Shown here: one piece after another, positions 1 through 64,000 of the stretch
How positions within the stretch are numbered: the stretch's first letter is position 1
Layout: each line of letters opens with the position of its first letter
IMG/VR virus record: IMGVR_UViG_3300022723_000207
Location: 64,001-128,000 of that record
DNA: 64,000 nucleotides
DNA from: a virus
Strand: one strand, 5' to 3'
Made by a program: the position numbers and the translations under genes
Notes under the pieces: generated by a model
What the model was told of the DNA's origin: nothing
Databases searched by the model: none
What the model saw: only the letters and a program-made list of their open reading frames with translations

Positions 1-588
1 GAACAAGTGATCATGCGTGCTACGTATGGTATTAATGCTGATGGTGAGTATTCTGAAGCTGGTCCCAAGAGTACTGCAGAAATTGCCAAAGCATTTGGTG
101 TTAGCAATGTTAGAATTTCTCAGGTGAGGAAAAAGGCACAACAGAAAATTAAGGACTATTTAGATAGTCGTGGACTGGGGTCACCAGAAGAGGCTATGGT
201 TGCATTTGGTATTGAGGAAGCCAAACTGGTTGCTGCAGCCAAATTGGTTATTGAATCTATGGCCGAAATCATTGAGTTAAATATTGAGCTAATGCAGGAG
301 CATCAAAACATTCCTGTTGATGTTGCTGTCAGTGGTGTAACTCGTCATGCCGTGGTCAAGATTAATTCAGACACATTTGAAGTGGATGACGTTGTAGCTG
401 AAGGAAATGAAAGTGTCATGTATAACACTGACATGACGCAGATTGCGGAAGCTGTTGATCTAGCCAAGGCTAAATTGAGTCAAGGGTATTTTTCTGAGAC
501 TGTTGCCACTATCGTTCAGATGCATGCTCAGCCAATACTTGGTGTAATTGGCCGATTAGAGGATGATGACGAAGAAACGGAAGATTAA
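1..588 (+). CDS. Sigma70 region-4-like HTH protein, 5' part outside the window
   Basis: YG...KSTAEIAKAFGVSNVRISQVRKKAQQKIK matches the sigma70 region 4.2 pattern; the frame is open to the window edge. Confidence 0.6.
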   Translation, partial: EQVIMRATYGINADGEYSEAGPKSTAEIAKAFGVSNVRISQVRKKAQQKIKDYLDSRGLGSPEEAMVAFGIEEAKLVAAAKLVIESMAEIIELNIELMQEHQNIPVDVAVSGVTRHAVVKINSDTFEVDDVVAEGNESVMYNTDMTQIAEAVDLAKAKLSQGYFSETVATIVQMHAQPILGVIGRLEDDDEETED

Positions 589-644
589 TAGAATTTTCTA
601 GGTCCCCCTGGTGATAACTGGGGGATCGGTGTATTTTATAAGCA

Positions 645-2621
645 GTGCAGATCGTAATAACTGATAATCATACTTTGCGTTTGACGCAAGTTTATGAACT
701 TCATGAAGAAGTTTTAGATGAGCATTTTCGTGTTAAGGATCCACAGGCTCATCACAAATTGAGTATGCGTCGTGGATATTGGGATGGTTACTATCGGTTT
801 TATAATTCCAAAAACCAAACCTTAGCTAGAGGTTATTTGAAGGATTTAATTGAGTTATGTGTTAAGAATGATTTTCCTTTTGAAATCATCGATAAGAGGC
901 CCAAATCTAAATACCCTGTCCCAGCACCTGGTTCTTTTGATAATCAGTTAATAGATGCTGAAATTAAAGGTAACAAAATAGTCGCTCATGATCACCAGAT
1001 GCGGTGTTGGGATGCAGTGTGCAAGGCATCTCAACACCCAATATATGAAGTCTGCACTCACTTCCACCCTACAGGTGGCGGTAAGTCTTTGATGATGGCG
1101 GGTATCGTAAAGTTGATTAGATGCCCGACGGTAATCATAACTGAACAGTCGATTGTCTTGAATCAAATAGTTAATAGTTTGAAACTATTCAATGTAGTTC
1201 ATCATGATGATATTGGTGAATTTTATTCAGGGAAAATGCCAGAAGGTAATGTGGTGTGTGTTGGTTCAATAGCTGCTTTGCAGACTCCTGTTAAGCCGCA
1301 GTTAGCCAAGTTCAATGTTAGAATGGCTACCCTGAAAAAAGATTTCAATAGCATGTATGCCAAAGATTACGACAAGTTAAAGACGATAATGTCTGTTAAA
1401 GCAATAGACGCTTGGCGTAGATCTTGTGTTCTTGATGATGTTGGTGAATTGTATGATAAGAATTTGAAGAAGGATAAGAAAAACCGAATTGATCTATCAG
1501 ACCTGATCCCTAAGCATAAAGATTGGGATGAAGTTGTTAAAGATATTGCTATTAATATTGGATTTTGGATAAAGAAAGACAAAAAGAAACTTGAGAAGTT
1601 GATTGGTAGTTTTAATGTTGCTACGTGGGAAGAGACAGAGCACGTGTCTTCTTCTTACCACAAAGAATTGAAGAATGCTATGGCTATATGGTATACTTTC
1701 GAGAGAAAGAAATATTTCGATATTGCCAGAAAAGCGTACCACACCCGGCTAGATAAATGTAGAGAATTACAGAATATGGTGTCGGAATGCGAATTATTAA
1801 TTGTTGATGAGATGGATAATGCAGCTTCTGCTAATTATACTCCTTTGTTCACGGAGTGGTTTCAGGGCAGGTATGTCCATGGGTTTAGTGGGACCCCTTA
1901 TGATCCAGATAAGCCAGTAGAAGAGATGCGCCTACGTGGCTATTTTGGGCCTGTTTCCTCTAAATCTGAGAGAAGAGAATTAGAAGAGATTGGACAGATA
2001 CAGCCAGTTAAATATTTTATGATTCAATTCGGTGATGTAGATCAACAGGATAAGACAGCATTTGATGTGGCTGAAAGAGATGTCATAATTGATAATTGCG
2101 ATTTTCATAGCGTAATAAAGAAGTCGGTTTTAAATTGGCCAGATGAGAGTCATTTAATTATTGTAGATACGACCAATGTTGAGGATCTTGGAAAGAGGTT
2201 AAATGAAATCATTCCTAACTCGGTATTTGTTTATGGAAAAGTATCTCCAAAAAAGAGACAAGCGATGATTAGGGATTTTGAGAATGGCGATATCAATGTG
2301 TTGATTGTTAGTAAAGTTGGTAAGAGAGGGATGGACTTAGGTGGTGGCGCACACAATATGCATATCATTGGGGGTGGAAAGAATCAGAGCAATTTTGATC
2401 AAATTATTGGTCGTGGTGTTCGTAATAATGATCGCGGTTGGGCTAGGGTTTTCGATTATTACTATACTGGCAATTATTATCTCTTAAGGCACTCTCGTAG
2501 GAGGCTCAATTTTATTTGTCAAATGGGTTATCAAGCCAAGATAATATTTGGCACAAAAGTGATAGAAGCTCAAAAGTTTATATCTTCTAGGTATAGAATA
2601 CCAAAAGAATTTATTTCTTGA
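645..2621 (+). CDS. uvsW: UvsW-like SF2 DNA helicase
   Basis: Walker A HPTGGGKS, motif II IVDEMD, SGTP, motif VI QIIGRGVR; lies next to a gp55-like gene as in many T4-like phages. Confidence 0.8.
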   Translation: MQIVITDNHTLRLTQVYELHEEVLDEHFRVKDPQAHHKLSMRRGYWDGYYRFYNSKNQTLARGYLKDLIELCVKNDFPFEIIDKRPKSKYPVPAPGSFDNQLIDAEIKGNKIVAHDHQMRCWDAVCKASQHPIYEVCTHFHPTGGGKSLMMAGIVKLIRCPTVIITEQSIVLNQIVNSLKLFNVVHHDDIGEFYSGKMPEGNVVCVGSIAALQTPVKPQLAKFNVRMATLKKDFNSMYAKDYDKLKTIMSVKAIDAWRRSCVLDDVGELYDKNLKKDKKNRIDLSDLIPKHKDWDEVVKDIAINIGFWIKKDKKKLEKLIGSFNVATWEETEHVSSSYHKELKNAMAIWYTFERKKYFDIARKAYHTRLDKCRELQNMVSECELLIVDEMDNAASANYTPLFTEWFQGRYVHGFSGTPYDPDKPVEEMRLRGYFGPVSSKSERRELEEIGQIQPVKYFMIQFGDVDQQDKTAFDVAERDVIIDNCDFHSVIKKSVLNWPDESHLIIVDTTNVEDLGKRLNEIIPNSVFVYGKVSPKKRQAMIRDFENGDINVLIVSKVGKRGMDLGGGAHNMHIIGGGKNQSNFDQIIGRGVRNNDRGWARVFDYYYTGNYYLLRHSRRRLNFICQMGYQAKIIFGTKVIEAQKFISSRYRIPKEFIS

Positions 2622-2658
2622 ATAATTGACCATAAACAGTGTTTGCGTACATATAAGT

Positions 2659-4716
2659 ATGGGCACACAAACAATAGTAAAACCGTCTGAAGATTCAGAC
2701 ACTAAATCGTTTAACAAAAAAACTGAAGCGCCAAAGAAGCCAGGCCCACCGAAGAAAAAGAAGAACATGTACTTTGACAATGCGGCTGTTGAGCAGCTGC
2801 TTGATAGGTATGTGCGAAGAGGATGTGTGGATGTAGTATTGCGTGATGAGATTATGTCTCATGCGGAAGAGCTGATTAGACAAATTATTCGAGCCCACAA
2901 TTTTGAACATATTTTCCCAGGGCGAGACCAGTCATCCTTTGGTGAATTATTTCAAGTAGCTTGGATGCAGATTGAAAAAACTTTATATAAATATGATAAT
3001 GGACCTAATTCTCCCAAACTATTTAATATGTGGTGTGTTAAGCCAGACACCAGTATCTTCACAGAAGATGGTATTAAGAGTATATCAAATGCGATAAGCG
3101 ATAATAATATAAAGACTTATGGGTTAGATGGGATAACAGATATTGTTGATAGCGTGCGTAAAGACAGTAGAGTGGTTAATTCCATAACTACTGAATTGGG
3201 ATATGAAATCTCATGCACTCCTGAACATTTGTTGTACAAGCTTGGATCTGACGGCCCAGAATGGGTCAAATCATGCAATATTAAAGATGATGATCTAATT
3301 GGTATACAATATAACCAAAATACGTTTATTGATGATAATAAAGTTGATTTCAATGATAATAAATGGTCAGTTGATGAGATAACTGAAGAATTAGGCTATA
3401 TCATTGGTTTATATATTTCAGAAGGCTGTATTGGTAATAATTGCGTGATGATTTACAATATTGATAGTGAAGTAATTAATAAACTTTTAGATAATGATTT
3501 AGGATTGTCATGCAAGCATTATCCTGATAGACAAGCTGTGCACATACATAATGCTGGGTTTGTTAAGTTTATGGAATCCATTGGACTTGGTGGTTTGAAG
3601 GCTAGTGCCAAGATTGTTCCTGATATTGTCTTAAGATCGTCAAGAAATGTTGTTATATCAGTCATTAAGGGTATGTTTGATGGTGATGGACATTCATCTA
3701 GACATAATGGCTGCGTAGGGTATACTTCTGCTTCTGCAGCCTTAATAAAACAGGTGAGAATGTTATTGTTGAATCTTGGCATCTTATCTAAGATTAGTAG
3801 AGACAACAGGATTATTAGGAAATTTAAGGTAAAGGATAAGAAAGAATACACTAGCATTCTTACTGGTAGCATGCAGATCAGTCTGTCATCATTCGACTCC
3901 CTTAAATATTATGAAATAATTGGGTTTGAAATAGTAAGGAAACAGATAAATGTTAGTAATTTGAAAAATATTAGGGTTTTAAGGTATGGTCTTACGGCCA
4001 AGATTAATGAATTATGTGAAGATAATGGTATTTCTAGCCGATCGTCTGGATTAAGGTCTGCTAGAAATTCAAAGACTGGCTTATGTGATATTAATGAAAC
4101 GGGCAAAAAATTAGCTCTATTAGATGTTAATGAGGATGATCGCAATTTATGTTTTTTGGTTGATAGATTATCGGAAGAAATGAGCAAACATGATAGAGTT
4201 GTTTGGTTGCCAGTTAAATCAATTGAACAATCAGAGTCTGAAGTCTGTGAAATACAGGTATCATCAGAATATAGTTCATATATAGCTAATGGATTTATAT
4301 CGCATAATAGTCAAATTGCTAAGACTAGAATATTGGCATATTTGAAGAAGGAGAAACGCGATAAGAAAAATATGCCATCCTATCGTGATTGGATGCAGCG
4401 TAGGTACAAGACTAAATCACGATCAATTGAAGATTTTGAAGAATTTCTAAGTGAACTTGAACAGTTATGTGATTACGATGATGATTTTTCTGGATTAACA
4501 ATGATAATGAGGAAATTATGGCTTGAAGACGATAAACCTTATGATGGTTTTAAAGCTAAATTGCAGAGATTATCTGGCAAAGACATGAATGTTATTAATC
4601 AATTTTTGAGATTGATTAGATTACACAGAGACGAATTTTCGGCTAATGTATTCGATATGAGGGATTTTGATTACAAGGATGATGGCGGCTATTTCTATAA
4701 CGATCACGATGAATAA
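2659..4716 (+). CDS. gp55-like late sigma factor interrupted by an intein
   Basis: KKNMYFDN N-terminal motif; spliced junction LFNMW|SQIAKTRILAYLKKEKR resembles the gp55 F.YFTQI...F...I.KEKK motif; likely start is ATG 2659. Confidence 0.65.
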   Translation: MGTQTIVKPSEDSDTKSFNKKTEAPKKPGPPKKKKNMYFDNAAVEQLLDRYVRRGCVDVVLRDEIMSHAEELIRQIIRAHNFEHIFPGRDQSSFGELFQVAWMQIEKTLYKYDNGPNSPKLFNMWCVKPDTSIFTEDGIKSISNAISDNNIKTYGLDGITDIVDSVRKDSRVVNSITTELGYEISCTPEHLLYKLGSDGPEWVKSCNIKDDDLIGIQYNQNTFIDDNKVDFNDNKWSVDEITEELGYIIGLYISEGCIGNNCVMIYNIDSEVINKLLDNDLGLSCKHYPDRQAVHIHNAGFVKFMESIGLGGLKASAKIVPDIVLRSSRNVVISVIKGMFDGDGHSSRHNGCVGYTSASAALIKQVRMLLLNLGILSKISRDNRIIRKFKVKDKKEYTSILTGSMQISLSSFDSLKYYEIIGFEIVRKQINVSNLKNIRVLRYGLTAKINELCEDNGISSRSSGLRSARNSKTGLCDINETGKKLALLDVNEDDRNLCFLVDRLSEEMSKHDRVVWLPVKSIEQSESEVCEIQVSSEYSSYIANGFISHNSQIAKTRILAYLKKEKRDKKNMPSYRDWMQRRYKTKSRSIEDFEEFLSELEQLCDYDDDFSGLTMIMRKLWLEDDKPYDGFKAKLQRLSGKDMNVINQFLRLIRLHRDEFSANVFDMRDFDYKDDGGYFYNDHDE
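3034..4308 (+). mobile_element. Intein with LAGLIDADG homing endonuclease (425 aa)
   Basis: Starts CVKPDT, block B SCTPEH, LAGLIDADG motifs IIGLYISEG and IKGMFDGDG, ends YIANGFISHN followed by Ser. Confidence 0.93.
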
Positions 4717-4726
4717 AATATAACAC

Positions 4727-5278
4727 ATGGCTATTCCAAAATCAGCGAATGAACGTATTCGTCGTAAGATACGCAAAAAGAAAGTGGAGCCTAAAGGTAG
4801 AGACGATACTGGCAGAGTAGTTGTTAAGAAAACTGCGAATAACGATCCTAACAGGAACAATCGAAATAGAAATAGTAAGAAGAGAAAAGTATCTGAGGAT
4901 TTTTTAAAATGGTATCGTGGTGGTAATGTAGACAACCCTAATCGATTCGAAAAACTGTTAGAAGATCTAATCACTGTTGCTGTGGAAGCTGGTGGTGAGA
5001 TACCCTTTCCGCTGGAATTGTCAAGATTAGTAGAGCTAAAAGAGTCAATCGATGACGAGGTTCCTTTTGTTATTATACAGAACAAAAATGTCCCTGTTAA
5101 GGTGCATGTCTGCCCAATTTGTAATGAAGAAATATTAGAGAAAACGACACACTTGCCAGAAGATCAGAGGGGTAGTGATTATCCTGAATGGAGACATTCT
5201 TGTGGCGGTCGTTTTAGATATCCTCCAGTAAATAAGGATGATATTATTAGGAGGCTTAAAGGTGTCGGAGGAGATTGA
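4727..5278 (+). CDS. Hypothetical protein, basic N-terminus and C-terminal Zn ribbon
   Basis: CPIC...HSCGG. Confidence 0.5.
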   Translation: MAIPKSANERIRRKIRKKKVEPKGRDDTGRVVVKKTANNDPNRNNRNRNSKKRKVSEDFLKWYRGGNVDNPNRFEKLLEDLITVAVEAGGEIPFPLELSRLVELKESIDDEVPFVIIQNKNVPVKVHVCPICNEEILEKTTHLPEDQRGSDYPEWRHSCGGRFRYPPVNKDDIIRRLKGVGGD

Positions 5279-5894
5279 CCCAGAACTTTCTGGTCTTCTT
5301 AATGAAATAGAAGATGCGGAAGGTGATGCTAGCAAGGCCCAGCTTGAAGAGGATATTGATGATCCTCAAAAAACTGAGATGGAAAAAGATGCAGAAGCGT
5401 CTGCTAGCTTAGAGATTGATGCTGAAGAGAATGATATTGATGATTTTAATTCTTTGGAAGATGATTTTGAAGAGGATGGCAATGATGATTTTGAAGCTCA
5501 AGTGGAATATGAAGCTGAGGTAGTAGAAGTAGACCAAGAAAAAGAGCGAATTGAGAAGAATATTATAGGGCTGCTGGATCAGCATTGTGATAGTGCTAAA
5601 GCAATGTTTGAAGAAGCAGAAGTTGACCGTCGTAGGATTGATGATGTGGTTGCCATATTGCTCCCTAAAATAGAGGGTGATGACTATCGCGGGTCGGATA
5701 TTATGGCATTGGCTAATTTAATTCAGACTAAGGCAGACATTAGTAAAAATAGAGCATCTAATATGGATTCTATTGCCAAATTGTTTGCAGCACTGAAGAA
5801 TAATGATCGGATTGCACCGAATGCTGGCGGTTCTGGCGATGATGACCTCTCAAATGAAGAGATAGCTGTGCTATTGGGTAAGAGAGATGCATGA
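5238..5894 (+). CDS. Putative terminase small subunit
   Basis: Acidic N-terminus and helical C-terminus; position upstream of TerL (positional call only). Confidence 0.4.
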   Translation: MILLGGLKVSEEIDPELSGLLNEIEDAEGDASKAQLEEDIDDPQKTEMEKDAEASASLEIDAEENDIDDFNSLEDDFEEDGNDDFEAQVEYEAEVVEVDQEKERIEKNIIGLLDQHCDSAKAMFEEAEVDRRRIDDVVAILLPKIEGDDYRGSDIMALANLIQTKADISKNRASNMDSIAKLFAALKNNDRIAPNAGGSGDDDLSNEEIAVLLGKRDA

Positions 5895-7317
5895 ATTTAT
5901 AGAAAAAGCTGTCGGAGTGCATGGTCATAATTGTGATTATTCTGAAGTCGATTATGTAAATTCATACACTCCAGTTAAGATAATATGCAAGAAACATGGT
6001 TATTTTTTCCAGAAACCATCTGAACATTTAAGGAGTAAGTATTCGTGTCCAGAATGCAGAAAGTATTCGGTTCGTAATCTACTAAAAAGAAGTTATAATG
6101 AATTTTTAGAGAAATCGATAAAATTGTATGGAAGCGATTATGAATATAAAGAAGAATGGTATGGTGATAAGAGGTCTAAAGTATACTGTAAAGTGCATGG
6201 TGTAGTTAGTATTAATAATAGGACGTTTTTAGAGGGAATGGGATGCCCTAAGTGTGGATATGACAGGTCACATAGTAGTAGAGTGCTATCCACGTCTGAA
6301 TTTGTTGATAGGGCCGTTAAGGTTCACGGCCATAAGTACGACTACACCAATGTCGATTACAGTCATAATAAGATAAATGTTGGGATAAGATGTCAAAAAC
6401 ATGGGGTGTTTTACCAAGAGCCGAATAATCATTTAGAGGGCAAAGGGTGCCCCAAGTGTTCTTTCATTGTTACTAAATTTCACGATGATGTGCAGAAGTT
6501 TATTAAGAGTATTGGGATTGGTTTTAAATCAAATGATAGGAAATCAATTGACCCATATGAAATAGATATATTGTGTGATGGCAATATTGGCATTGAGTGT
6601 CATGGATTATTTTGGCATTCGTATGATAAACCAGAGACGAAAGAGGAAAGATTTCGCCATTATGATAAATATGATTTGGCCACCAAAAACGGTGTTAGTC
6701 TTATTCAGATATACGAAAATGAATGGAAGTACAAGAATGAAATAATTAAGTCTGTTTTATCTTGCAAATTTGGCAAAAATGGTACTATTGGTGCTAGAAA
6801 GTGCACAGTTGTTGAGTTGTCATTTAATGACTATCATAAATTTATGGATGCTAATCATATACAGGGTTCCACTAATAATTGTAGCGTTAGATATGGATTA
6901 ATTTATGGTGGTAAAATAGTATCTTGTATTGGTTTTAACAGGCATTTTAGGTATGGGTGGGAGATATCTAGGTTCGCCAGTTTGCTTTGGTTTAATGTTA
7001 TTGGTGGTTTTAGTAAATTATTCAGAAGATTTATAACTGATTATAACCCAAATACTGTATTGACATATTCTGATCGACGTTACTTTAGTGGTGATATATA
7101 TCGTAGTAATGGTTTTATTTACGATGGCGTTACAGCTCCTGGTTTTTGTTATACTGATAAATTTACAGTTTACCCTAGGCAGAAATTTCAGAAACACAAA
7201 TTGCCTGGTATATTAATAAATTTTAATAAATCATTGACTGGCCCTGAGAATATGTTTGTTAATGGGTATAGAAGAATATGGGATGCTGGTAATCATAGGC
7301 TATTATGGCGGGCTTAA
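5887..7317 (+). CDS. Hef-like mobile nuclease: Zn-ribbon repeats, PD-(D/E)xK domain, GNAT-like C-terminus
   Basis: Three IC.KHG.F...P..HL...CP.C-type repeats; EIDI...IECHGLFWH; EISRFAS...TYSDRRY. Confidence 0.7.
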   Translation: MHEFIEKAVGVHGHNCDYSEVDYVNSYTPVKIICKKHGYFFQKPSEHLRSKYSCPECRKYSVRNLLKRSYNEFLEKSIKLYGSDYEYKEEWYGDKRSKVYCKVHGVVSINNRTFLEGMGCPKCGYDRSHSSRVLSTSEFVDRAVKVHGHKYDYTNVDYSHNKINVGIRCQKHGVFYQEPNNHLEGKGCPKCSFIVTKFHDDVQKFIKSIGIGFKSNDRKSIDPYEIDILCDGNIGIECHGLFWHSYDKPETKEERFRHYDKYDLATKNGVSLIQIYENEWKYKNEIIKSVLSCKFGKNGTIGARKCTVVELSFNDYHKFMDANHIQGSTNNCSVRYGLIYGGKIVSCIGFNRHFRYGWEISRFASLLWFNVIGGFSKLFRRFITDYNPNTVLTYSDRRYFSGDIYRSNGFIYDGVTAPGFCYTDKFTVYPRQKFQKHKLPGILINFNKSLTGPENMFVNGYRRIWDAGNHRLLWRA

Positions 7318-9224
7318 CTAAAAATCAGAAAATAATGGTGTTAAGAAGATGCAAGAAGTCTTTTCAGTACTTCTGTGAGAATTTTTGCAAAATTAAACAT
7401 CCTAATGCTGGAATTATTCCATTTAAACTGTTTAAGTATCAGAAGAAGTCTATTAAGGCATTTAAGAAGTATGATAGAGTAATTTATCGTAAATGCCGCC
7501 AGTCTGGAATATCAACACTCACTGGTGCCTATGCACTTTGGTTGGCGATGTTTCATCCGAACCGCAAAGTATTGATAGTATCCAAAAGAGATGAGGATGC
7601 CATTGGATATCTTAATAGAAATGTAAAATTTGTTTTTGAATATCTTCCTGAGTGGATGCATGCTATTTTTGGTGATCCACGATCAGGCAAGTCTAGAAAA
7701 TACGCTCCTCCTAAGACCTATAACGAGCACACCATTGAATTCTTTCATGGTTCGGATATCAAATCATTAACTAGCTCTAAAGATACTTTGCGGTCCAACA
7801 CTGCTTCTCTTGTTATTATCGATGAAGCTGCATTTATTGATTATATGGAAGAGATGTGGACTGCTGGTCAGCCTACCCTGATGCATGGTGGTCGTGTTAT
7901 TGTGATTTCTACTACTAATGGTAAAGGCAATTGGTATCACAATACATGGGAAGATGCGGTTGCTAATACTAACGGGTTTTATCCAATCCAGATTCCGTGG
8001 TGGAATATGGATTGGGTTATTGAATGGTATGATGAATTAGCTGGAAAACGTATTCGTTTAGCACCTTGCGATGGGATCGAAAAGTGCATTTCTAGAGAAG
8101 ATAAGCTGAGATTTGGCAAGTTCAAGAGCCCCTGGCTTGAGCAGCAATATCGTGAGCTACAAGAAAATGGTGAAGCTTGGAAGTTCCGTCAAGAAATTCT
8201 GATGGAATTTATTGGCGCAGGCAATACAGTATTGAGTCAAGAAGCTTTGCTTACTCTAGAGAATCAGATTAATAATGATTATAAAGTGATGAAAAAATCA
8301 ATAGCTTATAACAATGATAATGCTAACATTAATGGTTATATTTTAGATTTTAATGATGGATTACATATTTGGGAAAGACCAGTTAGAAAGACTCAAGATA
8401 TAATTAATGCTATTGGTAGAGTTGTAACACCAGGAAATCCAGGTAATAAATATAGTTTAGGGGCTGACATATCTTCTGGTGAGGCTACTGACTATTCATC
8501 TATTGTCATTATTGATGCTACTGTTAGAAGACAGGTAGCAGAATTGAAAATTAAATGTGATACCTCAGATTTTGCCAAAATGATCGACTTTTTAGGTAGG
8601 TATTATAACAATGCTTTGGTAGTCGTTGAAAATACTGGAATCGGTAAGCCAGTGGCACAGGATCTGAAGAGGATGTATTATTATCCTAATCTGTACTATC
8701 GCAGATTGCCATCTGGCAAGAAAGATAAGAAACCAGGTTTTCCAACTACAAATGCCAGTAAGCCAGATATTGTTAAGGCTTTAACAGATAATATGGGTAT
8801 TGAAGATGATGGTGTTCTATTTAAATCCGCTAGATTGGCTAAAGAAGCTAATTCATTTATTCATCTTGGTGGCGGCAGAGTTGGCAATGAGCCTGGGACC
8901 AATAATAATGATGACTTAATGATCGCTGCTGGCTTGGCATGCATAGGCATCATGGATGCATTAGAGACACCAGACGGTTTGATACCTACTACATCAAGGC
9001 ATGTTGAAGCTCATATGGAAGAGCGAATCGAAATGACTCTTGATGATGCGCTGACTAAGGGTGGTCGAGAGTTGATGTTTCCGATTGCTGTAGGATCTGA
9101 TCCATCTACCATTATGAATGTGGAAGATGAGGTCAACAATTTTATTAATCAGATGGGTGGAGGTAGGACACCAGACCAGAAAGCGGTAATGCCCGCTACC
9201 AGTAGTAAGAAATATTTCCAATGA
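7305..9224 (+). CDS. terL: Terminase large subunit (gp17-like)
   Basis: KCRQSGIST Walker A, IIDEAAF Walker B, STTNG, nuclease motifs GADIS, DYS, NDDL. Confidence 0.93.
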   Translation: MAGLTKNQKIMVLRRCKKSFQYFCENFCKIKHPNAGIIPFKLFKYQKKSIKAFKKYDRVIYRKCRQSGISTLTGAYALWLAMFHPNRKVLIVSKRDEDAIGYLNRNVKFVFEYLPEWMHAIFGDPRSGKSRKYAPPKTYNEHTIEFFHGSDIKSLTSSKDTLRSNTASLVIIDEAAFIDYMEEMWTAGQPTLMHGGRVIVISTTNGKGNWYHNTWEDAVANTNGFYPIQIPWWNMDWVIEWYDELAGKRIRLAPCDGIEKCISREDKLRFGKFKSPWLEQQYRELQENGEAWKFRQEILMEFIGAGNTVLSQEALLTLENQINNDYKVMKKSIAYNNDNANINGYILDFNDGLHIWERPVRKTQDIINAIGRVVTPGNPGNKYSLGADISSGEATDYSSIVIIDATVRRQVAELKIKCDTSDFAKMIDFLGRYYNNALVVVENTGIGKPVAQDLKRMYYYPNLYYRRLPSGKKDKKPGFPTTNASKPDIVKALTDNMGIEDDGVLFKSARLAKEANSFIHLGGGRVGNEPGTNNNDDLMIAAGLACIGIMDALETPDGLIPTTSRHVEAHMEERIEMTLDDALTKGGRELMFPIAVGSDPSTIMNVEDEVNNFINQMGGGRTPDQKAVMPATSSKKYFQ

Positions 9225-10534
9225 TAGACTGGGAAATCACAAGAAGAAAGTTTAATATTAGCACTGTGGATGGCTATAGACCTAAGGTAGTAGTAAGATG
9301 CGATAAGTGTGGCAAAATAAATGATTTAACAATAAGAGTAAAGTCTAAAGTAATAGACAATAATATTAATTGGATTTGCCATAAGTGTGTTGGTAGTCGC
9401 TCAGAAGTTAGATCTAAACTTAGTAAGTCTACGTCTAAAAAATGGGAAAGTCAAGAGTACAAAAATGAAAGAATACTAAATAGTAAACAACTATGGTCTA
9501 GTCCTGAATTTATCCGCAAGCATCAAGAGTCAGTCAATTCACTTGCTAGTAGAAAGAAATGCTCAGAAGCTGCGGTTAATGCTTGGAAGAATGAGCAATA
9601 CAGAGAACGTCATGCAGTTGCTCTAACTGAGCAGTTTAACAAAATACCATCAACAGAAGTGAATGTCATAGCCATATTAGATGGGTTAGGTGTTGACTAT
9701 GTTCACCAATACGCGGTTGGCCCTTACACTTTTGACTTTTTGATTGAAGATTATTTGTTAATTGAAATTAATGGAAATTATTGGCATACTAGGCCAAATG
9801 TCATTAGGAAAGATAGAGCCAAAGAGTCGTATATTTCTCAAATAAACAAGTACAAGTATAAGGTATTGTGGGAATCACAACTATCTGATGTTGATAAAGT
9901 TATATCATTATTTAAACATTGGATCGGTATTGAGGATGTTAAAGCTAAATCTATTATTCTTAAAGATTTAGAATTTAAATTAGTTTTAGAACCAGAATAT
10001 AAGAAGTTTTTTGGGTGTTATCATTATTTGGGAGGGGCTGGAAGGGCTGGTACAGCAGTCGGCGCATATTTGCGAGATGAGCTGGTGTGTTGCGCTTTAT
10101 TTGCTCATCCAACGAGGCGTGAGACTTACCATAGGTTAAAGTTATCCAAAAATCAATGTTTGGAGCTGACAAGACTTGCTACATCGCCCTTTTATACAAA
10201 CAGTAATTTATGTTCATATTCTATGAAGATGTTTATCAAACTAATATATGGAGAATATAGTGATTTAGCCTGCCTGATTGCTTTTTCAGATCCAATTGAG
10301 GGTCATAATGGAACTGTTTATAAGGCTAGCAATTGGCAATTTGATGGATTTACTGCTAGTTCTTATTATTATGTCAATGGCGATGGTTGGAAGATGCATA
10401 AGAAAACTTTATGGAATAAAGCTAAAGGGATGCATTTGAAAGAAAAAGAATTTGCTGATAAGTTTGGCTACAAGATGGTTAGAACACCACCATTACGTAG
10501 GTTTTTGTATTATTTAGGTAAATATAGAGCATGA
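9221..10534 (+). CDS. Vsr/DUF559-like endonuclease fused to a Mom-like acetyltransferase domain
   Basis: Helical W-repeats; FDF..IEINGNYWH; YHYL, ELTRL, FSDP..GHNGTVYKASNW. Confidence 0.7.
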   Translation: MIDWEITRRKFNISTVDGYRPKVVVRCDKCGKINDLTIRVKSKVIDNNINWICHKCVGSRSEVRSKLSKSTSKKWESQEYKNERILNSKQLWSSPEFIRKHQESVNSLASRKKCSEAAVNAWKNEQYRERHAVALTEQFNKIPSTEVNVIAILDGLGVDYVHQYAVGPYTFDFLIEDYLLIEINGNYWHTRPNVIRKDRAKESYISQINKYKYKVLWESQLSDVDKVISLFKHWIGIEDVKAKSIILKDLEFKLVLEPEYKKFFGCYHYLGGAGRAGTAVGAYLRDELVCCALFAHPTRRETYHRLKLSKNQCLELTRLATSPFYTNSNLCSYSMKMFIKLIYGEYSDLACLIAFSDPIEGHNGTVYKASNWQFDGFTASSYYYVNGDGWKMHKKTLWNKAKGMHLKEKEFADKFGYKMVRTPPLRRFLYYLGKYRA

Positions 10535-12213
10535 GTTTTGTATTGTGGGATAAACTGCGTTTGTTTTTCAAGCGTGGCAATGTATATGGGCATGAGAACC
10601 TACTGCAAAACCAGCCTGATTTTGATCGTGTCTTACGTGATAATGGTGAAGTTGATTTCTCCGATCCGAATTTTTTGTTAGAGCAGACAAACGTACAGAT
10701 TAATAGGCTTGAGCGCTATAAAGATTATGATCAGATGGATGAGGTTGGGGAAATTTCCCTGGCTTTAGATATGTACGCTGATGAAGCGTCTTTAAAAGAC
10801 CCAGAGCGTAATCACTCAGTATTTGTGAAGACGGGTAATGCCCGTCTTAAAATGGAAGTTGAAGACTTTTTATATGAGACCTGGAATGTTGATGCGCATA
10901 TCAGGCCGATGACTCGTTACTTGACAAAATATGGTGACTTACCACTTGAGGTTGTTCCAACAGTTGATAGAGATGGTGTTGCTCAGATTAGGCCAATGCA
11001 AGTCTACAATTTTACTAGAGTTGAGACCAAGTATGGTGATTTAGTAGGGTTCTTTTTCCAGGAAGAGGGTGGTGAGCCGACTTATTTGCATCCATGGCAA
11101 GTAGCTCATATGCGCTTGACTTCTTTTGAGCAGATATTTCACCCTTATGGAAGAAGTTTATTGGATGGCGCTAGGCGAGACTTTAGACGCCTGCGGTTAA
11201 TGGAAGATGCTGCTCTTGTTTATCGTTTGGTTAGAGCACCAGAGAAGCGCTTGTTTAGGGTGCCGGTCGGTAATTTAGCCCCTAAGGAGCGTGAGCAATA
11301 TATTCAGATTATTGCTAGACGGTTTAAAAAGCACAAGTTTATTGACCCAACTACTGGGTCTTTAAATGAGAGATATGCTCCGCACATTCAGGATGATGAT
11401 TATTGGGTGCCAGTTACTGGTGACGGTAGTGGTGTTGAGGTAGAAACTTTATCTGGCGCTGAAAACCTTGATGCTATCGCTGATATTGAATATTTCAAAA
11501 AGAAGATGGTCTCTGCGCTCAAGATACCATTCCATAGAGTTGGTTTAGGGGAAGCTTCTGGCGATCCTGGTAAATCTATTGCTTCTCAATCGCCAGAATT
11601 TGCTAAGGCAGTGCAATGGATCCAAGATCAGCTTATAGTTGGTATTAAGAAGATTATTTTGGTTCATCTGGCTTTGAAGAACTACTCTATTGATCAGATG
11701 AAAGATTTCGAAATATCGATGACATCAGCCAGTGCAATTGATGAACTCTATCGTATTGAAACGTGGGCTAGTCGGGTGGATATCATGGGTGGTTTGAAAG
11801 ACACAGGTATGTTCCCTGATGAATGGATTGTTGATCGGTTTACAGATATGACAGATGATGAGCTTGAATTAATGAATATTACCAAGAAGTTGCAGCAGAC
11901 AGAAGAGACAGAGGATACTGGAGAGAAAGATTTCTTTGAATATAATGATGAAGATAAGTATAATAAGTTATTACTAGAACAACGTTTAAATGACGCCAAG
12001 GATCTGAGACAGAGAATTAAGGAAGATCGTAATAAGTATGGATTCCACACGAGCTTTAAGAAGATGATTAATGATAATGAATTTGATGGCTTTGAAGACG
12101 AATCTTATTTGGAAAATGCTGATGCTAAAGAAGCAAAAATTATGGTAGAACAGATCTTAAGAGACGACATCCCGTTCGATACGTCATTAGAGTATGGCGA
12201 TGATCAGGGTTAA
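10531..12213 (+). CDS. Portal protein (gp20-like)
   Basis: LRLMEDAALVYRLVRAPEKR, DDYWVP, DIEYFKKK..SALKIP. Confidence 0.93.
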   Translation: MSFVLWDKLRLFFKRGNVYGHENLLQNQPDFDRVLRDNGEVDFSDPNFLLEQTNVQINRLERYKDYDQMDEVGEISLALDMYADEASLKDPERNHSVFVKTGNARLKMEVEDFLYETWNVDAHIRPMTRYLTKYGDLPLEVVPTVDRDGVAQIRPMQVYNFTRVETKYGDLVGFFFQEEGGEPTYLHPWQVAHMRLTSFEQIFHPYGRSLLDGARRDFRRLRLMEDAALVYRLVRAPEKRLFRVPVGNLAPKEREQYIQIIARRFKKHKFIDPTTGSLNERYAPHIQDDDYWVPVTGDGSGVEVETLSGAENLDAIADIEYFKKKMVSALKIPFHRVGLGEASGDPGKSIASQSPEFAKAVQWIQDQLIVGIKKIILVHLALKNYSIDQMKDFEISMTSASAIDELYRIETWASRVDIMGGLKDTGMFPDEWIVDRFTDMTDDELELMNITKKLQQTEETEDTGEKDFFEYNDEDKYNKLLLEQRLNDAKDLRQRIKEDRNKYGFHTSFKKMINDNEFDGFEDESYLENADAKEAKIMVEQILRDDIPFDTSLEYGDDQG

Positions 12214-12265
12214 ACTTTGGTAGCATCAAACGCAAAAATACTCTAAGAATGCAGGGGAATACCTA

Positions 12266-14884
12266 ATGTCCAACTCGCAATTGACTTCTGCGCCCAAAAC
12301 GCATGTTGATGCCAGAAAATTCTTGGGTAACATCAACAAGAGGGGCTTCGCCGGGCAGATCCGTCTGGTCGAAGGTAAGCTTCAAAAGCTTGCTGAAGAA
12401 ACCGACTCTAAGCTTCGTTTAGTAGCGCACTTTGGTGACAGCATCTATTTTGAAGATGTCGCTAGTAATGAATACTATCAAGCTGATATCAATAGCAAGA
12501 ATCGTGCTTTAAGTTTAGACAACATACAATCAGTTGTCATTGAAGACAAAGAGAAGGCTAAGGTATTCGACGAAGCTTGTGATAATTTAATTGATTCTAT
12601 TGAAGAGTCCCTGCAGAGTGGTGACTCATCAAAGGCTGAACAAGTATTTGGGCGTATTGCAACTGGTTACTGTACTCCTCGCGTTATCCCTGAGTGTGGC
12701 CGAGTGCGCACTCGTGATGGTAGTATTCATAGTATTAAAGTAAGTGATGCTCTGATCCCTGAGGAGTCACGTCCAGCAGTAGCAGAAGCACTAAAGGAAG
12801 CAATTAAGAGTTCACAAGTTGTGATAAAAGAAGGGTCGATCTCTATTGGTGAAGAGAGTATTGACCTACCAATCAATGAAACTACTAGGCGGGTATCGAT
12901 TGCCAGGAATATGCGCACAGTGGCTGAAAGCGCCTACTCTAGCGATAACTTCAACAGACTAGCCAAGACAGTTGCTGGGCATGTGTCCAATGACAATATG
13001 AAGGATGCCGTTGGCATCCTTAAGTCTTTCTTATCGGAAGAGCAAGAGTTTACTCTTCTCGATAAGCAGGGTGTTTATACTCTCATTGAAAATACTTTGT
13101 ATCGCCAGGGTATTTTCAATTATCATGCTATTCGCAATACTGCTTTGTTATTCTGGGAAACTAATTGCCATTTGAACAAGGCTGACATCATTAAGGAATG
13201 GTCAACGGCTGCGGCCAAGTGCCGTAATAAGCAGCTATCTGAAAATGTAGAAATTCTTAAGAGTGCTGCTGGTAAGTCCCCAGTGGTCTTTTCTGATGCT
13301 ATGGACAAGTTTAATCAGAGTATCTTTAATGAGGATCATTCAACACGCACTGTTAAAGCACGTTCATATCTCAATATGTTGAAGATGCTTAATAATGTCG
13401 TTACTGGATCCGATGCTGATCAAGCCGTTAAGGGTACAGTTGATGATTTAGTTATGCGCCTTGAAAGTGATCTTAATAACGTTGATGACGCTACATTATT
13501 TGAGGTGGAAGATCTGTTGGCTACTGTTAGTGCTGATTTGATTAATGACACTTCGACTTTATCTGATTTTAATACTATTCCTGAACCGTTTAGCGCTGAT
13601 ACTTTTGGTACTGAAGAAGATCTGGGTGATTTTGAAGGTGACATGGGTGGTGGCAACGATCTGGCCGGTGGGTTTGGTGGCGATTTAGGTGGTGATGTAG
13701 GTGATGTTGATGTCGAAGCAGAAGTTGATGTGGATAATGCAGCTGCTGAAGACGAGGAAGAAGAAGAGCTTCAATTAGATGATATTATTAATAAGGCTAA
13801 GCCTGTTAGTGAAATGAAAGAAGATGACATTAAGGTCGTCTTGGAAGCTTTGAAGGGCATGAAGCCAGAGTCCGTAGAGGTTGATGGTGAATTTAAGAAA
13901 ATGCTCAAGAAGGGCCTAACAGAAAGTCAGGCCACCTTCCTTCGTAAGGTCATGGACCATTCTAAGACCGTTAATAACGAGCTTTATGAAAGTCTGACTT
14001 CATTTTATTATGATCTAGTAATTGCCGAAGACAAGGGCGAAGAAGAGCAACAGCAAGACTCTTACAATTTTGGTGGCAATGGTGATATTGACATCAATGA
14101 AGACTATGCTGGAATCGAAGAGAAGAAGGATCCTGCCCCCAACGAAGGTGGCAAGGATGAAGCTGGCAAAAAGGGCGCTGAAGAGCGCGGCGATGAAGCT
14201 GCTGGTGCAGATGATGGTGTTGAAGAAGACATTGAAAAGGGCGAAGCTGTCGAAGAAGGTCATAAGAAGAACCTTGAAGGTCATAAAGAGGGAGATCGTG
14301 ACGGTGACTATGACGACAACCTCGAAGATGATAGCGTAGACGAATCAATCGCAGTAGTGTCAGCTGATAATGACGAACAGTTACTAAGTATGATCGATAA
14401 GGTTTTAGGCAGCCAAGACGACGAAGGTGAAGAGGACGATGATGAAAACGGTGAAGTAATTGCTGATGGTGAGGACGAAGACCCTCACGCTGCTGCCTTG
14501 GGTCGTAAGGACGATGATGAGCAGGATACTGCTGGCCCAGAAGATCATGAAGATCCACACGCTGTTGCTTTAGCCAATAAGGGTGACGATAGCGAATGGA
14601 GCGATGAGGCTGATCCTGATCAAGATGGTACACCCATCTGGAAGGATGAAGACGATCAGAGGATGGAAGACAAGGATCAAGAAGGCGACGAGATCCAAGA
14701 GGATAACGACGTAACTGATCCAACCCATGCTGACTATGACAGCGACAAGGCTGCCGAAAAGCATGGTGATGGCTCCCAAATCAATTCTAAGCCTAAGTTC
14801 TCTGATAAGGATTATGACGGAACCAGTGGCGCTAATACTGGCAAGAATAAACCTGGTTCTGGGCATCCAAATACGAGCAAGTAG
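12266..14884 (+). CDS. Large acidic prohead core / internal head protein
   Basis: Between portal and protease; long D/E-rich disordered C-terminus. Confidence 0.45.
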   Translation: MSNSQLTSAPKTHVDARKFLGNINKRGFAGQIRLVEGKLQKLAEETDSKLRLVAHFGDSIYFEDVASNEYYQADINSKNRALSLDNIQSVVIEDKEKAKVFDEACDNLIDSIEESLQSGDSSKAEQVFGRIATGYCTPRVIPECGRVRTRDGSIHSIKVSDALIPEESRPAVAEALKEAIKSSQVVIKEGSISIGEESIDLPINETTRRVSIARNMRTVAESAYSSDNFNRLAKTVAGHVSNDNMKDAVGILKSFLSEEQEFTLLDKQGVYTLIENTLYRQGIFNYHAIRNTALLFWETNCHLNKADIIKEWSTAAAKCRNKQLSENVEILKSAAGKSPVVFSDAMDKFNQSIFNEDHSTRTVKARSYLNMLKMLNNVVTGSDADQAVKGTVDDLVMRLESDLNNVDDATLFEVEDLLATVSADLINDTSTLSDFNTIPEPFSADTFGTEEDLGDFEGDMGGGNDLAGGFGGDLGGDVGDVDVEAEVDVDNAAAEDEEEEELQLDDIINKAKPVSEMKEDDIKVVLEALKGMKPESVEVDGEFKKMLKKGLTESQATFLRKVMDHSKTVNNELYESLTSFYYDLVIAEDKGEEEQQQDSYNFGGNGDIDINEDYAGIEEKKDPAPNEGGKDEAGKKGAEERGDEAAGADDGVEEDIEKGEAVEEGHKKNLEGHKEGDRDGDYDDNLEDDSVDESIAVVSADNDEQLLSMIDKVLGSQDDEGEEDDDENGEVIADGEDEDPHAAALGRKDDDEQDTAGPEDHEDPHAVALANKGDDSEWSDEADPDQDGTPIWKDEDDQRMEDKDQEGDEIQEDNDVTDPTHADYDSDKAAEKHGDGSQINSKPKFSDKDYDGTSGANTGKNKPGSGHPNTSK

Positions 14885-14889
14885 GAGCA

Positions 14890-15573
14890 GTGATGGACTT
14901 GGGTACCGCTAAATTGATTCTTGAAGACACACTGTTGTCCTCTACTGCTGAGGGCAATCAAGTTATTCGTGATTACTCTGCTTTTAAGCTTACTAGATCA
15001 CCAGAAGTTGTAACTGAAAATGTTAATGGTAGGACCAAGAAATTTACGAGGTTAACTGGTTTAATCCAGAAAGCGGACACGCCTAACGAAAATGGTCGTG
15101 TTTACCCTTCTGAGGTCATGCGAGAGGCTCTTGAGGCACTAAAAGAGCCAATCGAAGCACGTATGGTTCTTGGTGAGTTAGACCATCCAGATGACGCTAA
15201 GATTCATACTGAAAATGCTTGTCTGTTGTTAACCAAGATTTGGATGGAAAATAAAGACGTTTATGGCCAGTTTGAGATTTTAGAGGGTATGCCTAAGGGC
15301 CAGATGCTCAAATCTCTAATTGATCAAGGAGTTACGATTTCTATTAGTAGTCGCGGTGTAGGCGACATGGAAATTGAACTCATGGAAGATGGGTCTGAGG
15401 TTAACAAAGTCCTCCCTGGATTCCGTTTTGTCTGTTTTGATGCTGTAAACGAGCCATCTGTTAAGGGTACCAAGCTTAATGTGATGGAGAGCAAGCAGCG
15501 TCAGGCCCGTGTGGAGCGTCGCCGTAGTGGCGAGAAGCAGTTAGTATCTGCTATAAAAGAATTCCTTAAGTAA
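14890..15573 (+). CDS. Prohead maturation protease (gp21-like)
   Basis: NENGRVYP, GELDHP, ISSRGVG, FDAVNEPS. Confidence 0.92.
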   Translation: MMDLGTAKLILEDTLLSSTAEGNQVIRDYSAFKLTRSPEVVTENVNGRTKKFTRLTGLIQKADTPNENGRVYPSEVMREALEALKEPIEARMVLGELDHPDDAKIHTENACLLLTKIWMENKDVYGQFEILEGMPKGQMLKSLIDQGVTISISSRGVGDMEIELMEDGSEVNKVLPGFRFVCFDAVNEPSVKGTKLNVMESKQRQARVERRRSGEKQLVSAIKEFLK

Positions 15574-15598
15574 GCAAAAATCAGTCGGAGATACAATA

Positions 15599-17011
15599 AT
15601 GTCACAACGCCTTGCCGTACTTAAAGCCCTCGATGAAGAACTTGCTTCCATTAGGGAAGATAATTCTGGCATGGAGAAGGCCCCTGGTAGCGGGGTCCAA
15701 GGCCGTGAAGTACAGAAGCAGCCTGAATTCTCTAATACTGAGAAAAAGAAGGGCTTCAAGCTTACTGGCGGCGGTCAGTCTGTTGGTGGCGATGCTGGTG
15801 GTGTCACTGAGGGCGTGGTCTCAGAAGATGATGCCATTGAGAAAGCGCCCGGCAACGGCGTTGCTAGTCGCGATCCGCAAGATATTAGTGGCACCGATTC
15901 TTCTGGTGCTCCTAGTAACAGTGGTGCTGAAGATGGCGGCGGTCAGCCTGCGATTGATCGCGCTAGAGGCTCCTCTGTTGCTAGTTCCAAGCCCAAGTCT
16001 TCGGACGGCAGGTCCGCTGGGGGCGGTACTAATGCTAAGGCCGTGAGTAAAGCTAGAGGCAGTGGTGTTGCTTCTCCTAGTGATAAAGCTGATGGCATGG
16101 AGAAGCATAACGACGGTGTTAAGGAGAGTCGTAAGGTCATCGAGTTACCTCACGATGTCATGGTGGAAGCTGAAGATGGCACACTGAAGACCCTATCCAA
16201 AGGCACTAAGGTGGTCATTGGTGAGGGCGGCATGGGCATGGAATATAGTGATCAGGATGCTGGCCCTGGTTACGAAGCTGGCATGGATTATGATGATGGC
16301 ATGGATTATGATGATGGCATGGAGATGGTTGGCCCAGAAGAATGCCCTGTAGCTGATGCGGCTGTCGATGCTGGTGCCAATGCCGATTTAGTAACAAAGA
16401 TCGTTACGGCGGTAGTTCAAGCTCTTAATGGCGCTGGTGATTATGACTATGCTATGGAGGGCAAGGAAATTCTGCCAGAAGCTCTATTAGAGGACGTTAA
16501 AAAGCTCTTAGAGGGTGATAAGAAGAGGCAGGGTCACGCTGGTAAGCGTAAGAGTTATGGCAAGAAGGGCAAGAGCACGCAGTATGGCAAGATGGATGAG
16601 GACGAGGATCCTCACGCTGCTGCCTTGGGTCGTAAGGACGATGATGAGCAGGATGATGCAGACAAAGAGGATGATGAAGATCCTCATGCTGCCGCTTTAG
16701 CCCGTAAAGAGAGCAAGCAGAGACGATTTGGTGGTGTACTGAAAGAGCGTGGCGCTTACTGTGAGGAAGAAGACGAAGAAGACGGCTTAGATGCTACTGG
16801 TAGCGAGCTGGATATTGATGTTGATGTTGAAGATGAGTCTAGCCCTGATTATATCGCTGGCTTGATCGACGATGTTCAAGACGATCTTGATAACATCAAG
16901 GGCGCTCTTGGTGTTGGTGATGAGATGGACTACGAAGATGACGAGGGCGTTGATCTGGAAGGCGATGGCGAAGAGGACGAAGAAGAGGCCGATATCGACA
17001 ATCTGTTCTGA
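15599..17011 (+). CDS. Acidic low-complexity head-module protein
   Basis: KAPG.GV repeats, DPHAAAL repeats, location within the head module. Confidence 0.45.
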   Translation: MSQRLAVLKALDEELASIREDNSGMEKAPGSGVQGREVQKQPEFSNTEKKKGFKLTGGGQSVGGDAGGVTEGVVSEDDAIEKAPGNGVASRDPQDISGTDSSGAPSNSGAEDGGGQPAIDRARGSSVASSKPKSSDGRSAGGGTNAKAVSKARGSGVASPSDKADGMEKHNDGVKESRKVIELPHDVMVEAEDGTLKTLSKGTKVVIGEGGMGMEYSDQDAGPGYEAGMDYDDGMDYDDGMEMVGPEECPVADAAVDAGANADLVTKIVTAVVQALNGAGDYDYAMEGKEILPEALLEDVKKLLEGDKKRQGHAGKRKSYGKKGKSTQYGKMDEDEDPHAAALGRKDDDEQDDADKEDDEDPHAAALARKESKQRRFGGVLKERGAYCEEEDEEDGLDATGSELDIDVDVEDESSPDYIAGLIDDVQDDLDNIKGALGVGDEMDYEDDEGVDLEGDGEEDEEEADIDNLF

Positions 17012-17037
17012 TAACTAAGTCAAAGTAGATCTATTTG

Positions 17038-17065
17038 AGCCCCACTATATGTGGGGCTTTATTTT
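17038..17065 (+). terminator. Rho-independent terminator
   Basis: GAGCCCCAC-TATAT-GTGGGGCTT followed by a T-rich tract. Confidence 0.65.
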
Positions 17066-17099
17066 GGGAAAATTTCTATTAAAAGAGGTGGAGAATTAA

Positions 17100-17477
17100 A
17101 TGCCTGCTAAAAGTAAAGATCAAGCTACGGCTGCTAAAATTGCTCTTCAAATTAAGAAAGGGAAACAAAAGGCTAAGTCAGGAACGGCTTCTGCTCAAAT
17201 GGCCAAAAATATGACTAAAAAACAACTGAGAGATTTTACCAAGAAGGAGTCTCTAAAATTAGTTGACGATGTAATGGTCGAGCATGGTGGTCAAATGTTT
17301 ACAATCAAGGCTGGCACGATTTTCGAGACCGTTGGAACTGGCGCAGTCGCAATGATTCCGACTGCCTTGGGTTCTGACAAAGAAGATTATGATGACGACG
17401 AAGACGACGACGAAGAAGAGGAAGAGGTTGAGGAAGCTTCTAACTCTCAGATGTCGGAATTGAATCTAGATTATTGA
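17100..17477 (+). CDS. DUF3008-like small protein
   Basis: MPAKSKDQATAAKIAL..KKG N-terminus. Confidence 0.55.
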   Translation: MPAKSKDQATAAKIALQIKKGKQKAKSGTASAQMAKNMTKKQLRDFTKKESLKLVDDVMVEHGGQMFTIKAGTIFETVGTGAVAMIPTALGSDKEDYDDDEDDDEEEEEVEEASNSQMSELNLDY

Positions 17478-18072
17478 TATAAATCATGTTCTTAAAATAG
17501 TGATCGATGAACATCTCTTTTTCGCGGGAATACTGTTCATCATATAAATATATTTCGTTGATTACGGCGTCAAACTCATACATGGCTATTGTGTATCCCA
17601 AGACGAATTGAAATCCTAGATCAGTTAATATTGCCTGTAGTTTATTATTGTGCTTCTTATAATGCGCACGGCTTCCAAGTATTTTCCCGCGATATTCTGG
17701 GTCTTGCCATTTACGCTTTAATCCTTCGCTTACCATCTCGCGATATTTTGGATTTTGCCATTTTTTCTTACTTCGTTTTTTAGCTCGCTCGCGATTATTG
17801 TGATCAGCATAATAATCCTTAACGCTCTGGCTAATTTTATTGGCATTATGGATGTTATTGAGGGTCGCCCTTTGGCTCATTCTCTCTTTTACGTTAGGAT
17901 CTGAAAGAGCTGCTTTAGAGCGTCGGCTTTGTTCTTTACGATAGGTACTAGATTGGGTTCGTATTCTTATTTTGCATTTTCGACATACGAACTCTTCAAG
18001 ATCATGTTTCTTAAACCATGCCTCTTTGAACTCATAGTCCACATTGCATTTGTTGCATTTTGCGGTTGGCAT
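17440..18072 (-). CDS. Zn-ribbon / helical-repeat protein, probably a degenerate homing endonuclease
   Basis: CNKC...CRKC, W(Q)(N/D)P.YR repeats, eroded YEFDA nuclease motif. Confidence 0.45.
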   Translation of the reverse strand: MPTAKCNKCNVDYEFKEAWFKKHDLEEFVCRKCKIRIRTQSSTYRKEQSRRSKAALSDPNVKERMSQRATLNNIHNANKISQSVKDYYADHNNRERAKKRSKKKWQNPKYREMVSEGLKRKWQDPEYRGKILGSRAHYKKHNNKLQAILTDLGFQFVLGYTIAMYEFDAVINEIYLYDEQYSREKEMFIDHYFKNMIYINNLDSIPTSES

Positions 18073-18190
18073 CTTCTAAATATATTTACTTTAATCATTA
18101 AATAGATTGATTATTCGTCAATATAATTCCTCCCAAACGTAATTATAAGGAATCCCCATTTCCGGGCACCCTTAAGAGGAAATATTAATT

Positions 18191-18931
18191 ATGGGCGACA
18201 AAAAATCTTCATCTGGTCTTGATAAGATCGCATCGATCCTCAAGCAGATGGGCATTTCTGAAGAGGCTACCGGCGAGTTCGTCGGTGTCTGTGAGGCTTG
18301 GCACAAGGAAGAGAAGGACAAGCTCCAGCAGGAGTATAAGGTTCGTCTCGAAAAGGCCAAGAAGCTCTGCGTCGAAGAGGTTGAGGCTCACAAGGCCAAT
18401 CTCTCTCGCGGCGTTAAGATGTTCCTCGAAAATCAAGGCGACCTAATCCGCAAGGCTTCTGAAAAGAACGCGGCTATTGCTGAGTCTGATGCTGTCAACA
18501 AGCTTAAGCAGGTAATGAACTTGCTAAACGGCCTCGATGTTGATAGTGCGGCTAACGCGCAGGCTCTGCAGGCTGAGAGTAAGAAGAACGCTGAGCTGGT
18601 TGGCAAGGTTGCTGCCCTTACCGAATCCCTCAACAAGGAGAAGGCTAAGGCAGCTAAGTTTGGTGAGCTTTCTGAGAAGGCAATGGAACGCCAGCGTCTA
18701 TTGGAAAGCAAGATTACCAAACAGACCAAGCTCCTGTCTGAGGCTCGCGATGCTATCGCACAATCAGGTAAGAGCACCGCTAAAACCATTAGCGAAAACA
18801 AGGTCAAGGCCAGTAAGGCCAAGACCGCCAAGCGCACACCCATCAATGCAAGCGATGTCGGCAAGGGCAAGAAGGGTTCTAGCCCTGAGGATCCTTCGAT
18901 TGATGCCATTGCTGAAGCAATGGATGTGTAA
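18191..18931 (+). CDS. Prohead scaffold (gp22-like)
   Basis: Coiled coil directly upstream of the MCP. Confidence 0.65.
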   Translation: MGDKKSSSGLDKIASILKQMGISEEATGEFVGVCEAWHKEEKDKLQQEYKVRLEKAKKLCVEEVEAHKANLSRGVKMFLENQGDLIRKASEKNAAIAESDAVNKLKQVMNLLNGLDVDSAANAQALQAESKKNAELVGKVAALTESLNKEKAKAAKFGELSEKAMERQRLLESKITKQTKLLSEARDAIAQSGKSTAKTISENKVKASKAKTAKRTPINASDVGKGKKGSSPEDPSIDAIAEAMDV

Positions 18932-18968
18932 GTCTTACTCTCTCACAATAACCAAGGAATGATCGACT

Positions 18969-20483
18969 ATGAAACCAAATCGTCGTCAAGCCACGTTGCT
19001 CGCTGAGGCTAAGTCCAATCAGCAAGTTAAGCGTTGGGCCAAGGTTCTCAACAAGATGCCTGAGGTGCAGTCCAAAGGCAAGATGCAGCTCATGGCTGCT
19101 ATTCTTGAGAATCAGCACTCCCACATGGTGGGCGATGGCTCTCCTCAGAGCAGCCTTCTGACTGAGAACTCTCAGGCCGTCTCCACCGGCAACATTGCGG
19201 ACTTTACCCGCTTTGCTCTGCCCCTTCTGCGTAAGAGCTATCCCAAGCTAATCGCTGACAATCTCGTGGGTGTTCAGCCCATGAGCCAGCCAGCTAGCTT
19301 GCTGTTCTATATCCGCTACCGTTACGCTCTGACCAAGGGTCAGACCCAGGCTGGTACGCAGATCATGCGTCAGAACACCAGCCAGCAGTTCAGCCGTCAG
19401 AACGGTTGGGCGCTCGATCCTTACTACAGCTCCCAGACTGTTAAGGATGAGTCTCTGGCTATTGCTGGTGGTGTTATTTCTGGCAACCTCGTTCACAAGC
19501 CTGTGCTCGCTGGTACTGTGGTTGTTAACGTCTTCGCTGAAGACACCGACAGTTGCGATACCCCTGATCCGCTGATCCAGGTGACCTTCGATGCCAATGG
19601 CGATCCAGACGTTGTTGTTCAGTCTGAGGATGTCACTTCAGCTCTTAGTGTTGATACTGGTAGCTCCAGCTTCAACAATGACACTGGCGATGTGACTGTT
19701 ACTCTGACCGGTGGTTCTCTGCCTGCTGGCGCTTTTGCGACTGTAGACTATGAGTTCGACCTTGAGAACAACCCGTTCCAGCCTGAGGTTACTCTCAGCA
19801 TCGATAGTGATAGCGTTTCTGCTCTCACCCGTAAGCTGAAGACCTCTTGGAGCTTGGAGGCCGCTCAGGACCTTAAGTCGGTGCACAACATCGATGCCGA
19901 GGCCACCCTGACTGACCTGCTGGGTGACGAGATTGTCGCGGAAATCGATCGTGAAATCATCAATGACCTGATCATTGCTGCTAGCGTTCGTGCGACCCAC
20001 AACTTTGCTACCGCTGCTGGCGCGTCAGTGAACTTCGTGGACCGTAACATCGCGCTGCTCTACAAGACTCTGGAAGTTGCGAACGTTATCCACCGTACCA
20101 CTCTGCGCGGCCCTGCCAACTGGATGGTTACTTCGGCTGACATCGCTTCCAAGTTCGAGCAGCTCAATGACTTCCGTGGTTCTGACGCTCTCGCTACTGA
20201 TGGCATCGACATTGGCATCACCAATGCTGGTACCATTCAGGGCAAGATGAAGCTTTACAAGGATCCGCTGTTCCCGAACTGCAAGATCCTCATGGGCTTC
20301 AAGGGCAACAGCGCACTGGACGCGGGCTACTTCTACGCTCCGTACATTCCGCTGCTCAGCACCCCAACTGTGCTGGACCCGAACAGCTTCACTCCAAACA
20401 AGGGTGTTATGACCCGGTACGGCAAGAAGCTGATCGAGGATGGCGGCCTCTTTTATGCCACAGTGAACGTTAGTAACCTTTAA
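18969..20483 (+). CDS. Major capsid protein (gp23-like)
   Basis: LVGVQPM, TRKLKTSWSLEAAQDL, EIDREII, FYAPYIPL, GVMTRYG. Confidence 0.96.
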   Translation: MKPNRRQATLLAEAKSNQQVKRWAKVLNKMPEVQSKGKMQLMAAILENQHSHMVGDGSPQSSLLTENSQAVSTGNIADFTRFALPLLRKSYPKLIADNLVGVQPMSQPASLLFYIRYRYALTKGQTQAGTQIMRQNTSQQFSRQNGWALDPYYSSQTVKDESLAIAGGVISGNLVHKPVLAGTVVVNVFAEDTDSCDTPDPLIQVTFDANGDPDVVVQSEDVTSALSVDTGSSSFNNDTGDVTVTLTGGSLPAGAFATVDYEFDLENNPFQPEVTLSIDSDSVSALTRKLKTSWSLEAAQDLKSVHNIDAEATLTDLLGDEIVAEIDREIINDLIIAASVRATHNFATAAGASVNFVDRNIALLYKTLEVANVIHRTTLRGPANWMVTSADIASKFEQLNDFRGSDALATDGIDIGITNAGTIQGKMKLYKDPLFPNCKILMGFKGNSALDAGYFYAPYIPLLSTPTVLDPNSFTPNKGVMTRYGKKLIEDGGLFYATVNVSNL

Positions 20484-20511
20484 TTAGGAAATCTACCGTC
20501 CACAGAATTTC

Positions 20512-20543
20512 AAAAAAACCTCGCCATTGTGCGAGGTTTTTTT
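20512..20543 (+). terminator. Rho-independent terminator after the MCP gene
   Basis: AAAAAAACCTCGC-CATTGT-GCGAGGTTTTTTT. Confidence 0.85.
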
Positions 20544-20574
20544 GTATATATATAATTAAGACGGAGAATTTTCG

Positions 20575-21396
20575 ATGGCCAGTTTACTTAAACCAAATCA
20601 ATGTCTTAAATGTGACAATAAAGAAAATTTTATTCATCTTAGAAAGCCAGAAAGATGGGCATGCGGCAACTGTGATGAAGTAATAGTGCAAAGGCCAGGA
20701 AGAGGAGAATCTGGAGTATGCAGGGATTGTGGTGCCAAAAAAGAAGATGGAGTCCAATTTAAAAAGAATAAAAATCAGTGCATGGAATGTTATGCAATTT
20801 ATCAAAACAAGTATAGAGAAAAAAGGAAAGATGATTTAAATTCTAATAAGAGGAGATGGTATGCTGATAATCAGAAAGAACTTAGGATTAGAGCTAGAGA
20901 TTATGTTCAGCAGTCTCCAGAAAGATTTTTAATAGATCTGGCTAGAAGAACTAGGCACACAGCGCAAAAGAGAAAAAAAGAAAAAGCTGAATATAACATA
21001 GAACACAAAGACCTTCAAGAAATTTATGATTCTAAGAATGGTCTATGCAATATAACTGGATTGAAAATGAAACATGAATATGGGTCATTATATTCAATAT
21101 CTGTTGATCGCATAGACTCTGATAAAGGGTACATCAAAGGTAACGTTCAATTAGTTTGTAAAGGTGCTAATTTTCTCAAGAACAAGCACACACAAGAAGA
21201 GACGCTTAAGTTTTTAGACGACTATTTTGAAGCGAGAGCTGGCAGTAATGTCCTTAAATATGTAAAATCCAGAGAAAGACGATTTCATGAATGTGATTGC
21301 GGCAGAATAGTAACAGATGATGAATGGGACAGTGATGGCAATTGGTGTAACAATTGTCTAGAAAGATATTGGGAAGAAAAAGATAATCAGTATTAA
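20575..21396 (+). CDS. Zn-finger HNH-like endonuclease
   Basis: CxxC pairs; SISVDRIDSDKGY..GNVQLVC...N..K. Confidence 0.7.
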   Translation: MASLLKPNQCLKCDNKENFIHLRKPERWACGNCDEVIVQRPGRGESGVCRDCGAKKEDGVQFKKNKNQCMECYAIYQNKYREKRKDDLNSNKRRWYADNQKELRIRARDYVQQSPERFLIDLARRTRHTAQKRKKEKAEYNIEHKDLQEIYDSKNGLCNITGLKMKHEYGSLYSISVDRIDSDKGYIKGNVQLVCKGANFLKNKHTQEETLKFLDDYFEARAGSNVLKYVKSRERRFHECDCGRIVTDDEWDSDGNWCNNCLERYWEEKDNQY

Positions 21397-21425
21397 TCAT
21401 AAATAGCAAATTGTTATAGATTAAT

Positions 21426-22292
21426 ATGATAGAAAGTTTTGTGTTGAAAAAAGGTGTTCTTGGCAACAGGATTTATTCTGTAGTTAATGATATTAATGAG
21501 TCATCTTGTAGTTTTAGTGGCCACAGGTATTATCAAGAAAAGTTTTTAGAACACATAATAAACAATAAATTTTCTAAGATTTCATCACCTACTGGCAGTG
21601 GCAAGAGTAAAGTTATTTTGGCTGCTGCTGCTTATTTTTATAAGATTGGTATTTCTACAATTATTGCTGTCCCTAAAATGTGCATTACTAACAATTTTTG
21701 TAATGAAACTAATCATGGGAAGTTTGTTGTTAATACTTCTAAATTAGAATTAATTTTGCCATCTTTATCAGTGATTCAAGAATACCAAAATAAAAAGGAT
21801 AATGTAAGAAAAATATTGAAATCGGTTGGGCCTCATGTGATTGTGTGTTCTTATGATGTTTTATGTAGTTGTGTTGATTTAATTGATGATCGTTTTTTAG
21901 TTGTTATTGATGAAGCACATCATTTAGCATCTGGAATTAACAATATCGGTAAAGCTGTTGATTCTATATGTCATACTGGAGTTAAAGATTCTAATGATTT
22001 CTTTGATGCCATTAACGCAGCATTTTACAAGGTGCATAGCTACAAATTTTTGGAAGATGAAACATTTGAGGAAGCTTTGGTATCAGAACTGGAATCACAG
22101 GGAATACCACATGAAGACATTGAAATAGCAGTCAATGCATTAGAAAAGGTAAGAAAAGAATACACTTCTGGTAAAAAGAATGAAAATGCTGTTGGCTGGC
22201 CAGAAGACATGGATGGCATTAAACAAGTCACTCAAGATCCACATGATAAACCAGTCAGTGACACTAATAATAACATGCAGAAGATTCATTAA
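21426..22292 (+). CDS. Truncated SF2 helicase ATPase domain, possibly a chimeric remnant
   Basis: SPTGSGKS and IDEAHH present; no recognisable motifs III-VI. Confidence 0.55.
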   Translation: MIESFVLKKGVLGNRIYSVVNDINESSCSFSGHRYYQEKFLEHIINNKFSKISSPTGSGKSKVILAAAAYFYKIGISTIIAVPKMCITNNFCNETNHGKFVVNTSKLELILPSLSVIQEYQNKKDNVRKILKSVGPHVIVCSYDVLCSCVDLIDDRFLVVIDEAHHLASGINNIGKAVDSICHTGVKDSNDFFDAINAAFYKVHSYKFLEDETFEEALVSELESQGIPHEDIEIAVNALEKVRKEYTSGKKNENAVGWPEDMDGIKQVTQDPHDKPVSDTNNNMQKIH

Positions 22293-22329
22293 TGTGTCAA
22301 ACTTGTAAGAGACACTCGGTCGAAGGATC

Positions 22330-22363
22330 AAAAGAACCCCGCCGTTGTGCGGGGTTCTTTTTT
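22330..22363 (+). terminator. Rho-independent terminator
   Basis: AAAAGAACCCCGC-CGTTGT-GCGGGGTTCTTTTTT; loop resembles that of the 20512 terminator. Confidence 0.85.
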
Positions 22364-22382
22364 ATATAAAATATGACTTGTT

Positions 22383-23843
22383 ATGGAACAAGAATTATCA
22401 GATAAGATAACAAATTTATTTAATGATGGGTTAACCCATCAAGAAATTGGTGATACTATTGGCAAGCCTCGCAGGACAGTAATGAAGCTGTGTGGGAAAC
22501 TTGGGTTAAAAAGATCCAGAGCAGAGGCTGCATCGTTAAAAACTAAGTCTCCTCTAGATGATCCTGAGATAATTAAATTCATAAGGAACAACAGAAATTC
22601 TTTGTCGTTAGAGGAGATAGCCAAAACATATAACTCATCTATAAGCTCAGTTCAGAGAATATGTGATAAATATGAGATTATTTTAGATAAAAAGAGATTT
22701 GTAAAATCTCAGTCTACTAAAATGAAAAATGCTTGGGACGATAATAAAAAAGAGAAAGCTAGAGATAAAAGTTTAAAATTGGTTACGCCAGAACTGAAAC
22801 AGAAACTTTCTGATGGATCTAGGAAACTGTGGAGTAACAACGATTATAGAGAAAAGCAGGTAAAGATTCAGACAGAAATATGGAATAAGCCAGAAAACAG
22901 GAAAAGGTTAGCTTTATGGAGGGCCAACCAAAGTGGCAGGTTGTCGTCAATACAGAAAATTTTATATTCTATCCTAGATGATTTAGGAATTAAATATTTT
23001 AAAGAAGGCAACCATACTGATAAAGAGTGCATTATTGGTCCCTACAATTTTGATTGTGTAATTCCTAGACCCAATGATAGAGATTTAGTTATTGAATGCC
23101 AAGGTGATTATTGGCACACTCAGGATAAAGCGATAAGAATTGATAAATCTAAGGCAACTTATTTGGAGAAATATTGTTCCAACACACATGAATTGAAATA
23201 TTTATGGGAACATGAATTTGCTTGCCAAAATAGGATTGGTGAACTGATAAAATATTGGACTGGATTAACTGATAACCAAATTGAAAATTTTGATTTTGGT
23301 GATCTGGACATAAAAAGATCAAAAGCTGAAGAATACAAACTGTTGCTATCAAAGTATCATTATTTGCCAAATGCAGGTAAAGGTGGAATGGCTTATGGAG
23401 CTTATTTTGGTGATGAATTGATTGCTGTATGTGTGTTTTCCAAGTTGGTCAGGCAAAATATTGAGATTGATGGGTTTAATAAAAATGAAGTAATTGAATT
23501 ATCTCGTCTTTGTATCCATCCAAATTATCAAAAGAAAAATCTTGCTAGTTGGTTTGTTAGTAGGTGCATTAAAAAGTTAGATGTTTCAATTAAGTGTATC
23601 GTTAGTTACTGTGATACCACTCATAATCATGATGGGGCTATTTATAAATCACTAAATTTTGTTAATGATAAAGAGGTAAGACCAGATTATTGGTATACTA
23701 ATGAGAATGGGTGGGTGATGCATAAAAAGACTTTGTATAATAAGGCTGTTAAAATGAACATTGTAGAATCTGAGTATGCCAACAAATTTGGGTATAAAAA
23801 GATATTTGGATCCAAAAAATTGAGATTTGTGTTTAAAAGATAA
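22383..23843 (+). CDS. HTH + Vsr/DUF559-like endonuclease + Mom-like acetyltransferase (paralog of 9221..10534)
   Basis: GPYNFD..IECQGDYWH; KYHYL, ELSRL, SYCD..HDGAIYK; shared GW.MHKKTL.NKA tail. Confidence 0.7.
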   Translation: MEQELSDKITNLFNDGLTHQEIGDTIGKPRRTVMKLCGKLGLKRSRAEAASLKTKSPLDDPEIIKFIRNNRNSLSLEEIAKTYNSSISSVQRICDKYEIILDKKRFVKSQSTKMKNAWDDNKKEKARDKSLKLVTPELKQKLSDGSRKLWSNNDYREKQVKIQTEIWNKPENRKRLALWRANQSGRLSSIQKILYSILDDLGIKYFKEGNHTDKECIIGPYNFDCVIPRPNDRDLVIECQGDYWHTQDKAIRIDKSKATYLEKYCSNTHELKYLWEHEFACQNRIGELIKYWTGLTDNQIENFDFGDLDIKRSKAEEYKLLLSKYHYLPNAGKGGMAYGAYFGDELIAVCVFSKLVRQNIEIDGFNKNEVIELSRLCIHPNYQKKNLASWFVSRCIKKLDVSIKCIVSYCDTTHNHDGAIYKSLNFVNDKEVRPDYWYTNENGWVMHKKTLYNKAVKMNIVESEYANKFGYKKIFGSKKLRFVFKR

Positions 23844-26434
23844 ATCTGCTGGCCAACAAATCAAAGAAGATGCGTTAATCTTTCTCATCTGACTGCTAGG
23901 GGACCCTGAGACTAATTAATAAATAATTTATTAGTCGTCTATTCCTGTTACAAAGGGCCGTCCTTTCAACGCTGATTTTATCAGATAACAGTTTGTCAAT
24001 TGCAGAATTGACTGTCAATGGTATGTTATGAGTATTTGGTTTCATACTACTGATAGAAGCAATTTAATATGAAGCAGATTTATTATTTTAGAGGCTGTGG
24101 AGGTATCAAGATCCGGATGCGGACTGATAAAGATCCAGCCCAAATCACAATGAGCAATAACAGTAAAAGTCTTGTGCATTCCATCGATCTCAGGATTATA
24201 ACTTGGGATCAGTTGATGACCGATGCTAATATCGATACTGAGTCTTCAATGATTTATTTTAATGGTCGTGTCAGACATCCGATTGAATTCAACGCTCAAA
24301 TGTCATGGTTTAATGATGAGGGTGATGGACTAATCAACTATAATCCAGGAGGCGGATTGATCTTGGTTCAGTTCAGTGGACTTGATTTTAATCCAGGATG
24401 AATATTACAATCTAATATTTTTATTATAATTCTTTACGGGCGTCTGTCGTTAGTTATAAAATCAATATTGCTGGTGCTTCTTGGAAGTCCGAATTATGGT
24501 GAATAGTATTTTAAAAGCATGAAAGCTAAAGCACTAAAACGAGCTAAATATTTATTAGAAATGTTGGGTGATGCTCGTAAGTCGATTAATGATCATTCAT
24601 TGAATCATACTGAAGTGTGTATTCTTAGGGGCAAAGCGTCAAGAATTGGACTGCCTCAATTTGATAATCTTGATAGGATCTGTCGTGATGTCATTGCAGC
24701 GATTGATGAAATTAAGGGTGAGGACGAAGCCAAGAAATTGATGGAAGAGCTTGGCTTGGATTGGGAATATGATGGCAATGTTTTTAGGATCAACGTTATA
24801 GAATATCCAAATATTAGCCCTGTATTAATTAATCCTGGTTCTGTATTTATGCTGGGAGAGACCATTTGGTCTAAGTTGATTGATATCTTGGAAGAAAATA
24901 AAGCTAAGAAATATTCGTTCTTGAATGGACATACTATATGTGATTGTTGTTTGAATGGTTGTGGTGATATCGCTAGGGAAGATTGCACAGAGTGCAATGG
25001 TGCTGGCTATATCAAACTATGATATAGGCGGGCTACGTTACATCAACGCGAGCAACCTCTAATAGCCACTATCGGACCAAGAGATCGCTAAAATATTGTC
25101 ATACCGCCGAAAAATTTTATAAAACAAGTATGGATCATTGTGGGAAAGATTGCCGTCGCAACCCTCTACAGGTCGTTGGAGATGAGTCATGTTTAAACTG
25201 AGTGTTAGAGAAGACCGTTGCGTAGTTCTGAAAGAGATCTATAACGGAATCTCGTTAGAGACCGAAGAAGGCAACCAGCTAAATGTTTGCATGAGAGATG
25301 ATACCTTAGAAATGAATGTATGCCCTAAGGGTGTCGATTCTGGGCACTGGTGGCGCGTCGATATGCAAACTGGACGGATAGAGCCAATGGAGCGGCGGGT
25401 TAAACACGGTGGAGCTTAATATGGCGTTTCAGTCCACACCAAGGCCACACGGCAGTCGGATATCACCGAGTCAGCTTGATGATCCACCACCAAGGCCGAA
25501 TAAGTCACCTCCACCGCCGAAGGGGAGCTATCGGGTCATAAAACTGCCAAGTATTCATTTTTGAGTGGTCTGCAATTTGCCGTCTATAGGAGTATAAAAC
25601 CGAGTTTATTGCTCTGGATTGTCTTGGGCGGCAAGCATATGATTGGTTGTTTGTACTAATCAATATGGATGGCTTGGTGCTTAATTTTAGTGAGTCTGAC
25701 GATCACGCTGAAGGCCAATGGCTAATGACATGCGCTTAGAAAATGTTGATTTTGAGTTGATAGTAGATAATGTGAAAGTGCGCAAAGACAAAATTGTAAA
25801 GGCAGAACTATTGGTATGTTTAATGAATTTTGGATATGTTAAAAATGATGCAGATTTTGGTGAGATATTTGATGTTTTAAACTTCTTATTAACAACTGAT
25901 ATTGTAGATCATCATCCTAAGCCATGGTTAGTTAAGGTCATGGATTGGTATTTGTGTCATTTTTGTTTTTATCGTCGTTGGCGTGGTGGAGTTTGGAAAA
26001 AATGGTGGATAGACTCTCCGGTAGCTTCTAGCATATGGTTCCACAATGAATTAGGTCAACCAGGGCTGGCCAGGGGTACGCCATTTATCGAAATTTATGG
26101 CATTAGCTGTGAAGCTTTGGATGAGTTAGAAAAATATTATTTGTGATAAAGGCATTAGCCCATAATAGTTGGCATTGCAGTTTCGGCCCGAAAATTGACA
26201 ACTCATCTGAAGCTCCAAAGTAGATAATGGTGCCGATATAAGGCATACATATCCACTATAAGGAGCCAGATATGATTCGCGTAGAAGATCTTCAAGATCT
26301 TGATTCCCTTGGCCTATATGAACAGATGGGAATCAACACTAAGAAGTACGATCTTGAAAAATCATTTAGGTAGTAGATTTTATCCGCGCTATTAATAATG
26401 CATACGATCGTGCTATAAAAGCGCGGAGAAGTAT

Positions 26435-27337
26435 ATGCCTAGCGTCTTTGATCAATTGCGAGAGCGTGGTATCATTAAAGATTATCCTCGTTTTCTTAAG
26501 AGTAATGTCCATTATGAAACGATCATGGGCTCCATAGCCTATGGTGTGAGTGGTGATTCTAGTGATTTTGATGTGTATGGTTTTGCTATTCCACCAAAGA
26601 ACATTCTATTTCCCCATTTGGATGGCTATATTCCAGGGTTTGGCGCTCAACCGCCAAAATTTGATCAATTTCAAAAACACCATTTAATGGATAAAGATGC
26701 TGAGGGAGGCAAAGGCCGTGAATACGATCTAAATATCTATAATATTGTGAAGTATTTCGATTTATGCATGGGCTGTAATCCCAATATGATCGATAGTTTG
26801 TTCACGCCTCGACGTTGTGTTTTGCATTCGACTCATATTGGTGAGTTGGTCAGGGACAATCGTAAATTGTTTTTATCAAAGCTGTGCTGGCACAAATTCA
26901 AGGGCTACGCTTACAGCCAAATGCAGAAAATGAAGAGCCAGACTCGTATTGGCAAGCGGGCAGAAGTAGTCCAGGAGTACGGCTATGATCTCAAATTCGC
27001 TTATCATATGGTTCGATTAATGCATGAAGTAGAACAAATTTTAGAAGAGAACGATTTAGACTTAGAGCGAAATCGCGAACAATTAAAGTCTATTAGACGT
27101 GGTGAGTGGACGTTAGAAGAAGTCGAAAATTACTTTGCTGTTAAGGAAGAAGTTCTAGAGCAAGCTTATGCAAAATCGGATTTGCCGCACAAACCACGTG
27201 AGGCAGAGATCAAGGATTTGCTGGTTCATTGTCTAGAGTCTACATTAGATGGCGTGGATAAGGCGATTAATATTCCTGACCAAGCCATTAGGGCTCTGAA
27301 AGAAATACAAGTTATATGTGACAAAGCTATTAAATAG
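26435..27337 (+). CDS. Pol-beta superfamily nucleotidyltransferase (RlaP/YcgL-like)
   Basis: GSIAYG...SDFDVYG, CNPN, KFAYHMVRL, LKSIRRG. Confidence 0.75.
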   Translation: MPSVFDQLRERGIIKDYPRFLKSNVHYETIMGSIAYGVSGDSSDFDVYGFAIPPKNILFPHLDGYIPGFGAQPPKFDQFQKHHLMDKDAEGGKGREYDLNIYNIVKYFDLCMGCNPNMIDSLFTPRRCVLHSTHIGELVRDNRKLFLSKLCWHKFKGYAYSQMQKMKSQTRIGKRAEVVQEYGYDLKFAYHMVRLMHEVEQILEENDLDLERNREQLKSIRRGEWTLEEVENYFAVKEEVLEQAYAKSDLPHKPREAEIKDLLVHCLESTLDGVDKAINIPDQAIRALKEIQVICDKAIK

Positions 27338-27405
27338 ATATAGCGCTTTATAGTCTATAGTAAAATAGGGATTTATTTATTTTAAGTTAAATATATAAAT
27401 CAGAT

Positions 27406-27684
27406 ATGAGTAAGAAGCGTTACATCTGTGCTGGGCCACGAGCAAATGAGCCTGATGCTAATGGTATAATCTATCCGAAGGAAGTTTTGCAAAAAGCTAT
27501 CGAAGAAGCGCAATATAGAGTTAAGGAAGGCAAAATGCTGGCCCATTGTGGGTCAGGCTGTGGGTCAGGCTGTGGGTCAGGCTATGAGGTAGAGTTAGAC
27601 AAGATTGTTGGAATAGTGCGCAGCTTAGACTTAGAAGATGATAGAGTGATTATAGAAGTAGAAAGTTTGGACAACCAGGAATAA
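27406..27684 (+). CDS. Truncated prohead-protease-like protein with a CGSG repeat
   Basis: EPDANGIIYPKEVLQKAIE aligns to TPNENGRVYPSEVMREALE of 14890..15573. Confidence 0.55.
   Translation: MSKKRYICAGPRANEPDANGIIYPKEVLQKAIEEAQYRVKEGKMLAHCGSGCGSGCGSGYEVELDKIVGIVRSLDLEDDRVIIEVESLDNQE
27547..27582 (+). repeat. 12-nt tandem repeat x3 (TGTGGGTCAGGC)
   Basis: Three exact copies. Confidence 0.9.
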
Positions 27685-28828
27685 TGTCAGCAGAAGATTA
27701 TTTTGCAGCTGATGGATACGATATCAGCTTGGAAGAAGAATTCGAAATCCAGGCCGGTGAAGATAGGATGGCTGGGCTGGGATGGCAGAAGCGTAATGTT
27801 GATATGACTGCCTGTGCTAATGGCTTTGGGATCGTGCATAATGCTAGAGTTGTGGCATCTGGAAATAATTGGCGAGCGGTGGTTGTAAAAGCCAAAGAGC
27901 TGGCTAAGAAGTACGGATTTGTTGATGTCATCAGAAGATGACACATATCGCCAATGATGGGCTTCCTGCCCACAAAAACGCTGATCCTGACTGCAAGATT
28001 TGCGATGGCATGGAGTTGCACTAAAGGAAGTTCGACATGATATCAAAGAACTTAGATGGTACATTGAAGGCAAGTGATGGTTAGAATTAGCGACTATCAC
28101 TGGACTGAATTAGAAGATTGGTTTTAGAAACAGATAGGAAACGTAGCTCAAAATTAACATGGAGAAACAAAATGACAAAAATCATAAATGTTAAAAAAGA
28201 AGCTAAAGCTAAAAGCTAAAGCTAAAAAAGTTGAAGCAATAAAAAAGGTCAGAGAAGCCAAAGCGGAAGCTGCGACCAACGCAGTAATAGAAAAGTCCAT
28301 TAGTAAAAGAATATTTATTTTGTCATTATTAGCGACTGTTTCTGCTATGGTTGCATATCTTTATTTTGCGGGGATGTAATTTAAAGGCTCAATTGTTTTC
28401 ATGGTTAGCTCAGCTGTACCAATAGGATGGCACTTGAATGTGGTGGGATAGGATTGGCAGTAGTATGTTTGTGAAGCTGGCTTAATGTGGGATAAGTATT
28501 GTGATGGTAATCCTCATAAGTGCAAAAAAGCAGAACTAAAGTTTAAGGATAGGCCCCATGGTTGAAAAGAAGCCCAAAAGTGAAATTTTAAAAGAAGTCC
28601 TAGATCAGAATGGGCTTAAAACTTCCATGACTTTCACTAGAAAAGCTGTATATGAAGCGATGCAGACATATGCCAATCAAGAAATAGCGGCCATTGAAGT
28701 TGAGCTGGATGCTGCCACTAAAGTTCTAGATATTATTATAAACTCTGAAACAGCGGAAGATCTCATTGCAATGAGGGATGCCCTTAGATTGGAAGTAAAA
28801 GATGACGATTAGCGGAATATAAAGATAT

Positions 28829-29350
28829 ATGGATAAAGATTCAACATTTTTAGTAATTGATGTAGAATCAGTCGGTTTACATGGTACTGCATTTGCAGTA
28901 GCTGGCATGTTGCTAAATTGGGAAGGTGTTGGATGGACTTTCACTTATGCCTGCCACCCAGACAAAGCTTCTGGCGCAGATTCTGATCGCAAGTGGGTCA
29001 TGGAAAATGTGCCGAAGTTGGATTATAATTGTGATAATCCTCGCGAAGTTCGTGATTTATTTTGGGATATGTGGATTGATACTAAAAAGAAATACCAAAA
29101 CGTGATCATGGCGGCGGAATGCTCATGGCCAGTTGAAGCTAGATTTTTAAACAGTTGCATTGATGATGATAAAGAGTTACGGAATTGGCTTGGTCCCTAC
29201 CCGTTGCATGATATTTCTTCTATTATGCTGGCTGTTGGCATGGATCCAATGAATAATTATCGGCGTTTAAAGGACGAAAAACCAGAGCACCATCCGCTGT
29301 CTGATGTCAAATTATCGGCTAGACTTTTGCGGGAAGCATTCGATGGATAA
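28829..29350 (+). CDS. DEDDh-like 3'-5' exonuclease
   Basis: VIDVES ... HHPLSD. Confidence 0.6.
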   Translation: MDKDSTFLVIDVESVGLHGTAFAVAGMLLNWEGVGWTFTYACHPDKASGADSDRKWVMENVPKLDYNCDNPREVRDLFWDMWIDTKKKYQNVIMAAECSWPVEARFLNSCIDDDKELRNWLGPYPLHDISSIMLAVGMDPMNNYRRLKDEKPEHHPLSDVKLSARLLREAFDG

Positions 29351-29697
29351 GAGGATATTCGAAGTAAAAGTAAAATCTGAAGAATTTCGTGATGCCATTA
29401 TACAGTCTTTAACATTATGCCGATTTCATTTTATTGAGCCGTGCGACTTTGTTGTTGGCGATAAGTTTGTGACTATTGACGACAATTGCAATATCAATAT
29501 TTATGATGCAATATCAGCTTGTGGTGATGTGATTAGTCTTAATGTTGATTCATTGTTAATTGTTGGGATGGTTGACTCCGTTAATAGTTTTTATAAAGCA
29601 CCTGACTATTTTATTAAAATGTGACTAACTTACATATATCAGAGGGATGGTATATATGACACGTTAGTTGGGCTAAACATTGTGAAGGAACAAATAC

Positions 29698-30483
29698 GTG
29701 GCTGATCGAGTTGCTAAATTTGATAGGCTTGTTTTCCCAATAATTAAAAATATGCCGTCATTTGGTAAGTTTGTTGATGGTGATTTTTCTGGTGTTGATT
29801 TTGAAGCTTTCCAAACTGATCGAGAATTCAATAAAGACGATTATCGTGTGTGGTTTCAAGAAATATGTGATAGCCAGGGCATTGAAAATCAGCATCGTTT
29901 TGCTGTGGCGACTATATTGAAAGAACTAGAGATTTTGTTATACACCCCAGAGGACGTTGCTGGTAGTGGCATCATCAACGATCTAGTTGGTGTTCAACCT
30001 ATAATGGCACCAACAGAGTTAAGGTATAGGTATACAATGACTATTAATTTTTATCATCCTGATGAGAAATATGGCTGTTTCTCTAATTTTTCTAGGCATG
30101 AAGTTGATCTGGGCGGTTATGTTTGGCCAACTAGTGAACATTATTATCAAGCGCAAAAATTTGAGGATCATGATATTCAAAAAAGAGTGCGTAATTGCAA
30201 AGGGCCTGGCGCAGCACGAGGGATGGGGCGTGATCGATCATTACCGCTTAAGAAAAATTGGGAACAGATTAAAGACGATGTGATGTATAAGGTGGTGCTT
30301 GCTAAATTCACGCAGCATAGGCATATTAAAGAAATCCTACTGGGTACTGGTCATAATCATTTAGTTGAGAAATCACCAATCGATTATTATTGGGGGTCTG
30401 GAGCAGATGGAACTGGCCAGAACAAGCTTGGTAGGACACTTATGAAAGTAAGAGAATATTTATCTAATAGTCGTTTCCTTTAG
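29698..30483 (+). CDS. NADAR (YbiA-like) domain with an N-terminal MCP-like fragment
   Basis: FSNF, WPTSEHYYQAQKF, KFTQH, D.YWG, N.LG..LM.VR from ATG 30037; upstream DLVGVQP..RYRY. Confidence 0.85.
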   Translation: MADRVAKFDRLVFPIIKNMPSFGKFVDGDFSGVDFEAFQTDREFNKDDYRVWFQEICDSQGIENQHRFAVATILKELEILLYTPEDVAGSGIINDLVGVQPIMAPTELRYRYTMTINFYHPDEKYGCFSNFSRHEVDLGGYVWPTSEHYYQAQKFEDHDIQKRVRNCKGPGAARGMGRDRSLPLKKNWEQIKDDVMYKVVLAKFTQHRHIKEILLGTGHNHLVEKSPIDYYWGSGADGTGQNKLGRTLMKVREYLSNSRFL

Positions 30484-30582
30484 AAACTGTCCGTGACGCA
30501 TTCGTGCGTATCGGCAGTCCAAAAGCTGCACACTTGTTGTGTTGGGATGATATCATGAGCATCTACTATCAAGAGGTCGGTC

Positions 30583-31215
30583 ATGAATGAAAGATTTAAA
30601 GAATGGGCAACCAGCATATTAATGGATTCTGGGATAGTGCCATGTAAATTGGATGACACCTTAAGCGGCCTGTTAGCATATTATAATAATGGCAGGTATT
30701 ATCATAATCCTGCTCACATCCTCTACATGTTGGATCGCATGGAAGAAGCTGGTTGGACCAGCACTAATCTTTCTTTTGCGATTTTATTTCATGATGTGTA
30801 CTATGCGCTTGGGGTTGGGCGTGGTGTTAATGAAAGAATTAGCGCCGATATAGCCCTACGATCTTTAGAAGATTGCCTTTATATCTTTCGTGATTGTGCT
30901 GCTATTGAAAGAATGATTATGGCAACTGCAGATTTTATGGATTCAATTCACACAGATACAAACTGCCAGAAGATTTGTGATCTAGATCTTTCTTCATTAG
31001 CTCGTGAACCTTATGAAGATTTTGTTTATCAACAGAGAGAAATTTTGATGGAGAACGGTTTAGGAGTTGAGCATCTTCATAAATCCGCGTATTTTTTAAA
31101 CACGCTATTAGAAAAACGAGGTGATGATTTGTTTTATACTGATTACGGTAAAAAGCACTGGCTAGATAAGGCAAAAGATAATATCCAAAGGTTAGAAAGT
31201 GATTATGGTTCATGA
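30583..31215 (+). CDS. HD-domain phosphohydrolase
   Basis: RYYHN..H, FHDVYY, NE..SA, D.DLS. Confidence 0.75.
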   Translation: MNERFKEWATSILMDSGIVPCKLDDTLSGLLAYYNNGRYYHNPAHILYMLDRMEEAGWTSTNLSFAILFHDVYYALGVGRGVNERISADIALRSLEDCLYIFRDCAAIERMIMATADFMDSIHTDTNCQKICDLDLSSLAREPYEDFVYQQREILMENGLGVEHLHKSAYFLNTLLEKRGDDLFYTDYGKKHWLDKAKDNIQRLESDYGS

Positions 31216-32086
31216 TTGCTGCTATTTTGTTAAAAATAATATGATTACACAAATAGCGGTTGCTGACTCTTATGGTGCAGCTTATGAGTTTGCTCCTAAG
31301 CCACCGCTTAATGATTTAAAATTTCATAAGCATCCTAATCGAAAAGACGATTTAGTGGAAGGTGAGTATACTGATGATACTCAGATGACGCTGGCGATCA
31401 TGCGCCATATGATTAGTGATAAGCCTTGGAATCAATATTGGATCGCTTGGCATTTTTTGGATGAATACCGCAATTATAGTATTGATGGGTATGCTAGAAG
31501 ATTTCAAAAGTTTTTAGATGATTGCCGATCTATTAATGATTTTGTGTCTAAGATATCTCCTAAATCCAAGAGAAATGGTAGCGTAATGCGCTCTGTTCCA
31601 ATTGGGGTGTTACCCACGCCTGAGGATGTTGTTAATTATTCTTATATTCAGTCATCAGTTACTCATGCCACCCCATCAAGTTGTATTAGTTCAGCGTCAG
31701 TTGCTTTAGCGTCTCACTACTACTATCATGATCTAGGTCCTAAATCTAAGGTTTCTGAATATCTAAAAGGAATCCTGGGATTTTCACTTAAGCGAGTGGA
31801 CACTAAAGTAGCTTGTGATGCTGTGGAGACGGCCCACGCTGCTCTTTGGATATCCAAAAGCACCGATGATTTAGACTTAGCTATGAAAAAGGCGGTAGAT
31901 CTAGGGGGTGATACCGATTCGGTAGCAGCGGTTGCTTGTGGATTAATATCTATGAGACCCGGTTTGAATGATGAAATGGAATTAACTAGCCTTTTGTCAG
32001 ATAGAAATAGGCGGTCAGTATCTTCAATGGTTGAATTAGAAAAAGAGCTATTTCAAAAATACGGTAGGGCTGCAACAAATAACTGA
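31199..32086 (+). CDS. ADP-ribosylglycohydrolase (DraG/ARH family)
   Basis: ADSYG, YTDDTQM, NGSVMR, TH, GGDTDS. Confidence 0.88.
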   Translation: MIMVHDCCYFVKNNMITQIAVADSYGAAYEFAPKPPLNDLKFHKHPNRKDDLVEGEYTDDTQMTLAIMRHMISDKPWNQYWIAWHFLDEYRNYSIDGYARRFQKFLDDCRSINDFVSKISPKSKRNGSVMRSVPIGVLPTPEDVVNYSYIQSSVTHATPSSCISSASVALASHYYYHDLGPKSKVSEYLKGILGFSLKRVDTKVACDAVETAHAALWISKSTDDLDLAMKKAVDLGGDTDSVAAVACGLISMRPGLNDEMELTSLLSDRNRRSVSSMVELEKELFQKYGRAATNN

Positions 32087-32381
32087 TGTACGACGACCAG
32101 CGTTATCAGAAGCCTAGCGACATCAACCATTTGGTGATGTATGTTGATGGTAGTGATGGAGTTAGGTACTACTTGTGCTACGACAACAACGAAAATGTTG
32201 TGGTTCGTGGTGGCAACAGTAAGTTCATGGCTACCCTGGAGTATGCTGCGGCTAATGGCCTCTTGCATGCCATGACTGATGATAGCAAGATTCTGGACCA
32301 CCAAATGGCTCGTGACGCCTGGATTAAGTTCCGTAGTTATTGTGGCATGTCTGAGGATATTCCTTCAGACAAATATACCAC

Positions 32382-33146
32382 ATGGCTAGAATCTTAAGAT
32401 ACTTATTGTCAGAAGACTTGGCGAGTGATGCCGAGGACTTAGCTGACAAATTGCGTAAAGCATTTGGCGTATCCTACAAAGAGATACGCCAAATGTATAA
32501 AGATGCAGGCCAGAAGACTGAGCCGTTCTATCAGATGCTGTCTCAGAAGGCAGCCGAATTAGAAGCTCAAGTTGATGATTCTGACGGTATTGGTGATGAA
32601 ATGCCGTCGTTTAAGGTTGCTAATAAAGACACAGAGCAGCTAGATCCGAGCATGGCAGCCGAGCCTGCTGATAATCAATTTAAAGATGAAGGTGTCATTG
32701 ATGTATTGAAATATCTTTCCAATTTATGGCGTAGTAGAGATCGCGTCAGGGTTATTGCGGCAAGGCTTGGCATTGACCCTGATATTTATGCGGCTGCTGG
32801 GCTTGGCAACATCCCAGACGATTATGATGATGAAGATATCTGGAACACTATGGACCAAAGTAATCATGGTCAGGTAGAATTTTATCAGTCGAAGTGGCAG
32901 CCTTATTATATTGATACCATGGAACGTTTAAAAGAGCTTCCAGATGATATAAAACAAGAGATTTCTGATATTGTTCAGAAAAGTAAAGAGCATAAGAGGG
33001 ATGTCTCTTTCCCGGTCCGCTCTGATCGTCCTTATGATGACGAAGGGCAGGCTTTTGAGGGCAGGTTACTAAATGATTTAGTGATTGAGGAAGAGAACTC
33101 AATTACGGTACTCTCTAAGGGTAGTTCTGTTTTCAAAGTAATTTAG
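32382..33146 (+). CDS. Acidic hypothetical protein, candidate capsid-internal protein
   Basis: N-terminus MARILRYLLSE; C-terminal motif shared with head-module proteins. Confidence 0.4.
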   Translation: MARILRYLLSEDLASDAEDLADKLRKAFGVSYKEIRQMYKDAGQKTEPFYQMLSQKAAELEAQVDDSDGIGDEMPSFKVANKDTEQLDPSMAAEPADNQFKDEGVIDVLKYLSNLWRSRDRVRVIAARLGIDPDIYAAAGLGNIPDDYDDEDIWNTMDQSNHGQVEFYQSKWQPYYIDTMERLKELPDDIKQEISDIVQKSKEHKRDVSFPVRSDRPYDDEGQAFEGRLLNDLVIEEENSITVLSKGSSVFKVI

Positions 33147-33160
33147 CGTATTTAAGGTCT

Positions 33161-33727
33161 ATGATTTTCTTGGACCTAGATGGTGTATGCTGCGATTTTG
33201 TCGGGCATGTTCTTAACATGTGTGGCAAGACTGAGCAGGATTTATTAGATGAAATGGCTAAGGATGAATCAATGCATCCTTATGACGCGCTAGAGCAGAC
33301 TGTGGGCCGCAGCAAGAATTCCTTTTGGTCTTGGATTGAGATAATGGGTGAAGAGTTTTGGCACACCATGCCGCCATTCTGGTGGTTTAACGATTTATAT
33401 GATGGGTTAAATGAAGTATGCGATGTTCATTTTTTGACATCTGCCCCAAGGATGCCATCAGCATATGCTGGTAAGGCGTTATGGGTTGAGCGCAATGCTG
33501 GCAAAGAGGCTGTCAGTAAGTTGATTATATGTCCAGCCCATACCAAGCATGCTTTGGCTGGTCCTAATAGAATTTTGGTAGATGACACTGAGAGAAATAT
33601 TATAGAGTGGCGGGCTACTGGCCATCAGTGTTTTTATTTTCCATCTCTTCAATTTCACAAAAGGCATCCCACTAGGGATGACATTAAAGAAGCCATTTCG
33701 TTAGCAAAGGATGCAGTTCATGGATAA
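33161..33727 (+). CDS. HAD-family 5'(3')-deoxyribonucleotidase
   Basis: FLDLDGV, FLTS, K..W, LVDD. Confidence 0.8.
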   Translation: MIFLDLDGVCCDFVGHVLNMCGKTEQDLLDEMAKDESMHPYDALEQTVGRSKNSFWSWIEIMGEEFWHTMPPFWWFNDLYDGLNEVCDVHFLTSAPRMPSAYAGKALWVERNAGKEAVSKLIICPAHTKHALAGPNRILVDDTERNIIEWRATGHQCFYFPSLQFHKRHPTRDDIKEAISLAKDAVHG

Positions 33728-34052
33728 CTGGATTAAGGGATATAACGAGGTAGCTGATGGTGTGCACGAGACTGCCGTCGAAAAGGGTTGGTGGAATAAA
33801 GAGCGGAATGATGCTGAAGCTCTGATGTTGATGGTCACTGAACTGGCGGAAGCATGCGAAGCTATGAGGCATGGAAATCCGCCTGATGATAAAATTCCTC
33901 AGTTTAGTGGGGTAGAAGCTGAGTTGGCTGATACCATTATTAGGATTATGGACTTCGGCAAGGGTCGCAATTATGATATCGCTGGTGCTTTAGTCGCTAA
34001 GGTAGAATATAACAAGCTGCGGGAGAAGATGCATGGAGGGAAAAAGTTTTAA
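33711..34052 (+). CDS. MazG-like NTP pyrophosphohydrolase
   Basis: ELAEACEA, ELADTIIR..D, K..YN..R...HGGK. Confidence 0.8.
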   Translation: MQFMDNWIKGYNEVADGVHETAVEKGWWNKERNDAEALMLMVTELAEACEAMRHGNPPDDKIPQFSGVEAELADTIIRIMDFGKGRNYDIAGALVAKVEYNKLREKMHGGKKF

Positions 34053-34612
34053 AGATGAAAAAGTTCGCGTAGCGATATTGAGAATTAACAATAGATATTT
34101 TCGTAAAGTCATGGCGCATCCTGATGGTGCGATAGTTCATTTTGGTGATTGTAAATTCTATTCTACAAGCGGCGTATGCACCTGTGGTCTAATTCATGAT
34201 TTGATGTATTTGGGTCGTGATATAGCAAAATCGATTTATGAAAAATATGATGAAGATTTATACTTCCACGAGAGAAACTTAGATCTAATGTGATCTAGAA
34301 GGGGCATCAATTCTATCGAATGCAATCATATGTTCCCAAAAGCCACCTTTTAAATATGCTTCAATAGTTTTATCGTCGTTATAGCGGTAGATTTGATCGT
34401 GCTCTTGTGATAAAGCGTATTCTACTTGCCTAGCATTTAGATCTTTGTTGATTTTAGTGATTGTTTGTCTGCCGCCACTTTTGCGTACATGTCCACTACT
34501 CTTTTTGTAGTATATTATTTTGGGCCACTTAGGCTTGGTTGCCTTATCCAGCTCCATATTTTATATTTGAGAGGGTGGCATTAGATAAGTAATGATAATA
34601 AATATCAATGAA

Positions 34613-35569
34613 TCATTTTAAGAATTCTTCTAAGCGATCCCATTTTCGATTTAATAACTTGTATTTGTATGTTATTAGTATTTTGTATAGTTTTATAGCG
34701 TCAGATCCAGCAATTTCGTATGCGGCATAATACTTTGATCTTGGTTTTGTATAGATTTTGCGTGGTGGAATATTAAATTGTGTTATGCGTTCTCTAAGCC
34801 ATTCAATTAGTACTTGAGACCCACTGCATATTCTGACACGTGGAACTTTGCGTATTGTTTTGCGTGATTTTAGATTTAAGATGCCAATTGATCCATCTCC
34901 TTCTATGAATCCTATGAGAAATTGGCAAAATTGATCGTCAGATAAATGCTGTAGGTTTGATGTAATCTTGAATTCATATGTTTTGTTTGGAATTAAACCC
35001 CATGTTTCTAATTCCATGGCGACATGACGTGGAATCGATAAGTCTAATCTATTACAATTATTTTTCTTAACAACATGTATTTTTTGTTGCGGATAGATAA
35101 TATCTCTAAAGAATTCTAAAATATGATTGTCATTTCTGTGGACTGTTAATATTGCTGATACTCCTCTATTGCGGTTATCTCGGCGTTTGTGATATATGCA
35201 ACCATCAGCCAACATCCATCCAAGCCAGTAGAAAAACAGCTGTTGTTTAACATTAATAAAAGACCAGTCGCCTTTATTTTGTGGTGCTGTAATGGTGCTT
35301 ATGCCATTTCTTTTCAATAATTCTGACATTCCCGTAATTGAATATCCATGTTCAGAAGCTAGTTTTGTAACGGAGATTCCTTCATTGAATTGCTTAAGTA
35401 TTTTATCTAAAGAACCGGTTTTAATGTGCGAGGAAGAATTGGATCTACATGATACTCCCATTTTGTGTAAGTGCTTATAAATGACCGGTGGTGTAACATG
35501 TGAAAGGCGTGCTATGGCATACGCTGACAATCCATTATTGTATGCTTCTATCCACTCGGCTTTATTCAT
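34613..35569 (-). CDS. Free-standing LAGLIDADG homing endonuclease with N-terminal HTHs
   Basis: WLGWMLADG and FLIGFIEGDG. Confidence 0.85.
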   Translation of the reverse strand: MNKAEWIEAYNNGLSAYAIARLSHVTPPVIYKHLHKMGVSCRSNSSSHIKTGSLDKILKQFNEGISVTKLASEHGYSITGMSELLKRNGISTITAPQNKGDWSFINVKQQLFFYWLGWMLADGCIYHKRRDNRNRGVSAILTVHRNDNHILEFFRDIIYPQQKIHVVKKNNCNRLDLSIPRHVAMELETWGLIPNKTYEFKITSNLQHLSDDQFCQFLIGFIEGDGSIGILNLKSRKTIRKVPRVRICSGSQVLIEWLRERITQFNIPPRKIYTKPRSKYYAAYEIAGSDAIKLYKILITYKYKLLNRKWDRLEEFLK

Positions 35570-35595
35570 ATATTATTTTGATGGAGGTGTGTTGC

Positions 35596-36312
35596 ATGGG
35601 AAACGGATTTCAAATATGCATAGAAGGTTGTGATGGCAGTGGCAAAAGTGCAATAGTAATTGAATTGGCAAAATGGATAGCCAATGAGATTGGTATTAAG
35701 ACAATCAATACTAGACACCCTGGATCTACCTTGCTTGGTGCAGAGTTACGACGAATCATAGCTGATCGAGAACTTGGTGTTGATCATCAAGCGCGAGCTT
35801 TGTTATTTGCTGCGGATAATGCAGCATATATTTCAACAATTTTGATACCAAAAATGAAAGACGATTATTGTGTGGTTGCAGATCGCAACAATTTTATAAG
35901 TAGCTTCGCTTATCAAATTGCTGATGGGTGTTCATTAGATATTCTTAAAAAAATTCATAGTGCTACTTACAATCTTGATTTGGTACCAAAAATAGACATT
36001 CTGTTTATTCTTCGTGTATCTTATGAGACTGCCGTAAATAGACGAGAAGAAAGATCGTCAATTGAAAAGGCTGAACATTTTGAGAAAAAAATGATGTCTC
36101 ATAGTTTTTTTAATAGGGTTTCTTGTGCTTATGATGATTTACCGAACCACTTAGAATGGCTTTTAAAATTTGTTAAGGCTAAAGGTGATACCCCACATAT
36201 TGTGTATATTGATGCTAATAGAACATTTGATATTGTGTTGCATGATGTTAAAGAGGCAATTAGACCATTATTGAAGAACTTAATAAACACGGGACGGCCT
36301 GATGGCAGCTGA
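35596..36312 (+). CDS. tmk: Thymidylate kinase
   Basis: IEGCDGSGKS, RHPG, LLFAAD, DR..SS.AYQ. Confidence 0.85.
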   Translation: MGNGFQICIEGCDGSGKSAIVIELAKWIANEIGIKTINTRHPGSTLLGAELRRIIADRELGVDHQARALLFAADNAAYISTILIPKMKDDYCVVADRNNFISSFAYQIADGCSLDILKKIHSATYNLDLVPKIDILFILRVSYETAVNRREERSSIEKAEHFEKKMMSHSFFNRVSCAYDDLPNHLEWLLKFVKAKGDTPHIVYIDANRTFDIVLHDVKEAIRPLLKNLINTGRPDGS

Positions 36313-36970
36313 AATTTTAGGTAAAATCAATAAAGAGTTATCAGAAGAAAACTCTAAGTTACAAAACAGAAATGATAAACTTGAGATAGAAAATGAAGAA
36401 TTGAGAATCTTATTGGCAGAGTTTGGTGATGGTAAAGTCATACCATTAACTAAAACAGATCCTGTCAGGCAGATTGCAGCCCTAAGACATAGAATAAAAT
36501 CTCTTGAAGATAGACTTTCGAAATATGAAAGTGTTACTGCCACTGAAAAATATGGCAGTATTAAGAATCATCATCTAACAGATTTAATTAATAGAATCAA
36601 TAAACGTAAAGAAGAAGTATTGAATTCAAAATCAGAGCCAGAACTGGAATTTGAGCTAAATCGAGAAGATGAGGTTACAGCAGAACCCAAAGAAGAGACG
36701 AATTCTTATAGGCCACAAGATGCCACTCAGAAAATTGATCGACCACTTGAACCGAAAAGAAGGATGAAAGCGGAAGAAGTGTTAGATATTATTTGTGACT
36801 TTGTTGATGGGAAAAAGCCAATGCACCGTGCGCAGATAATGGATGGGACTGGGCTGTCAGAAAGTCAAGTTAGTAAGACCATAAATAAGTACCCAGATTT
36901 ATTTAATGGTGAAAAAGATCCTAAGAATCGAAGGAGAATATTATATAAATACGTAGGCCCAGTATCTTAA
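36302..36970 (+). CDS. Coiled-coil protein with a C-terminal winged HTH
   Basis: Heptad repeats; RAQIMDGTGLSESQVSKTI. Confidence 0.5.
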   Translation: MAAEILGKINKELSEENSKLQNRNDKLEIENEELRILLAEFGDGKVIPLTKTDPVRQIAALRHRIKSLEDRLSKYESVTATEKYGSIKNHHLTDLINRINKRKEEVLNSKSEPELEFELNREDEVTAEPKEETNSYRPQDATQKIDRPLEPKRRMKAEEVLDIICDFVDGKKPMHRAQIMDGTGLSESQVSKTINKYPDLFNGEKDPKNRRRILYKYVGPVS

Positions 36971-37015
36971 TAGAATGCTTGGTTCAAATATATTACAAGA
37001 ACCAAGGAGAATAAT

Positions 37016-37597
37016 ATGGCTAATATTGGACAAATGGTTGGTAACTCGATCAATGCTTTACCGCTTGATCGCATGTTTAAAGCCCCAGCTTTGGCCATGG
37101 CCGATACTCAGAAGCAATTGTCTTATAATTATATGGAATGGGTCAAGGCAGTTGGTCTTGATGAAAATGGCAATGTTGTGATGGTCACTGCTGAATATGA
37201 CGAAGATATAGTTGATGAGCAAGGTAATGTCACAAATACTGTTAAAAAGAAACTGGCTGTCCCTTTACTTTCCATTTTGACTCATCCTAATGTTAATGTT
37301 CAAGAGGGTAGTGTTGAATTTGAAATGACTATCCAATCTTCTGAAGAATCTACTTCAGAATCTGAAGCAGAGGGTAGTTTTCAAGCTAAAGCTGGCTGGG
37401 GTCCGTTCTCAGTTAAGATTTCTGGTCGTGCTAGTCATAAGTCTTCTCAGACACGTAAAACTGATACTCGCGCTCGTTATGCTGTTAATATGAAGATCGC
37501 TAAAGATGATGCCCCAGAAGGTATGATGCAATTTATGGAAATGATTCAACAGGCTGTGACTCAGCCAAAAGTTGCTGCATCTGCTCCTAGTAACTAA
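37016..37597 (+). CDS. DUF2589-family protein
   Basis: LPL...F.AP..A....Q, VPLLSI, VEFEM. Confidence 0.7.
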   Translation: MANIGQMVGNSINALPLDRMFKAPALAMADTQKQLSYNYMEWVKAVGLDENGNVVMVTAEYDEDIVDEQGNVTNTVKKKLAVPLLSILTHPNVNVQEGSVEFEMTIQSSEESTSESEAEGSFQAKAGWGPFSVKISGRASHKSSQTRKTDTRARYAVNMKIAKDDAPEGMMQFMEMIQQAVTQPKVAASAPSN

Positions 37598-37600
37598 TGC

Positions 37601-38392
37601 ATGAGTATTTTTAACCCTCTGACTTGGTTTGGTAAGAAGAAACCCAAGTCAGAGGGCTCTTCAGTTAAATGTGAAACTCCAGATGCTACAGATAATGCAT
37701 ATCTTGAAAAACGCCCTTCTAAATCAAGTGGAGAGGGGCAGACTTTATCTGATATTGTTCGTGGTATAGCACATGCAGCAGGTGCAGCCAATGAAATCCA
37801 AGATAGACAGTTTATTCAGCAAGTTGATCATTATTTTCATAAAGAAGAAGATGGTACTTTAGTTCCTAAAGTTGTCCGTTGTAAAATTGATGACACCACA
37901 TATATCGAAGTTCCGTTGATATCCATGATTGATCCTTCTACCTTAGGGCTAGAAGAAATGGATGTCAGAATGGGAGTTAGACTGTCTCGGTCTGAAATTA
38001 AAAAGCATCTTCATGACGCTAATAAAGAAAAAGAAGTATCACGATGTAGTTTTAATGTTTCTTTAACTAGCTCTAAGCCAGGTGATCGTCAAGATGTTAT
38101 TGATGTGACGATGAAATTTAAGAAGACTGAGCCAGCTGAGGGATCTGCTCGATTAGTCGAAGAGATGAATGGATTGGTTCATCCCCATAAATATGGTGAA
38201 GACACGTCTGAACCTAGCCAATATACTAATGTATTTACATCACGTCAGGTGAGGGCCTCTATTGATAATGGCGGGTCTGATAGTTTTGAACCACATGACC
38301 ATAATTTAGATGATTCAGACGAAGGTTTAAAACCTAAGTCGTCTGATTCCCCATCATCAGAATCATCTGAATCAGATGAATCCTCTTCATAA
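37601..38392 (+). CDS. DUF2589-family protein (second of the pair)
   Basis: L.DIVRGI..A, EVPLISM.DP..L, EG..RL.E. Confidence 0.65.
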   Translation: MSIFNPLTWFGKKKPKSEGSSVKCETPDATDNAYLEKRPSKSSGEGQTLSDIVRGIAHAAGAANEIQDRQFIQQVDHYFHKEEDGTLVPKVVRCKIDDTTYIEVPLISMIDPSTLGLEEMDVRMGVRLSRSEIKKHLHDANKEKEVSRCSFNVSLTSSKPGDRQDVIDVTMKFKKTEPAEGSARLVEEMNGLVHPHKYGEDTSEPSQYTNVFTSRQVRASIDNGGSDSFEPHDHNLDDSDEGLKPKSSDSPSSESSESDESSS

Positions 38393-39182
38393 AATATAAG
38401 ATATGTTAAAGATTGAAAGAATCATAACTGACAATTCTTTCAGTTATGATGATGTTGAATTTATGGATTTCGATGAAGATCAGAAAGCTGCTGGTATTGG
38501 AAAGTATATTACTGATAAGTTTCTTAAGCAGATTGTTATTCGCACCAAGGATGGCGAGACTAAAATTATTACGGACTGGATGGTGGGGGTCCTGCAAATT
38601 CGAAAGATGAAAGCTAGAACCGGTCTTGAAAAGGTGACTAGATTAGTCATCAACGGTGAGATATCTTATGGCCCAGTATTTTTAATACCTATATCGTCTT
38701 ACAAAAGATTGGAAGTACCAAGAGTATTTGAACATCAACTGTCTTTTATTGCAGATGGTTGGTTATATGTGTGTCACCAAGTATCGCTTATCGAAATAAC
38801 TATGTAGCGTATTTTATCTCTACTAGGAGATAAAAATGATCGCAGAACCACAGCGTAAAACAGCGCGTTTGAGCAATATTGCTGAAAATGCCAAAAAGGC
38901 TAAGCAATTTCAGCGTACAGATTATGGTGGTAAAAATCAAATCGAAGCATTATATCAATTTATTGAAGAAGAAGTGGAGTCTAAGGGCGGCAAGCTAGGT
39001 CAAAATACTAAATATTTGGTGGCTAAAGCGTTGCAAAAGCTAGCTGCTAAACAAGTTGCCTCTTGCCGTAAGCGAACTGATGGCCCCCTTAATGAGATTA
39101 TCCGCTTAGCAGGTGGCTGACATAATTTACTAACAATTGTTTTTTTGTATAAACTGATTTAGACGTATTGAAGGAGCGCAGT

Positions 39183-40742
39183 ATGACAACTGCATTGGTT
39201 CAGTCGCTTGTGTATCTTGATAATGGCCAATTGAAAATTGTGCCGGATGCTAAGAAGGCTGTTAAAAAGGCAGTTCTAGCATTCTTGGATATGTCCAGTA
39301 CGGCTACTGGACAGAAGACTCATTACAATAAGCGGTCCGAACAAATCGCAGCCATGGAAGATATTCATAACGCTGTGTTTGAGGTCAATCGTGGATTGTA
39401 CCTCGCCATGCTGGCTTTACCTGGTGTATTGGATATTTCCATCCAGCAAGGTATCACCCGTCTTCTTGGTGACAAGAATGGCGCATCACTTCTATCTTCC
39501 AACGAAGAAGCGGAGCTGATCAAGATTTTGTCTGGTCGTTTGAAGGCTGACCGTCTTTTGAAGATGCTGGGCATGATCTGTGACCAGAAGATTAACCGCC
39601 GTAGCGTTAGGACTTTTATTCTTGTGTCTGTTCTGGCGCACAGGAATCTGCCTTGGTGGGCTGTTAAGTATCGCCGCCATTTGCTGAAGGCTCTCAAGCA
39701 TGCTTGGGGTTCTAAGTACGCTATGGTTGTAGCGCGTGTTCTGGCTGGTGGTATTGACAATGCTACCGCTCGTGATGCAGCGTTGGTTCGCAAGCTAGTT
39801 GATCGTTATGCTGTTCATTCTTCTTGTCCGAAGAGTGATATCTATGAGTCAATCTGCTATGTTTTCGGCAAGGATATTCCGTTCAAGAATGATGTGCTGA
39901 AGGCGCGGGTGGCCGCTCGTGATGACCTGTCTGCTGGTAAGGTTCTTCCTAAGGAAGTACTTGAAGGTATTCGTGGGCGTTTCCATAAGCGGGTAAGTAA
40001 GGATCGCATTCTTGAGTTGACTAAGGACACGATGACTGATAAGCAGAAGCTGCGTAGCCAGCGGTCTGCCAAGAAGGCTGAAGTCGAGATGAAGTTTGAT
40101 GCTTCTAAGCTCGATGCGGTTTCTTTATATGTCCATGCTCTAGAAGAGGGTATGGATGAGGATTCTCGTGCTGCTCTTGATGAAAAGGCTTCTCGGGTTG
40201 CTAGTGGTTTTCCCTTGCGGTATCAGAAGGCGTCGATTGTACTCGATACTTCACTCTCTATGTCTGGAACTGATCACAATAAGAATCGCCCTCTGGCGAT
40301 TTCCTTGGCAATGAAAGACGTACTTGTTGAGGCCAGTGATTCCAGCGAAGTGTTCTGCACTGAAGGGGAGCTTGACCGCAAGGGGCTTATTAAAGCTTCT
40401 GGTGACACCTCTCTTGCTAAGGCTGTGGCCAAAGCATTTATGACTGAACCAGATGTTGTGTTCTTGATTACCGATGGGTATGAGAATGCTCCTGCTGGTC
40501 GCGTCCATGAAGTCATTTCTGCAGCGCGTAGGCTGGGTATCGAAACTCCAGTTTATCAGTTCAGCCCGGTCATGGCTTCAGAAGCTGCTGGTATTCGTAG
40601 TCTTTCTGATCATGTGTCGGCCTTGCCTGTCTCCACACCAGAAGGTATTGGACTGTCATTAATTCGTGTGGCTATTGAGCAGGATACAGAGCGTGGTCTA
40701 CAAGCTCTGTTGAATGCAACTGTACCGCGTTTGTCGGCTTAA
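39183..40742 (+). CDS. Ro60/TROVE-like protein: helical domain plus C-terminal vWA
   Basis: MIDAS motifs VLDTSLSM, GDT, ITDGYEN after a ~350-aa basic helical region; Ro60-like size and layout; Y-like RNAs downstream. Confidence 0.6.
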   Translation: MTTALVQSLVYLDNGQLKIVPDAKKAVKKAVLAFLDMSSTATGQKTHYNKRSEQIAAMEDIHNAVFEVNRGLYLAMLALPGVLDISIQQGITRLLGDKNGASLLSSNEEAELIKILSGRLKADRLLKMLGMICDQKINRRSVRTFILVSVLAHRNLPWWAVKYRRHLLKALKHAWGSKYAMVVARVLAGGIDNATARDAALVRKLVDRYAVHSSCPKSDIYESICYVFGKDIPFKNDVLKARVAARDDLSAGKVLPKEVLEGIRGRFHKRVSKDRILELTKDTMTDKQKLRSQRSAKKAEVEMKFDASKLDAVSLYVHALEEGMDEDSRAALDEKASRVASGFPLRYQKASIVLDTSLSMSGTDHNKNRPLAISLAMKDVLVEASDSSEVFCTEGELDRKGLIKASGDTSLAKAVAKAFMTEPDVVFLITDGYENAPAGRVHEVISAARRLGIETPVYQFSPVMASEAAGIRSLSDHVSALPVSTPEGIGLSLIRVAIEQDTERGLQALLNATVPRLSA

Positions 40743-40752
40743 GGAGGTTGAC

Positions 40753-41772
40753 ATGGCTAAAATCGCAATCTCTAACATCATCCGTGGCTGTCGCCCCGGT
40801 CGTATTCAGTCAGTTGGTTATATGCAGGTTATTCCGCTCATTAGCGATATGACTGATGACCGTTTCGTATCTCCTGAGCAGGGATCTGAGATCTCCACTA
40901 GTGATTATGGATCAATGGTATTCAAGAATAAGACCCAGAATATCATGATTGTTCCATCTGAAGCAACGTATGTCCATAAGGGTCAGAAAGCCCAGGACCA
41001 TGCGATGACTCATGCTGGTTTGGTGAAGAAGAAGGCTCAGAAGACCTTTAGAACTGCGGCTTGCGTGCAGCAGTCACAGGGTGGATATTTGAACATTAAG
41101 GATAGTGGCCACATGTCTATCCTTCCGTTCCCACTTCGTGAGGAAGCCGCTAAGGTTCGTCAGAAGTCTGAATATAGTAAACTCTGGCCAGCCATCACCA
41201 AGCTGAACCAGGAGATGGGGCTTCGTAGTTACGGCCATCTTGAGTACTTCTATGATCACTTCCGTAAGGAATTAGATCACTTCGTAGCTGAGTTCGAGCT
41301 TGTCTCTAATCAGATTGGTGCAATAGTTCTTATCAATGGCAAAATTGTTGGTATTGAGCGCACCCCCAACTACGAATATTGGAAGTCAATCTGGCCAGCT
41401 CTTATTCGTGAGTGCTATGGTAGCTTGGCTATTATTGAGTCTAAGAAGGGGCCACCTAAGGTTCCGGACACTCGTGTTGAGATGTCTGAAGTAAACTCGT
41501 TGCAAGATCTACTTGATGCCGTGGAAGATGTTGAACAGCGTGAGTATGAGAAAGTGAAGAGTGTGGTTCAGAGTGTTTGCGAGACAGAGATCGCTAAGAC
41601 TAAGATTTCTGGCGAAGATGAAGACGGATTCCAGGTTGATTCGCTGAAAAGTGATCGATTTGTTGGTCAGGCTGTTCGTGAAGATGAAAAGATTTTGTAT
41701 GCTTCCATTGTCTGCACTCAAAAGTTCCGCAAGAATGAAGACTGGTACAGCGCTGAACAGTTCAGTATGTAA
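40753..41772 (+). CDS. ARPP-like domain protein, partner of the vWA protein
   Basis: AQDHA, CVQQSQGG, LW..I, F...F....Q.GA...ING...G.E pattern; RBS AAGGAGG overlaps the upstream stop codon. Confidence 0.55.
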   Translation: MAKIAISNIIRGCRPGRIQSVGYMQVIPLISDMTDDRFVSPEQGSEISTSDYGSMVFKNKTQNIMIVPSEATYVHKGQKAQDHAMTHAGLVKKKAQKTFRTAACVQQSQGGYLNIKDSGHMSILPFPLREEAAKVRQKSEYSKLWPAITKLNQEMGLRSYGHLEYFYDHFRKELDHFVAEFELVSNQIGAIVLINGKIVGIERTPNYEYWKSIWPALIRECYGSLAIIESKKGPPKVPDTRVEMSEVNSLQDLLDAVEDVEQREYEKVKSVVQSVCETEIAKTKISGEDEDGFQVDSLKSDRFVGQAVREDEKILYASIVCTQKFRKNEDWYSAEQFSM

Positions 41773-42157
41773 TGAGTAATAAGATTCTATCATACCTGGA
41801 GGAGTGCAATCCTGAGGCCTATCATGGACGGACTCAAGGATGCGCTGGTAGGCACTAGTTTAAACAATCATGGCAACGAGGTGGCAGCATATAGTTATGT
41901 CAAGATTATTCAGGTCCATATCGCTAATGGAATGTCTCAGGAGGAGGCTCAGGAGTGGCATAGCTACAACACTGAGCGTGCATTGCTGTATATTCCCAAG
42001 GAAAATCGTCCGATCGTCGTATTTGACGATTTTCCTTGGGAATGAGGGTGGCGGTGGATAAATAGAACTGGAGTTGAGGGTTTGGGATGACTTCCTAGAA
42101 GCATCATACTCATATGGCGGGCTTTTGGAGCCAGTTATTAAATGAAGTAAATAACAC

Positions 42158-43000
42158 ATGCAATTGATATTGAATAGGAATGACCAGTTCTTATCGCAGG
42201 GATATCATTCTCTTAAGAGAACTCTTGAGCAGAGTGGAGAATTTAAAATTGCTAAAGCGCCGTTATTCACTATTCCAGCTAAATATCATCGGAAGGAAGA
42301 AGGCTTTAGTATAGCCAAGGTCAATGGCATATTAATTGCATTTGATGCCAATGGTGGATGTTATAATATTGAATCTATGTATCGTGATGGATTGTTTAAG
42401 ACTGCACTTAAAGATTTGAAATTTATTATTAAAACTCAATTTCATCCGCATCGATTTTGGATTAAATTCGAAGAAGAGACTGGTATTAAGGTGATATCGT
42501 GGATCATGTGGAGTACCCTTAATTTTCCTATGGGATGTTTTCAGTGGGACCCAAGTCGAGATTTTAAGTATATCGCTTCTTGTGCTGGTGGGCCTAACAG
42601 CAATAGAAGATGGGGTAGACCGCCGTATATTCAGTGGTGTCAGCGCGATGGATCGTTTCATAGCCAACGTGTTCATGTTTCTGAATTTGCTCAAATAATT
42701 GAAGAATGCAAATGGGGGTTGATTTTGCAGGGTGGCAATAAACACAATTGTGACGGTAAGAATACTAGAGAAGTCGAGTTCGCTTCATGTGGCATGCCAT
42801 TAGTTTTGAACTATATTCCACACTATGAATATCCATTTGTCCCTAATAAACATTTTTTGTATTTAGAAAAGCCAAATGATCTTGAAAGGCTCAAAACTGA
42901 AGATCCCAGACCCTATGCACGTGCTTCGAAAGAGTTATGGGAGAATTATCTCAAACCACAAGCAGCAGCTAAGCACTTAAAGGGGCTAATTGGTGTCTAA
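42158..43000 (+). CDS. Glycosyltransferase-like protein (GT-B C-terminal motif)
   Basis: KNTREVEFASCGMP..NY; paralog of 53274..54104. Confidence 0.55.
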   Translation: MQLILNRNDQFLSQGYHSLKRTLEQSGEFKIAKAPLFTIPAKYHRKEEGFSIAKVNGILIAFDANGGCYNIESMYRDGLFKTALKDLKFIIKTQFHPHRFWIKFEEETGIKVISWIMWSTLNFPMGCFQWDPSRDFKYIASCAGGPNSNRRWGRPPYIQWCQRDGSFHSQRVHVSEFAQIIEECKWGLILQGGNKHNCDGKNTREVEFASCGMPLVLNYIPHYEYPFVPNKHFLYLEKPNDLERLKTEDPRPYARASKELWENYLKPQAAAKHLKGLIGV

Positions 43001-43508
43001 AGTTTTTGGTATTGGTCTTCCTCGCACTGGTACGGCTAGTTTATGCGAAGCTTTGGTGATATTGGGATACCATGCTAGGCATTATCCTAAATATGCTGAT
43101 AGAGCTAAGCGATTTGATGCTTTGGTTGATACCCCTATATGTAATTGTTTTGAAAACCTGGATAAGGAATATCCGGGGTCTAAATTTATACTCACGATGC
43201 GTAATCCGCTTAAGTGGCTTAAATCGTGTGAAAATGCTTCAAAAAGATTCAAATGGCATAATCTCAAACCTGATGGAAGATGTGGTCCTGAAGTATATCA
43301 GGCTCACATTGACTTGTTTGGCACTACTGCATATGATCAGAATGGATTCTTAGAAGGGTATTTTAAACATACTAAAAGAGTACTTGAATATTTTATGGCC
43401 AGAGAAGATTGGTTGATTTATGAAGTTAGCGAGGGGTGGGCACCTATTTGTGAATTTTTGGGCAAGCCGATACCTAAAGAGCCATTTCCTCATCGCAATA
43501 AGAGCTAG
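42990..43508 (+). CDS. Sulfotransferase-family protein
   Basis: GIGLPRTGT.SL..AL, KFILT.R...W..S, GW.P.CEFL, FPH.N. Confidence 0.8.
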   Translation: MVSKVFGIGLPRTGTASLCEALVILGYHARHYPKYADRAKRFDALVDTPICNCFENLDKEYPGSKFILTMRNPLKWLKSCENASKRFKWHNLKPDGRCGPEVYQAHIDLFGTTAYDQNGFLEGYFKHTKRVLEYFMAREDWLIYEVSEGWAPICEFLGKPIPKEPFPHRNKS

Positions 43509-43514
43509 AAATAC

Positions 43515-43543
43515 TTGACAGAACATTCCCGGATGATAAAAAT
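43515..43543 (+). promoter_or_regulatory. Sigma70-type promoter for the ncRNA array
   Basis: TTGACA-N16-TAAAAA with an extended TG, immediately before unit 0. Confidence 0.55.
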
Positions 43544-43619
43544 GAGATAACTGGAACGCGCAAGTTAATCCCGGTCTGGATTTGACTAACACTTTAACCT
43601 GCAATCATCCAGTTATTCT
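43544..43619 (+). ncRNA. Y-RNA-like unit 0 (conserved stem, no tRNA module)
   Basis: ATAACTGGA/TCCAGTTAT closing stem; GGAAC-N6-GTTAATCCCG ... TTAACC-N7-ATCC. Confidence 0.7.
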
Positions 43620-43772
43620 TTGGCAATCAATAGCAGCAGAAACTAGGACGTCATTTCCGAATTAGCTCACTAGGTAGAGCATCAGTCTAGTAAACTGAGG
43701 GTAGTGGGTTCAATCCCCACATTCGCACCAAACACTGACCTCCATTCATTCTGCTGCGATTAATTGCCAAAG
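43618..43772 (+). ncRNA. Y-RNA-like unit 1 with a non-permuted tRNA-like body (anticodon AGT)
   Basis: Closing stems CTTTGGCAAT/ATTGCCAAAG and GCAGCAGAA/TTCTGCTGC; cloverleaf at 43658-43730 ending ACCA. Confidence 0.75.
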
Positions 43773-43803
43773 CAACATTGACAATTTTATATAAGCTGCC
43801 AAC

Positions 43804-43960
43804 GATTTGCAACAAAGCAAAATCAGGAACTTGAGCGTTAATTCCGATAATTAGCTCTCTGGTAGAGCAATTGCATGCAAAGCAATGGGTACAGGTTCAA
43901 TTCCTGTATTATCACCAAAATTTAACCCTCGTCTATCCTGATTTTACTTTGTTGCAAATC
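43804..43960 (+). ncRNA. Y-RNA-like unit 2 with a non-permuted tRNA-like body (anticodon GCA)
   Basis: ~25-bp closing stem; conserved motif; cloverleaf at 43846-43917 ending ACCA. Confidence 0.78.
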
Positions 43961-43961
43961 A

Positions 43962-44140
43962 ATTGAATGATAAGTATTAGGATTAGGAACTTCTGCGTTA
44001 ATTCCGCATCGGTAAACACAACTGACTTTAATCAGTTCACTGTAGGTTCGAATCCTACCTCCCCCACCATATGGGGGAGTGGTGAAAATCACGCACTACT
44101 TAACCCGGTACTCTCCTAGTCCTAATACTTACCATTCAAT
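43962..44140 (+). ncRNA. Y-RNA-like unit 3 with a tRNA circularly permuted in the D-loop
   Basis: Order: GGTAAACAC, anticodon arm, T arm, CTCCCCCACCA-tat-GGGGGAG, TGGTG; ~27-bp closing stem. Confidence 0.78.
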
Positions 44141-44279
44141 CTCTGGAACTTTTGCGTTAATCCCGATCTTGCATACGGAGCCGGATGCGTAGGTTCGATT
44201 CCTACTTCCCCCACCACTGGGGGAATAGCTCAGCGGTAGAGCGCCGTCGATCATAACTTAACCCATATCCATCCAGAGA
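44140..44279 (+). ncRNA. Y-RNA-like unit 4, YrlA-type topology (T arm, closed acceptor stem, D arm)
   Basis: GTAGG-TTCGATT-CCTAC, TTCCCCCACCA-ct-GGGGGAA, TA-GCTC-AGCGGTA-GAGC; TCTCTGGA/TCCAGAGA closing stem. Confidence 0.8.
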
Positions 44280-44338
44280 CTTTTGCTCCCCATCAGACTT
44301 GCCGACAGGCCCTGGTGGGGTTATTTTTGGTAGCTTGA

Positions 44339-44415
44339 TGCGGGGTAGTGCAGTCCGGTAGCATGTGAGCCTCATAAGCTCAAGGTCGGAGGTTCGAATC
44401 CTTCCCCCGCTTCCA
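44339..44415 (+). tRNA. tRNA-Met(CAT), initiator-like 1:72 mismatch
   Basis: Cloverleaf, loop CTCATAA, encoded CCA. Confidence 0.85.
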
Positions 44416-44458
44416 AAAGGGCCACGGTACCGCAAAAGTGGTACAAGGTCCGACAATC

Positions 44459-44488
44459 CTGAAGCCGCCCTATTAAGGGCGGCTTCAG
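44459..44488 (+). terminator. Terminator-like hairpin ending the ncRNA transcript
   Basis: CTGAAGCCGCCC-TATTAA-GGGCGGCTTCAG. Confidence 0.6.
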
Positions 44489-44503
44489 CTGTATTTAAAC
44501 ATT

Positions 44504-44860
44504 ATGAAAACGATAGTAGCTGGATCAAGGTATATTACAGATCCAGCGTTTGTAATTGATGCTGTTGATAAGTCTGATTTTGAGATAACAGAAGTTGTTA
44601 GCGGCGGTCAGCGTGGTGTTGATAAACTTGGAGAAGATTACGCTGAAGCAGCTGGCTTGCCTTTAAAGGTGTTTGAGGCAGATTGGAATAAATATGGTGA
44701 TTCTGCTGGACCTATTCGTAATGGGCAAATGGCGGAATATGCTGACGCAGCCATAATCGTATGGGATGGCAAGAGTCGAGGATCTAAAGATATGATGTTG
44801 AAAGCTTACAAAAATGGCCTTAAAGTGTACGTTTATAATATCGGTGAGCCAAATATATAA
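44504..44860 (+). CDS. SLOG-superfamily protein (YspA/DUF2493-like)
   Basis: IVAGSR, VSGG.RGVD.LGE, AGPIRN..MA, WDGKSRGS..M. Confidence 0.8.
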   Translation: MKTIVAGSRYITDPAFVIDAVDKSDFEITEVVSGGQRGVDKLGEDYAEAAGLPLKVFEADWNKYGDSAGPIRNGQMAEYADAAIIVWDGKSRGSKDMMLKAYKNGLKVYVYNIGEPNI

Positions 44861-44863
44861 TGT

Positions 44864-45751
44864 ATGAATTTTATCAACCAAATTGAAGATGTATTTTCTG
44901 AGTCTCCTATTGATCCAGTGAGGCCTGCCCTTGATCCTGTTATGTTCGATGAGGATGAAGAACTAAAACCAGAGATAATGGAATTCCTCAAGAAAATTGT
45001 CGATGATATTGATAAGAATGTGGTTCCTGTAATTGGAAAGTCCTTAATTAAGGGGTCTATTCTCAGTTATCAATGGTTGCCTCATACCGATGTTGATTTG
45101 TTGGTTGAAATTGATGAGAATATTAATGATCATCAATGGGATGTTATTGGTGATCAAATTGAAGAACGTTATGATGGTTTATTCATTCCCGGCACCAAAC
45201 ACCCTTTGCAGGTGTTCGCAAAGCGTGGCAAGTACGATATAGCTGATGCTGATGGTGTTTACGATCTCTATAGGGGTTGGGTTAAAGGTCCGTATTCACA
45301 TAAAGTAGATGTTCAGAAGTATATGGACGAATTCAGAGATGTAGTTCAAAACATGGATTTAACTGCTGGGGAATTGAGAAGAGATTTAATTGATTATGAT
45401 ATATTAAATGATCTTGGCGAAGATGAAATAAAAGGGTTAAAGGCTCAATTACGTGCCAAATTGGATGAAATTGATCAAGGTGTGGACAGTCTGTTATTTC
45501 AACGTCAAGCGGTCAAGGATGCAAGGCGCGATGCTTTTGATAGGGATATGACTCTCGATGAAATTAAAGAGTTTGGGTCTAAGAACCTATTGCCAGCTAA
45601 TGTGATTCAAAAAATGTTAGAGCGTTATCACTATATGAATATCTTATCTAAGATGAAGAAAATTAAAGATGATGACGATAAGTTAGACGACGATGATATT
45701 GAAGAACTTAATGATATTTTCAATATCGAGGGCTTAAATTATGAAGCTTGA
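44864..45751 (+). CDS. Pol-beta-type nucleotidyltransferase
   Basis: KGSILSYQW...TDVDL; GVYDL. Confidence 0.6.
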   Translation: MNFINQIEDVFSESPIDPVRPALDPVMFDEDEELKPEIMEFLKKIVDDIDKNVVPVIGKSLIKGSILSYQWLPHTDVDLLVEIDENINDHQWDVIGDQIEERYDGLFIPGTKHPLQVFAKRGKYDIADADGVYDLYRGWVKGPYSHKVDVQKYMDEFRDVVQNMDLTAGELRRDLIDYDILNDLGEDEIKGLKAQLRAKLDEIDQGVDSLLFQRQAVKDARRDAFDRDMTLDEIKEFGSKNLLPANVIQKMLERYHYMNILSKMKKIKDDDDKLDDDDIEELNDIFNIEGLNYEA

Positions 45752-46256
45752 TATGATTAATGAAGATTTTGATTATGACAATCTAGCTAAGGATAAATGG
45801 CAAGAGCTTCTTAAAGAATTAATGGATATTGATGGATTTAGCTTCGATCTTGAGAATGATTATGATGTAAGCAAGGATAGATTGATAACTGTTCATGAAG
45901 ATGAAGATTCTGAGCTAAAAGATCAAGCCCGTTGCCAAATGTTTGAGGCAGGCGGCGATTGGCAAGAACCTACTTGCTACTTCCGTTGTCAAGCGGTTAA
46001 TGGACGATTCTATTGTTCTTGTACTGATCGACTGATTTCGCCGCATGATGGCGGTGGCATGTTTTGTTTGATTCCCCCGAAAGATGGTGGTAATTATCAT
46101 TTAGTTGAAACAGAGGATGGGAGGTTTGTGCCTGCGGACGCGGATGGCACCAAGGATCGTGATGAGAGAATGACTTATAATGAAAAAGATTGTTGGGAAT
46201 GGTTAAAAGATATGTTGGATAACATGAGAAAAGATGCTATGGAAGAAATGAAATGA
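45741..46256 (+). CDS. Acidic hypothetical protein
   Basis: ORF; N-terminus MKLDMINE. Confidence 0.45.
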   Translation: MKLDMINEDFDYDNLAKDKWQELLKELMDIDGFSFDLENDYDVSKDRLITVHEDEDSELKDQARCQMFEAGGDWQEPTCYFRCQAVNGRFYCSCTDRLISPHDGGGMFCLIPPKDGGNYHLVETEDGRFVPADADGTKDRDERMTYNEKDCWEWLKDMLDNMRKDAMEEMK

Positions 46257-46564
46257 ACGACAATTATCCGCGTGCCGCAGAAAATGCACCAGAAGAAGTT
46301 AAAAGTCTAGTCGATGCTATTTTGGTTGGCGGGCTACCGGACGATCTGCCTTTATTGTATGCCATATTGGGAAGCGGTACTCCTCCCTATAAGATGAGTC
46401 GGGAGGACTCTGAATATCAGAGTGAACCTAGTGGTAATCAGATGTGCGCTAATTGTGAATATGCTTACAAAAAAGTCGTCAGAGATCGTTATATCTGTTC
46501 TCAAATTCGTGGGCCTATTGAACTAGACGGTTGGTGTAGGCTTTGGGTTCCGCCCATTAAATAG
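46253..46564 (+). CDS. HiPIP-like iron-sulfur domain protein
   Basis: YQ..P.G.QMCANC.Y...C..I.GPI...GWC.LW. Confidence 0.65.
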   Translation: MNDNYPRAAENAPEEVKSLVDAILVGGLPDDLPLLYAILGSGTPPYKMSREDSEYQSEPSGNQMCANCEYAYKKVVRDRYICSQIRGPIELDGWCRLWVPPIK

Positions 46565-47021
46565 GAATACAATGAAGTTTAGAACCGTTTATGGCATCCT
46601 TCCAGTTTTAATCTTTTATCCTGATATAAAAGATGCTCATTGGACCGCCAAGCAAAATGGACCGTTTATTAGAATTCGTGAGTTTAAGGGTGATGAAGGT
46701 GTGGCCAGACATGAAATGACGACTTTTATAGATTCAACAGAAGATCCAGACGATCCTTATGTAGACGAAAGTGGCTACAACGAATGGATTGATCGTCTTG
46801 GGGTTGAACCAATTGCCAGTACAGCGAGTGGCGATGCGGACGGTTACGAAGTTTATGTTAGAGTACTAGAGCCATTGCCACCAGAAGCCGAGGTATATAG
46901 ATCTAGTGTTATAGATGGAATTGGTGTGGATAAAGATAGCCACTTTGATATGATGATGGATGAGTTTGGTGAATGGCCGTGATAGATAATTTACGATTCT
47001 TTGCGGACTGTTAGAAATGAC

Positions 47022-47050
47022 TTGACAATTCGGAACGATTCCGATAAAAT
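47022..47050 (+). promoter_or_regulatory. Sigma70 promoter with a palindromic spacer
   Basis: TTGACA-N17-TAAAAT; spacer contains TCGGAA-N3-TTCCGA. Confidence 0.75.
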
Positions 47051-47061
47051 ATAGGGCAGAC

Positions 47062-47184
47062 ATGAACTCACACCCATTACTTATGGAAGCCACGATGGCG
47101 ACAGCAGAACAAGCAGTCGAGCGATTCGACGTGTTTGGATGGGACTGCGGTATTAAGACCGATCCAGACCCAGGTGGCACCTAA
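47062..47184 (+). CDS. 40-aa leader peptide of a putative attenuator
   Basis: MNSHPLLMEATMATAEQAVERFDVFGWDCGIKTDPDPGGT, between a promoter and a terminator. Confidence 0.6.
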   Translation: MNSHPLLMEATMATAEQAVERFDVFGWDCGIKTDPDPGGT

Positions 47185-47210
47185 GAGTTCAGTATAATCA
47201 AGAACCTCTT

Positions 47211-47252
47211 AAGAGCCCCTGGGAACTAAAAAGCCCAGGGGCTCTTGCTTTT
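47211..47252 (+). terminator. Attenuator terminator upstream of the tRNA cluster
   Basis: 13-bp stem AAGAGCCCCTGGG/CCCAGGGGCTCTT followed by GCTTTT. Confidence 0.75.
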
Positions 47253-47291
47253 GGTACCCTTTGACAATTTTATAGATGTGGATTAACACTT

Positions 47292-47369
47292 GGCCCTTTA
47301 GCTCAGACGGTCTAGAGCACTTGCTTGTCACGCAAGAGGTCGCGGGTTCGATCCCCGCAAGGGTCGCCA
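47292..47369 (+). tRNA. tRNA-Asp(GTC)
   Basis: Cloverleaf, CCA. Confidence 0.93.
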
Positions 47370-47403
47370 AACTAAGTCCCCCACTTCGGTGGGGGACTTT
47401 TAT

Positions 47404-47475
47404 GCTCCCATGGTCTAGTGGTTATGACGACAGATTTTCAATCTGTAAACAGGAGTTCAATTCTCCTTGGGAGTA
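47404..47475 (+). tRNA. tRNA-Glu(TTC)
   Basis: Cloverleaf, no encoded CCA. Confidence 0.9.
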
Positions 47476-47484
47476 CTAGAATAT

Positions 47485-47570
47485 GCACCGACCCTCGCTA
47501 AAGAGGGAAGTCTCCTAGGGTTCGCGGCCTATAATGGGGGCTTCGGGTGGGGTAGAACCATCTCGGTGCT
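47485..47570 (+). ncRNA. tRNA-shaped ncRNA with an aberrant anticodon arm and T loop
   Basis: GCACCGA/TCGGTGC closing stem, three internal arms. Confidence 0.45.
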
Positions 47571-47574
47571 CTAT

Positions 47575-47649
47575 GCAGATATGGTGATAATGGTAGCACG
47601 TCGCCTTGCCAAGGCGAGGGCGCGGGTTCGATTCCCGCTATCTGCTCCA
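47575..47649 (+). tRNA. tRNA-Gly(GCC)
   Basis: Cloverleaf, CCA. Confidence 0.92.
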
Positions 47650-47659
47650 GTTTGTCGTA

Positions 47660-47708
47660 GTGAGCCCACTGTAGAAGGCCCTGGGTTCAAGTCCCAGTAC
47701 CCACACCA
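47660..47708 (+). pseudogene. tRNA 3' remnant
   Basis: CTGGG-TTCAAGT-CCCAG-TACCCACACCA with no 5' acceptor strand. Confidence 0.55.
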
Positions 47709-47711
47709 CCT

Positions 47712-47830
47712 TAGGGGTAGATGCGATTGGTGAGCATTTCGTTATGGCGTCCTGCGGTAGCGCTGCCATAGGGACACGGGCTTGCCCGTACTAGCGAATG
47801 AAGCAGGTTCGATTCCTGCACCCCTAACAA
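47712..47830 (+). ncRNA. tRNA scaffold with a branched insertion replacing the anticodon loop
   Basis: TAGGGGT/ACCCCTA acceptor, D arm, canonical T arm, two extra hairpins. Confidence 0.6.
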
Positions 47831-48230
47831 TTAACCCAGCTGAGGTTCGACCTTTCACAGGAGGGATGGGCTGTGACCCAGCTGGGTTCCTTCTTCCTTA
47901 TGCTCGTGAAACGGGCGCTGGCAGAACCCCCAGTATCGTGGCAGGCGATTGAGTGTTATTAATTAGTGGATTGTTATTGTTACAAACAGGCATGAATGGT
48001 GTGCATTATATCGATGGTTATAAAATATATATTGAAGATGGTATGTTGTATGTCAATAGTGTTAAAGATAAAAGATTTAAGACTCCTGCCGGTGTTGTCT
48101 TTGCCACTGGCAGTGTTTTTAGATCTTATAGGAAACACTTTTATCATGAATATGGAAGAGCTTATGTTGGTGATAAGATTGTGAGTGAAGAAGTATCTAA
48201 GGAGGTTATTTGTAAGATCAAAGATATGTT

Positions 48231-49106
48231 ATGATTGATTTAATTAGCAAGCTGTTGATATCAGAGTCAAGAAAGCTTTCTGAAGCATTTTCTGCTCAGA
48301 ATAAAAGAGCATATCAACGTGAATATGACAGAATTAAAGACCAATTAATAAGTTATGATTTAAATCCTGATGATTTTGTAAAAAATGATGCCAGAGTTAC
48401 TACTGGTGAAATGAGAAAAATTAAAAATGCTATTCAAAAGGTACAACAGGAGAAAGAGTTACAGGCTAGAAAAAGCGCTGAAACTCAAGATATCCAAGAT
48501 CAAATTGATGATCTTTATGACCAGTTAGAAGCTGCTGGCAAGCAAGACATTGCTGACGAGCTTCTTCAACAATCTACAGGGAAAGAAGATCCTAATAGTT
48601 GGTTGTTAGATCAATATAAGTCTGTACTAGACCCAGAGCATGGTTGGGAGCAAAGAGGTAAAGATTTAGAAGCTGAGATGCCAAGAGACATGCCTGATGT
48701 GGACAAAAGAGGTCATGACATAGCTGACTTTGATGTGGACGAATTACCTGCTGATGTAGAAGATGATTCTAACATCAGAAGATTCAAGCATATGACTTTG
48801 AAAATAATGAATTTATTGGATATTTCAAGAGTAGAAATGGCATCATTAATGAACCATTTGAACATAGATAGCCACATTATAAGTAATATATTTCCCACTG
48901 TTAGACAGAGCAAAATCCAAAATGTGGCCCATGCTAGGGCTGCCAAAAAGATACAGAATGCAGACCCAGAGGTAAAAGCTGCATTGAAAAATTCACTAAG
49001 CGCAATAATGCAGCATGGAACTTATAAACTTGGAGAAGACATAGTTATTATGTCTGAGTCTGGTGTCAGTCTAATACCAGCTGGGACTAAGATCTTAATT
49101 GTGTGA
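48231..49106 (+). CDS. Hypothetical protein, candidate capsid-internal protein
   Basis: N-terminus MIDLISKLLISE; shared C-terminal motif. Confidence 0.4.
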   Translation: MIDLISKLLISESRKLSEAFSAQNKRAYQREYDRIKDQLISYDLNPDDFVKNDARVTTGEMRKIKNAIQKVQQEKELQARKSAETQDIQDQIDDLYDQLEAAGKQDIADELLQQSTGKEDPNSWLLDQYKSVLDPEHGWEQRGKDLEAEMPRDMPDVDKRGHDIADFDVDELPADVEDDSNIRRFKHMTLKIMNLLDISRVEMASLMNHLNIDSHIISNIFPTVRQSKIQNVAHARAAKKIQNADPEVKAALKNSLSAIMQHGTYKLGEDIVIMSESGVSLIPAGTKILIV

Positions 49107-49251
49107 GATACTTAGGACATTTTGACATATGAATAGGGCATGCCTTTTGAACTATTTGGATTACTCATGACATTCACAAGGGTCCCTTATGGAGTACCAC
49201 AGAGTATTTCATTTACATGCAAAACTCATCTGATTTAGTAAAAGAAGTGCG

Positions 49252-49464
49252 TTGCAACAGAATGTCTTCCTCAAGCTGGGAGACAATTGGTACAAGTACA
49301 CGATGCCAAGTGGTGTTTTAGGTGACATGTTGATGGCTCTTAGTCTTGGTAAATACTATAATTCCTTTATTAGAGGGAATTTTGGTGAGGCTCGTACTAC
49401 TCAAGCGGCTGTGAGTAAGGCCAAAGCGAGAGTTTTGTATGTGCAGCCAAGTAAAGAGAACTAG
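49252..49464 (+). CDS. KTSC-like domain protein, start uncertain
   Basis: YKY..P....MLMA.SLGKYYN.FIRG. Confidence 0.5.
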   Translation: MQQNVFLKLGDNWYKYTMPSGVLGDMLMALSLGKYYNSFIRGNFGEARTTQAAVSKAKARVLYVQPSKEN

Positions 49465-49610
49465 CCTTGTGATATCGGGGGTTCCTGCTAGAGCTGCTAT
49501 TATAGTGTAATCGACATTTATTAGTTAAGTTTAGACAAGAAATTTTCAATAGTGGCCCCCGTTTGTCATGGTGATACTAGTTGTAGCGTGCGGCAATACA
49601 TGATATTTAT

Positions 49611-49688
49611 GCGCTGGTAGCTCAGTCTGGTTAGAGCGCACGCCTGATAAGCGTGTTGTCGGTGGTTCAAATCCACCTCAGCGCACCA
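49611..49688 (+). tRNA. tRNA-Ile(GAT)
   Basis: Cloverleaf, CCA. Confidence 0.93.
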
Positions 49689-49689
49689 T

Positions 49690-50379
49690 TCAAATGATGA
49701 GCCGTTGCCGCAAACTCAATAACTCATCGTCATTTATTATTTTAGATTTAATTTCTGGCCAATCGCTTCTCTTAGAATAATTTGAGGGGTCATTCCACCG
49801 AGTTAGTCGATTGTCGCTATCGTAAGAAGAACCACACCAAGCTATTTTACTCAAAGTTGAATCGTTGTTCACTTTATTGAATTTAGATGCTATTCTTTGT
49901 CTGTACATTTTGTTTTGGACCCATTTATCATAAACAATAGTAAATGATATATTTAAGACTTTTGAGTTAATTGATTCTTTAGCACAATTTTTCCATAGCG
50001 ATATATCTTTATCAGTATAAAGGCCGGATTTGACCCTACTTGCTATCAAGTGTAAAGGGTCTCTTAATATCATTATGGAATATTCATTGGTGCTTTCGCC
50101 AATTGTTTTTTCTTTGTCTGGCACTAACTCCTGATATACTAATGTAGGATCGACATCTTCGTAACTGTAAATTAAGCATTCTCTATCTTCAGTGTTGTCC
50201 CGTAATTTTTGGTATTGGGGGATATCAAAAACGTTGTTGTTTGCTTCACATATTGGACTGCGGTAACATACTACATCGTTAAAGAATAATACTTTATCGA
50301 AGTGACTTGCTATCCAATTAATAATGCAGTGATTACCACTTCGCTTCATACCAAATATTCTAAATTCGTTGTCATTCAT
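49690..50379 (-). CDS. Sulfotransferase-like P-loop protein
   Basis: GMKRSGNH, LRDP....ASR. Confidence 0.55.
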   Translation of the reverse strand: MNDNEFRIFGMKRSGNHCIINWIASHFDKVLFFNDVVCYRSPICEANNNVFDIPQYQKLRDNTEDRECLIYSYEDVDPTLVYQELVPDKEKTIGESTNEYSIMILRDPLHLIASRVKSGLYTDKDISLWKNCAKESINSKVLNISFTIVYDKWVQNKMYRQRIASKFNKVNNDSTLSKIAWCGSSYDSDNRLTRWNDPSNYSKRSDWPEIKSKIINDDELLSLRQRLII

Positions 50380-50391
50380 ATCACTAGTTAC

Positions 50392-50467
50392 GCTCCCTTC
50401 ATCTAGTGGCCTAGGATGCGAGATTCTCAGTCTCGTCACACCGGTTCAAATCCGGTAGGTAGTACCA
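50392..50467 (+). tRNA. tRNA-Glu(CTC)
   Basis: Cloverleaf with one acceptor-stem mismatch, CCA. Confidence 0.85.
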
Positions 50468-50518
50468 GACTCAAAGATAATACAAGTTATATTTTCAAGA
50501 TATAGCTAAGGATGGTCG

Positions 50519-51052
50519 ATGGGTACAGGCGATATGTTCGATGATAGTGGTGGATATAAAAGTCATCACCATAAGTCTCGTGAGGTTACTCCAGAAGAGC
50601 TTCAAGAGTTAGAACGTCGTGCTCGTAAAGAAGGTAAGCGCGATATAATTTTGTCTCAGTTGGTGGATCAGCAAGCAGAGACGGTTAAGGCTCTTAGAGA
50701 GGTCAATATCAGGCTGGCTGAGGGTGGTAGAGACATTGATCGTTTAGATGAGGAACATAGCCAGACTATTCAGTCGGTAAAGGCTATTGGTGTCCAGGCT
50801 CAAAAAGCTACTGATTTAATGACTGCGCATGTCGCTCAGTGTGATGAGCGTTGGAACATGCTTAAAAAACAGATAAATATAAATGAGCAAAAGACTGATA
50901 AGCAGCCCACTGTTGTTCAGACAGTGGTTGCAAATGTCTTGAGTGCCCTTGTGATAGCTGCAGTAATGGGTGGATTAATGGCTTGGATAATGTTGGGCAA
51001 CCAGCCTAAACAGCAACAGCCATCAACACCGCCTACTCACAACAAACCTTGA
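50519..51052 (+). CDS. Coiled-coil protein with a C-terminal TM helix
   Basis: VVANVLSALVIAAVMGGLMAWIML. Confidence 0.5.
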   Translation: MGTGDMFDDSGGYKSHHHKSREVTPEELQELERRARKEGKRDIILSQLVDQQAETVKALREVNIRLAEGGRDIDRLDEEHSQTIQSVKAIGVQAQKATDLMTAHVAQCDERWNMLKKQININEQKTDKQPTVVQTVVANVLSALVIAAVMGGLMAWIMLGNQPKQQQPSTPPTHNKP

Positions 51053-51059
51053 GGGTATC

Positions 51060-51464
51060 ATGCCTAGCAAAGTATTATTGGTTGAAGATGAGAAGCTTGC
51101 AGCTAAATATTTTAAAAGAGCTTTAGAATCTCATAACATTGAAGTAGACTATTATGAGTCACTAGAAGAACTTAGAGAGCATTATGGCGATTTGAACCAA
51201 TATAAAATGGTATTTGTCGATTTGCGCTTAGATAAAAATGGATGGCATATTGGTGGCAAGGACGTTTTAAAAGAGATGCTTGATGTTTCTGATATGCCGT
51301 TTTATGTTATTTGGACGGCTTATGGGGAATGCCCAGAGGCACGAGAATGTTTGAATATAGGTGCATCGCTTATAATGTCTAAAGATGGCAATTCTGATAA
51401 GATTTTGGAACTGGCTGGCCATATAGATAAGACTTATGAGCCCAGGAGAGTATATGGATATTGA
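51060..51464 (+). CDS. Stand-alone response-regulator receiver (CheY-like)
   Basis: LLVEDE, FVDLRL, WTAY, GA...SK. Confidence 0.85.
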   Translation: MPSKVLLVEDEKLAAKYFKRALESHNIEVDYYESLEELREHYGDLNQYKMVFVDLRLDKNGWHIGGKDVLKEMLDVSDMPFYVIWTAYGECPEARECLNIGASLIMSKDGNSDKILELAGHIDKTYEPRRVYGY

Positions 51465-51661
51465 ATACCGCTGTAGGTTGGGTGATAGAGATTGATTTTG
51501 GGTCGTTTTATCAGTTAGAACAAGCTATTAGACAGACTGATTATCAAGATAAGTGAACCGGATTATGCAGGTTTATACTGACACTTTTACTAGAGATATA
51601 TGCCCATCTTAAAACTGTGTTCTATCAATCTATATGGAATTACAGAAGAAACTTTAAACAT

Positions 51662-51737
51662 ATGGGCGTAGCTCAATAGGTAGAGCAGCTGATTCCAAAT
51701 CAGCTGGTTGCGGGTTCGATCCCTGCCGCCCATGCCA
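51662..51737 (+). tRNA. tRNA-Trp(CCA)
   Basis: Cloverleaf, loop TTCCAAA, CCA. Confidence 0.92.
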
Positions 51738-51818
51738 GAGGGGTCCTGTTGGTGAAAGCTGAATAGTGAGCCGTGCCCCACAGCCCAACTAGTAGCTATT
51801 CAGTGGAAGCCAACTTAT

Positions 51819-51893
51819 GCGAGATTGGTGTAACGGCTAACATCTGACACTTCCAATGTTAGGCTATCGGTTCGATTCCGATATCTCGCACCA
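51819..51893 (+). tRNA. tRNA-Gly(TCC)
   Basis: Cloverleaf, CCA. Confidence 0.9.
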
Positions 51894-51917
51894 TTCAATG
51901 GAATTAAGGAGTATGAC

Positions 51918-52091
51918 ATGAACATAGGCGATACTGTGATATTGGAGAGTGGCTCTCCGAAAATGACCATTGTTGGTATTATAAAAGGTGAAGCTGAATG
52001 TTCGTGGTATAGTGCAATCGGCAACATTAAATATGATAAATATTCAATAAGCAAGCTGCGGTCGCTTTCTGCGATCCCAGATAGATTTTAG
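51918..52091 (+). CDS. YodC/DUF2158-like small protein (not in the ORF track)
   Basis: MNIGDTVILESGSPKMTI...C.WY; RBS AAGGAG. Confidence 0.65.
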   Translation: MNIGDTVILESGSPKMTIVGIIKGEAECSWYSAIGNIKYDKYSISKLRSLSAIPDRF

Positions 52092-52166
52092 GGCCTTGGG
52101 ACTGCTTGGAGTGGTCATCTCCCTTGCAAGGAGAAAAACAGTTGGGTTCGAATCCCAAAAGGTCCA
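52091..52166 (+). tRNA. tRNA-Ala(TGC)
   Basis: Cloverleaf, G3:U70 pair. Confidence 0.8.
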
Positions 52167-52209
52167 CTTTTAGTATTCGTCGGATCGTACCCGATAGACT
52201 CCACCATAT

Positions 52210-52286
52210 GCCCGGTTAGTTCAGCTGGATAGAACATCTGATTACGGATCAGAAGGTCGTAGGTTCGAGTCCTACACTGGGTGCCA
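52210..52286 (+). tRNA. tRNA-Arg(ACG)
   Basis: Cloverleaf, CCA. Confidence 0.93.
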
Positions 52287-52414
52287 AACATAATACACTG
52301 GTTCCTTGACAACTCCGGGGGCAGCCTGTTACAGGTCCCGGTTTTCCACCGCCAGTGTTGTGCCGCTAAGCGAGAAGGAATATGCGGCGTCGTCGGATGG
52401 GGTAAATATAATAT

Positions 52415-53002
52415 ATGAACTTAGGTATGATAAACATCACTGACGAAATGGTCGATCACTATGAAAATAGGACTCAAGATCATATCACCTGTGTGAGAAA
52501 TTGCATTAATCATCTCATGGATAAAAATCCGAATTTAGAAAGTCTTAGGTCTCGTGTGTCACTCCACGATCTCAGCAAGTGGAAAGAACCAGAATATACG
52601 CCTTATATCTGGCTGACGTGGCGCTATAAGTGTAAAGATGATGGCATTGAATTAGAATTGCCAGACGGTATGGATGAGAAGATCCAGCGGGCAACTTGGC
52701 ACCACATAACTACTAATCCTCATCATCCAGAGTATTGGGACCAAGACGCAGAGTTTGAAGACAGCCTGAATAAGAGAGACCGCGATAAGCCCCCAGAGAA
52801 ACCCATAGACGCCACCAAAATGGACGATATTTCATTGGCTGAAATGGTTTGTGACTGGAATGCTATGGGACTTGAAAGAGGCAATACCAGTAAAGAGTGG
52901 GCTGATAAAAATGTCAATGTTAGGTGGTTGTTCACAGATGATCAAGTAGAGAAGATTTATAAATGGATTGGCGATTTAGTAGATAAGACTGAATTTCCTT
53001 AA
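52415..53002 (+). CDS. DUF5662-like HD-related protein
   Basis: HDLSK, HH...NPHHPEYW, EMVCDW.AM. Confidence 0.65.
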   Translation: MNLGMINITDEMVDHYENRTQDHITCVRNCINHLMDKNPNLESLRSRVSLHDLSKWKEPEYTPYIWLTWRYKCKDDGIELELPDGMDEKIQRATWHHITTNPHHPEYWDQDAEFEDSLNKRDRDKPPEKPIDATKMDDISLAEMVCDWNAMGLERGNTSKEWADKNVNVRWLFTDDQVEKIYKWIGDLVDKTEFP

Positions 53003-53273
53003 TAGGGGAAACAATGCAAGTATATGAAGCAACTCACGATTTTGGTAGATTCTTGCGTTGGTTTGGTAATGCTAGAGATTGGGTTAAGATAGATATTGAA
53101 GAACTACACGATTCTACTTTATTGGGTAAAGATACGTTTCCATTCTCCGAGGAAGATTTAAAGATATGGCAACAAGCTGGATTAATAAAAATGAGCGAAG
53201 TAGTTCTTGACCCTAATGATTTTAAACCATACCAAAGCATACTTGTTCGTTGTAAGACTTTGAAAACGCCTAT

Positions 53274-54104
53274 TTAGGGCAACATTCTCAGTAACAACGC
53301 GGCAGCGCGATCTGGCCTTAGATAATTGTCCCAGATCCAACGCGATTGGCGAGCGTAATGATGCGGGTTGATATCTCTCAATTTAGTGAGGTCTTCTGGA
53401 TCTTCTAGAAGGATGTAGTGTTCATTAGGGTTAAAAGGATACTCGAAAATTGGCATATAATTTAGTGCCATGGGCATTCCGCATGATGGATATTCATATT
53501 CGCGGGTGTTTTTGAGTCTCTTGTGTGATAAGATAATGCCCCAAGTTGATTCGAGCATGGTTTGCAGATATTTTTCTGGAGCGATGGGATGGCCTGTTGC
53601 AAAGAAATCACCTAATCCCTGCGCATGTTTAATCCATTCGACCCGGCGCATAAGTAAAGCACTGGCTTTACCTGATGTAATAAACCCGGTGTATTTTTTG
53701 GGACCGTGCCATTGGAATTTGTTAACAAAATCAAACCCGCAAGGGAAAGTAATCCACGGTCTTACAGGACACTTGATCATATCCTCAAATTCAGGATCGT
53801 GATAGAATGACACCCAAAAATCCGGTTTGATATTATTAAACATACCGTTCAAGAATAGCTTATGGTTATGCACTGGCCGCATGAAAGCTTCAAGGATAAC
53901 AAGCCTGCCGCCGATTTTGATAAAGCAAAGACCGCCATATTTGGCGCGATATTTATTGCCAAATAATCTTTTTACTTCTTCTATGAGCATAGTGTTTTCT
54001 GGCTGTTCTTGTCTAGTGACATTAAAAATGCCAGATTTAATTAAAACATCTTCATAACACCGAATAAAATGATGCGGCTTACGACTTTCAAGAATTAGGT
54101 CCAT
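53274..54104 (-). CDS. Glycosyltransferase-like protein, paralog of 42158..43000
   Basis: KNTREYEYPSCGMPMALNY.P.FEYPF.PN.H. Confidence 0.55.
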   Translation of the reverse strand: MDLILESRKPHHFIRCYEDVLIKSGIFNVTRQEQPENTMLIEEVKRLFGNKYRAKYGGLCFIKIGGRLVILEAFMRPVHNHKLFLNGMFNNIKPDFWVSFYHDPEFEDMIKCPVRPWITFPCGFDFVNKFQWHGPKKYTGFITSGKASALLMRRVEWIKHAQGLGDFFATGHPIAPEKYLQTMLESTWGIILSHKRLKNTREYEYPSCGMPMALNYMPIFEYPFNPNEHYILLEDPEDLTKLRDINPHHYARQSRWIWDNYLRPDRAAALLLRMLP

Positions 54105-54682
54105 TACTTACCTAAATACTCTTTAATACCTTCAATATAATCAGGTATATAATGGTCTTCTGTAGACCAGAATTTCCACCATGGGGCTTCTTTAGAGCCT
54201 AGCCTTGTGGTATTGCCGCCATGTTTGTATCCAAACCACCAGGGCGGCACATGAGTTACCCAGTCACCTCTTCCTTTGATTCTAGTGTGTTTGTCTTTGA
54301 TGTGACTGGCGAATCGTTTATTGCCAACACGCGGAGAACCGAGTGTTATGACTGGTTTCTGGAATCGCAATGCGCAAATTTGAGCAATCGCGCCACCTAA
54401 AGAATGACCTAAGAATAAATCGCAGTGCCCGACTATTGGGAATAGTCTTTCTGATTGCTCCCAAAATCCTTGGTGTACTTTGTACTCTTCACCGCCAATA
54501 TTAACTCTTTTTCGGCAAGCTCTAAGGTTATCATAAACATCTTTTGTTCCTGCCTTAGTCCCAGGAATTACGCATATTTCTTGTCCATTAATATTAAATA
54601 AGCTGTATTCAACATGATCTACAGCGCTTTCAGGTTTTAGGTCTGCTTGGAGGAGCAGGCCAGCAGCGTCTAGTAATCTCAT
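54104..54682 (-). CDS. Class 3 lipase-like alpha/beta hydrolase
   Basis: VHQGF, GHSLGG, GSPRVG, D.V..VP, H. Confidence 0.85.
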   Translation of the reverse strand: MRLLDAAGLLLQADLKPESAVDHVEYSLFNINGQEICVIPGTKAGTKDVYDNLRACRKRVNIGGEEYKVHQGFWEQSERLFPIVGHCDLFLGHSLGGAIAQICALRFQKPVITLGSPRVGNKRFASHIKDKHTRIKGRGDWVTHVPPWWFGYKHGGNTTRLGSKEAPWWKFWSTEDHYIPDYIEGIKEYLGK

Positions 54683-54700
54683 TGGTTAACTTTGATATAT

Positions 54701-54774
54701 GATGCTGTGGCGGAATTGGCTAACGCTCTTGATTGCAAATCAAGTATTTGTGGGTTCGAGTCCCACCGGCATCT
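54701..54774 (+). tRNA. tRNA-Cys(GCA)
   Basis: Cloverleaf, U discriminator. Confidence 0.88.
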
Positions 54775-54779
54775 TTACT

Positions 54780-55185
54780 ATGAGGTATTGGCTAAACAAA
54801 TACGATCTTAAAACTAATCCTAGCAATGATCCAAGAAAGAAGCTAGCTAAATTATGTGAAATGTGTTGCAAAAGATACACTAAAAGTCAGAAGATACAGG
54901 GTTAAGATGGCTGCTATAAGCTTGCTTGGCGGCAAGTGCATCAGATGTGAATGGAGTGGCCACATTGCATGTTATGAATTCCATCATCCAGACGCTAATA
55001 AAGAATGTGAGATAAGTCGGATTTATAATAAATCTTGGGATTTTGTTAAAATGAAGTTGTGAAATGTGAATTATTGTGCATTAAATGTCACAAGATCGAA
55101 CACAGTAATTTCAGCGATGAATGGATGGAAATCGTCCTAGAATATGGCAAAGGTCCATATTCAAACCAAGAGGTTGAAGTTCTTT
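54780..55185 (+). pseudogene. Frameshifted HNH endonuclease, paralog of 57528..58088
   Basis: GGKC..C...EFHH.D..K in one frame; KCELLCIKCH..EH in another frame after an A-run near 55050. Confidence 0.7.
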
Positions 55186-55188
55186 TAA

Positions 55189-55265
55189 GGCCATATAGCT
55201 CAGCCCGGTAGAGCAGCAGTTTGAAGAACTGCCAGTCGTAGGTTCAAATCCTACTGTGGCCGCCA
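55189..55265 (+). tRNA. tRNA-Phe(GAA)
   Basis: Cloverleaf, CCA. Confidence 0.93.
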
Positions 55266-55648
55266 TCGTCAGCCCGCGTATCTGCCCAAGGCAATGTAGC
55301 TAAAGGGGTTACGTCCTTTTGCGTGGAAAACATGAGTGTGTTGCTCATGGCTGACATTTAGGGAAGGGATACGATCGGTATCCATTGCGGTAAGCGTAGG
55401 TCGGGGCTTGCTGTACATGTATTTAAAACACGGAGGACAAAGCATGCCAATGTACAAGATTACTGTGGATAAATGTGGAATGCCCAGTGTTGATTTTACT
55501 GAAGTGTTTTATAAAGAAGCCAAGGATTTTGAATCAGCTATTAATGGCGTTGATGAAATTAAGTCAGTTGAAGAAATTGGTCAATCTTGGAATGAGTTTG
55601 TGAGAAACCAGATTCCAAAGCATTTGGTTCATACTAAAAAGTAGATTA

Positions 55649-56047
55649 GTGGAATTGTCGTTGCTGTTTGCGTTGTCTGCAGAATTTGCTGAGATTGGAG
55701 TTTCAGTAGAGCGGGAAGTTGGCTTAAATAACATGATTGGGTTTTCCGCTGCTGCATTGATCAATACGGAGTTGGGAGCACAAGCACGCATATTTATGGG
55801 AGGAAATAGTAGTTGGTTTTATTGGCGTATGGCTGGCGGATTGGCTTATTTTGAAAATGAATTTCCAAATGGTGGCACAAAGCAGAATTACGTTCTTTCG
55901 TTAAAACTTGGTGGCAGAGTTTCAGAAAAGTATAGTGTTTACTTGGAAGGTAGGCATTATAGCAATGGTCATATGTTTAATGGAAGAGACGAAGATACCA
56001 ATCCTGGATGGAATGGGCTTTTTCTAGGTTTAGCCCGCCATTTTTGA
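55649..56047 (+). CDS. PagL / acyloxyacyl-hydrolase-like small outer-membrane beta-barrel
   Basis: Alternating beta strands, RHYSNG...NPG.N, terminal Phe. Confidence 0.6.
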   Translation: MELSLLFALSAEFAEIGVSVEREVGLNNMIGFSAAALINTELGAQARIFMGGNSSWFYWRMAGGLAYFENEFPNGGTKQNYVLSLKLGGRVSEKYSVYLEGRHYSNGHMFNGRDEDTNPGWNGLFLGLARHF

Positions 56048-56396
56048 GTATTTAAATTATACGATAACAAGTTAAATCACAGGAGGCATAATGGCCGCTA
56101 ATGGACATGTTCACTCAGTATATCTTAAAGAGGGTGGATATCATCATCTGTTTAATCTGATGTTCATGACATCTTCAGAGATTGAGATTATTCAATTAGC
56201 TCTTAGTGGCAGACCTATTCCTAAGGACATGTCTTCTTCTGCCGAATCTGTAAGGGAGGCAGTAGACAACATCATTAATGTGGCAGTAGCTAAAGATCAT
56301 CAGCCTGCCCAAGAGCGCATCGAGCCTAGTGATCAAATTAAAGATGCTAAGATTGTTGAAGAAAAGAAAGACGACGAGACAGATAAAGAACAGTGA

Positions 56397-56472
56397 GCTA
56401 GTTTAGCTCAGTTGGTAGAGCAGGTGTTTTGTAAACATCAGGTCGGGGGTTCAAGTCCCTCAACTAGCACCA
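56397..56472 (+). tRNA. tRNA-Thr(TGT)
   Basis: Cloverleaf, CCA. Confidence 0.93.
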
Positions 56473-56546
56473 GATAGACTCCAGTGGCTAACAACTGGTC
56501 GTTGGAAATGCCAACGTAAAAGACTCGTGGCAGGGCGGGTAGCTAT

Positions 56547-56621
56547 GCCTGGGTAGCTCAGTGGGAGAGCGCATCCTTGGTAAGGATGAGGCCGAGAGTT
56601 CAATCCTCTCTCCAGGCACCA
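56547..56621 (+). tRNA. tRNA-Thr(GGT)
   Basis: Cloverleaf, CCA. Confidence 0.92.
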
Positions 56622-57192
56622 TTTAATAAAATATAGGATATGAAATTGGACATTATTAATACGCTGACAGAAGATCAACAGATGGCTCGCATTATGTCCA
56701 TCATGGAAGATCTCTTTGATGGCCGAGAATTGGAAGACCTGTCAGGCGATGATGAAAATCTTTTGGGTGGTATCAGGAAGCTAGAAGAATTAGCTGCTAA
56801 TTCTGGCGATGAAATGTCTTTTGAGGATATTGAATTAGCGTCGGCTGCTTTTCAGAAGTTAGCGGTATTGCTAAAAAGCAGCAGGGATGCATTGCAAGAA
56901 CAATTGCAGATCAATAGGTTGACAGGTAAAAAGAAGCCTAGTTATTAATTGCTCTGCGAAATCTGTTACAAACAAGTATGATCACAGAAGTCAATGAAAT
57001 TGATATGATGTACATCAGCTACGCGCTGAAGCATCAGGATGATCCAGTAGATGAGGAGACTGCCAACGCGGTCAATGAATCCATCGATAAGTTCTGTAAA
57101 ATGATGGACGAGACAGTAGAGTGGCTGGATAGTGATCCTGGTGTAAAGCTCATTAGTGAGCACGCACGAAAACGTAGTTAGCAACCGGTCAA

Positions 57193-57483
57193 GCGCTCTT
57201 AGCTCAATGGTAGAGCATCTGACTTTCAAAGGAAGCCCTGCATGGAAACATGTAGGTGAAAATCGGGTGAATTCAGGGAACCCTCAGCGCGTAATGGCGG
57301 TGGCAATCCTGAGCCAAGCCTCATAGAGGAAGGTGCAGAGACTAGGTGATTACACCACTAGCGCCCGACACCCTAACGTAAAGACGAGGGTGATGAGATA
57401 GTCCAGACCACAAACCGTAAGGGTAGTGAAAACTATAGTGGTAAGTAATCAGAGGGTTGAAGGTTCGAGTCCTTCAGGGCGCA
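57193..57483 (+). tRNA. tRNA-Lys(TTT) split by a group I intron
   Basis: Exons 57193-57226 and 57446-57483 join to give TCTGA-CTTTTAA-TCAGA in a full cloverleaf. Confidence 0.9.
57227..57445 (+). mobile_element. Group I intron (IC3-like, 219 nt)
   Basis: P AATTCAGGGAA, Q AATCCTGAGC, R GTGCAGAGACT, S GATAGTCC; P1 CTTT^C-AAA-GGAAG with a U.G pair; terminal G. Confidence 0.9.
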
Positions 57484-57527
57484 CTTTAAACTCTTTCCCC
57501 ATGAATTAATCTAAGCAAAATTAATTC

Positions 57528-58088
57528 ATGGGGAAAGATAATTATATGGCCAAGTATGTAGCAGCGCGGTATTTGCGTCTGAAAATTCAAGCAATTGAGT
57601 ATAAAGGCGGTAAGTGCAAATGTGGATATAATAAGTGCCATAATGCACTTCAATTTCATCATAGAGATCCGACAAATAAAGATAGTGACTGGCGTTATTT
57701 AAGGAAACGGTCTTGGGACTTTATAAAAACCGAGCTGGATAAATGTGATCTTCTCTGCGCTAATTGTCATGCCGAGGTTCATCATGACGACGATAAATTG
57801 AAGGAAACCCTTGAATGGCTAAATGACAGGAAAAGAAAACCAGCTAATTATAAGAACGGTAACTGTGAGAATTGCGGAAAACAATTTAATAGAAACCGCA
57901 ATAATAGAAAATCAAAATACTGTGGTGTAAAATGTTCTGGTAAAGCCCAAGAAAAAGCGGATTATCCAAATGATCTTGAATTTATAAAGATGGTTGATGA
58001 TTTAGGACAGTCAGCAGTTGGTAGAAATCTTGGTGTTTCTGCCAACTCGATTAAAAAGAGATATCGAAAGATTAAATGCCAGCCTTAA
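57528..58088 (+). CDS. HNH endonuclease with Zn finger and C-terminal HTH
   Basis: GGKC.CGY, LQFHHRDP, KCDLLCANCHAE.H. Confidence 0.8.
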   Translation: MGKDNYMAKYVAARYLRLKIQAIEYKGGKCKCGYNKCHNALQFHHRDPTNKDSDWRYLRKRSWDFIKTELDKCDLLCANCHAEVHHDDDKLKETLEWLNDRKRKPANYKNGNCENCGKQFNRNRNNRKSKYCGVKCSGKAQEKADYPNDLEFIKMVDDLGQSAVGRNLGVSANSIKKRYRKIKCQP

Positions 58089-58160
58089 TCCTCCGTAGCT
58101 CAACTGGCAGAGCAGCCCATTCTTAATGAGCGGGTTGTAGGTTCGAATCCCTAGCGGCTT
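58089..58160 (+). pseudogene. Degenerate tRNA-Lys(CTT)
   Basis: D arm and TTCGAAT loop intact; acceptor and T stems mispaired. Confidence 0.6.
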
Positions 58161-58167
58161 ATAACAT

Positions 58168-58307
58168 GGAAGAGTGGCAGAAAGGCATTGCGACAGGTTG
58201 ACCGCCTATCAAGATATGACCCAATAGGGATCGATCACCCAATTTGGTGGATGTACTGCTGGTAATTGATCATTACTGGCGTGGAGGTTCGAATCCTTCC
58301 TTTTCCT
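58168..58307 (+). ncRNA. Class II-type tRNA scaffold with a long insertion in the anticodon region
   Basis: GGAAGAG/CTTTTCC acceptor, D arm, variable hairpin, GGAGG-TTCGAAT-CCTTC. Confidence 0.55.
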
Positions 58308-58339
58308 TTATTATTTATAAGTTATTGCTATAAATTGCT

Positions 58340-59506
58340 ATGGCTATTGAGAATCATAAAATAGACGATAGTGCTTTTGGGATTTATGCCCCAATAGTTA
58401 ACGAGAATGTTCGTACTAGTGATGTCAATAGTTATAAAACCATAAGATCATATTATAAACGGCATGGCATAAAGACCACTGATTTAGATAGAGTTTACGA
58501 AACTAATTGCAAAGCCTTTAAAAGACGTGAATTCATAATGCCTCCAGGAATTTATGAATGGTCTGGTATTAGAGACACCATGGAAGCTAAGATTTGTTTA
58601 GCTATGACGTTTTGTAAGAATTATATTGCCGTCATTGGTGAAGAAATTAATAAAATGGGATTCCCTAAAGGGTCTGATGCTTGGATAGAAAATCTAGAGG
58701 CCAACAGCGAGAGTAATGAAGCAATGCAGATGGCCATCAAAGATGGCTCTATGGCTTCTAAATGTGTTGATTTTGCTTGGGATCGTTGGCCAGTAATGGT
58801 TGCTAACAAACAATTTGTCGAAATCATAATGCATACAGATATCCCTAGTGATTTCAGTTTTGGTGATCTTAAAGCCCCTTACCCAGGGATGCTTATCGTA
58901 TTTCCCAAGGATCTGCTAAAAATAGCTGGACCAAATGGTGAACTATGGTTCAAGACTAACGCAACTGATGTTAAACCAGGAGACAATAATTCTGATGAGA
59001 TAGATGAAATTAAAGTTCATATAAGTTCAGTATTAATATACTTTGATTTTGATAATGACGATGGCGGTATGATTATTGGAGTCATAATTATGTCAGATAC
59101 CGGATTTATGGCCCCGCTTGAAATTAAATCTGATAAGAATGATAGCTTGCTGGACGTAATTGATAGGTATGGTGGCATCAATGACCCAGTTGGAGAACAA
59201 CTTCATTTCTGGTTTGCTTTGTTGTTGTTTTTTATGGCGGAGCCAGATGAGGTGAGACCTTACGAGTCTAAGCGCATTACTAAAGATAGGATTCGTATTG
59301 AGGGTAAGAATGAAAAAATTGAAATTTGGAATCCAAAAATTCTTGGTTCTAAAATGGATATTGATTATAATCGAGAATGCAAAATTGATGTTGATACAAT
59401 TAGAAGGAAACGGCCACATTGGAGAAGAGGCCATTTTAGAAGAGCACGTGACAGCACCAAGCTAATTTGGATTAAACCAATATTTGTAAACAGACATCTA
59501 CTGTAA
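58340..59506 (+). CDS. Phage hypothetical protein with C-terminal RPHWRRGH motif
   Basis: RPHWRRGHFR...WIKP. Confidence 0.5.
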   Translation: MAIENHKIDDSAFGIYAPIVNENVRTSDVNSYKTIRSYYKRHGIKTTDLDRVYETNCKAFKRREFIMPPGIYEWSGIRDTMEAKICLAMTFCKNYIAVIGEEINKMGFPKGSDAWIENLEANSESNEAMQMAIKDGSMASKCVDFAWDRWPVMVANKQFVEIIMHTDIPSDFSFGDLKAPYPGMLIVFPKDLLKIAGPNGELWFKTNATDVKPGDNNSDEIDEIKVHISSVLIYFDFDNDDGGMIIGVIIMSDTGFMAPLEIKSDKNDSLLDVIDRYGGINDPVGEQLHFWFALLLFFMAEPDEVRPYESKRITKDRIRIEGKNEKIEIWNPKILGSKMDIDYNRECKIDVDTIRRKRPHWRRGHFRRARDSTKLIWIKPIFVNRHLL

Positions 59507-59510
59507 TAGT

Positions 59511-59786
59511 CTAAAATTCTTTGACTGTTATGTCTTTATCACGTACAATTACATAATTTTCGTCATTATAATGAATTTCGGCACCTAGAGGGGCCAACAT
59601 AACGCGATCTCCAACTTCAACATCTACAGGGGCACGTTTGCCGTTCTTTAATCTTTTGCCGGGGCCAATTGCCATTACAGTGGCCCAACGTGACATTTGT
59701 TTAGCAGTCATGATGATGCCGCCATCAGAGATGTCTTTTGGCTCATCACGTTTAACAATAATTTGGTCATTTAATGGTGTCAGCAT
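59511..59786 (-). CDS. groES: Co-chaperonin GroES
   Basis: PLND.IIV, GGII, V.AIGPG, V.VGD.V. Confidence 0.88.
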   Translation of the reverse strand: MLTPLNDQIIVKRDEPKDISDGGIIMTAKQMSRWATVMAIGPGKRLKNGKRAPVDVEVGDRVMLAPLGAEIHYNDENYVIVRDKDITVKEF

Positions 59787-59793
59787 GAATTAG

Positions 59794-60378
59794 TTACTCG
59801 CATGTGATAAGTTCTTCAACAATTTTGCGGATTTCAATAGTTGCCTTGATATCACTCAAGGCATCATGAGCTTTAATCTCGATGTCCAGGGCATTAGCCA
59901 CTGTTTCCAGCTTATAGTCAGATAGATAAATTTGGCCCATGTAATCAAGCATTCTTAGGATATAGAGTGGATCTATTTGGGCGTTTAGTTTTAGCCAGGA
60001 CCCAATATAATCGTCTTCGCATTTCTTGAAGAACTGGATAATAAAATTAGTATCAAAGGCAATATTATATCCACAGGGGTAGAATTTGTCTGTCGGATCA
60101 AATCGATCGACATATTTGTCAAATATCTTTACTAGCTGATCATGAACTACAAGGGGGTCTTCCCAAGTATAAATTTCTTTTTTGGGATGTCCATGGATTA
60201 GTAGTGCTTCTCCATCAATACGGTCATCGGGAAATGGTCGCATTTTGAAGTCGAATTCTTCGACTTGTTTATCATCGATTTCAATAACACCAGCCAGTTG
60301 AATGATGCCATGAGTATTAGCAAATAAGCCAGTTGTTTCAACATCGAAATTGAATACTTTACGACATCCCTTAGACAT
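59794..60378 (-). CDS. DEDDh 3'-5' exonuclease (DnaQ-like)
   Basis: FDVETTG, YN..FD, AHDALSD. Confidence 0.88.
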   Translation of the reverse strand: MSKGCRKVFNFDVETTGLFANTHGIIQLAGVIEIDDKQVEEFDFKMRPFPDDRIDGEALLIHGHPKKEIYTWEDPLVVHDQLVKIFDKYVDRFDPTDKFYPCGYNIAFDTNFIIQFFKKCEDDYIGSWLKLNAQIDPLYILRMLDYMGQIYLSDYKLETVANALDIEIKAHDALSDIKATIEIRKIVEELITCE

Positions 60379-60415
60379 AAATATAAAATACGCCCGGTTA
60401 GAACATCCCGATTCA

Positions 60416-60489
60416 GCCTGATTAACTCAGTTGGCTAGAGTACCACACCGACATTGTGGAAGTCGAAGGTTCGAGTCCTTCATCAGGCA
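60416..60489 (+). tRNA. tRNA-Val(GAC), with C33
   Basis: Cloverleaf, loop CCGACAT. Confidence 0.85.
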
Positions 60490-61439
60490 CTAATAGTTCG
60501 AACTTCTGGTTCAAAGGAGAGATATTAGTTAGCGTGTTAGGTGAATGCTTTTAGATTATCAAAAGCTCTGTTAAATCCAAAAAATCTGGCTTTATAGTCG
60601 CTTTGGTCGTCTGATTGCAAATTTTCCCATTCTGAACGTAATTTCATTAGTTCTTTTGCTTTATTGGCGAAGTCTAATGTTGGAATGGTTTGTTCTAATT
60701 TGCTTTTGGCTTGTTTGATTCCATTTAAATTAGTAGAATCGATTTCAATATGCAATAGCTCTGTGATTTTGTCATTTTCCACATATTCAATGCTAATGTC
60801 TACACCATACTTAGGTCTTAGCGATAGCAATTTTAGAAATCTTTTATCTTCTTCTGACTTACGTCGAATAATGTCAGCGGCATCGTCGTCATAAGCATAT
60901 CTAGTTAAAATAAAGCTGTGATCTAAGATTATAGGTAGTTCGTCCTCATCAGTGATCCATTCAGAACACACGGAGTGATGATTAAGGCAGTCACCAACAG
61001 GAATGTTGAAATATCTATGGATAGCCCTTTCTACTTCTGTTAGTTCGTAGCCATCACGATCAAAATAACGTATTGATAGGTCCAACAAGGAGACAGGGAA
61101 AGTGCCTCTTATAAATGGCAATCTTGGGAATTTGACGTCTATTACGCGCATGTTTTAAATTTGTCAAATCTAGCAATAGACCATGTTAGACTTCTGTAAG
61201 ATTGTCGAAGAGGGTGGTAGAAAACGGCTAGCTATTAATCCTAAAAAACTATCTATTCACTTTATAAGAGTCTGGCGTAAGAATAACAAAAATGATGCTG
61301 CGATTTTGTTTTGTGAGACAATGGAGTCAATGTTTTCGGTAATGAGTCGAATTAAACAAGAAAATGATGTCTTAGACCATAATGAGGAATTGAGAAGAGC
61401 GACAGAGATGACCGTATTCGTTGATCCTAAGGATTTTAA

Positions 61440-61511
61440 TGCCCAATAGCTCAATGGAAGAGCGATTGCCTCCGGAGCAGTAGTCCGCAAGTAATCTTGC
61501 TTGGGCAGCCA
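61440..61511 (+). tRNA. Atypical tRNA-Arg(CCG) with a 4-nt T loop
   Basis: All stems pair; T arm GCAAG-TAAT-CTTGC; CCA. Confidence 0.65.
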
Positions 61512-61562
61512 TTTATTGATTAAAATTGTTTACTATAATGAAGCATGCTATAAGATAACTTA

Positions 61563-61636
61563 GGGAGTATAGGCTAGTGGTAAACCGTTTCCCTCATAAG
61601 GAAATCTCGTAGGTTCGATTCCTGCTACTCCTACCA
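61563..61636 (+). tRNA. tRNA(CAT), elongator Met or Ile2
   Basis: Cloverleaf, CCA. Confidence 0.85.
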
Positions 61637-61949
61637 ATAGCACCTTGCGTTCAGTTATGAGCTATATTTGTACAATAAAGCCCGTGCCTTTCGACACGGG
61701 TCTTCCGGTTGCTACGTCCTATTATCGCAAGGAGCCAGATAGTCGCTAAGATGAATGGGCCATGGTATCTCCGTGACCCAGACATACCTTATTTTTAAGG
61801 AGAATGCATGTGCAGACTAGTTGTCTTACCTATGAAGATGTCTTATAAAGTGACTGAGTATGGCGATCTTCGTGGGTGGTTTAACAAGGAAATTAAAATG
61901 AAACGACATGCCAATCGAATATGCAACCAGTCAACCTCGACCCCAATAG

Positions 61950-62026
61950 GGGAAGCGGCTGGCTGGTTGTCAGACGGCACCTTATAAGTGTCTTTGAGTA
62001 GGGTTCGACTCCCTAGCTTCCTACCA
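61950..62026 (+). tRNA. tRNA-Ile(TAT)
   Basis: GGCAC-CTTATAA-GTGTC anticodon arm, T arm, CCA. Confidence 0.82.
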
Positions 62027-63500
62027 TGAATAGTTTGTATCTTTTGCGATCCAGTTAGGGGCATGGGGATCCGGATCATCATAAACATGTCTGCCAACTA
62101 AAGGCATTTCGTTTAAATGTTTTAATTTCATGTAGTATATTTGTTCAAATATGCTGGAGAATAACCATGTCCCAAGAAAACATTACGTAAACGCCTAAAA
62201 AAGCACAAGAAAAAGAATCGCTGGCAAATATACTCAATGAAATTGAGCAGGCTTAATGAAGGATGGCAAGATGATTATGACCCAGAGGCTTGGAAAGGTG
62301 GTTATGATCCAGAAGGTGGTGAAGGTGATGATAGTGGTGACAGCAGTAGAATTTGGGACCTTTTAAAAGATGTTATAGGTGATACCAATATAGATCCTGA
62401 ATATTATCTGATTAGAACTGGAGATAATGAATGGATAACCACTCCATTTAATTCTGAAATATGGGTGATGAGAAAACCAAGAGATAACGAAATAGCTAAA
62501 TTTAATTTATCTTCATTTTTAAATTCAGAAATCAAAATGTCTCCGATATCGCTTGTTATAGATCCAGATCCAGATGTGTGGGATGTGGAGTGGGTTGATG
62601 GATGGAAAATTAATAAAAATATATTATTAGGCATGGAGATTGCTGACCCTGGTTTATTAGGCGGCGGTTGATAAAATATACCTTACGTTGCCCATAACGG
62701 GCTTCTCTTTGACAATCGAAAGGAGGAGGAACCATGAGTACCATGGAACGTAAGTCGCCACGTATAGGTGATACTGTCATTTACCATGACAAGCACGGGA
62801 AAGCGCACAATGCGTTAGTGAAGATTTCCTGGGATCAGGGTGGTCAGATCGAAGACCCTTGCGTTAATTTGGTATATGTCAGTGATGACGCAAAAAGGGA
62901 AGATGGCGCAGGCCGTCAGACCATTGTAGAAACTAGCATAGTTCATGGATCAAACCAGACTGCGCACGGTTTTTACTGGAGAAGGGTTGATGAAGATCCT
63001 AATCCATACGTTAAGCCTAGTGACGACTAATTAATTGACGGACGACGGATGGAACCTACAAAGGGAACCTACCCAGAGTTTATCAAATGTAGTTTAGAGG
63101 ACGCCATGCCATTAGATAACGAAGAATTTGATAATGCTTTGAATGGTATAAGTAATAGAAGCAGCAATAATGAAAAAATATTTGTTTTAACATGGCAAGA
63201 GTTGGGTGGAACAAATGCTGCTACTATTTCGGCAGATCCTGATGATCCAGATTCTGTTATCATAGCAAAGGCTACTAAAGATTTCGGGTATACTCCAGCC
63301 CCCGATGAATTTGAATATGAAATCATTGACAGTAATCATGACTCTGATACAAAACGTGGATATGCGATAACACAAGATTCTCGTGGTCACAAGTCAATTG
63401 ATATTTGGCGATCACTAGACGATGAAGAGCCAAATTGGCCGCATAATACGTTGAAACGTTTCCTTAGAAGGAAGATGTTTAACTAGTTCTTTGACAATAT

Positions 63501-63545
63501 GGGGGCGACATGGCTTCGACAGGCTGTGGAACCTAGTGTGAGCGA
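63501..63545 (+). pseudogene. tmRNA 5' end fragment, interrupted
   Basis: GGGGGCGACATGGCTTCGAC resembles the ssrA 5' end; followed by duplicated DNA. Confidence 0.55.
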
Positions 63546-63548
63546 TGG

Positions 63549-63648
63549 ATACGTTAAGCCTAGTGACGACTAATTAATTGACGGACGACGGATGGAACCT
63601 ACAAAGGGAACCTACCCAGAATCAAATGTAGTTTAGAGGACGCCATGC
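63549..63648 (+). repeat. ~100-nt direct duplication of 63006-63109
   Basis: Identical except for a 4-nt deletion (GTTT). Confidence 0.9.
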
Positions 63649-63666
63649 AAGAGTTGGGAGATAAAA

Positions 63667-64000
63667 ATGCCGCTAAATGATAATCAGTTTGATGATGCTT
63701 TGAACAGAAGAAGACCAGTTAATAATGGGGTGACGCTTGTTGTTAAGTCTCCTATGTTTGATCCTTATGGTGAAGATTGGACAGAACAATATTTTGATGG
63801 TGATGGTGAATTAGCCGATAGGATTGAAAAGCAAGTGCACCAGATCATCCAATCTGAAACTGGATGTAAATATGTGTTTAATGATGATGCTGAAGAATTT
63901 ACATATAGTTGTCCATCAATGGAAGCTTCAAAGATGTTGCTTAGAATGCTGGAAACAGCCGCTTCTGAAAGGCCAGATGATCAAACCGATCTGTTTATGG
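63667..64000 (+). CDS. Hypothetical protein, runs off the window end
   Basis: Open frame; N-terminus MPLNDNQFDDALN resembles MPLDNEEFDNALN in 63049..63486. Confidence 0.55.
   Translation, partial: MPLNDNQFDDALNRRRPVNNGVTLVVKSPMFDPYGEDWTEQYFDGDGELADRIEKQVHQIIQSETGCKYVFNDDAEEFTYSCPSMEASKMLLRMLETAASERPDDQTDLFM

What the first reader, a model, noticed from the sequence alone, without database searches (positions are those of the whole stretch)
43544..44279. Tandem array of five Y-RNA-like ncRNAs grafting tRNA bodies in three topologies onto one conserved stem
Seen: five units lie nearly back to back, each closed by its own long terminal stem of unrelated sequence. All carry GGAAC-N6-GTTAAT(T/C)CCG on the 5' strand and TTAACC-N7-(A/C)TCC on the 3' strand. 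The cargo differs: none (unit 0); an intact cloverleaf with internal ACCA (unit 1 anticodon AGT, unit 2 GCA); a tRNA opened in the D-loop (unit 3); a tRNA opened at the anticodon with T arm before D arm (unit 4). Established: bacterial YrlA Y RNAs have the unit-4 topology and bind Ro60 through a terminal stem. Inference: a new Y-RNA class in which a constant protein-binding handle displays interchangeable tRNA mimics, either as decoys for host anticodon nucleases or as adaptors for RNA repair and decay. The handle does not match the YrlA GNCGAA motif as I recall it.
Basis: partly seen in the sequence, partly recalled or inferred. Interest (0 to 1): 0.95.

Follow-up and report, generated by a model that had tools for sequence, protein, structure and literature searches.

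The report
Ro60-like RNP with tRNA-mimic RNAs
A huge uncultured phage encodes five back-to-back small RNAs that share one conserved stem (a "handle") but display tRNA look-alikes wired in different ways; the same RNAs sit beside a very diverged Ro60-type ring protein and an ARPP-1-like partner in phages and bacteria, which points to an undescribed branch of the Ro60/Y-RNA machines.

Summary
Five structured units lie at 43546-44280 on the + strand, between a promoter-like and a terminator-like site. All five match a covariance model of a two-helix handle (26.6-47.7 bits). u0 carries only a small hairpin. u1 and u2 carry tRNA-like cloverleaves in native order. u4 has the YrlA-like order T arm, closed acceptor, D arm. 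u3 is permuted too, but its break point is ambiguous.

The 519-524-aa protein at 39183-40742 hits no Pfam TROVE model, yet its predicted fold matches Ro60 over ring and vWA domain (Z 19). Across 69 phage and bacterial sources the handle model gave 129 hits. All were on the gene's strand, mostly within 500 nt upstream, and 56 of 69 sources had at least one. In whole bacterial genomes the only hits lay next to this gene. An ARPP-1-like gene follows the Ro60-like gene in about 75 loci, and no third gene recurs.

Best reading: a new, widespread Ro60/Y-RNA-type module. Binding, RNA ends and function are untested. The handle is not in Rfam 15, and I found no paper describing it. This scan had already reached the same reading for the same module on other genomes.

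The parts
39183..40742 (+). Ro60-like ring protein (helical TROVE-like ring plus C-terminal MIDAS vWA domain), 519 aa from 39183 (524 aa if read from the TTG at 39168)
   Evidence: No Pfam family above cut-off, only weak vWA hits. AF2 model has pLDDT 89.8. The best Foldseek hits are Ro60 structures (10 at E<=1.3e-4). VIA Z is 19.0 over 406-410 residues of 1yvr/1yvp, spanning ring and vWA. Invariant D360-x-S362-x-S364 and D436.
40714..41772 (+). ARPP-1-like protein gene, overlapping the end of the Ro60-like gene by 29 nt
   Evidence: PF20208 ARPP-1, E 4.9e-31. Found directly downstream of the Ro60-like gene in about 75 loci. Invariant Q94, H96, C117, E195, E215. No solved structural relative, best Z 4.3.
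43515..43543 (+). Promoter-like site (TTGACA-17-AAAAAT) just upstream of unit 0
   Evidence: Consensus scan, 10 of 12 matches. A consensus match only.
43546..43617 (+). Unit 0: handle with a minimal 25-nt insert (3-bp hairpin)
   Evidence: R1 41.6 bits, R2 36.1 bits. RNAfold reproduces outer stem, internal loop and inner helix.
43618..43772 (+). Unit 1: variant handle (GAAAC...GTCAT / TGACC...ATTC) carrying a tRNA-like cloverleaf in native order (43656-43729, anticodon AGT)
   Evidence: R2 45.4 bits. ARAGORN and Rfam tRNA 54.8 bits. Acceptor has a C2.C71 mismatch and is followed by C+CAA.
43804..43960 (+). Unit 2: handle carrying a tRNA-like cloverleaf in native order (43845-43916, anticodon GCA)
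   Evidence: R2 47.7 bits. Rfam tRNA 56.3 bits. C1.A72 mismatch and discriminator C, whereas the phage's own tRNA-Cys at 54701 has a fully paired stem and discriminator T.
43962..44140 (+). Unit 3: handle carrying a permuted tRNA-like body: anticodon-like arm with a 6-nt loop CUUUAA, T arm, then a 7-bp acceptor hairpin closed by ACCA+TAT. The break is either in the D loop or at the anticodon position as in YrlA.
   Evidence: R2 26.6 bits. Sequence register read. The two models differ by 2.3 kcal/mol. T arm and acceptor are nearly identical to those of unit 4.
44139..44280 (+). Unit 4: handle carrying a YrlA-type permuted tRNA-like body: variable-arm-like hairpin, T arm, 7-bp acceptor hairpin closed by ACCA+CT, D arm
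   Evidence: R2 36.2 bits. Partial YrlA match at 44188-44242, 29.9 bits, model positions 30-81. The same 55-57 nt are 86-88% identical to a YrlA-like RNA of Klebsiella phages.
44298..44329 (+). Terminator-like hairpin with a T run after unit 4
   Evidence: Consensus scan. A consensus match only.

Best explanation
The five units are Y-RNA-type noncoding RNAs. They belong to a previously undescribed three-part module: handle RNA(s), a Ro60-fold ring/vWA protein (39183-40742) and an ARPP-1-like protein (40714-41772).

Shown:
- Each RNA closes into a long outer stem. This is followed by a conserved internal loop (5' A-C-U, 3' C-A-M-C-Y-U) and an 8-position inner helix (2-3 bp, usually a 1x1 mismatch, then G-U-Y-A-N/N-U-R-A-C). 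A second conserved loop (5' U-W-C-A/C-G) follows, and the variable cargo is mounted on it.
- The RNAs are strictly linked to the gene pair.

Inferred by analogy with Ro60/Y RNA:
- The invariant loop nucleotides and inner helix are the docking site for the Ro60-like ring.
- The cargo is displayed to recruit or occupy proteins that recognise tRNA shape. In units with native order the handle extends the acceptor end, which leaves the elbow and the anticodon arm exposed. In permuted units the acceptor/T minihelix and the elbow are exposed.
- The phage transcribes five variants as one array, probably as part of tRNA-centred conflict with its host (surveillance, repair or decoy).

The role of the ARPP-1-like partner, a probable enzyme with invariant Cys, His and Gln, is unknown.
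For: Protein fold:
- AF2 model pLDDT 89.8.
- The best Foldseek hits are Ro60 structures (10 at E<=1.3e-4), including a phage Ro60.
- VIA Z is 19.0, rmsd 4.5-4.7 A, over 406-410 aligned residues covering ring and vWA. Chains that match the vWA domain alone reach Z 12.6 or less.

RNA structure:
- In a MAFFT alignment of 13 minimal units, 14 of 16 pairs have changes on both sides. Cells paired are 79.8% against 60.5% in shuffles, 0 of 500 shuffles reach the score, and slid controls give 30-52%.
- The same holds on 59 model-aligned units. That alignment is fitted to the model.
- Near-invariant single-stranded nucleotides in 129 units: A 126/128, C 129/129, U 119/129, then U 128/129, C 122/129, G 128/129.

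Linkage:
- Model R2 gave 129 hits in 1.06 Mb searched on both strands, all on the gene's strand.
- 56 of 69 sources have at least one unit. 117 units lie upstream of the gene, mostly within 500 nt, and 12 lie downstream.
- In the phage record the only hits are in the array.
- In complete bacterial genomes of 3.8-10.8 Mb, 4 of 5 had hits and all lay beside the gene; the fifth had none in that search.
- Among 121 genomes of one order, the RNA was found in 2. Those are exactly the 2 with a strong protein match. A third genome has a distant gene pair and carries variant units that I read by eye.
- The ARPP-1-like gene follows the Ro60-like gene in about 75 loci, and no third gene recurs.

Not ordinary tRNAs:
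- 52 of 129 units showed none of the tRNA elements my motif scan looks for.
- 39 of 41 cloverleaf-type cargos have 1-3 unpaired acceptor positions. Their 5' acceptor strand is the conserved handle motif. The phage's own tRNAs are mostly fully paired and followed by CCA.
- Several anticodon loops have non-canonical length.
- In 10 RNAs that are 94% identical on average, the anticodon loop varies at 4 of 7 positions against 17 of 112 elsewhere (Fisher p = 0.018).

Precedent: Y RNAs are encoded within 4 kb of Ro60 on the same strand, in sets of two or more, and carry tRNA-like modules (PMC4201824). A phage Ro60 binds two phage-encoded Y-like RNAs (PMC12135203).
Against: - There is no direct evidence of binding, expression, RNA ends or processing.
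- The protein resembles Ro60 in fold only. No family member reaches Pfam TROVE or vWA_Ro60 even at E<=1, and helical repeat proteins can give inflated Z values.
- The handle lacks the known Ro-binding motifs (GGUCCGA, GNCGAAN0-1G).
- In this window the array lies 2.8 kb downstream of the gene pair. Glycosyltransferase-like and sulfotransferase genes lie between, and the array has its own promoter-like site. Linkage here is therefore looser than in most loci.
- u1 and u2 score as good tRNAs (about 55 bits), and the phage units encode ACCA. Cleavage by RNase P or RNase Z cannot be excluded.
- 13 of 69 loci gave no RNA hit.
Confidence: 0.75

Rival explanations
1. Caged or precursor tRNAs. The handle is only a leader-trailer duplex. 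RNase P, RNase Z or RNase III remove it to release working tRNAs (Thr-AGT, Cys-GCA). The permuted units end up as two-piece tRNA-like molecules with a real CCA end.
For: u1 and u2 reach 54.8 and 56.3 bits with the tRNA model. ACCA is encoded in u1-u4. The 7-bp acceptor hairpins of u3 and u4 resemble M. smegmatis YrlA, which RNase P cleaves and which receives CCA in vivo (PMC4201824). The array sits among phage tRNA genes.
Against: 52 of 129 units showed none of the tRNA elements scanned for. 39 of 41 cloverleaf cargos have mismatched acceptor stems whose 5' strand is fixed by the handle motif. u2 has discriminator C, unlike the phage's own tRNA-Cys, which has T. Several anticodon loops have 6 or 8 nt or a stop anticodon. 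A leader-trailer duplex would not need invariant loop nucleotides, nor strict linkage to one gene pair in bacteria that have full tRNA sets.
Confidence: 0.08
2. Cis-regulatory leader. The units are structured 5' UTR elements of the Ro60-like/ARPP operon, for example autoregulatory protein-binding sites or tRNA-sensing switches, and not trans-acting RNAs.
For: 117 of 129 units lie upstream of the gene on the same strand, often 60-300 nt from its start.
Against: In this window, L005 and L036 the array lies downstream of both genes. Here it lies 2.8 kb away, with its own promoter-like and terminator-like sites. Arrays of up to five different units are unlike known leaders. Canonical Y RNAs are also encoded just upstream of rsr and cut from a common precursor (PMC4201824), so position does not separate the two readings.
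Confidence: 0.07
3. The handle is the substrate or docking site of the ARPP-1-like enzyme rather than of the Ro60-like ring. The ring then binds another part of the RNA, or a different RNA such as a damaged tRNA end in its central hole.
For: The ARPP-1-like gene is linked to the RNAs as strictly as the ring protein is. It has invariant Cys, His, Gln and Glu, which suggests catalysis. The authors who defined ARPP proposed action on ribose moieties (PMC9503650).
Against: There is no precedent for RNA binding by ARPP. Ro60 proteins bind a conserved stem of their Y RNAs in every studied case (PMC4201824, PMC12135203).
Confidence: 0.1

Closest known systems
Bacterial Ro60 (Rsr) with YrlA/YrlB Y RNAs (Salmonella, M. 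smegmatis, mycobacteriophages; Rfam RF02553; PMC4201824)
   Same: A ring plus vWA protein is encoded next to, and on the same strand as, two or more RNAs of about 70-150 nt. Each RNA is closed by a 5'/3' stem and carries a tRNA-like module. u4 has the same order of T arm, closed acceptor stem and D arm. A 7-bp acceptor hairpin also occurs in M. smegmatis YrlA.
   Different: The protein hits no TROVE model. The handle has other invariant nucleotides and lacks GNCGAAN0-1G. No unit reaches the YrlA gathering score. The commonest cargo here is a tRNA-like body in native order, joined to the handle through its acceptor end, so the anticodon arm is kept and exposed. An ARPP-1-like gene is an obligate partner, and there is no rtcBA.
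Thermus phage phiLo Ro60 with Yrl1 and Yrl2 (PDB 9KOP, 9L5Y; PMC12135203)
   Same: A phage-encoded Ro60-fold protein with phage-encoded Y-like RNAs nearby. The window protein aligns to 9kop and 9l5y at Z 17.0 and 16.6.
   Different: The phiLo RNAs carry the CGAA motif and are not described as tRNA mimics in several topologies. No ARPP partner is reported. Sequence identity to the window protein is 13%.
DUF2828/DUF7788 proteins with sub-threshold YrlA-like RNAs in Klebsiella phages (for example KP2025, PP919962.1)
   Same: A vWA protein with a weak vWA_Ro60 hit is followed by two YrlA-like RNAs (40.1 and 34.3 bits). One has a T-acceptor-D module 86-88% identical to that of u4.
   Different: The stem differs and model R2 finds nothing there. 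The protein shows no detectable sequence relation to the window family beyond the MIDAS motif. There is no ARPP gene.
Circularly permuted tRNA genes and two-piece (permuted) tmRNA
   Same: In u3 and u4 the 3' acceptor strand with ACCA precedes the 5' acceptor strand. There are weak partial matches to the permuted tmRNA model (22.1 and 19.3 bits).
   Different: These scores are far below the gathering score of 47. ARAGORN finds no tmRNA or tag frame. The units are closed by the family handle, not by the processing motifs of permuted tRNAs.
ARPP proteins in systems centred on ADP-ribosylglycohydrolase (ARG) (PMC9503650)
   Same: The partner protein belongs to Pfam ARPP-1. That paper also notes vWA proteins in some ARPP neighbourhoods.
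   Different: None of the 80 loci clustered here had a recurrent ARG, rhodanese-phosphatase or transcription-factor neighbour. The paper mentions neither a Ro60-like ring nor associated RNAs.

Membership tests
Y RNA (functional class) | RNA of about 80-130 nt whose 5' and 3' ends pair into a long stem with a conserved internal loop or bulge | tested here: met
   Units are 63-198 nt. The outer stem and inner helix covary.
Y RNA (functional class) | Encoded close to a Ro60 gene and on the same strand | tested here: met
   All 129 units are on the gene's strand and 117 lie just upstream. In the window the array lies 2.8-3.4 kb downstream. The protein is Ro60-like by fold only.
Y RNA (functional class) | Bound by the Ro60 protein | not testable with these tools
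This needs RIP or EMSA.
Y RNA (functional class) | Known Ro-binding sequence (GGUCCGA in animals, GNCGAAN0-1G in bacteria) | tested here: not met
   The consensus of 129 units is R-G-R-A-C-U-N5-G-U-Y-A-N-U-W-C-A-G. The YrlA model aligns only to the tRNA-like part of u4.
YrlA (Rfam RF02553) | Match at or above the gathering score of 69 bits | tested here: not met
   The only match is u4 at 29.9 bits, model positions 30-81 of 114. No YrlA hit appeared in 9 related loci at gathering threshold.
YrlA (Rfam RF02553) | tRNA-like domain in the order (V), T arm, closed acceptor-like stem, D arm | tested here: met
   Met for u4 and for 4 other units of the family, possibly for u3. Not met for u0, u1 and u2.
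Ro60 / TROVE protein | Sequence match to Pfam TROVE (PF05731) or vWA_Ro60 (PF25045) | tested here: not met
   0 of 38 family members match at E<=1. The phage record has no TROVE match, while the control genomes do.
Ro60 / TROVE protein | Helical-repeat ring closed by a C-terminal vWA domain | tested here: met
   Z 19.0 and 406-410 aligned residues against 1yvr and 1yvp. The 9 best entries are all Ro60 or TROVE.
Ro60 / TROVE protein | MIDAS motif in the vWA domain | tested here: met
   D360, S362, S364 and D436 are invariant and T414 is nearly invariant in 38 sequences.
tRNA gene (u1, u2) | Cloverleaf that scores above the Rfam tRNA gathering score | tested here: met
   54.8 and 56.3 bits against 29. 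ARAGORN calls Thr-AGT and Cys-GCA.
tRNA gene (u1, u2) | Fully paired 7-bp acceptor stem with discriminator and CCA, as in the phage's other tRNAs | tested here: not met
   u1 has C2.C71 and u2 has C1.A72. Both are followed by C+CAA. Most of the other tRNA genes in the window are fully paired and followed by CCA.
Permuted (two-piece) tmRNA | Match at the gathering score, and a tag reading frame | tested here: not met
   22.1 and 19.3 bits against 47. ARAGORN reports no tmRNA.
ARPP-1 (PF20208), for 40714-41772 | Match above the curated cut-off | tested here: met
   108.6 bits against 27, E 4.9e-31.

The most novel reading that the evidence does not exclude
The module is a programmable platform for displaying tRNA mimics in phage-host conflict. 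The Ro60-like ring holds a constant handle. Recombination swaps or permutes the tRNA body, and the anticodon loop diversifies. An array can then bait or block several tRNA-targeting factors at once, such as anticodon nucleases, tRNA-modifying toxins or repair enzymes. The ARPP-1-like partner would be a new RNA-acting enzyme that works on the captured RNA or protein.
Probability: 0.2. Interest if true: 0.9.

Novelty: new variant of a known kind. Interest (0 to 1): 0.8.

Why it matters
Ro60 and its Y RNAs are conserved from bacteria to humans, yet the purpose of the tRNA-like module of bacterial Y RNAs is still open. This module matters for several reasons:

- It is a second, sequence-invisible Ro60-type family. 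A profile search found 733 protein clusters at 50% identity with E<=0.001.
- It has its own RNA class.
- The tRNA mimic is mounted in different orientations.
- An always-coupled candidate enzyme comes with it.
- The module is compact, with two genes and 1-5 RNAs, and patchily distributed. It occurs in cultured bacteria (Stieleria, Rhodopirellula, Novipirellula, Yinghuangia).

The question of what the tRNA-like module recruits becomes directly testable here by pull-down and structure determination. The finding also shows that searches for Y RNAs that start from TROVE annotation miss whole branches.

Tried and rejected
- **Rfam 15.** At gathering and at E-value thresholds, nothing in the array matches except tRNA, a partial YrlA hit and weak permuted-tmRNA hits. 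Nine related loci gave only tRNA (plus one unrelated SAM riboswitch).
- **blastn of the array against GenBank phages.** Only tRNA-Thr fragments and the T-acceptor-D module of Klebsiella phages matched.
- **Ro60-like protein by sequence.** Pfam, NCBIfam, PHROGs and PDB sequence searches (single sequence and profile) gave nothing useful.
- **ARPP-1-like protein by fold.** Foldseek gave no hit at E<=0.001 and VIA wide gave a best Z of 4.3.
- **A link to ARG or RNA-repair genes.** Clustering all flanking ORFs of 80 loci found no recurrent neighbour apart from the gene pair. One Stieleria locus has Band-7, an EndoV-like gene and a HIT-PLD-helicase nearby, but this is not general.
- **First regex and pairing descriptor.** It was too permissive: 2371 hits in the window. 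I replaced it with covariance models.
- **BHB-type splicing motif, ribozyme, or repeat element as readings of the handle.** I considered and dropped these because of the loop geometry, the small size, the covariation and the strict gene linkage.
- **Papers not held.** Burroughs and Aravind 2016 (NAR) and the 2020 Annual Review on bacterial Ro60 could not be read. I cannot exclude that they mention this family.
- **Literature searches.** They found no description of this RNA or protein family.
Full report
**What is in the window.** The window is part of a 153-kb IMG/VR phage record estimated at 42% complete, so the phage is probably very large. Between 43546 and 44280 on the + strand lie five units placed nearly end to end. 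RNAfold closes each one with its own long terminal stem.

The motif GGAAC-N6-GTTAATYCCG is exact in u0, u2, u3 and u4. It occurs nowhere else in the record and never on the other strand. u1 has GAAAC-N6-GTCATTTCCG on the 5' side and TGACC-N7-ATTC on the 3' side. These differences are compensatory in both helices, so u1 itself is evidence for the structure.

A promoter-like site (43515-43543) precedes u0 and a terminator-like hairpin (44298-44329) follows u4. The array therefore looks like one transcription unit. These two sites are consensus matches only.

**The cargos.**
- u0 carries a 25-nt insert with a 3-bp hairpin.
- u1 and u2 carry cloverleaves in native order. ARAGORN calls them Thr-AGT and Cys-GCA, and the Rfam tRNA model gives 54.8 and 56.3 bits.
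- Their acceptor ends are imperfect: C2.C71 in u1 and C1.A72 in u2. Both are followed by C+CAA. The phage's other tRNA genes are mostly fully paired and followed by CCA. Its own tRNA-Cys at 54701 has discriminator T, whereas u2 has C.
- u4 reads variable-arm-like hairpin, T arm, 7-bp acceptor hairpin closed by ACCA+CT, D arm. This is the YrlA order, and the YrlA model aligns to just that part (29.9 bits, gathering score 69).
- u3 shares an almost identical T arm and acceptor hairpin with u4 (closed by ACCA+TAT). It keeps an anticodon-like arm with a 6-nt loop. A local GUGA/UCAC hairpin, which would make u3 YrlA-like, is slightly better by energy (-55.8 against -53.5 kcal/mol). I leave this open.

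**The neighbouring protein is a hidden Ro60.**
- The ORF at 39183-40742 has no Pfam, NCBIfam or PHROG family and only weak vWA hits at its C-terminus.
- It belongs to a family of proteins of about 525 aa that carry no Pfam annotation. A profile search of 1.84 billion representatives found 733 clusters at E<=0.001 and 405 at E<=1e-30.
- An AlphaFold model built on 38 homologs has pLDDT 89.8.
- The best Foldseek matches in the PDB are Ro60 structures (10 at E<=1.3e-4), including the Ro60 of Thermus phage phiLo.
- VIA-align gives Z 19.0 over 406-410 residues that span the helical ring and the vWA domain. Chains that match the vWA domain alone reach Z 12.6 or less.
- The MIDAS residues are invariant.
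- No member matches Pfam TROVE or vWA_Ro60 even at E<=1. The phage record has no TROVE match although the control genomes do.
- The protein is therefore Ro60-like by fold and not by any sequence model. This would explain why surveys that started from TROVE annotation (PMC4201824) did not see it.

**The handle is a real, covarying structure.** I fetched 31 viral and 48 bacterial loci that encode homologs and saw handle-like motifs next to the gene in many of them.
- *Covariation.* In a MAFFT alignment of 13 minimal units, 14 of 16 proposed pairs have changes on both sides. Cells paired are 79.8% against 60.5% in shuffles, 0 of 500 shuffles reach the observed score, and slid controls give 30-52%.
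- *Models.* Model R1 was built from these units. Model R2, rebuilt from 59 hits, found 129 units in 69 sources. This was 1.06 Mb searched on both strands, and all hits were on the strand of the gene.
- *Window units.* All five are hit: 36.1, 45.4, 47.7, 26.6 and 36.2 bits.
- *Consensus of 129 units.* It reads outer stem, A-C-U, a short helix with a usual 1x1 mismatch, G-U-Y-A-N, U-W-C-A-G, cargo, an A-rich segment, N-U-R-A-C, C-A-M-C-Y-U, outer stem. Several single-stranded positions are invariant in 119-129 of 129 units. This pattern fits a sequence-specific protein site.

**Linkage.**
- 56 of 69 sources have at least one unit, in arrays of 1-5. 117 units lie upstream of the gene, mostly within 500 nt. 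12 lie downstream, in the window, L005 and L036.
- In the phage record the model finds only the array.
- In five complete bacterial genomes of 3.8-10.8 Mb, every hit lies beside the gene. One of the five gave no hit in that filtered search.
- In a sample of 121 genomes of one order, the RNA model hit two genomes. The protein profile hit the same two strongly, plus one distant pair. That third locus also has variant handle units, one permuted and one native, which I read by eye.
- An ARPP-1-like gene (PF20208) follows the Ro60-like gene in about 75 loci. Clustering all flanking ORFs showed no third recurrent gene.
- The unit of inheritance is therefore RNA(s), a Ro60-like gene and an ARPP-1-like gene, dropped into varied contexts. 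That pattern is typical of mobile conflict modules.

**The cargo is modular and does not behave like a decoding tRNA.**
- Of 129 units, 41 are called tRNA by ARAGORN and 7 more have D before T. Five are permuted with T before D, 21 have only a T arm, 3 only a D arm, and 52 have none of these elements.
- In the cloverleaf type the tRNA-like body starts at a fixed distance from the handle. 39 of 41 acceptor stems have 1-3 unpaired positions, and the 5' acceptor strand is the conserved handle motif.
- The called anticodons cover many amino acids. They also include a stop anticodon and loops of odd length.
- In 10 Pirellulaceae RNAs that are 94% identical on average, 4 of 7 anticodon-loop positions vary against 17 of 112 elsewhere (Fisher p = 0.018). 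The anticodons are CTT seven times, TTT once and TAG twice. This is suggestive only.
- Geometry follows from the wiring. Native-order units extend the acceptor end into the handle and leave the elbow and anticodon arm free. YrlA-type units replace the anticodon stem and show the acceptor/T minihelix. This window's array offers both faces.

**Comparison with what is known.** The closest system is bacterial Rsr with YrlA and YrlB (PMC4201824), followed by phage phiLo Ro60 with Yrl1 and Yrl2 (PMC12135203).
- *Shared.* The protein fold, the gene-RNA linkage on one strand, several RNAs per locus, and tRNA mimicry.
- *Different.* No TROVE sequence signal, another handle, no Rfam family, native-order tRNA-like cargos as the main type, and the obligate ARPP-1-like partner.
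- *ARPP.* It was described in ADP-ribose-centred systems, with vWA proteins noted nearby, but without any Ro60-like ring or RNA (PMC9503650). Its model has no solved relative.
- *GenBank phages.* Among phage records only one uncultured 462-kb phage encodes the protein.
- *A parallel case.* Klebsiella phages encode a DUF2828/DUF7788 vWA protein followed by two sub-threshold YrlA-like RNAs. One of these has a T-acceptor-D module 86-88% identical to that of u4, on a different stem. This fits the idea that tRNA-like modules move between handle classes.

**Status and limits.** Nothing here shows binding, expression, RNA ends or function. Two reviews that might mention the family are not held. My literature searches found no description of it. 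Earlier follow-ups of this scan reached the same reading for the same module on other genomes. I saw those notes only after my own tests, and they are not independent evidence.

**Verdict.** This is a new variant of a known kind, a Ro60/Y-RNA-type RNP. Confidence is 0.75 that these are Y-type RNAs of the Ro60-like/ARPP module.

Noticed in passing
window 57215-57427 and 58168-58307: A group I intron match (84.8 bits) lies inside the tRNA-rich region. A tRNA model match nearby spans 140 nt (32.6 bits), which suggests an interrupted tRNA gene.
   Followed up: no
window 61440-61508: Rfam finds a tRNA here (49.5 bits) that ARAGORN did not report.
   Followed up: no
L088 (Klebsiella phage KP2025, PP919962.1) 1256-3222: A DUF2828/DUF7788 protein with a weak vWA_Ro60 hit is followed by two sub-threshold YrlA matches (40.1 and 34.3 bits) that are not annotated in the record. 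One has a T-acceptor-D module 86-88% identical to that of window u4. This may be another Ro60-like/Y-RNA pair, in a cultured phage.
   Followed up: partly
L005 13505-13577; L088 767-838: tRNAs with anticodon CTA (amber suppressor type) lie next to the Y-like RNAs in two phages (read by eye; tRNA-Sup-CTA annotation). One family unit in L028 is called with the stop anticodon TTA.
   Followed up: no
window 44504-44860: A YAcAr/SLOG-family protein (PF10686, E 1.1e-12) is encoded just downstream of the array and the tRNA-Met gene. Homologs occur in two related loci, L069 and L012.
   Followed up: no
window 42158-43508: Glycosyltransferase-like and sulfotransferase genes lie between the ARPP-1-like gene and the RNA array. 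In L005 the array follows the ARPP gene directly.
   Followed up: no
L040 (Stieleria magnilauensis) 1810-11907: The bacterial cassette is flanked by a DDE transposase, a Band-7/SPFH protein, an endonuclease V-like protein and a 777-aa HIT-PLD-helicase fusion. This context is not shared by other loci.
   Followed up: partly
L010 5783-15604: In this phage the Ro60-like gene and its handle units sit inside an array of about 40 tRNA genes.
   Followed up: no
L089 (G072:C23) 2000-2110: Tandem copies of about 15 nt (AAATTCCGAAGCGTGC) lie just upstream of the variant handle units of a distant member of the gene pair.
   Followed up: no

Follow-up and report, generated by a model that had tools for sequence, protein, structure and literature searches.

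The locus described here lies in a 64,000-nucleotide window, the whole stretch of DNA that was analysed, which corresponds to bases 64001-128000 of a 153-kb IMG/VR virus contig (G000) with an estimated completeness of 42%; positions below are those of the window unless marked G000. Judged by its gp23-like capsid protein, the source appears to be a giant uncultured T4-like phage. The top match of this protein among cultured or deposited phages is that of an uncultured 595-kb phage at 40% identity, and its identity to T4-like cyanophages is ~30%, while related capsid proteins (70-94% identity) occur on 168 IMG/VR contigs among which are complete genomes of 320-395 kb. Dispersed between small genes across ~25 kb of the contig are 24 tRNA genes and a tmRNA, and one of these tRNA groups is preceded by a promoter, a short open reading frame (ORF) and a terminator. 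The features of this unit, hereafter the Asp unit, and of the genes behind it are as follows.

47012-47017, plus strand: TTAGAA upstream element of the promoter class TAGAA-N3-4-CTTGACA
47022-47050, plus strand: sigma-70-type promoter, TTGACA (47022-47027), 17-bp spacer and TAAAAT (47045-47050), 11 of 12 consensus positions
47062-47184, plus strand: 40-codon leader ORF (MNSHPLLM...DPDPGGT), no clear Shine-Dalgarno (SD) sequence
47089-47143, plus strand: region 1, putative anti-antiterminator, in which GCCAC (47089-47093) and TGGG (47140-47143) hold region 2 in the predicted leader-only fold
47169-47178, plus strand: region 2, putative antiterminator 5' strand CCCAGGTGGC, codons 36-39, ending 4 nt before the stop codon
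47182-47211, plus strand: small intervening hairpin (TAAGAGTTC / GAACCTCTTA), starting with the stop codon and closing the antiterminator junction
47210-47247, plus strand: intrinsic terminator, 14-bp stem, 10-nt loop, -26.9 kcal/mol, followed by CTTTTGG; 5' arm, region 3; 3' arm, region 4
47251-47269, plus strand: conserved box TTGGTACC-CTTTGACAAT, 3' of the terminator and common to a second unit of the contig
47292-47649, plus strand: tRNA-Asp(GTC), tRNA-Glu(TTC) and tRNA-Gly(GCC) with structured spacers, the candidate regulated genes
47374-47399: terminator-like hairpin between tRNA-Asp and tRNA-Glu, 11-bp GC-rich stem, UUCG loop, -20.9 kcal/mol, tail TTTTAT

Promoter, leader ORF and downstream tRNA genes

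The near-consensus sigma-70 promoter noted in the initial annotation is present at 47022, and is both the top match within 42-58 kb and one of only three plus-strand sequences in the 153-kb contig to match 11 of 12 consensus positions. Its -10 element is overlapped by AAAATATA (47046-47053), a sequence similar to the late-promoter motif of the phage, and from the position of this element transcription would start near 47057-47058. Promoters of the TAGAA-N3-4-CTTGACA class, with -10 forms (G)ATAAAA(A)T or TATAGT, occur three times (at 43506, 47012 and 68295, the last being G000 132295), against a chance expectation of ~0.4 matches per strand; a fourth sequence, at G000 11880, fits more loosely, without the C that precedes TTGACA. 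The copy at 43506 directly drives a non-coding Y-RNA-like/tRNA array, with neither ORF nor terminator. Since all three copies lie ahead of a stable-RNA cluster, the class would serve stable-RNA genes, with a mini-ORF and terminator interposed in two of the three cases. A search between the terminator and tRNA-Asp found no promoter-like site, leaving the tRNAs without a promoter of their own.

The leader ORF begins 11 nt past the -10 element and ~4 nt past the inferred transcript start, so that the mRNA would be nearly leaderless. As the initial annotation had it, the ORF at 47062-47184 has 40 codons and uses 19 of the 20 amino acids, with no Tyr. An open frame of 40 codons is by itself unremarkable, and the amino-acid diversity of the leader is only mildly unusual, being reached in 4% of random proteome windows (p 0.04) and in 5 of 80 other ORFs of 38-42 codons. 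The codon-usage score is coding-like, above that of 94% of spurious ORFs of 35-60 codons, with negative scores in the other two frames. On the opposite strand, an ORF at 46866-47180 was treated as spurious because its codon score is about 0. SD-like tetramers are present in only about a third of the long ORFs of this phage, and across the whole contig the heptamer AAATATA of the late-promoter motif (AAATATA-N4-ATG) stands exactly 4 nt before an ATG 16 times, compared with 0-4 times for other spacings from 1 to 10 nt. SD-less or leaderless starts thus seem to be common in this phage, and translation of the leader ORF, itself SD-less, is plausible. Its start codon is buried in the predicted folds of both the full-length RNA and the leader alone. 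The encoded peptide is an orphan in a word-indexed protein search, which returned the query alone; a full HMMER scan gave only summed weak matches to repeat proteins, which we judged to be artefacts, and a comparison with Pfam gave no match.

Codons read by tRNA-Asp, tRNA-Glu and tRNA-Gly make up 10 of 39 in the leader, compared with a background of ~19% (18.7%), and are not enriched (p ~0.18), so that a codon-matched sensor for these three amino acids is unsupported. The C-terminal half of the leader taken alone gives p 0.03 for the same codons, but this is a post hoc test; moreover, four of the ten are among the final seven codons of the leader, and a ribosome stalled there would promote termination.

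Beyond the three tRNA genes, further tRNA-like RNAs follow to about 47950. The hairpin at 47374-47399 means that tRNA-Asp is bracketed by two strong hairpins, the other being the terminator at 47210-47247, and since tRNA genes follow it, strong hairpins within the array need not block downstream expression; they may serve processing here, or simply be leaky. Between tRNA-Glu and tRNA-Gly, the 98-nt spacer at 47477-47574 has a predicted fold of -41.4 kcal/mol with a long-range closing stem. Rfam gave no match for it, and it is perhaps a further small, structured RNA.

The CTTTGACAAT part of the box 3' of the terminator has five copies on the plus strand (window 47260, 62708 and 63490; G000 128091 and 132467) and none on the minus strand, each lying 2-31 nt upstream of a mature tRNA or tmRNA 5' end or before an SD and ATG; a related copy is found at 52305. 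These copies are too near the RNA or ORF starts to be the -35 of a promoter for those genes. As a promoter of the tRNAs, the TTGACA box at 47261 was ruled out on spacing, because the start would fall inside tRNA-Asp, and only TAACAC, no usable -10, is found 17 bp past it. In five related phages the TTTGACAAT box was not enriched. The CTTTGACAAT box may serve RNA processing, bind a protein or mark a recombination joint. Two of its copies lie within an exact 59-nt duplication (63485-63543 and G000 128086-128144), each repeat spanning the box plus 45 nt from the start of the tmRNA gene. Small ORFs fill the ~600 bp that separate the repeats, and the arrangement suggests an insertion into, or a partial duplication of, the tmRNA 5' end.

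Alternative folds of the leader transcript

The terminator, described in the initial annotation with a 13-bp stem, has a stem of 14 bp; it is the strongest plus-strand hairpin ahead of a T run in the 153-kb contig, and it ends 44 nt upstream of tRNA-Asp. The antiterminator pairing proposed alongside it, between 47169-47178 and 47215-47223 across the hairpin at 47182-47211, emerged as the minimum-energy structure predicted for the nascent RNA extended to 47224-47233, and inclusion of the terminator 3' arm flips the predicted fold from antiterminator to terminator. The local antiterminator structure (47165-47226) has a predicted energy of -24.7 kcal/mol, near that of the terminator, while the duplex itself accounts for -18.2 to -18.8 kcal/mol, a range that reflects slightly different arm definitions in two runs. 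A duplex of this energy was matched by 2% of dinucleotide shuffles of the 154-nt leader in one run and by 0.6% in the second (p 0.006-0.02), whereas nine other strong terminators of the genome, taken as a control, gave p values of 0.07-0.998, with few arm bases paired upstream. The energy gain of the nascent fold alone was not significant (p 0.16). The stop codon lies 26 nt from the terminator arm, and by our own arithmetic the chance that the first in-frame stop falls where a terminating ribosome covers the antiterminator strand is ~0.06.

In the predicted leader-only fold (-45.7 kcal/mol, z -3.1; z -5.3 with the terminator included), the antiterminator strand is held by region 1, and the estimated barrier to refolding from this structure to the antiterminator is ~12.6 kcal/mol, such that refolding would probably be slow on the time scale of transcription. 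At equilibrium the antiterminator is still predicted to form without a ribosome, and the attenuator model therefore depends on kinetics. We also placed a ribosome footprint codon by codon along the leader and recomputed the pairing probabilities. The predicted antiterminator pairing was 0.95-1.0 for A-site codons 1-32, fell to 0.77 at codon 33 and 0.35 at codon 34, and was 0 from codon 35 to the stop. These predictions follow the logic put forward in the initial annotation, in which a ribosome at the stop codon masks the antiterminator and a lagging ribosome frees it. The covariance models of Rfam 15, run over 47022-47290, matched the tRNAs alone, with no match to the leader at E values up to 1.

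A paralogous unit and the search for related loci

A promoter scan of the contig led to a second unit at G000 132295-132484, before tRNA-Gln(CTG), tRNA-Gln(TTG) and tRNA-His. Common to both units are TTAGAA-N4-CTTGACA, an ATGAAC ORF start 8-11 nt past the -10 element, a GAGCCCC...GGGGCTC terminator and, after it, the box TTGGTA-NN-CT(N)TTTGACAAT; the interiors of the two units do not align. The leader of the second unit is MNTFQQHQHQTGTKSA, 16 codons with a QQHQHQ run whose six Gln and His codons are exactly those read by the three tRNAs downstream. The probability of such a run by chance is ~2e-7, and the phage proteome contains no Q/H run of at least five residues. In the predicted nascent fold, CTTAGGCTT, which contains the stop codon, pairs with the upper terminator arm and loop; this pairing has p 0.03 with the loop included and is not significant with the arm alone (p 0.84). 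Footprint masking predicts a switch at codons 13-14, with the Gln/His run inside the permissive zone, and the stop codon lies 29 nt from the terminator arm. Both units thus have their stop codon at the antiterminator strand, although the strands themselves differ in sequence.

We regard this paralogous unit, as read from its sequence and predicted folds, as the strongest new evidence for attenuator geometry. The Asp unit is the weaker of the two and the Gln/His unit the cleaner; the latter has a 16-codon leader that matches its tRNAs, the former 40 codons without a significant tRNA match. Given that Asp, Glu and Gly codons are not enriched, the Asp leader is not a codon-matched sensor of the kind that its sister would be. 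No comparable unit of promoter, leader and terminator precedes the remaining tRNA groups of the contig.

Searches for orthologues of the Asp unit were negative at several levels. A blastn search of the locus against 50,697 phage records returned tRNA matches alone; exact and degenerate patterns in IMG/VR (terminator plus box, tRNA-Asp, promoter plus ATGAAC) gave three matches, all unrelated promoters; and two metagenome scans, as well as the use of neighbouring proteins as anchors for an orthologous locus, yielded nothing. The leader DNA was absent from all 10 capsid-related IMG/VR records searched, out of 168. The layout that the initial annotation proposed to look for before other phage tRNA arrays did not appear in two complete relatives (~76% capsid identity), where a crude hairpin scan found no terminator-type hairpin before any tRNA group, and the device is accordingly lineage-specific at best. 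The paralogue, with the same architecture in different sequences, is the only comparison locus found for the ORF and the pairing.

The tRNA region of this lineage is highly plastic. Three complete IMG/VR relatives (L011/G002, L014/G003 and L041/G005; 320-395 kb with direct terminal repeats, capsid identity 73-76%) carry 39, 38 and 1 tRNA genes, respectively, and none of the genes of the window's tRNA region was found in them. A 136-aa protein encoded upstream of the leader unit (ORF 46572-46982) shares its first 50 residues, at 98% and 80% identity, with two metagenome proteins; these go on with a HEMTH metalloprotease-like motif, whereas the window protein is wholly different after residue 50. 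A recombination breakpoint is thus indicated near 46722, shortly before the leader unit.

A proposed transcription attenuator and alternative explanations

Leader-peptide attenuators are well known from the amino-acid operons of enterobacteria (trpL, hisL, thrL, ilvL and pheL). In common with these, the Asp unit has a promoter, a short leader ORF, an intrinsic terminator and a mutually exclusive antiterminator that would use the terminator 5' arm; an upstream segment of the leader may hold the antiterminator strand, as in the predicted leader-only fold, and the stop codon is placed such that a terminating ribosome would mask it. The Asp unit differs in that the candidate regulated genes are tRNAs and other RNAs rather than enzymes, in that it has no run or enrichment of control codons, and in its long (40 codons), nearly leaderless leader. 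On its sequence and predicted folds it would fit the classical attenuators in every structural feature but control-codon enrichment.

The closest match to a logic of general translation stress is found elsewhere. Dar and colleagues reportedly described in 2016, using Term-seq, attenuators of antibiotic-resistance genes whose leaders sense ribosome stalling, such as those of vmlR, lmo0919 and bmrCD. In leaders of this type a stall anywhere in the ORF, whichever the codon, flips a terminator/antiterminator pair. Drugs are the signal for these leaders, which regulate resistance proteins in Firmicutes, whereas the Asp unit belongs to a phage, stands before tRNA genes and has no identified stalling motif. 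A functional likeness can also be drawn to the trn operon of Anabaena, a silent tRNA array on a megaplasmid that is induced under translational stress and for which promoter repression has been proposed (PMC8421152). There too, extra tRNA genes are off until translation is impaired; the array is on a cellular megaplasmid with a proposed repressor rather than in a phage, and the words attenuation, leader and terminator are all absent from the text of that paper.

Our preferred reading, which we hold with moderate confidence and as an even call, is that the Asp unit is a ribosome-dependent (leader-peptide) transcription attenuator gating tRNA-Asp, tRNA-Glu, tRNA-Gly and the structured RNAs behind them. 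Host RNA polymerase would initiate at the 47022 promoter, giving a nearly leaderless mRNA, and a ribosome would translate the 40-codon ORF as the polymerase advances. A ribosome that is already near codon 34 or at the stop when the terminator 5' arm emerges would cover CCCAGGTGGC, so that the 14-bp terminator forms and transcription ends. If instead it lags within codons 1-33, the leader's own fold would be melted and 47169-47178 left free to pair with the terminator 5' arm, allowing the polymerase to read through. With no ribosome, the leader's own fold would probably trap region 2 and lead to termination, as in trp. The predicted logic is thus trp-like, with termination when the ribosome is absent or fast and read-through when it lags; translation of the ORF, coupling of ribosome and polymerase, and the signal sensed are what we infer.

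Of the interpretation given in the initial annotation, the attenuator geometry has held up, both in the predicted folds and in the paralogue, whereas its proposal that the leader reports general translation stress or any cleaved tRNA drew no direct support: the leader is only slightly more diverse in amino acids than usual, shows no codon bias towards the downstream tRNAs and encodes an orphan peptide. Lacking such bias, the leader, if it works, would track the overall progress of ribosomes and not one tRNA, as the initial annotation proposed; the absence of bias is the one feature of the sequence that would fit a sensor of general translation stress. Taken together with the sister unit, this raises the tentative and rather unlikely idea of a two-tier, translation-sensing control of tRNA supply, with a codon-specific tier, represented by the QQHQHQ leader, and a codon-agnostic tier, represented by the leader with 40 codons and 19 amino acids. 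In the latter, any slowing of ribosomes, be it from tRNA depletion, anticodon nucleases or general shutdown, would open tRNA-Asp, tRNA-Glu, tRNA-Gly and the tRNA-like RNAs.

The alternative that fares best, though we consider it unlikely, is that of a constitutive, leaky terminator or insulator, which would end both the upstream operon (44504-46982) and a short transcript from the 47022 promoter and let a fixed fraction of read-through reach the tRNAs, the ORF and the alternative pairing having no sensing role. Indeed, the upstream operon lacks a terminator of its own, none being present from the stop of the upstream ORF (46982) to the promoter, and the T-tailed hairpin with tRNAs beyond it, the non-significant gain in nascent-fold energy and the expression of tRNA groups in relatives without such units all agree with this account. 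It leaves unexplained, however, why the antiterminator duplex is an outlier among 11 genome terminators and why two paralogous units both place an ATG at the transcript start and a stop at the antiterminator strand; the QQHQHQ leader of the paralogue, in particular, is hard to explain without translation.

A second alternative takes the 40-aa peptide as the product of a free-standing small ORFan gene within a cassette resembling the PeSLs of T4-type phages. PeSLs are composite stem-loop and sigma-70-like promoter motifs that flank ORFans (PMC4122927), and such terminator/promoter cassettes are described as joints for recombination and regulation rather than switches that sense translation (PMC4122927, PMC2839356). 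The likeness is that a T4-like phage (gp23-type capsid) here has a stem-loop followed by a TTGACA element beside a small orphan ORF in a variable region, and that ORF was predicted by the gene caller and has coding-like codon usage. PeSLs are thus a real rival for the outer frame of the unit, yet the Asp unit falls outside their definition as cassettes with a complete -35/-10 promoter at many joints, since TAACAC stands at the -10 position of its second element and the composite occurs only twice in 153 kb, both times directly before tRNAs. A start directed by the box would fall inside a tRNA, the peptide has no homologue or Pfam domain, and the sister ORF has only 16 codons, six of them for Gln or His. 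We consider a PeSL-like gene improbable.

The chances are slimmer still that the product of the locus is a small, structured RNA (47058-47250, ~190 nt) functioning as such, with the ORF incidental. The unusually strong structure of the leader, with or without its terminator, would be expected of such an RNA, as would the buried start codon, and the promoter class otherwise drives non-coding RNAs; but the frame-specific, coding-like codon usage and the lack of an Rfam match argue against it, and the quite different interior of the sister unit means that no RNA body is conserved. Least probable of all is factor-dependent control, in which a phage or host protein on TTAGAA or the TTGGTA..TTTGACAAT box would set terminator use by infection time, given that no factor was identified, that the box lies downstream of the terminator and that the ORFs and pairings would go unexplained, even though what the two units conserve lies outside the interior of the leader and the box is enriched on the plus strand ahead of stable-RNA genes.

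Our literature searches found no description of leader-peptide attenuation for phage tRNA genes. If the attenuator reading is correct, this mode of control, known for amino-acid, synthetase and resistance genes, would be extended to viral tRNA genes, and the Asp unit would represent a compact natural sensor of translation. Phages would then meter their tRNA supply through a direct reading of ribosome speed, which would bear on the question of why phages carry tRNAs, whether for codon compensation or for escape from tRNA-cleaving defences.
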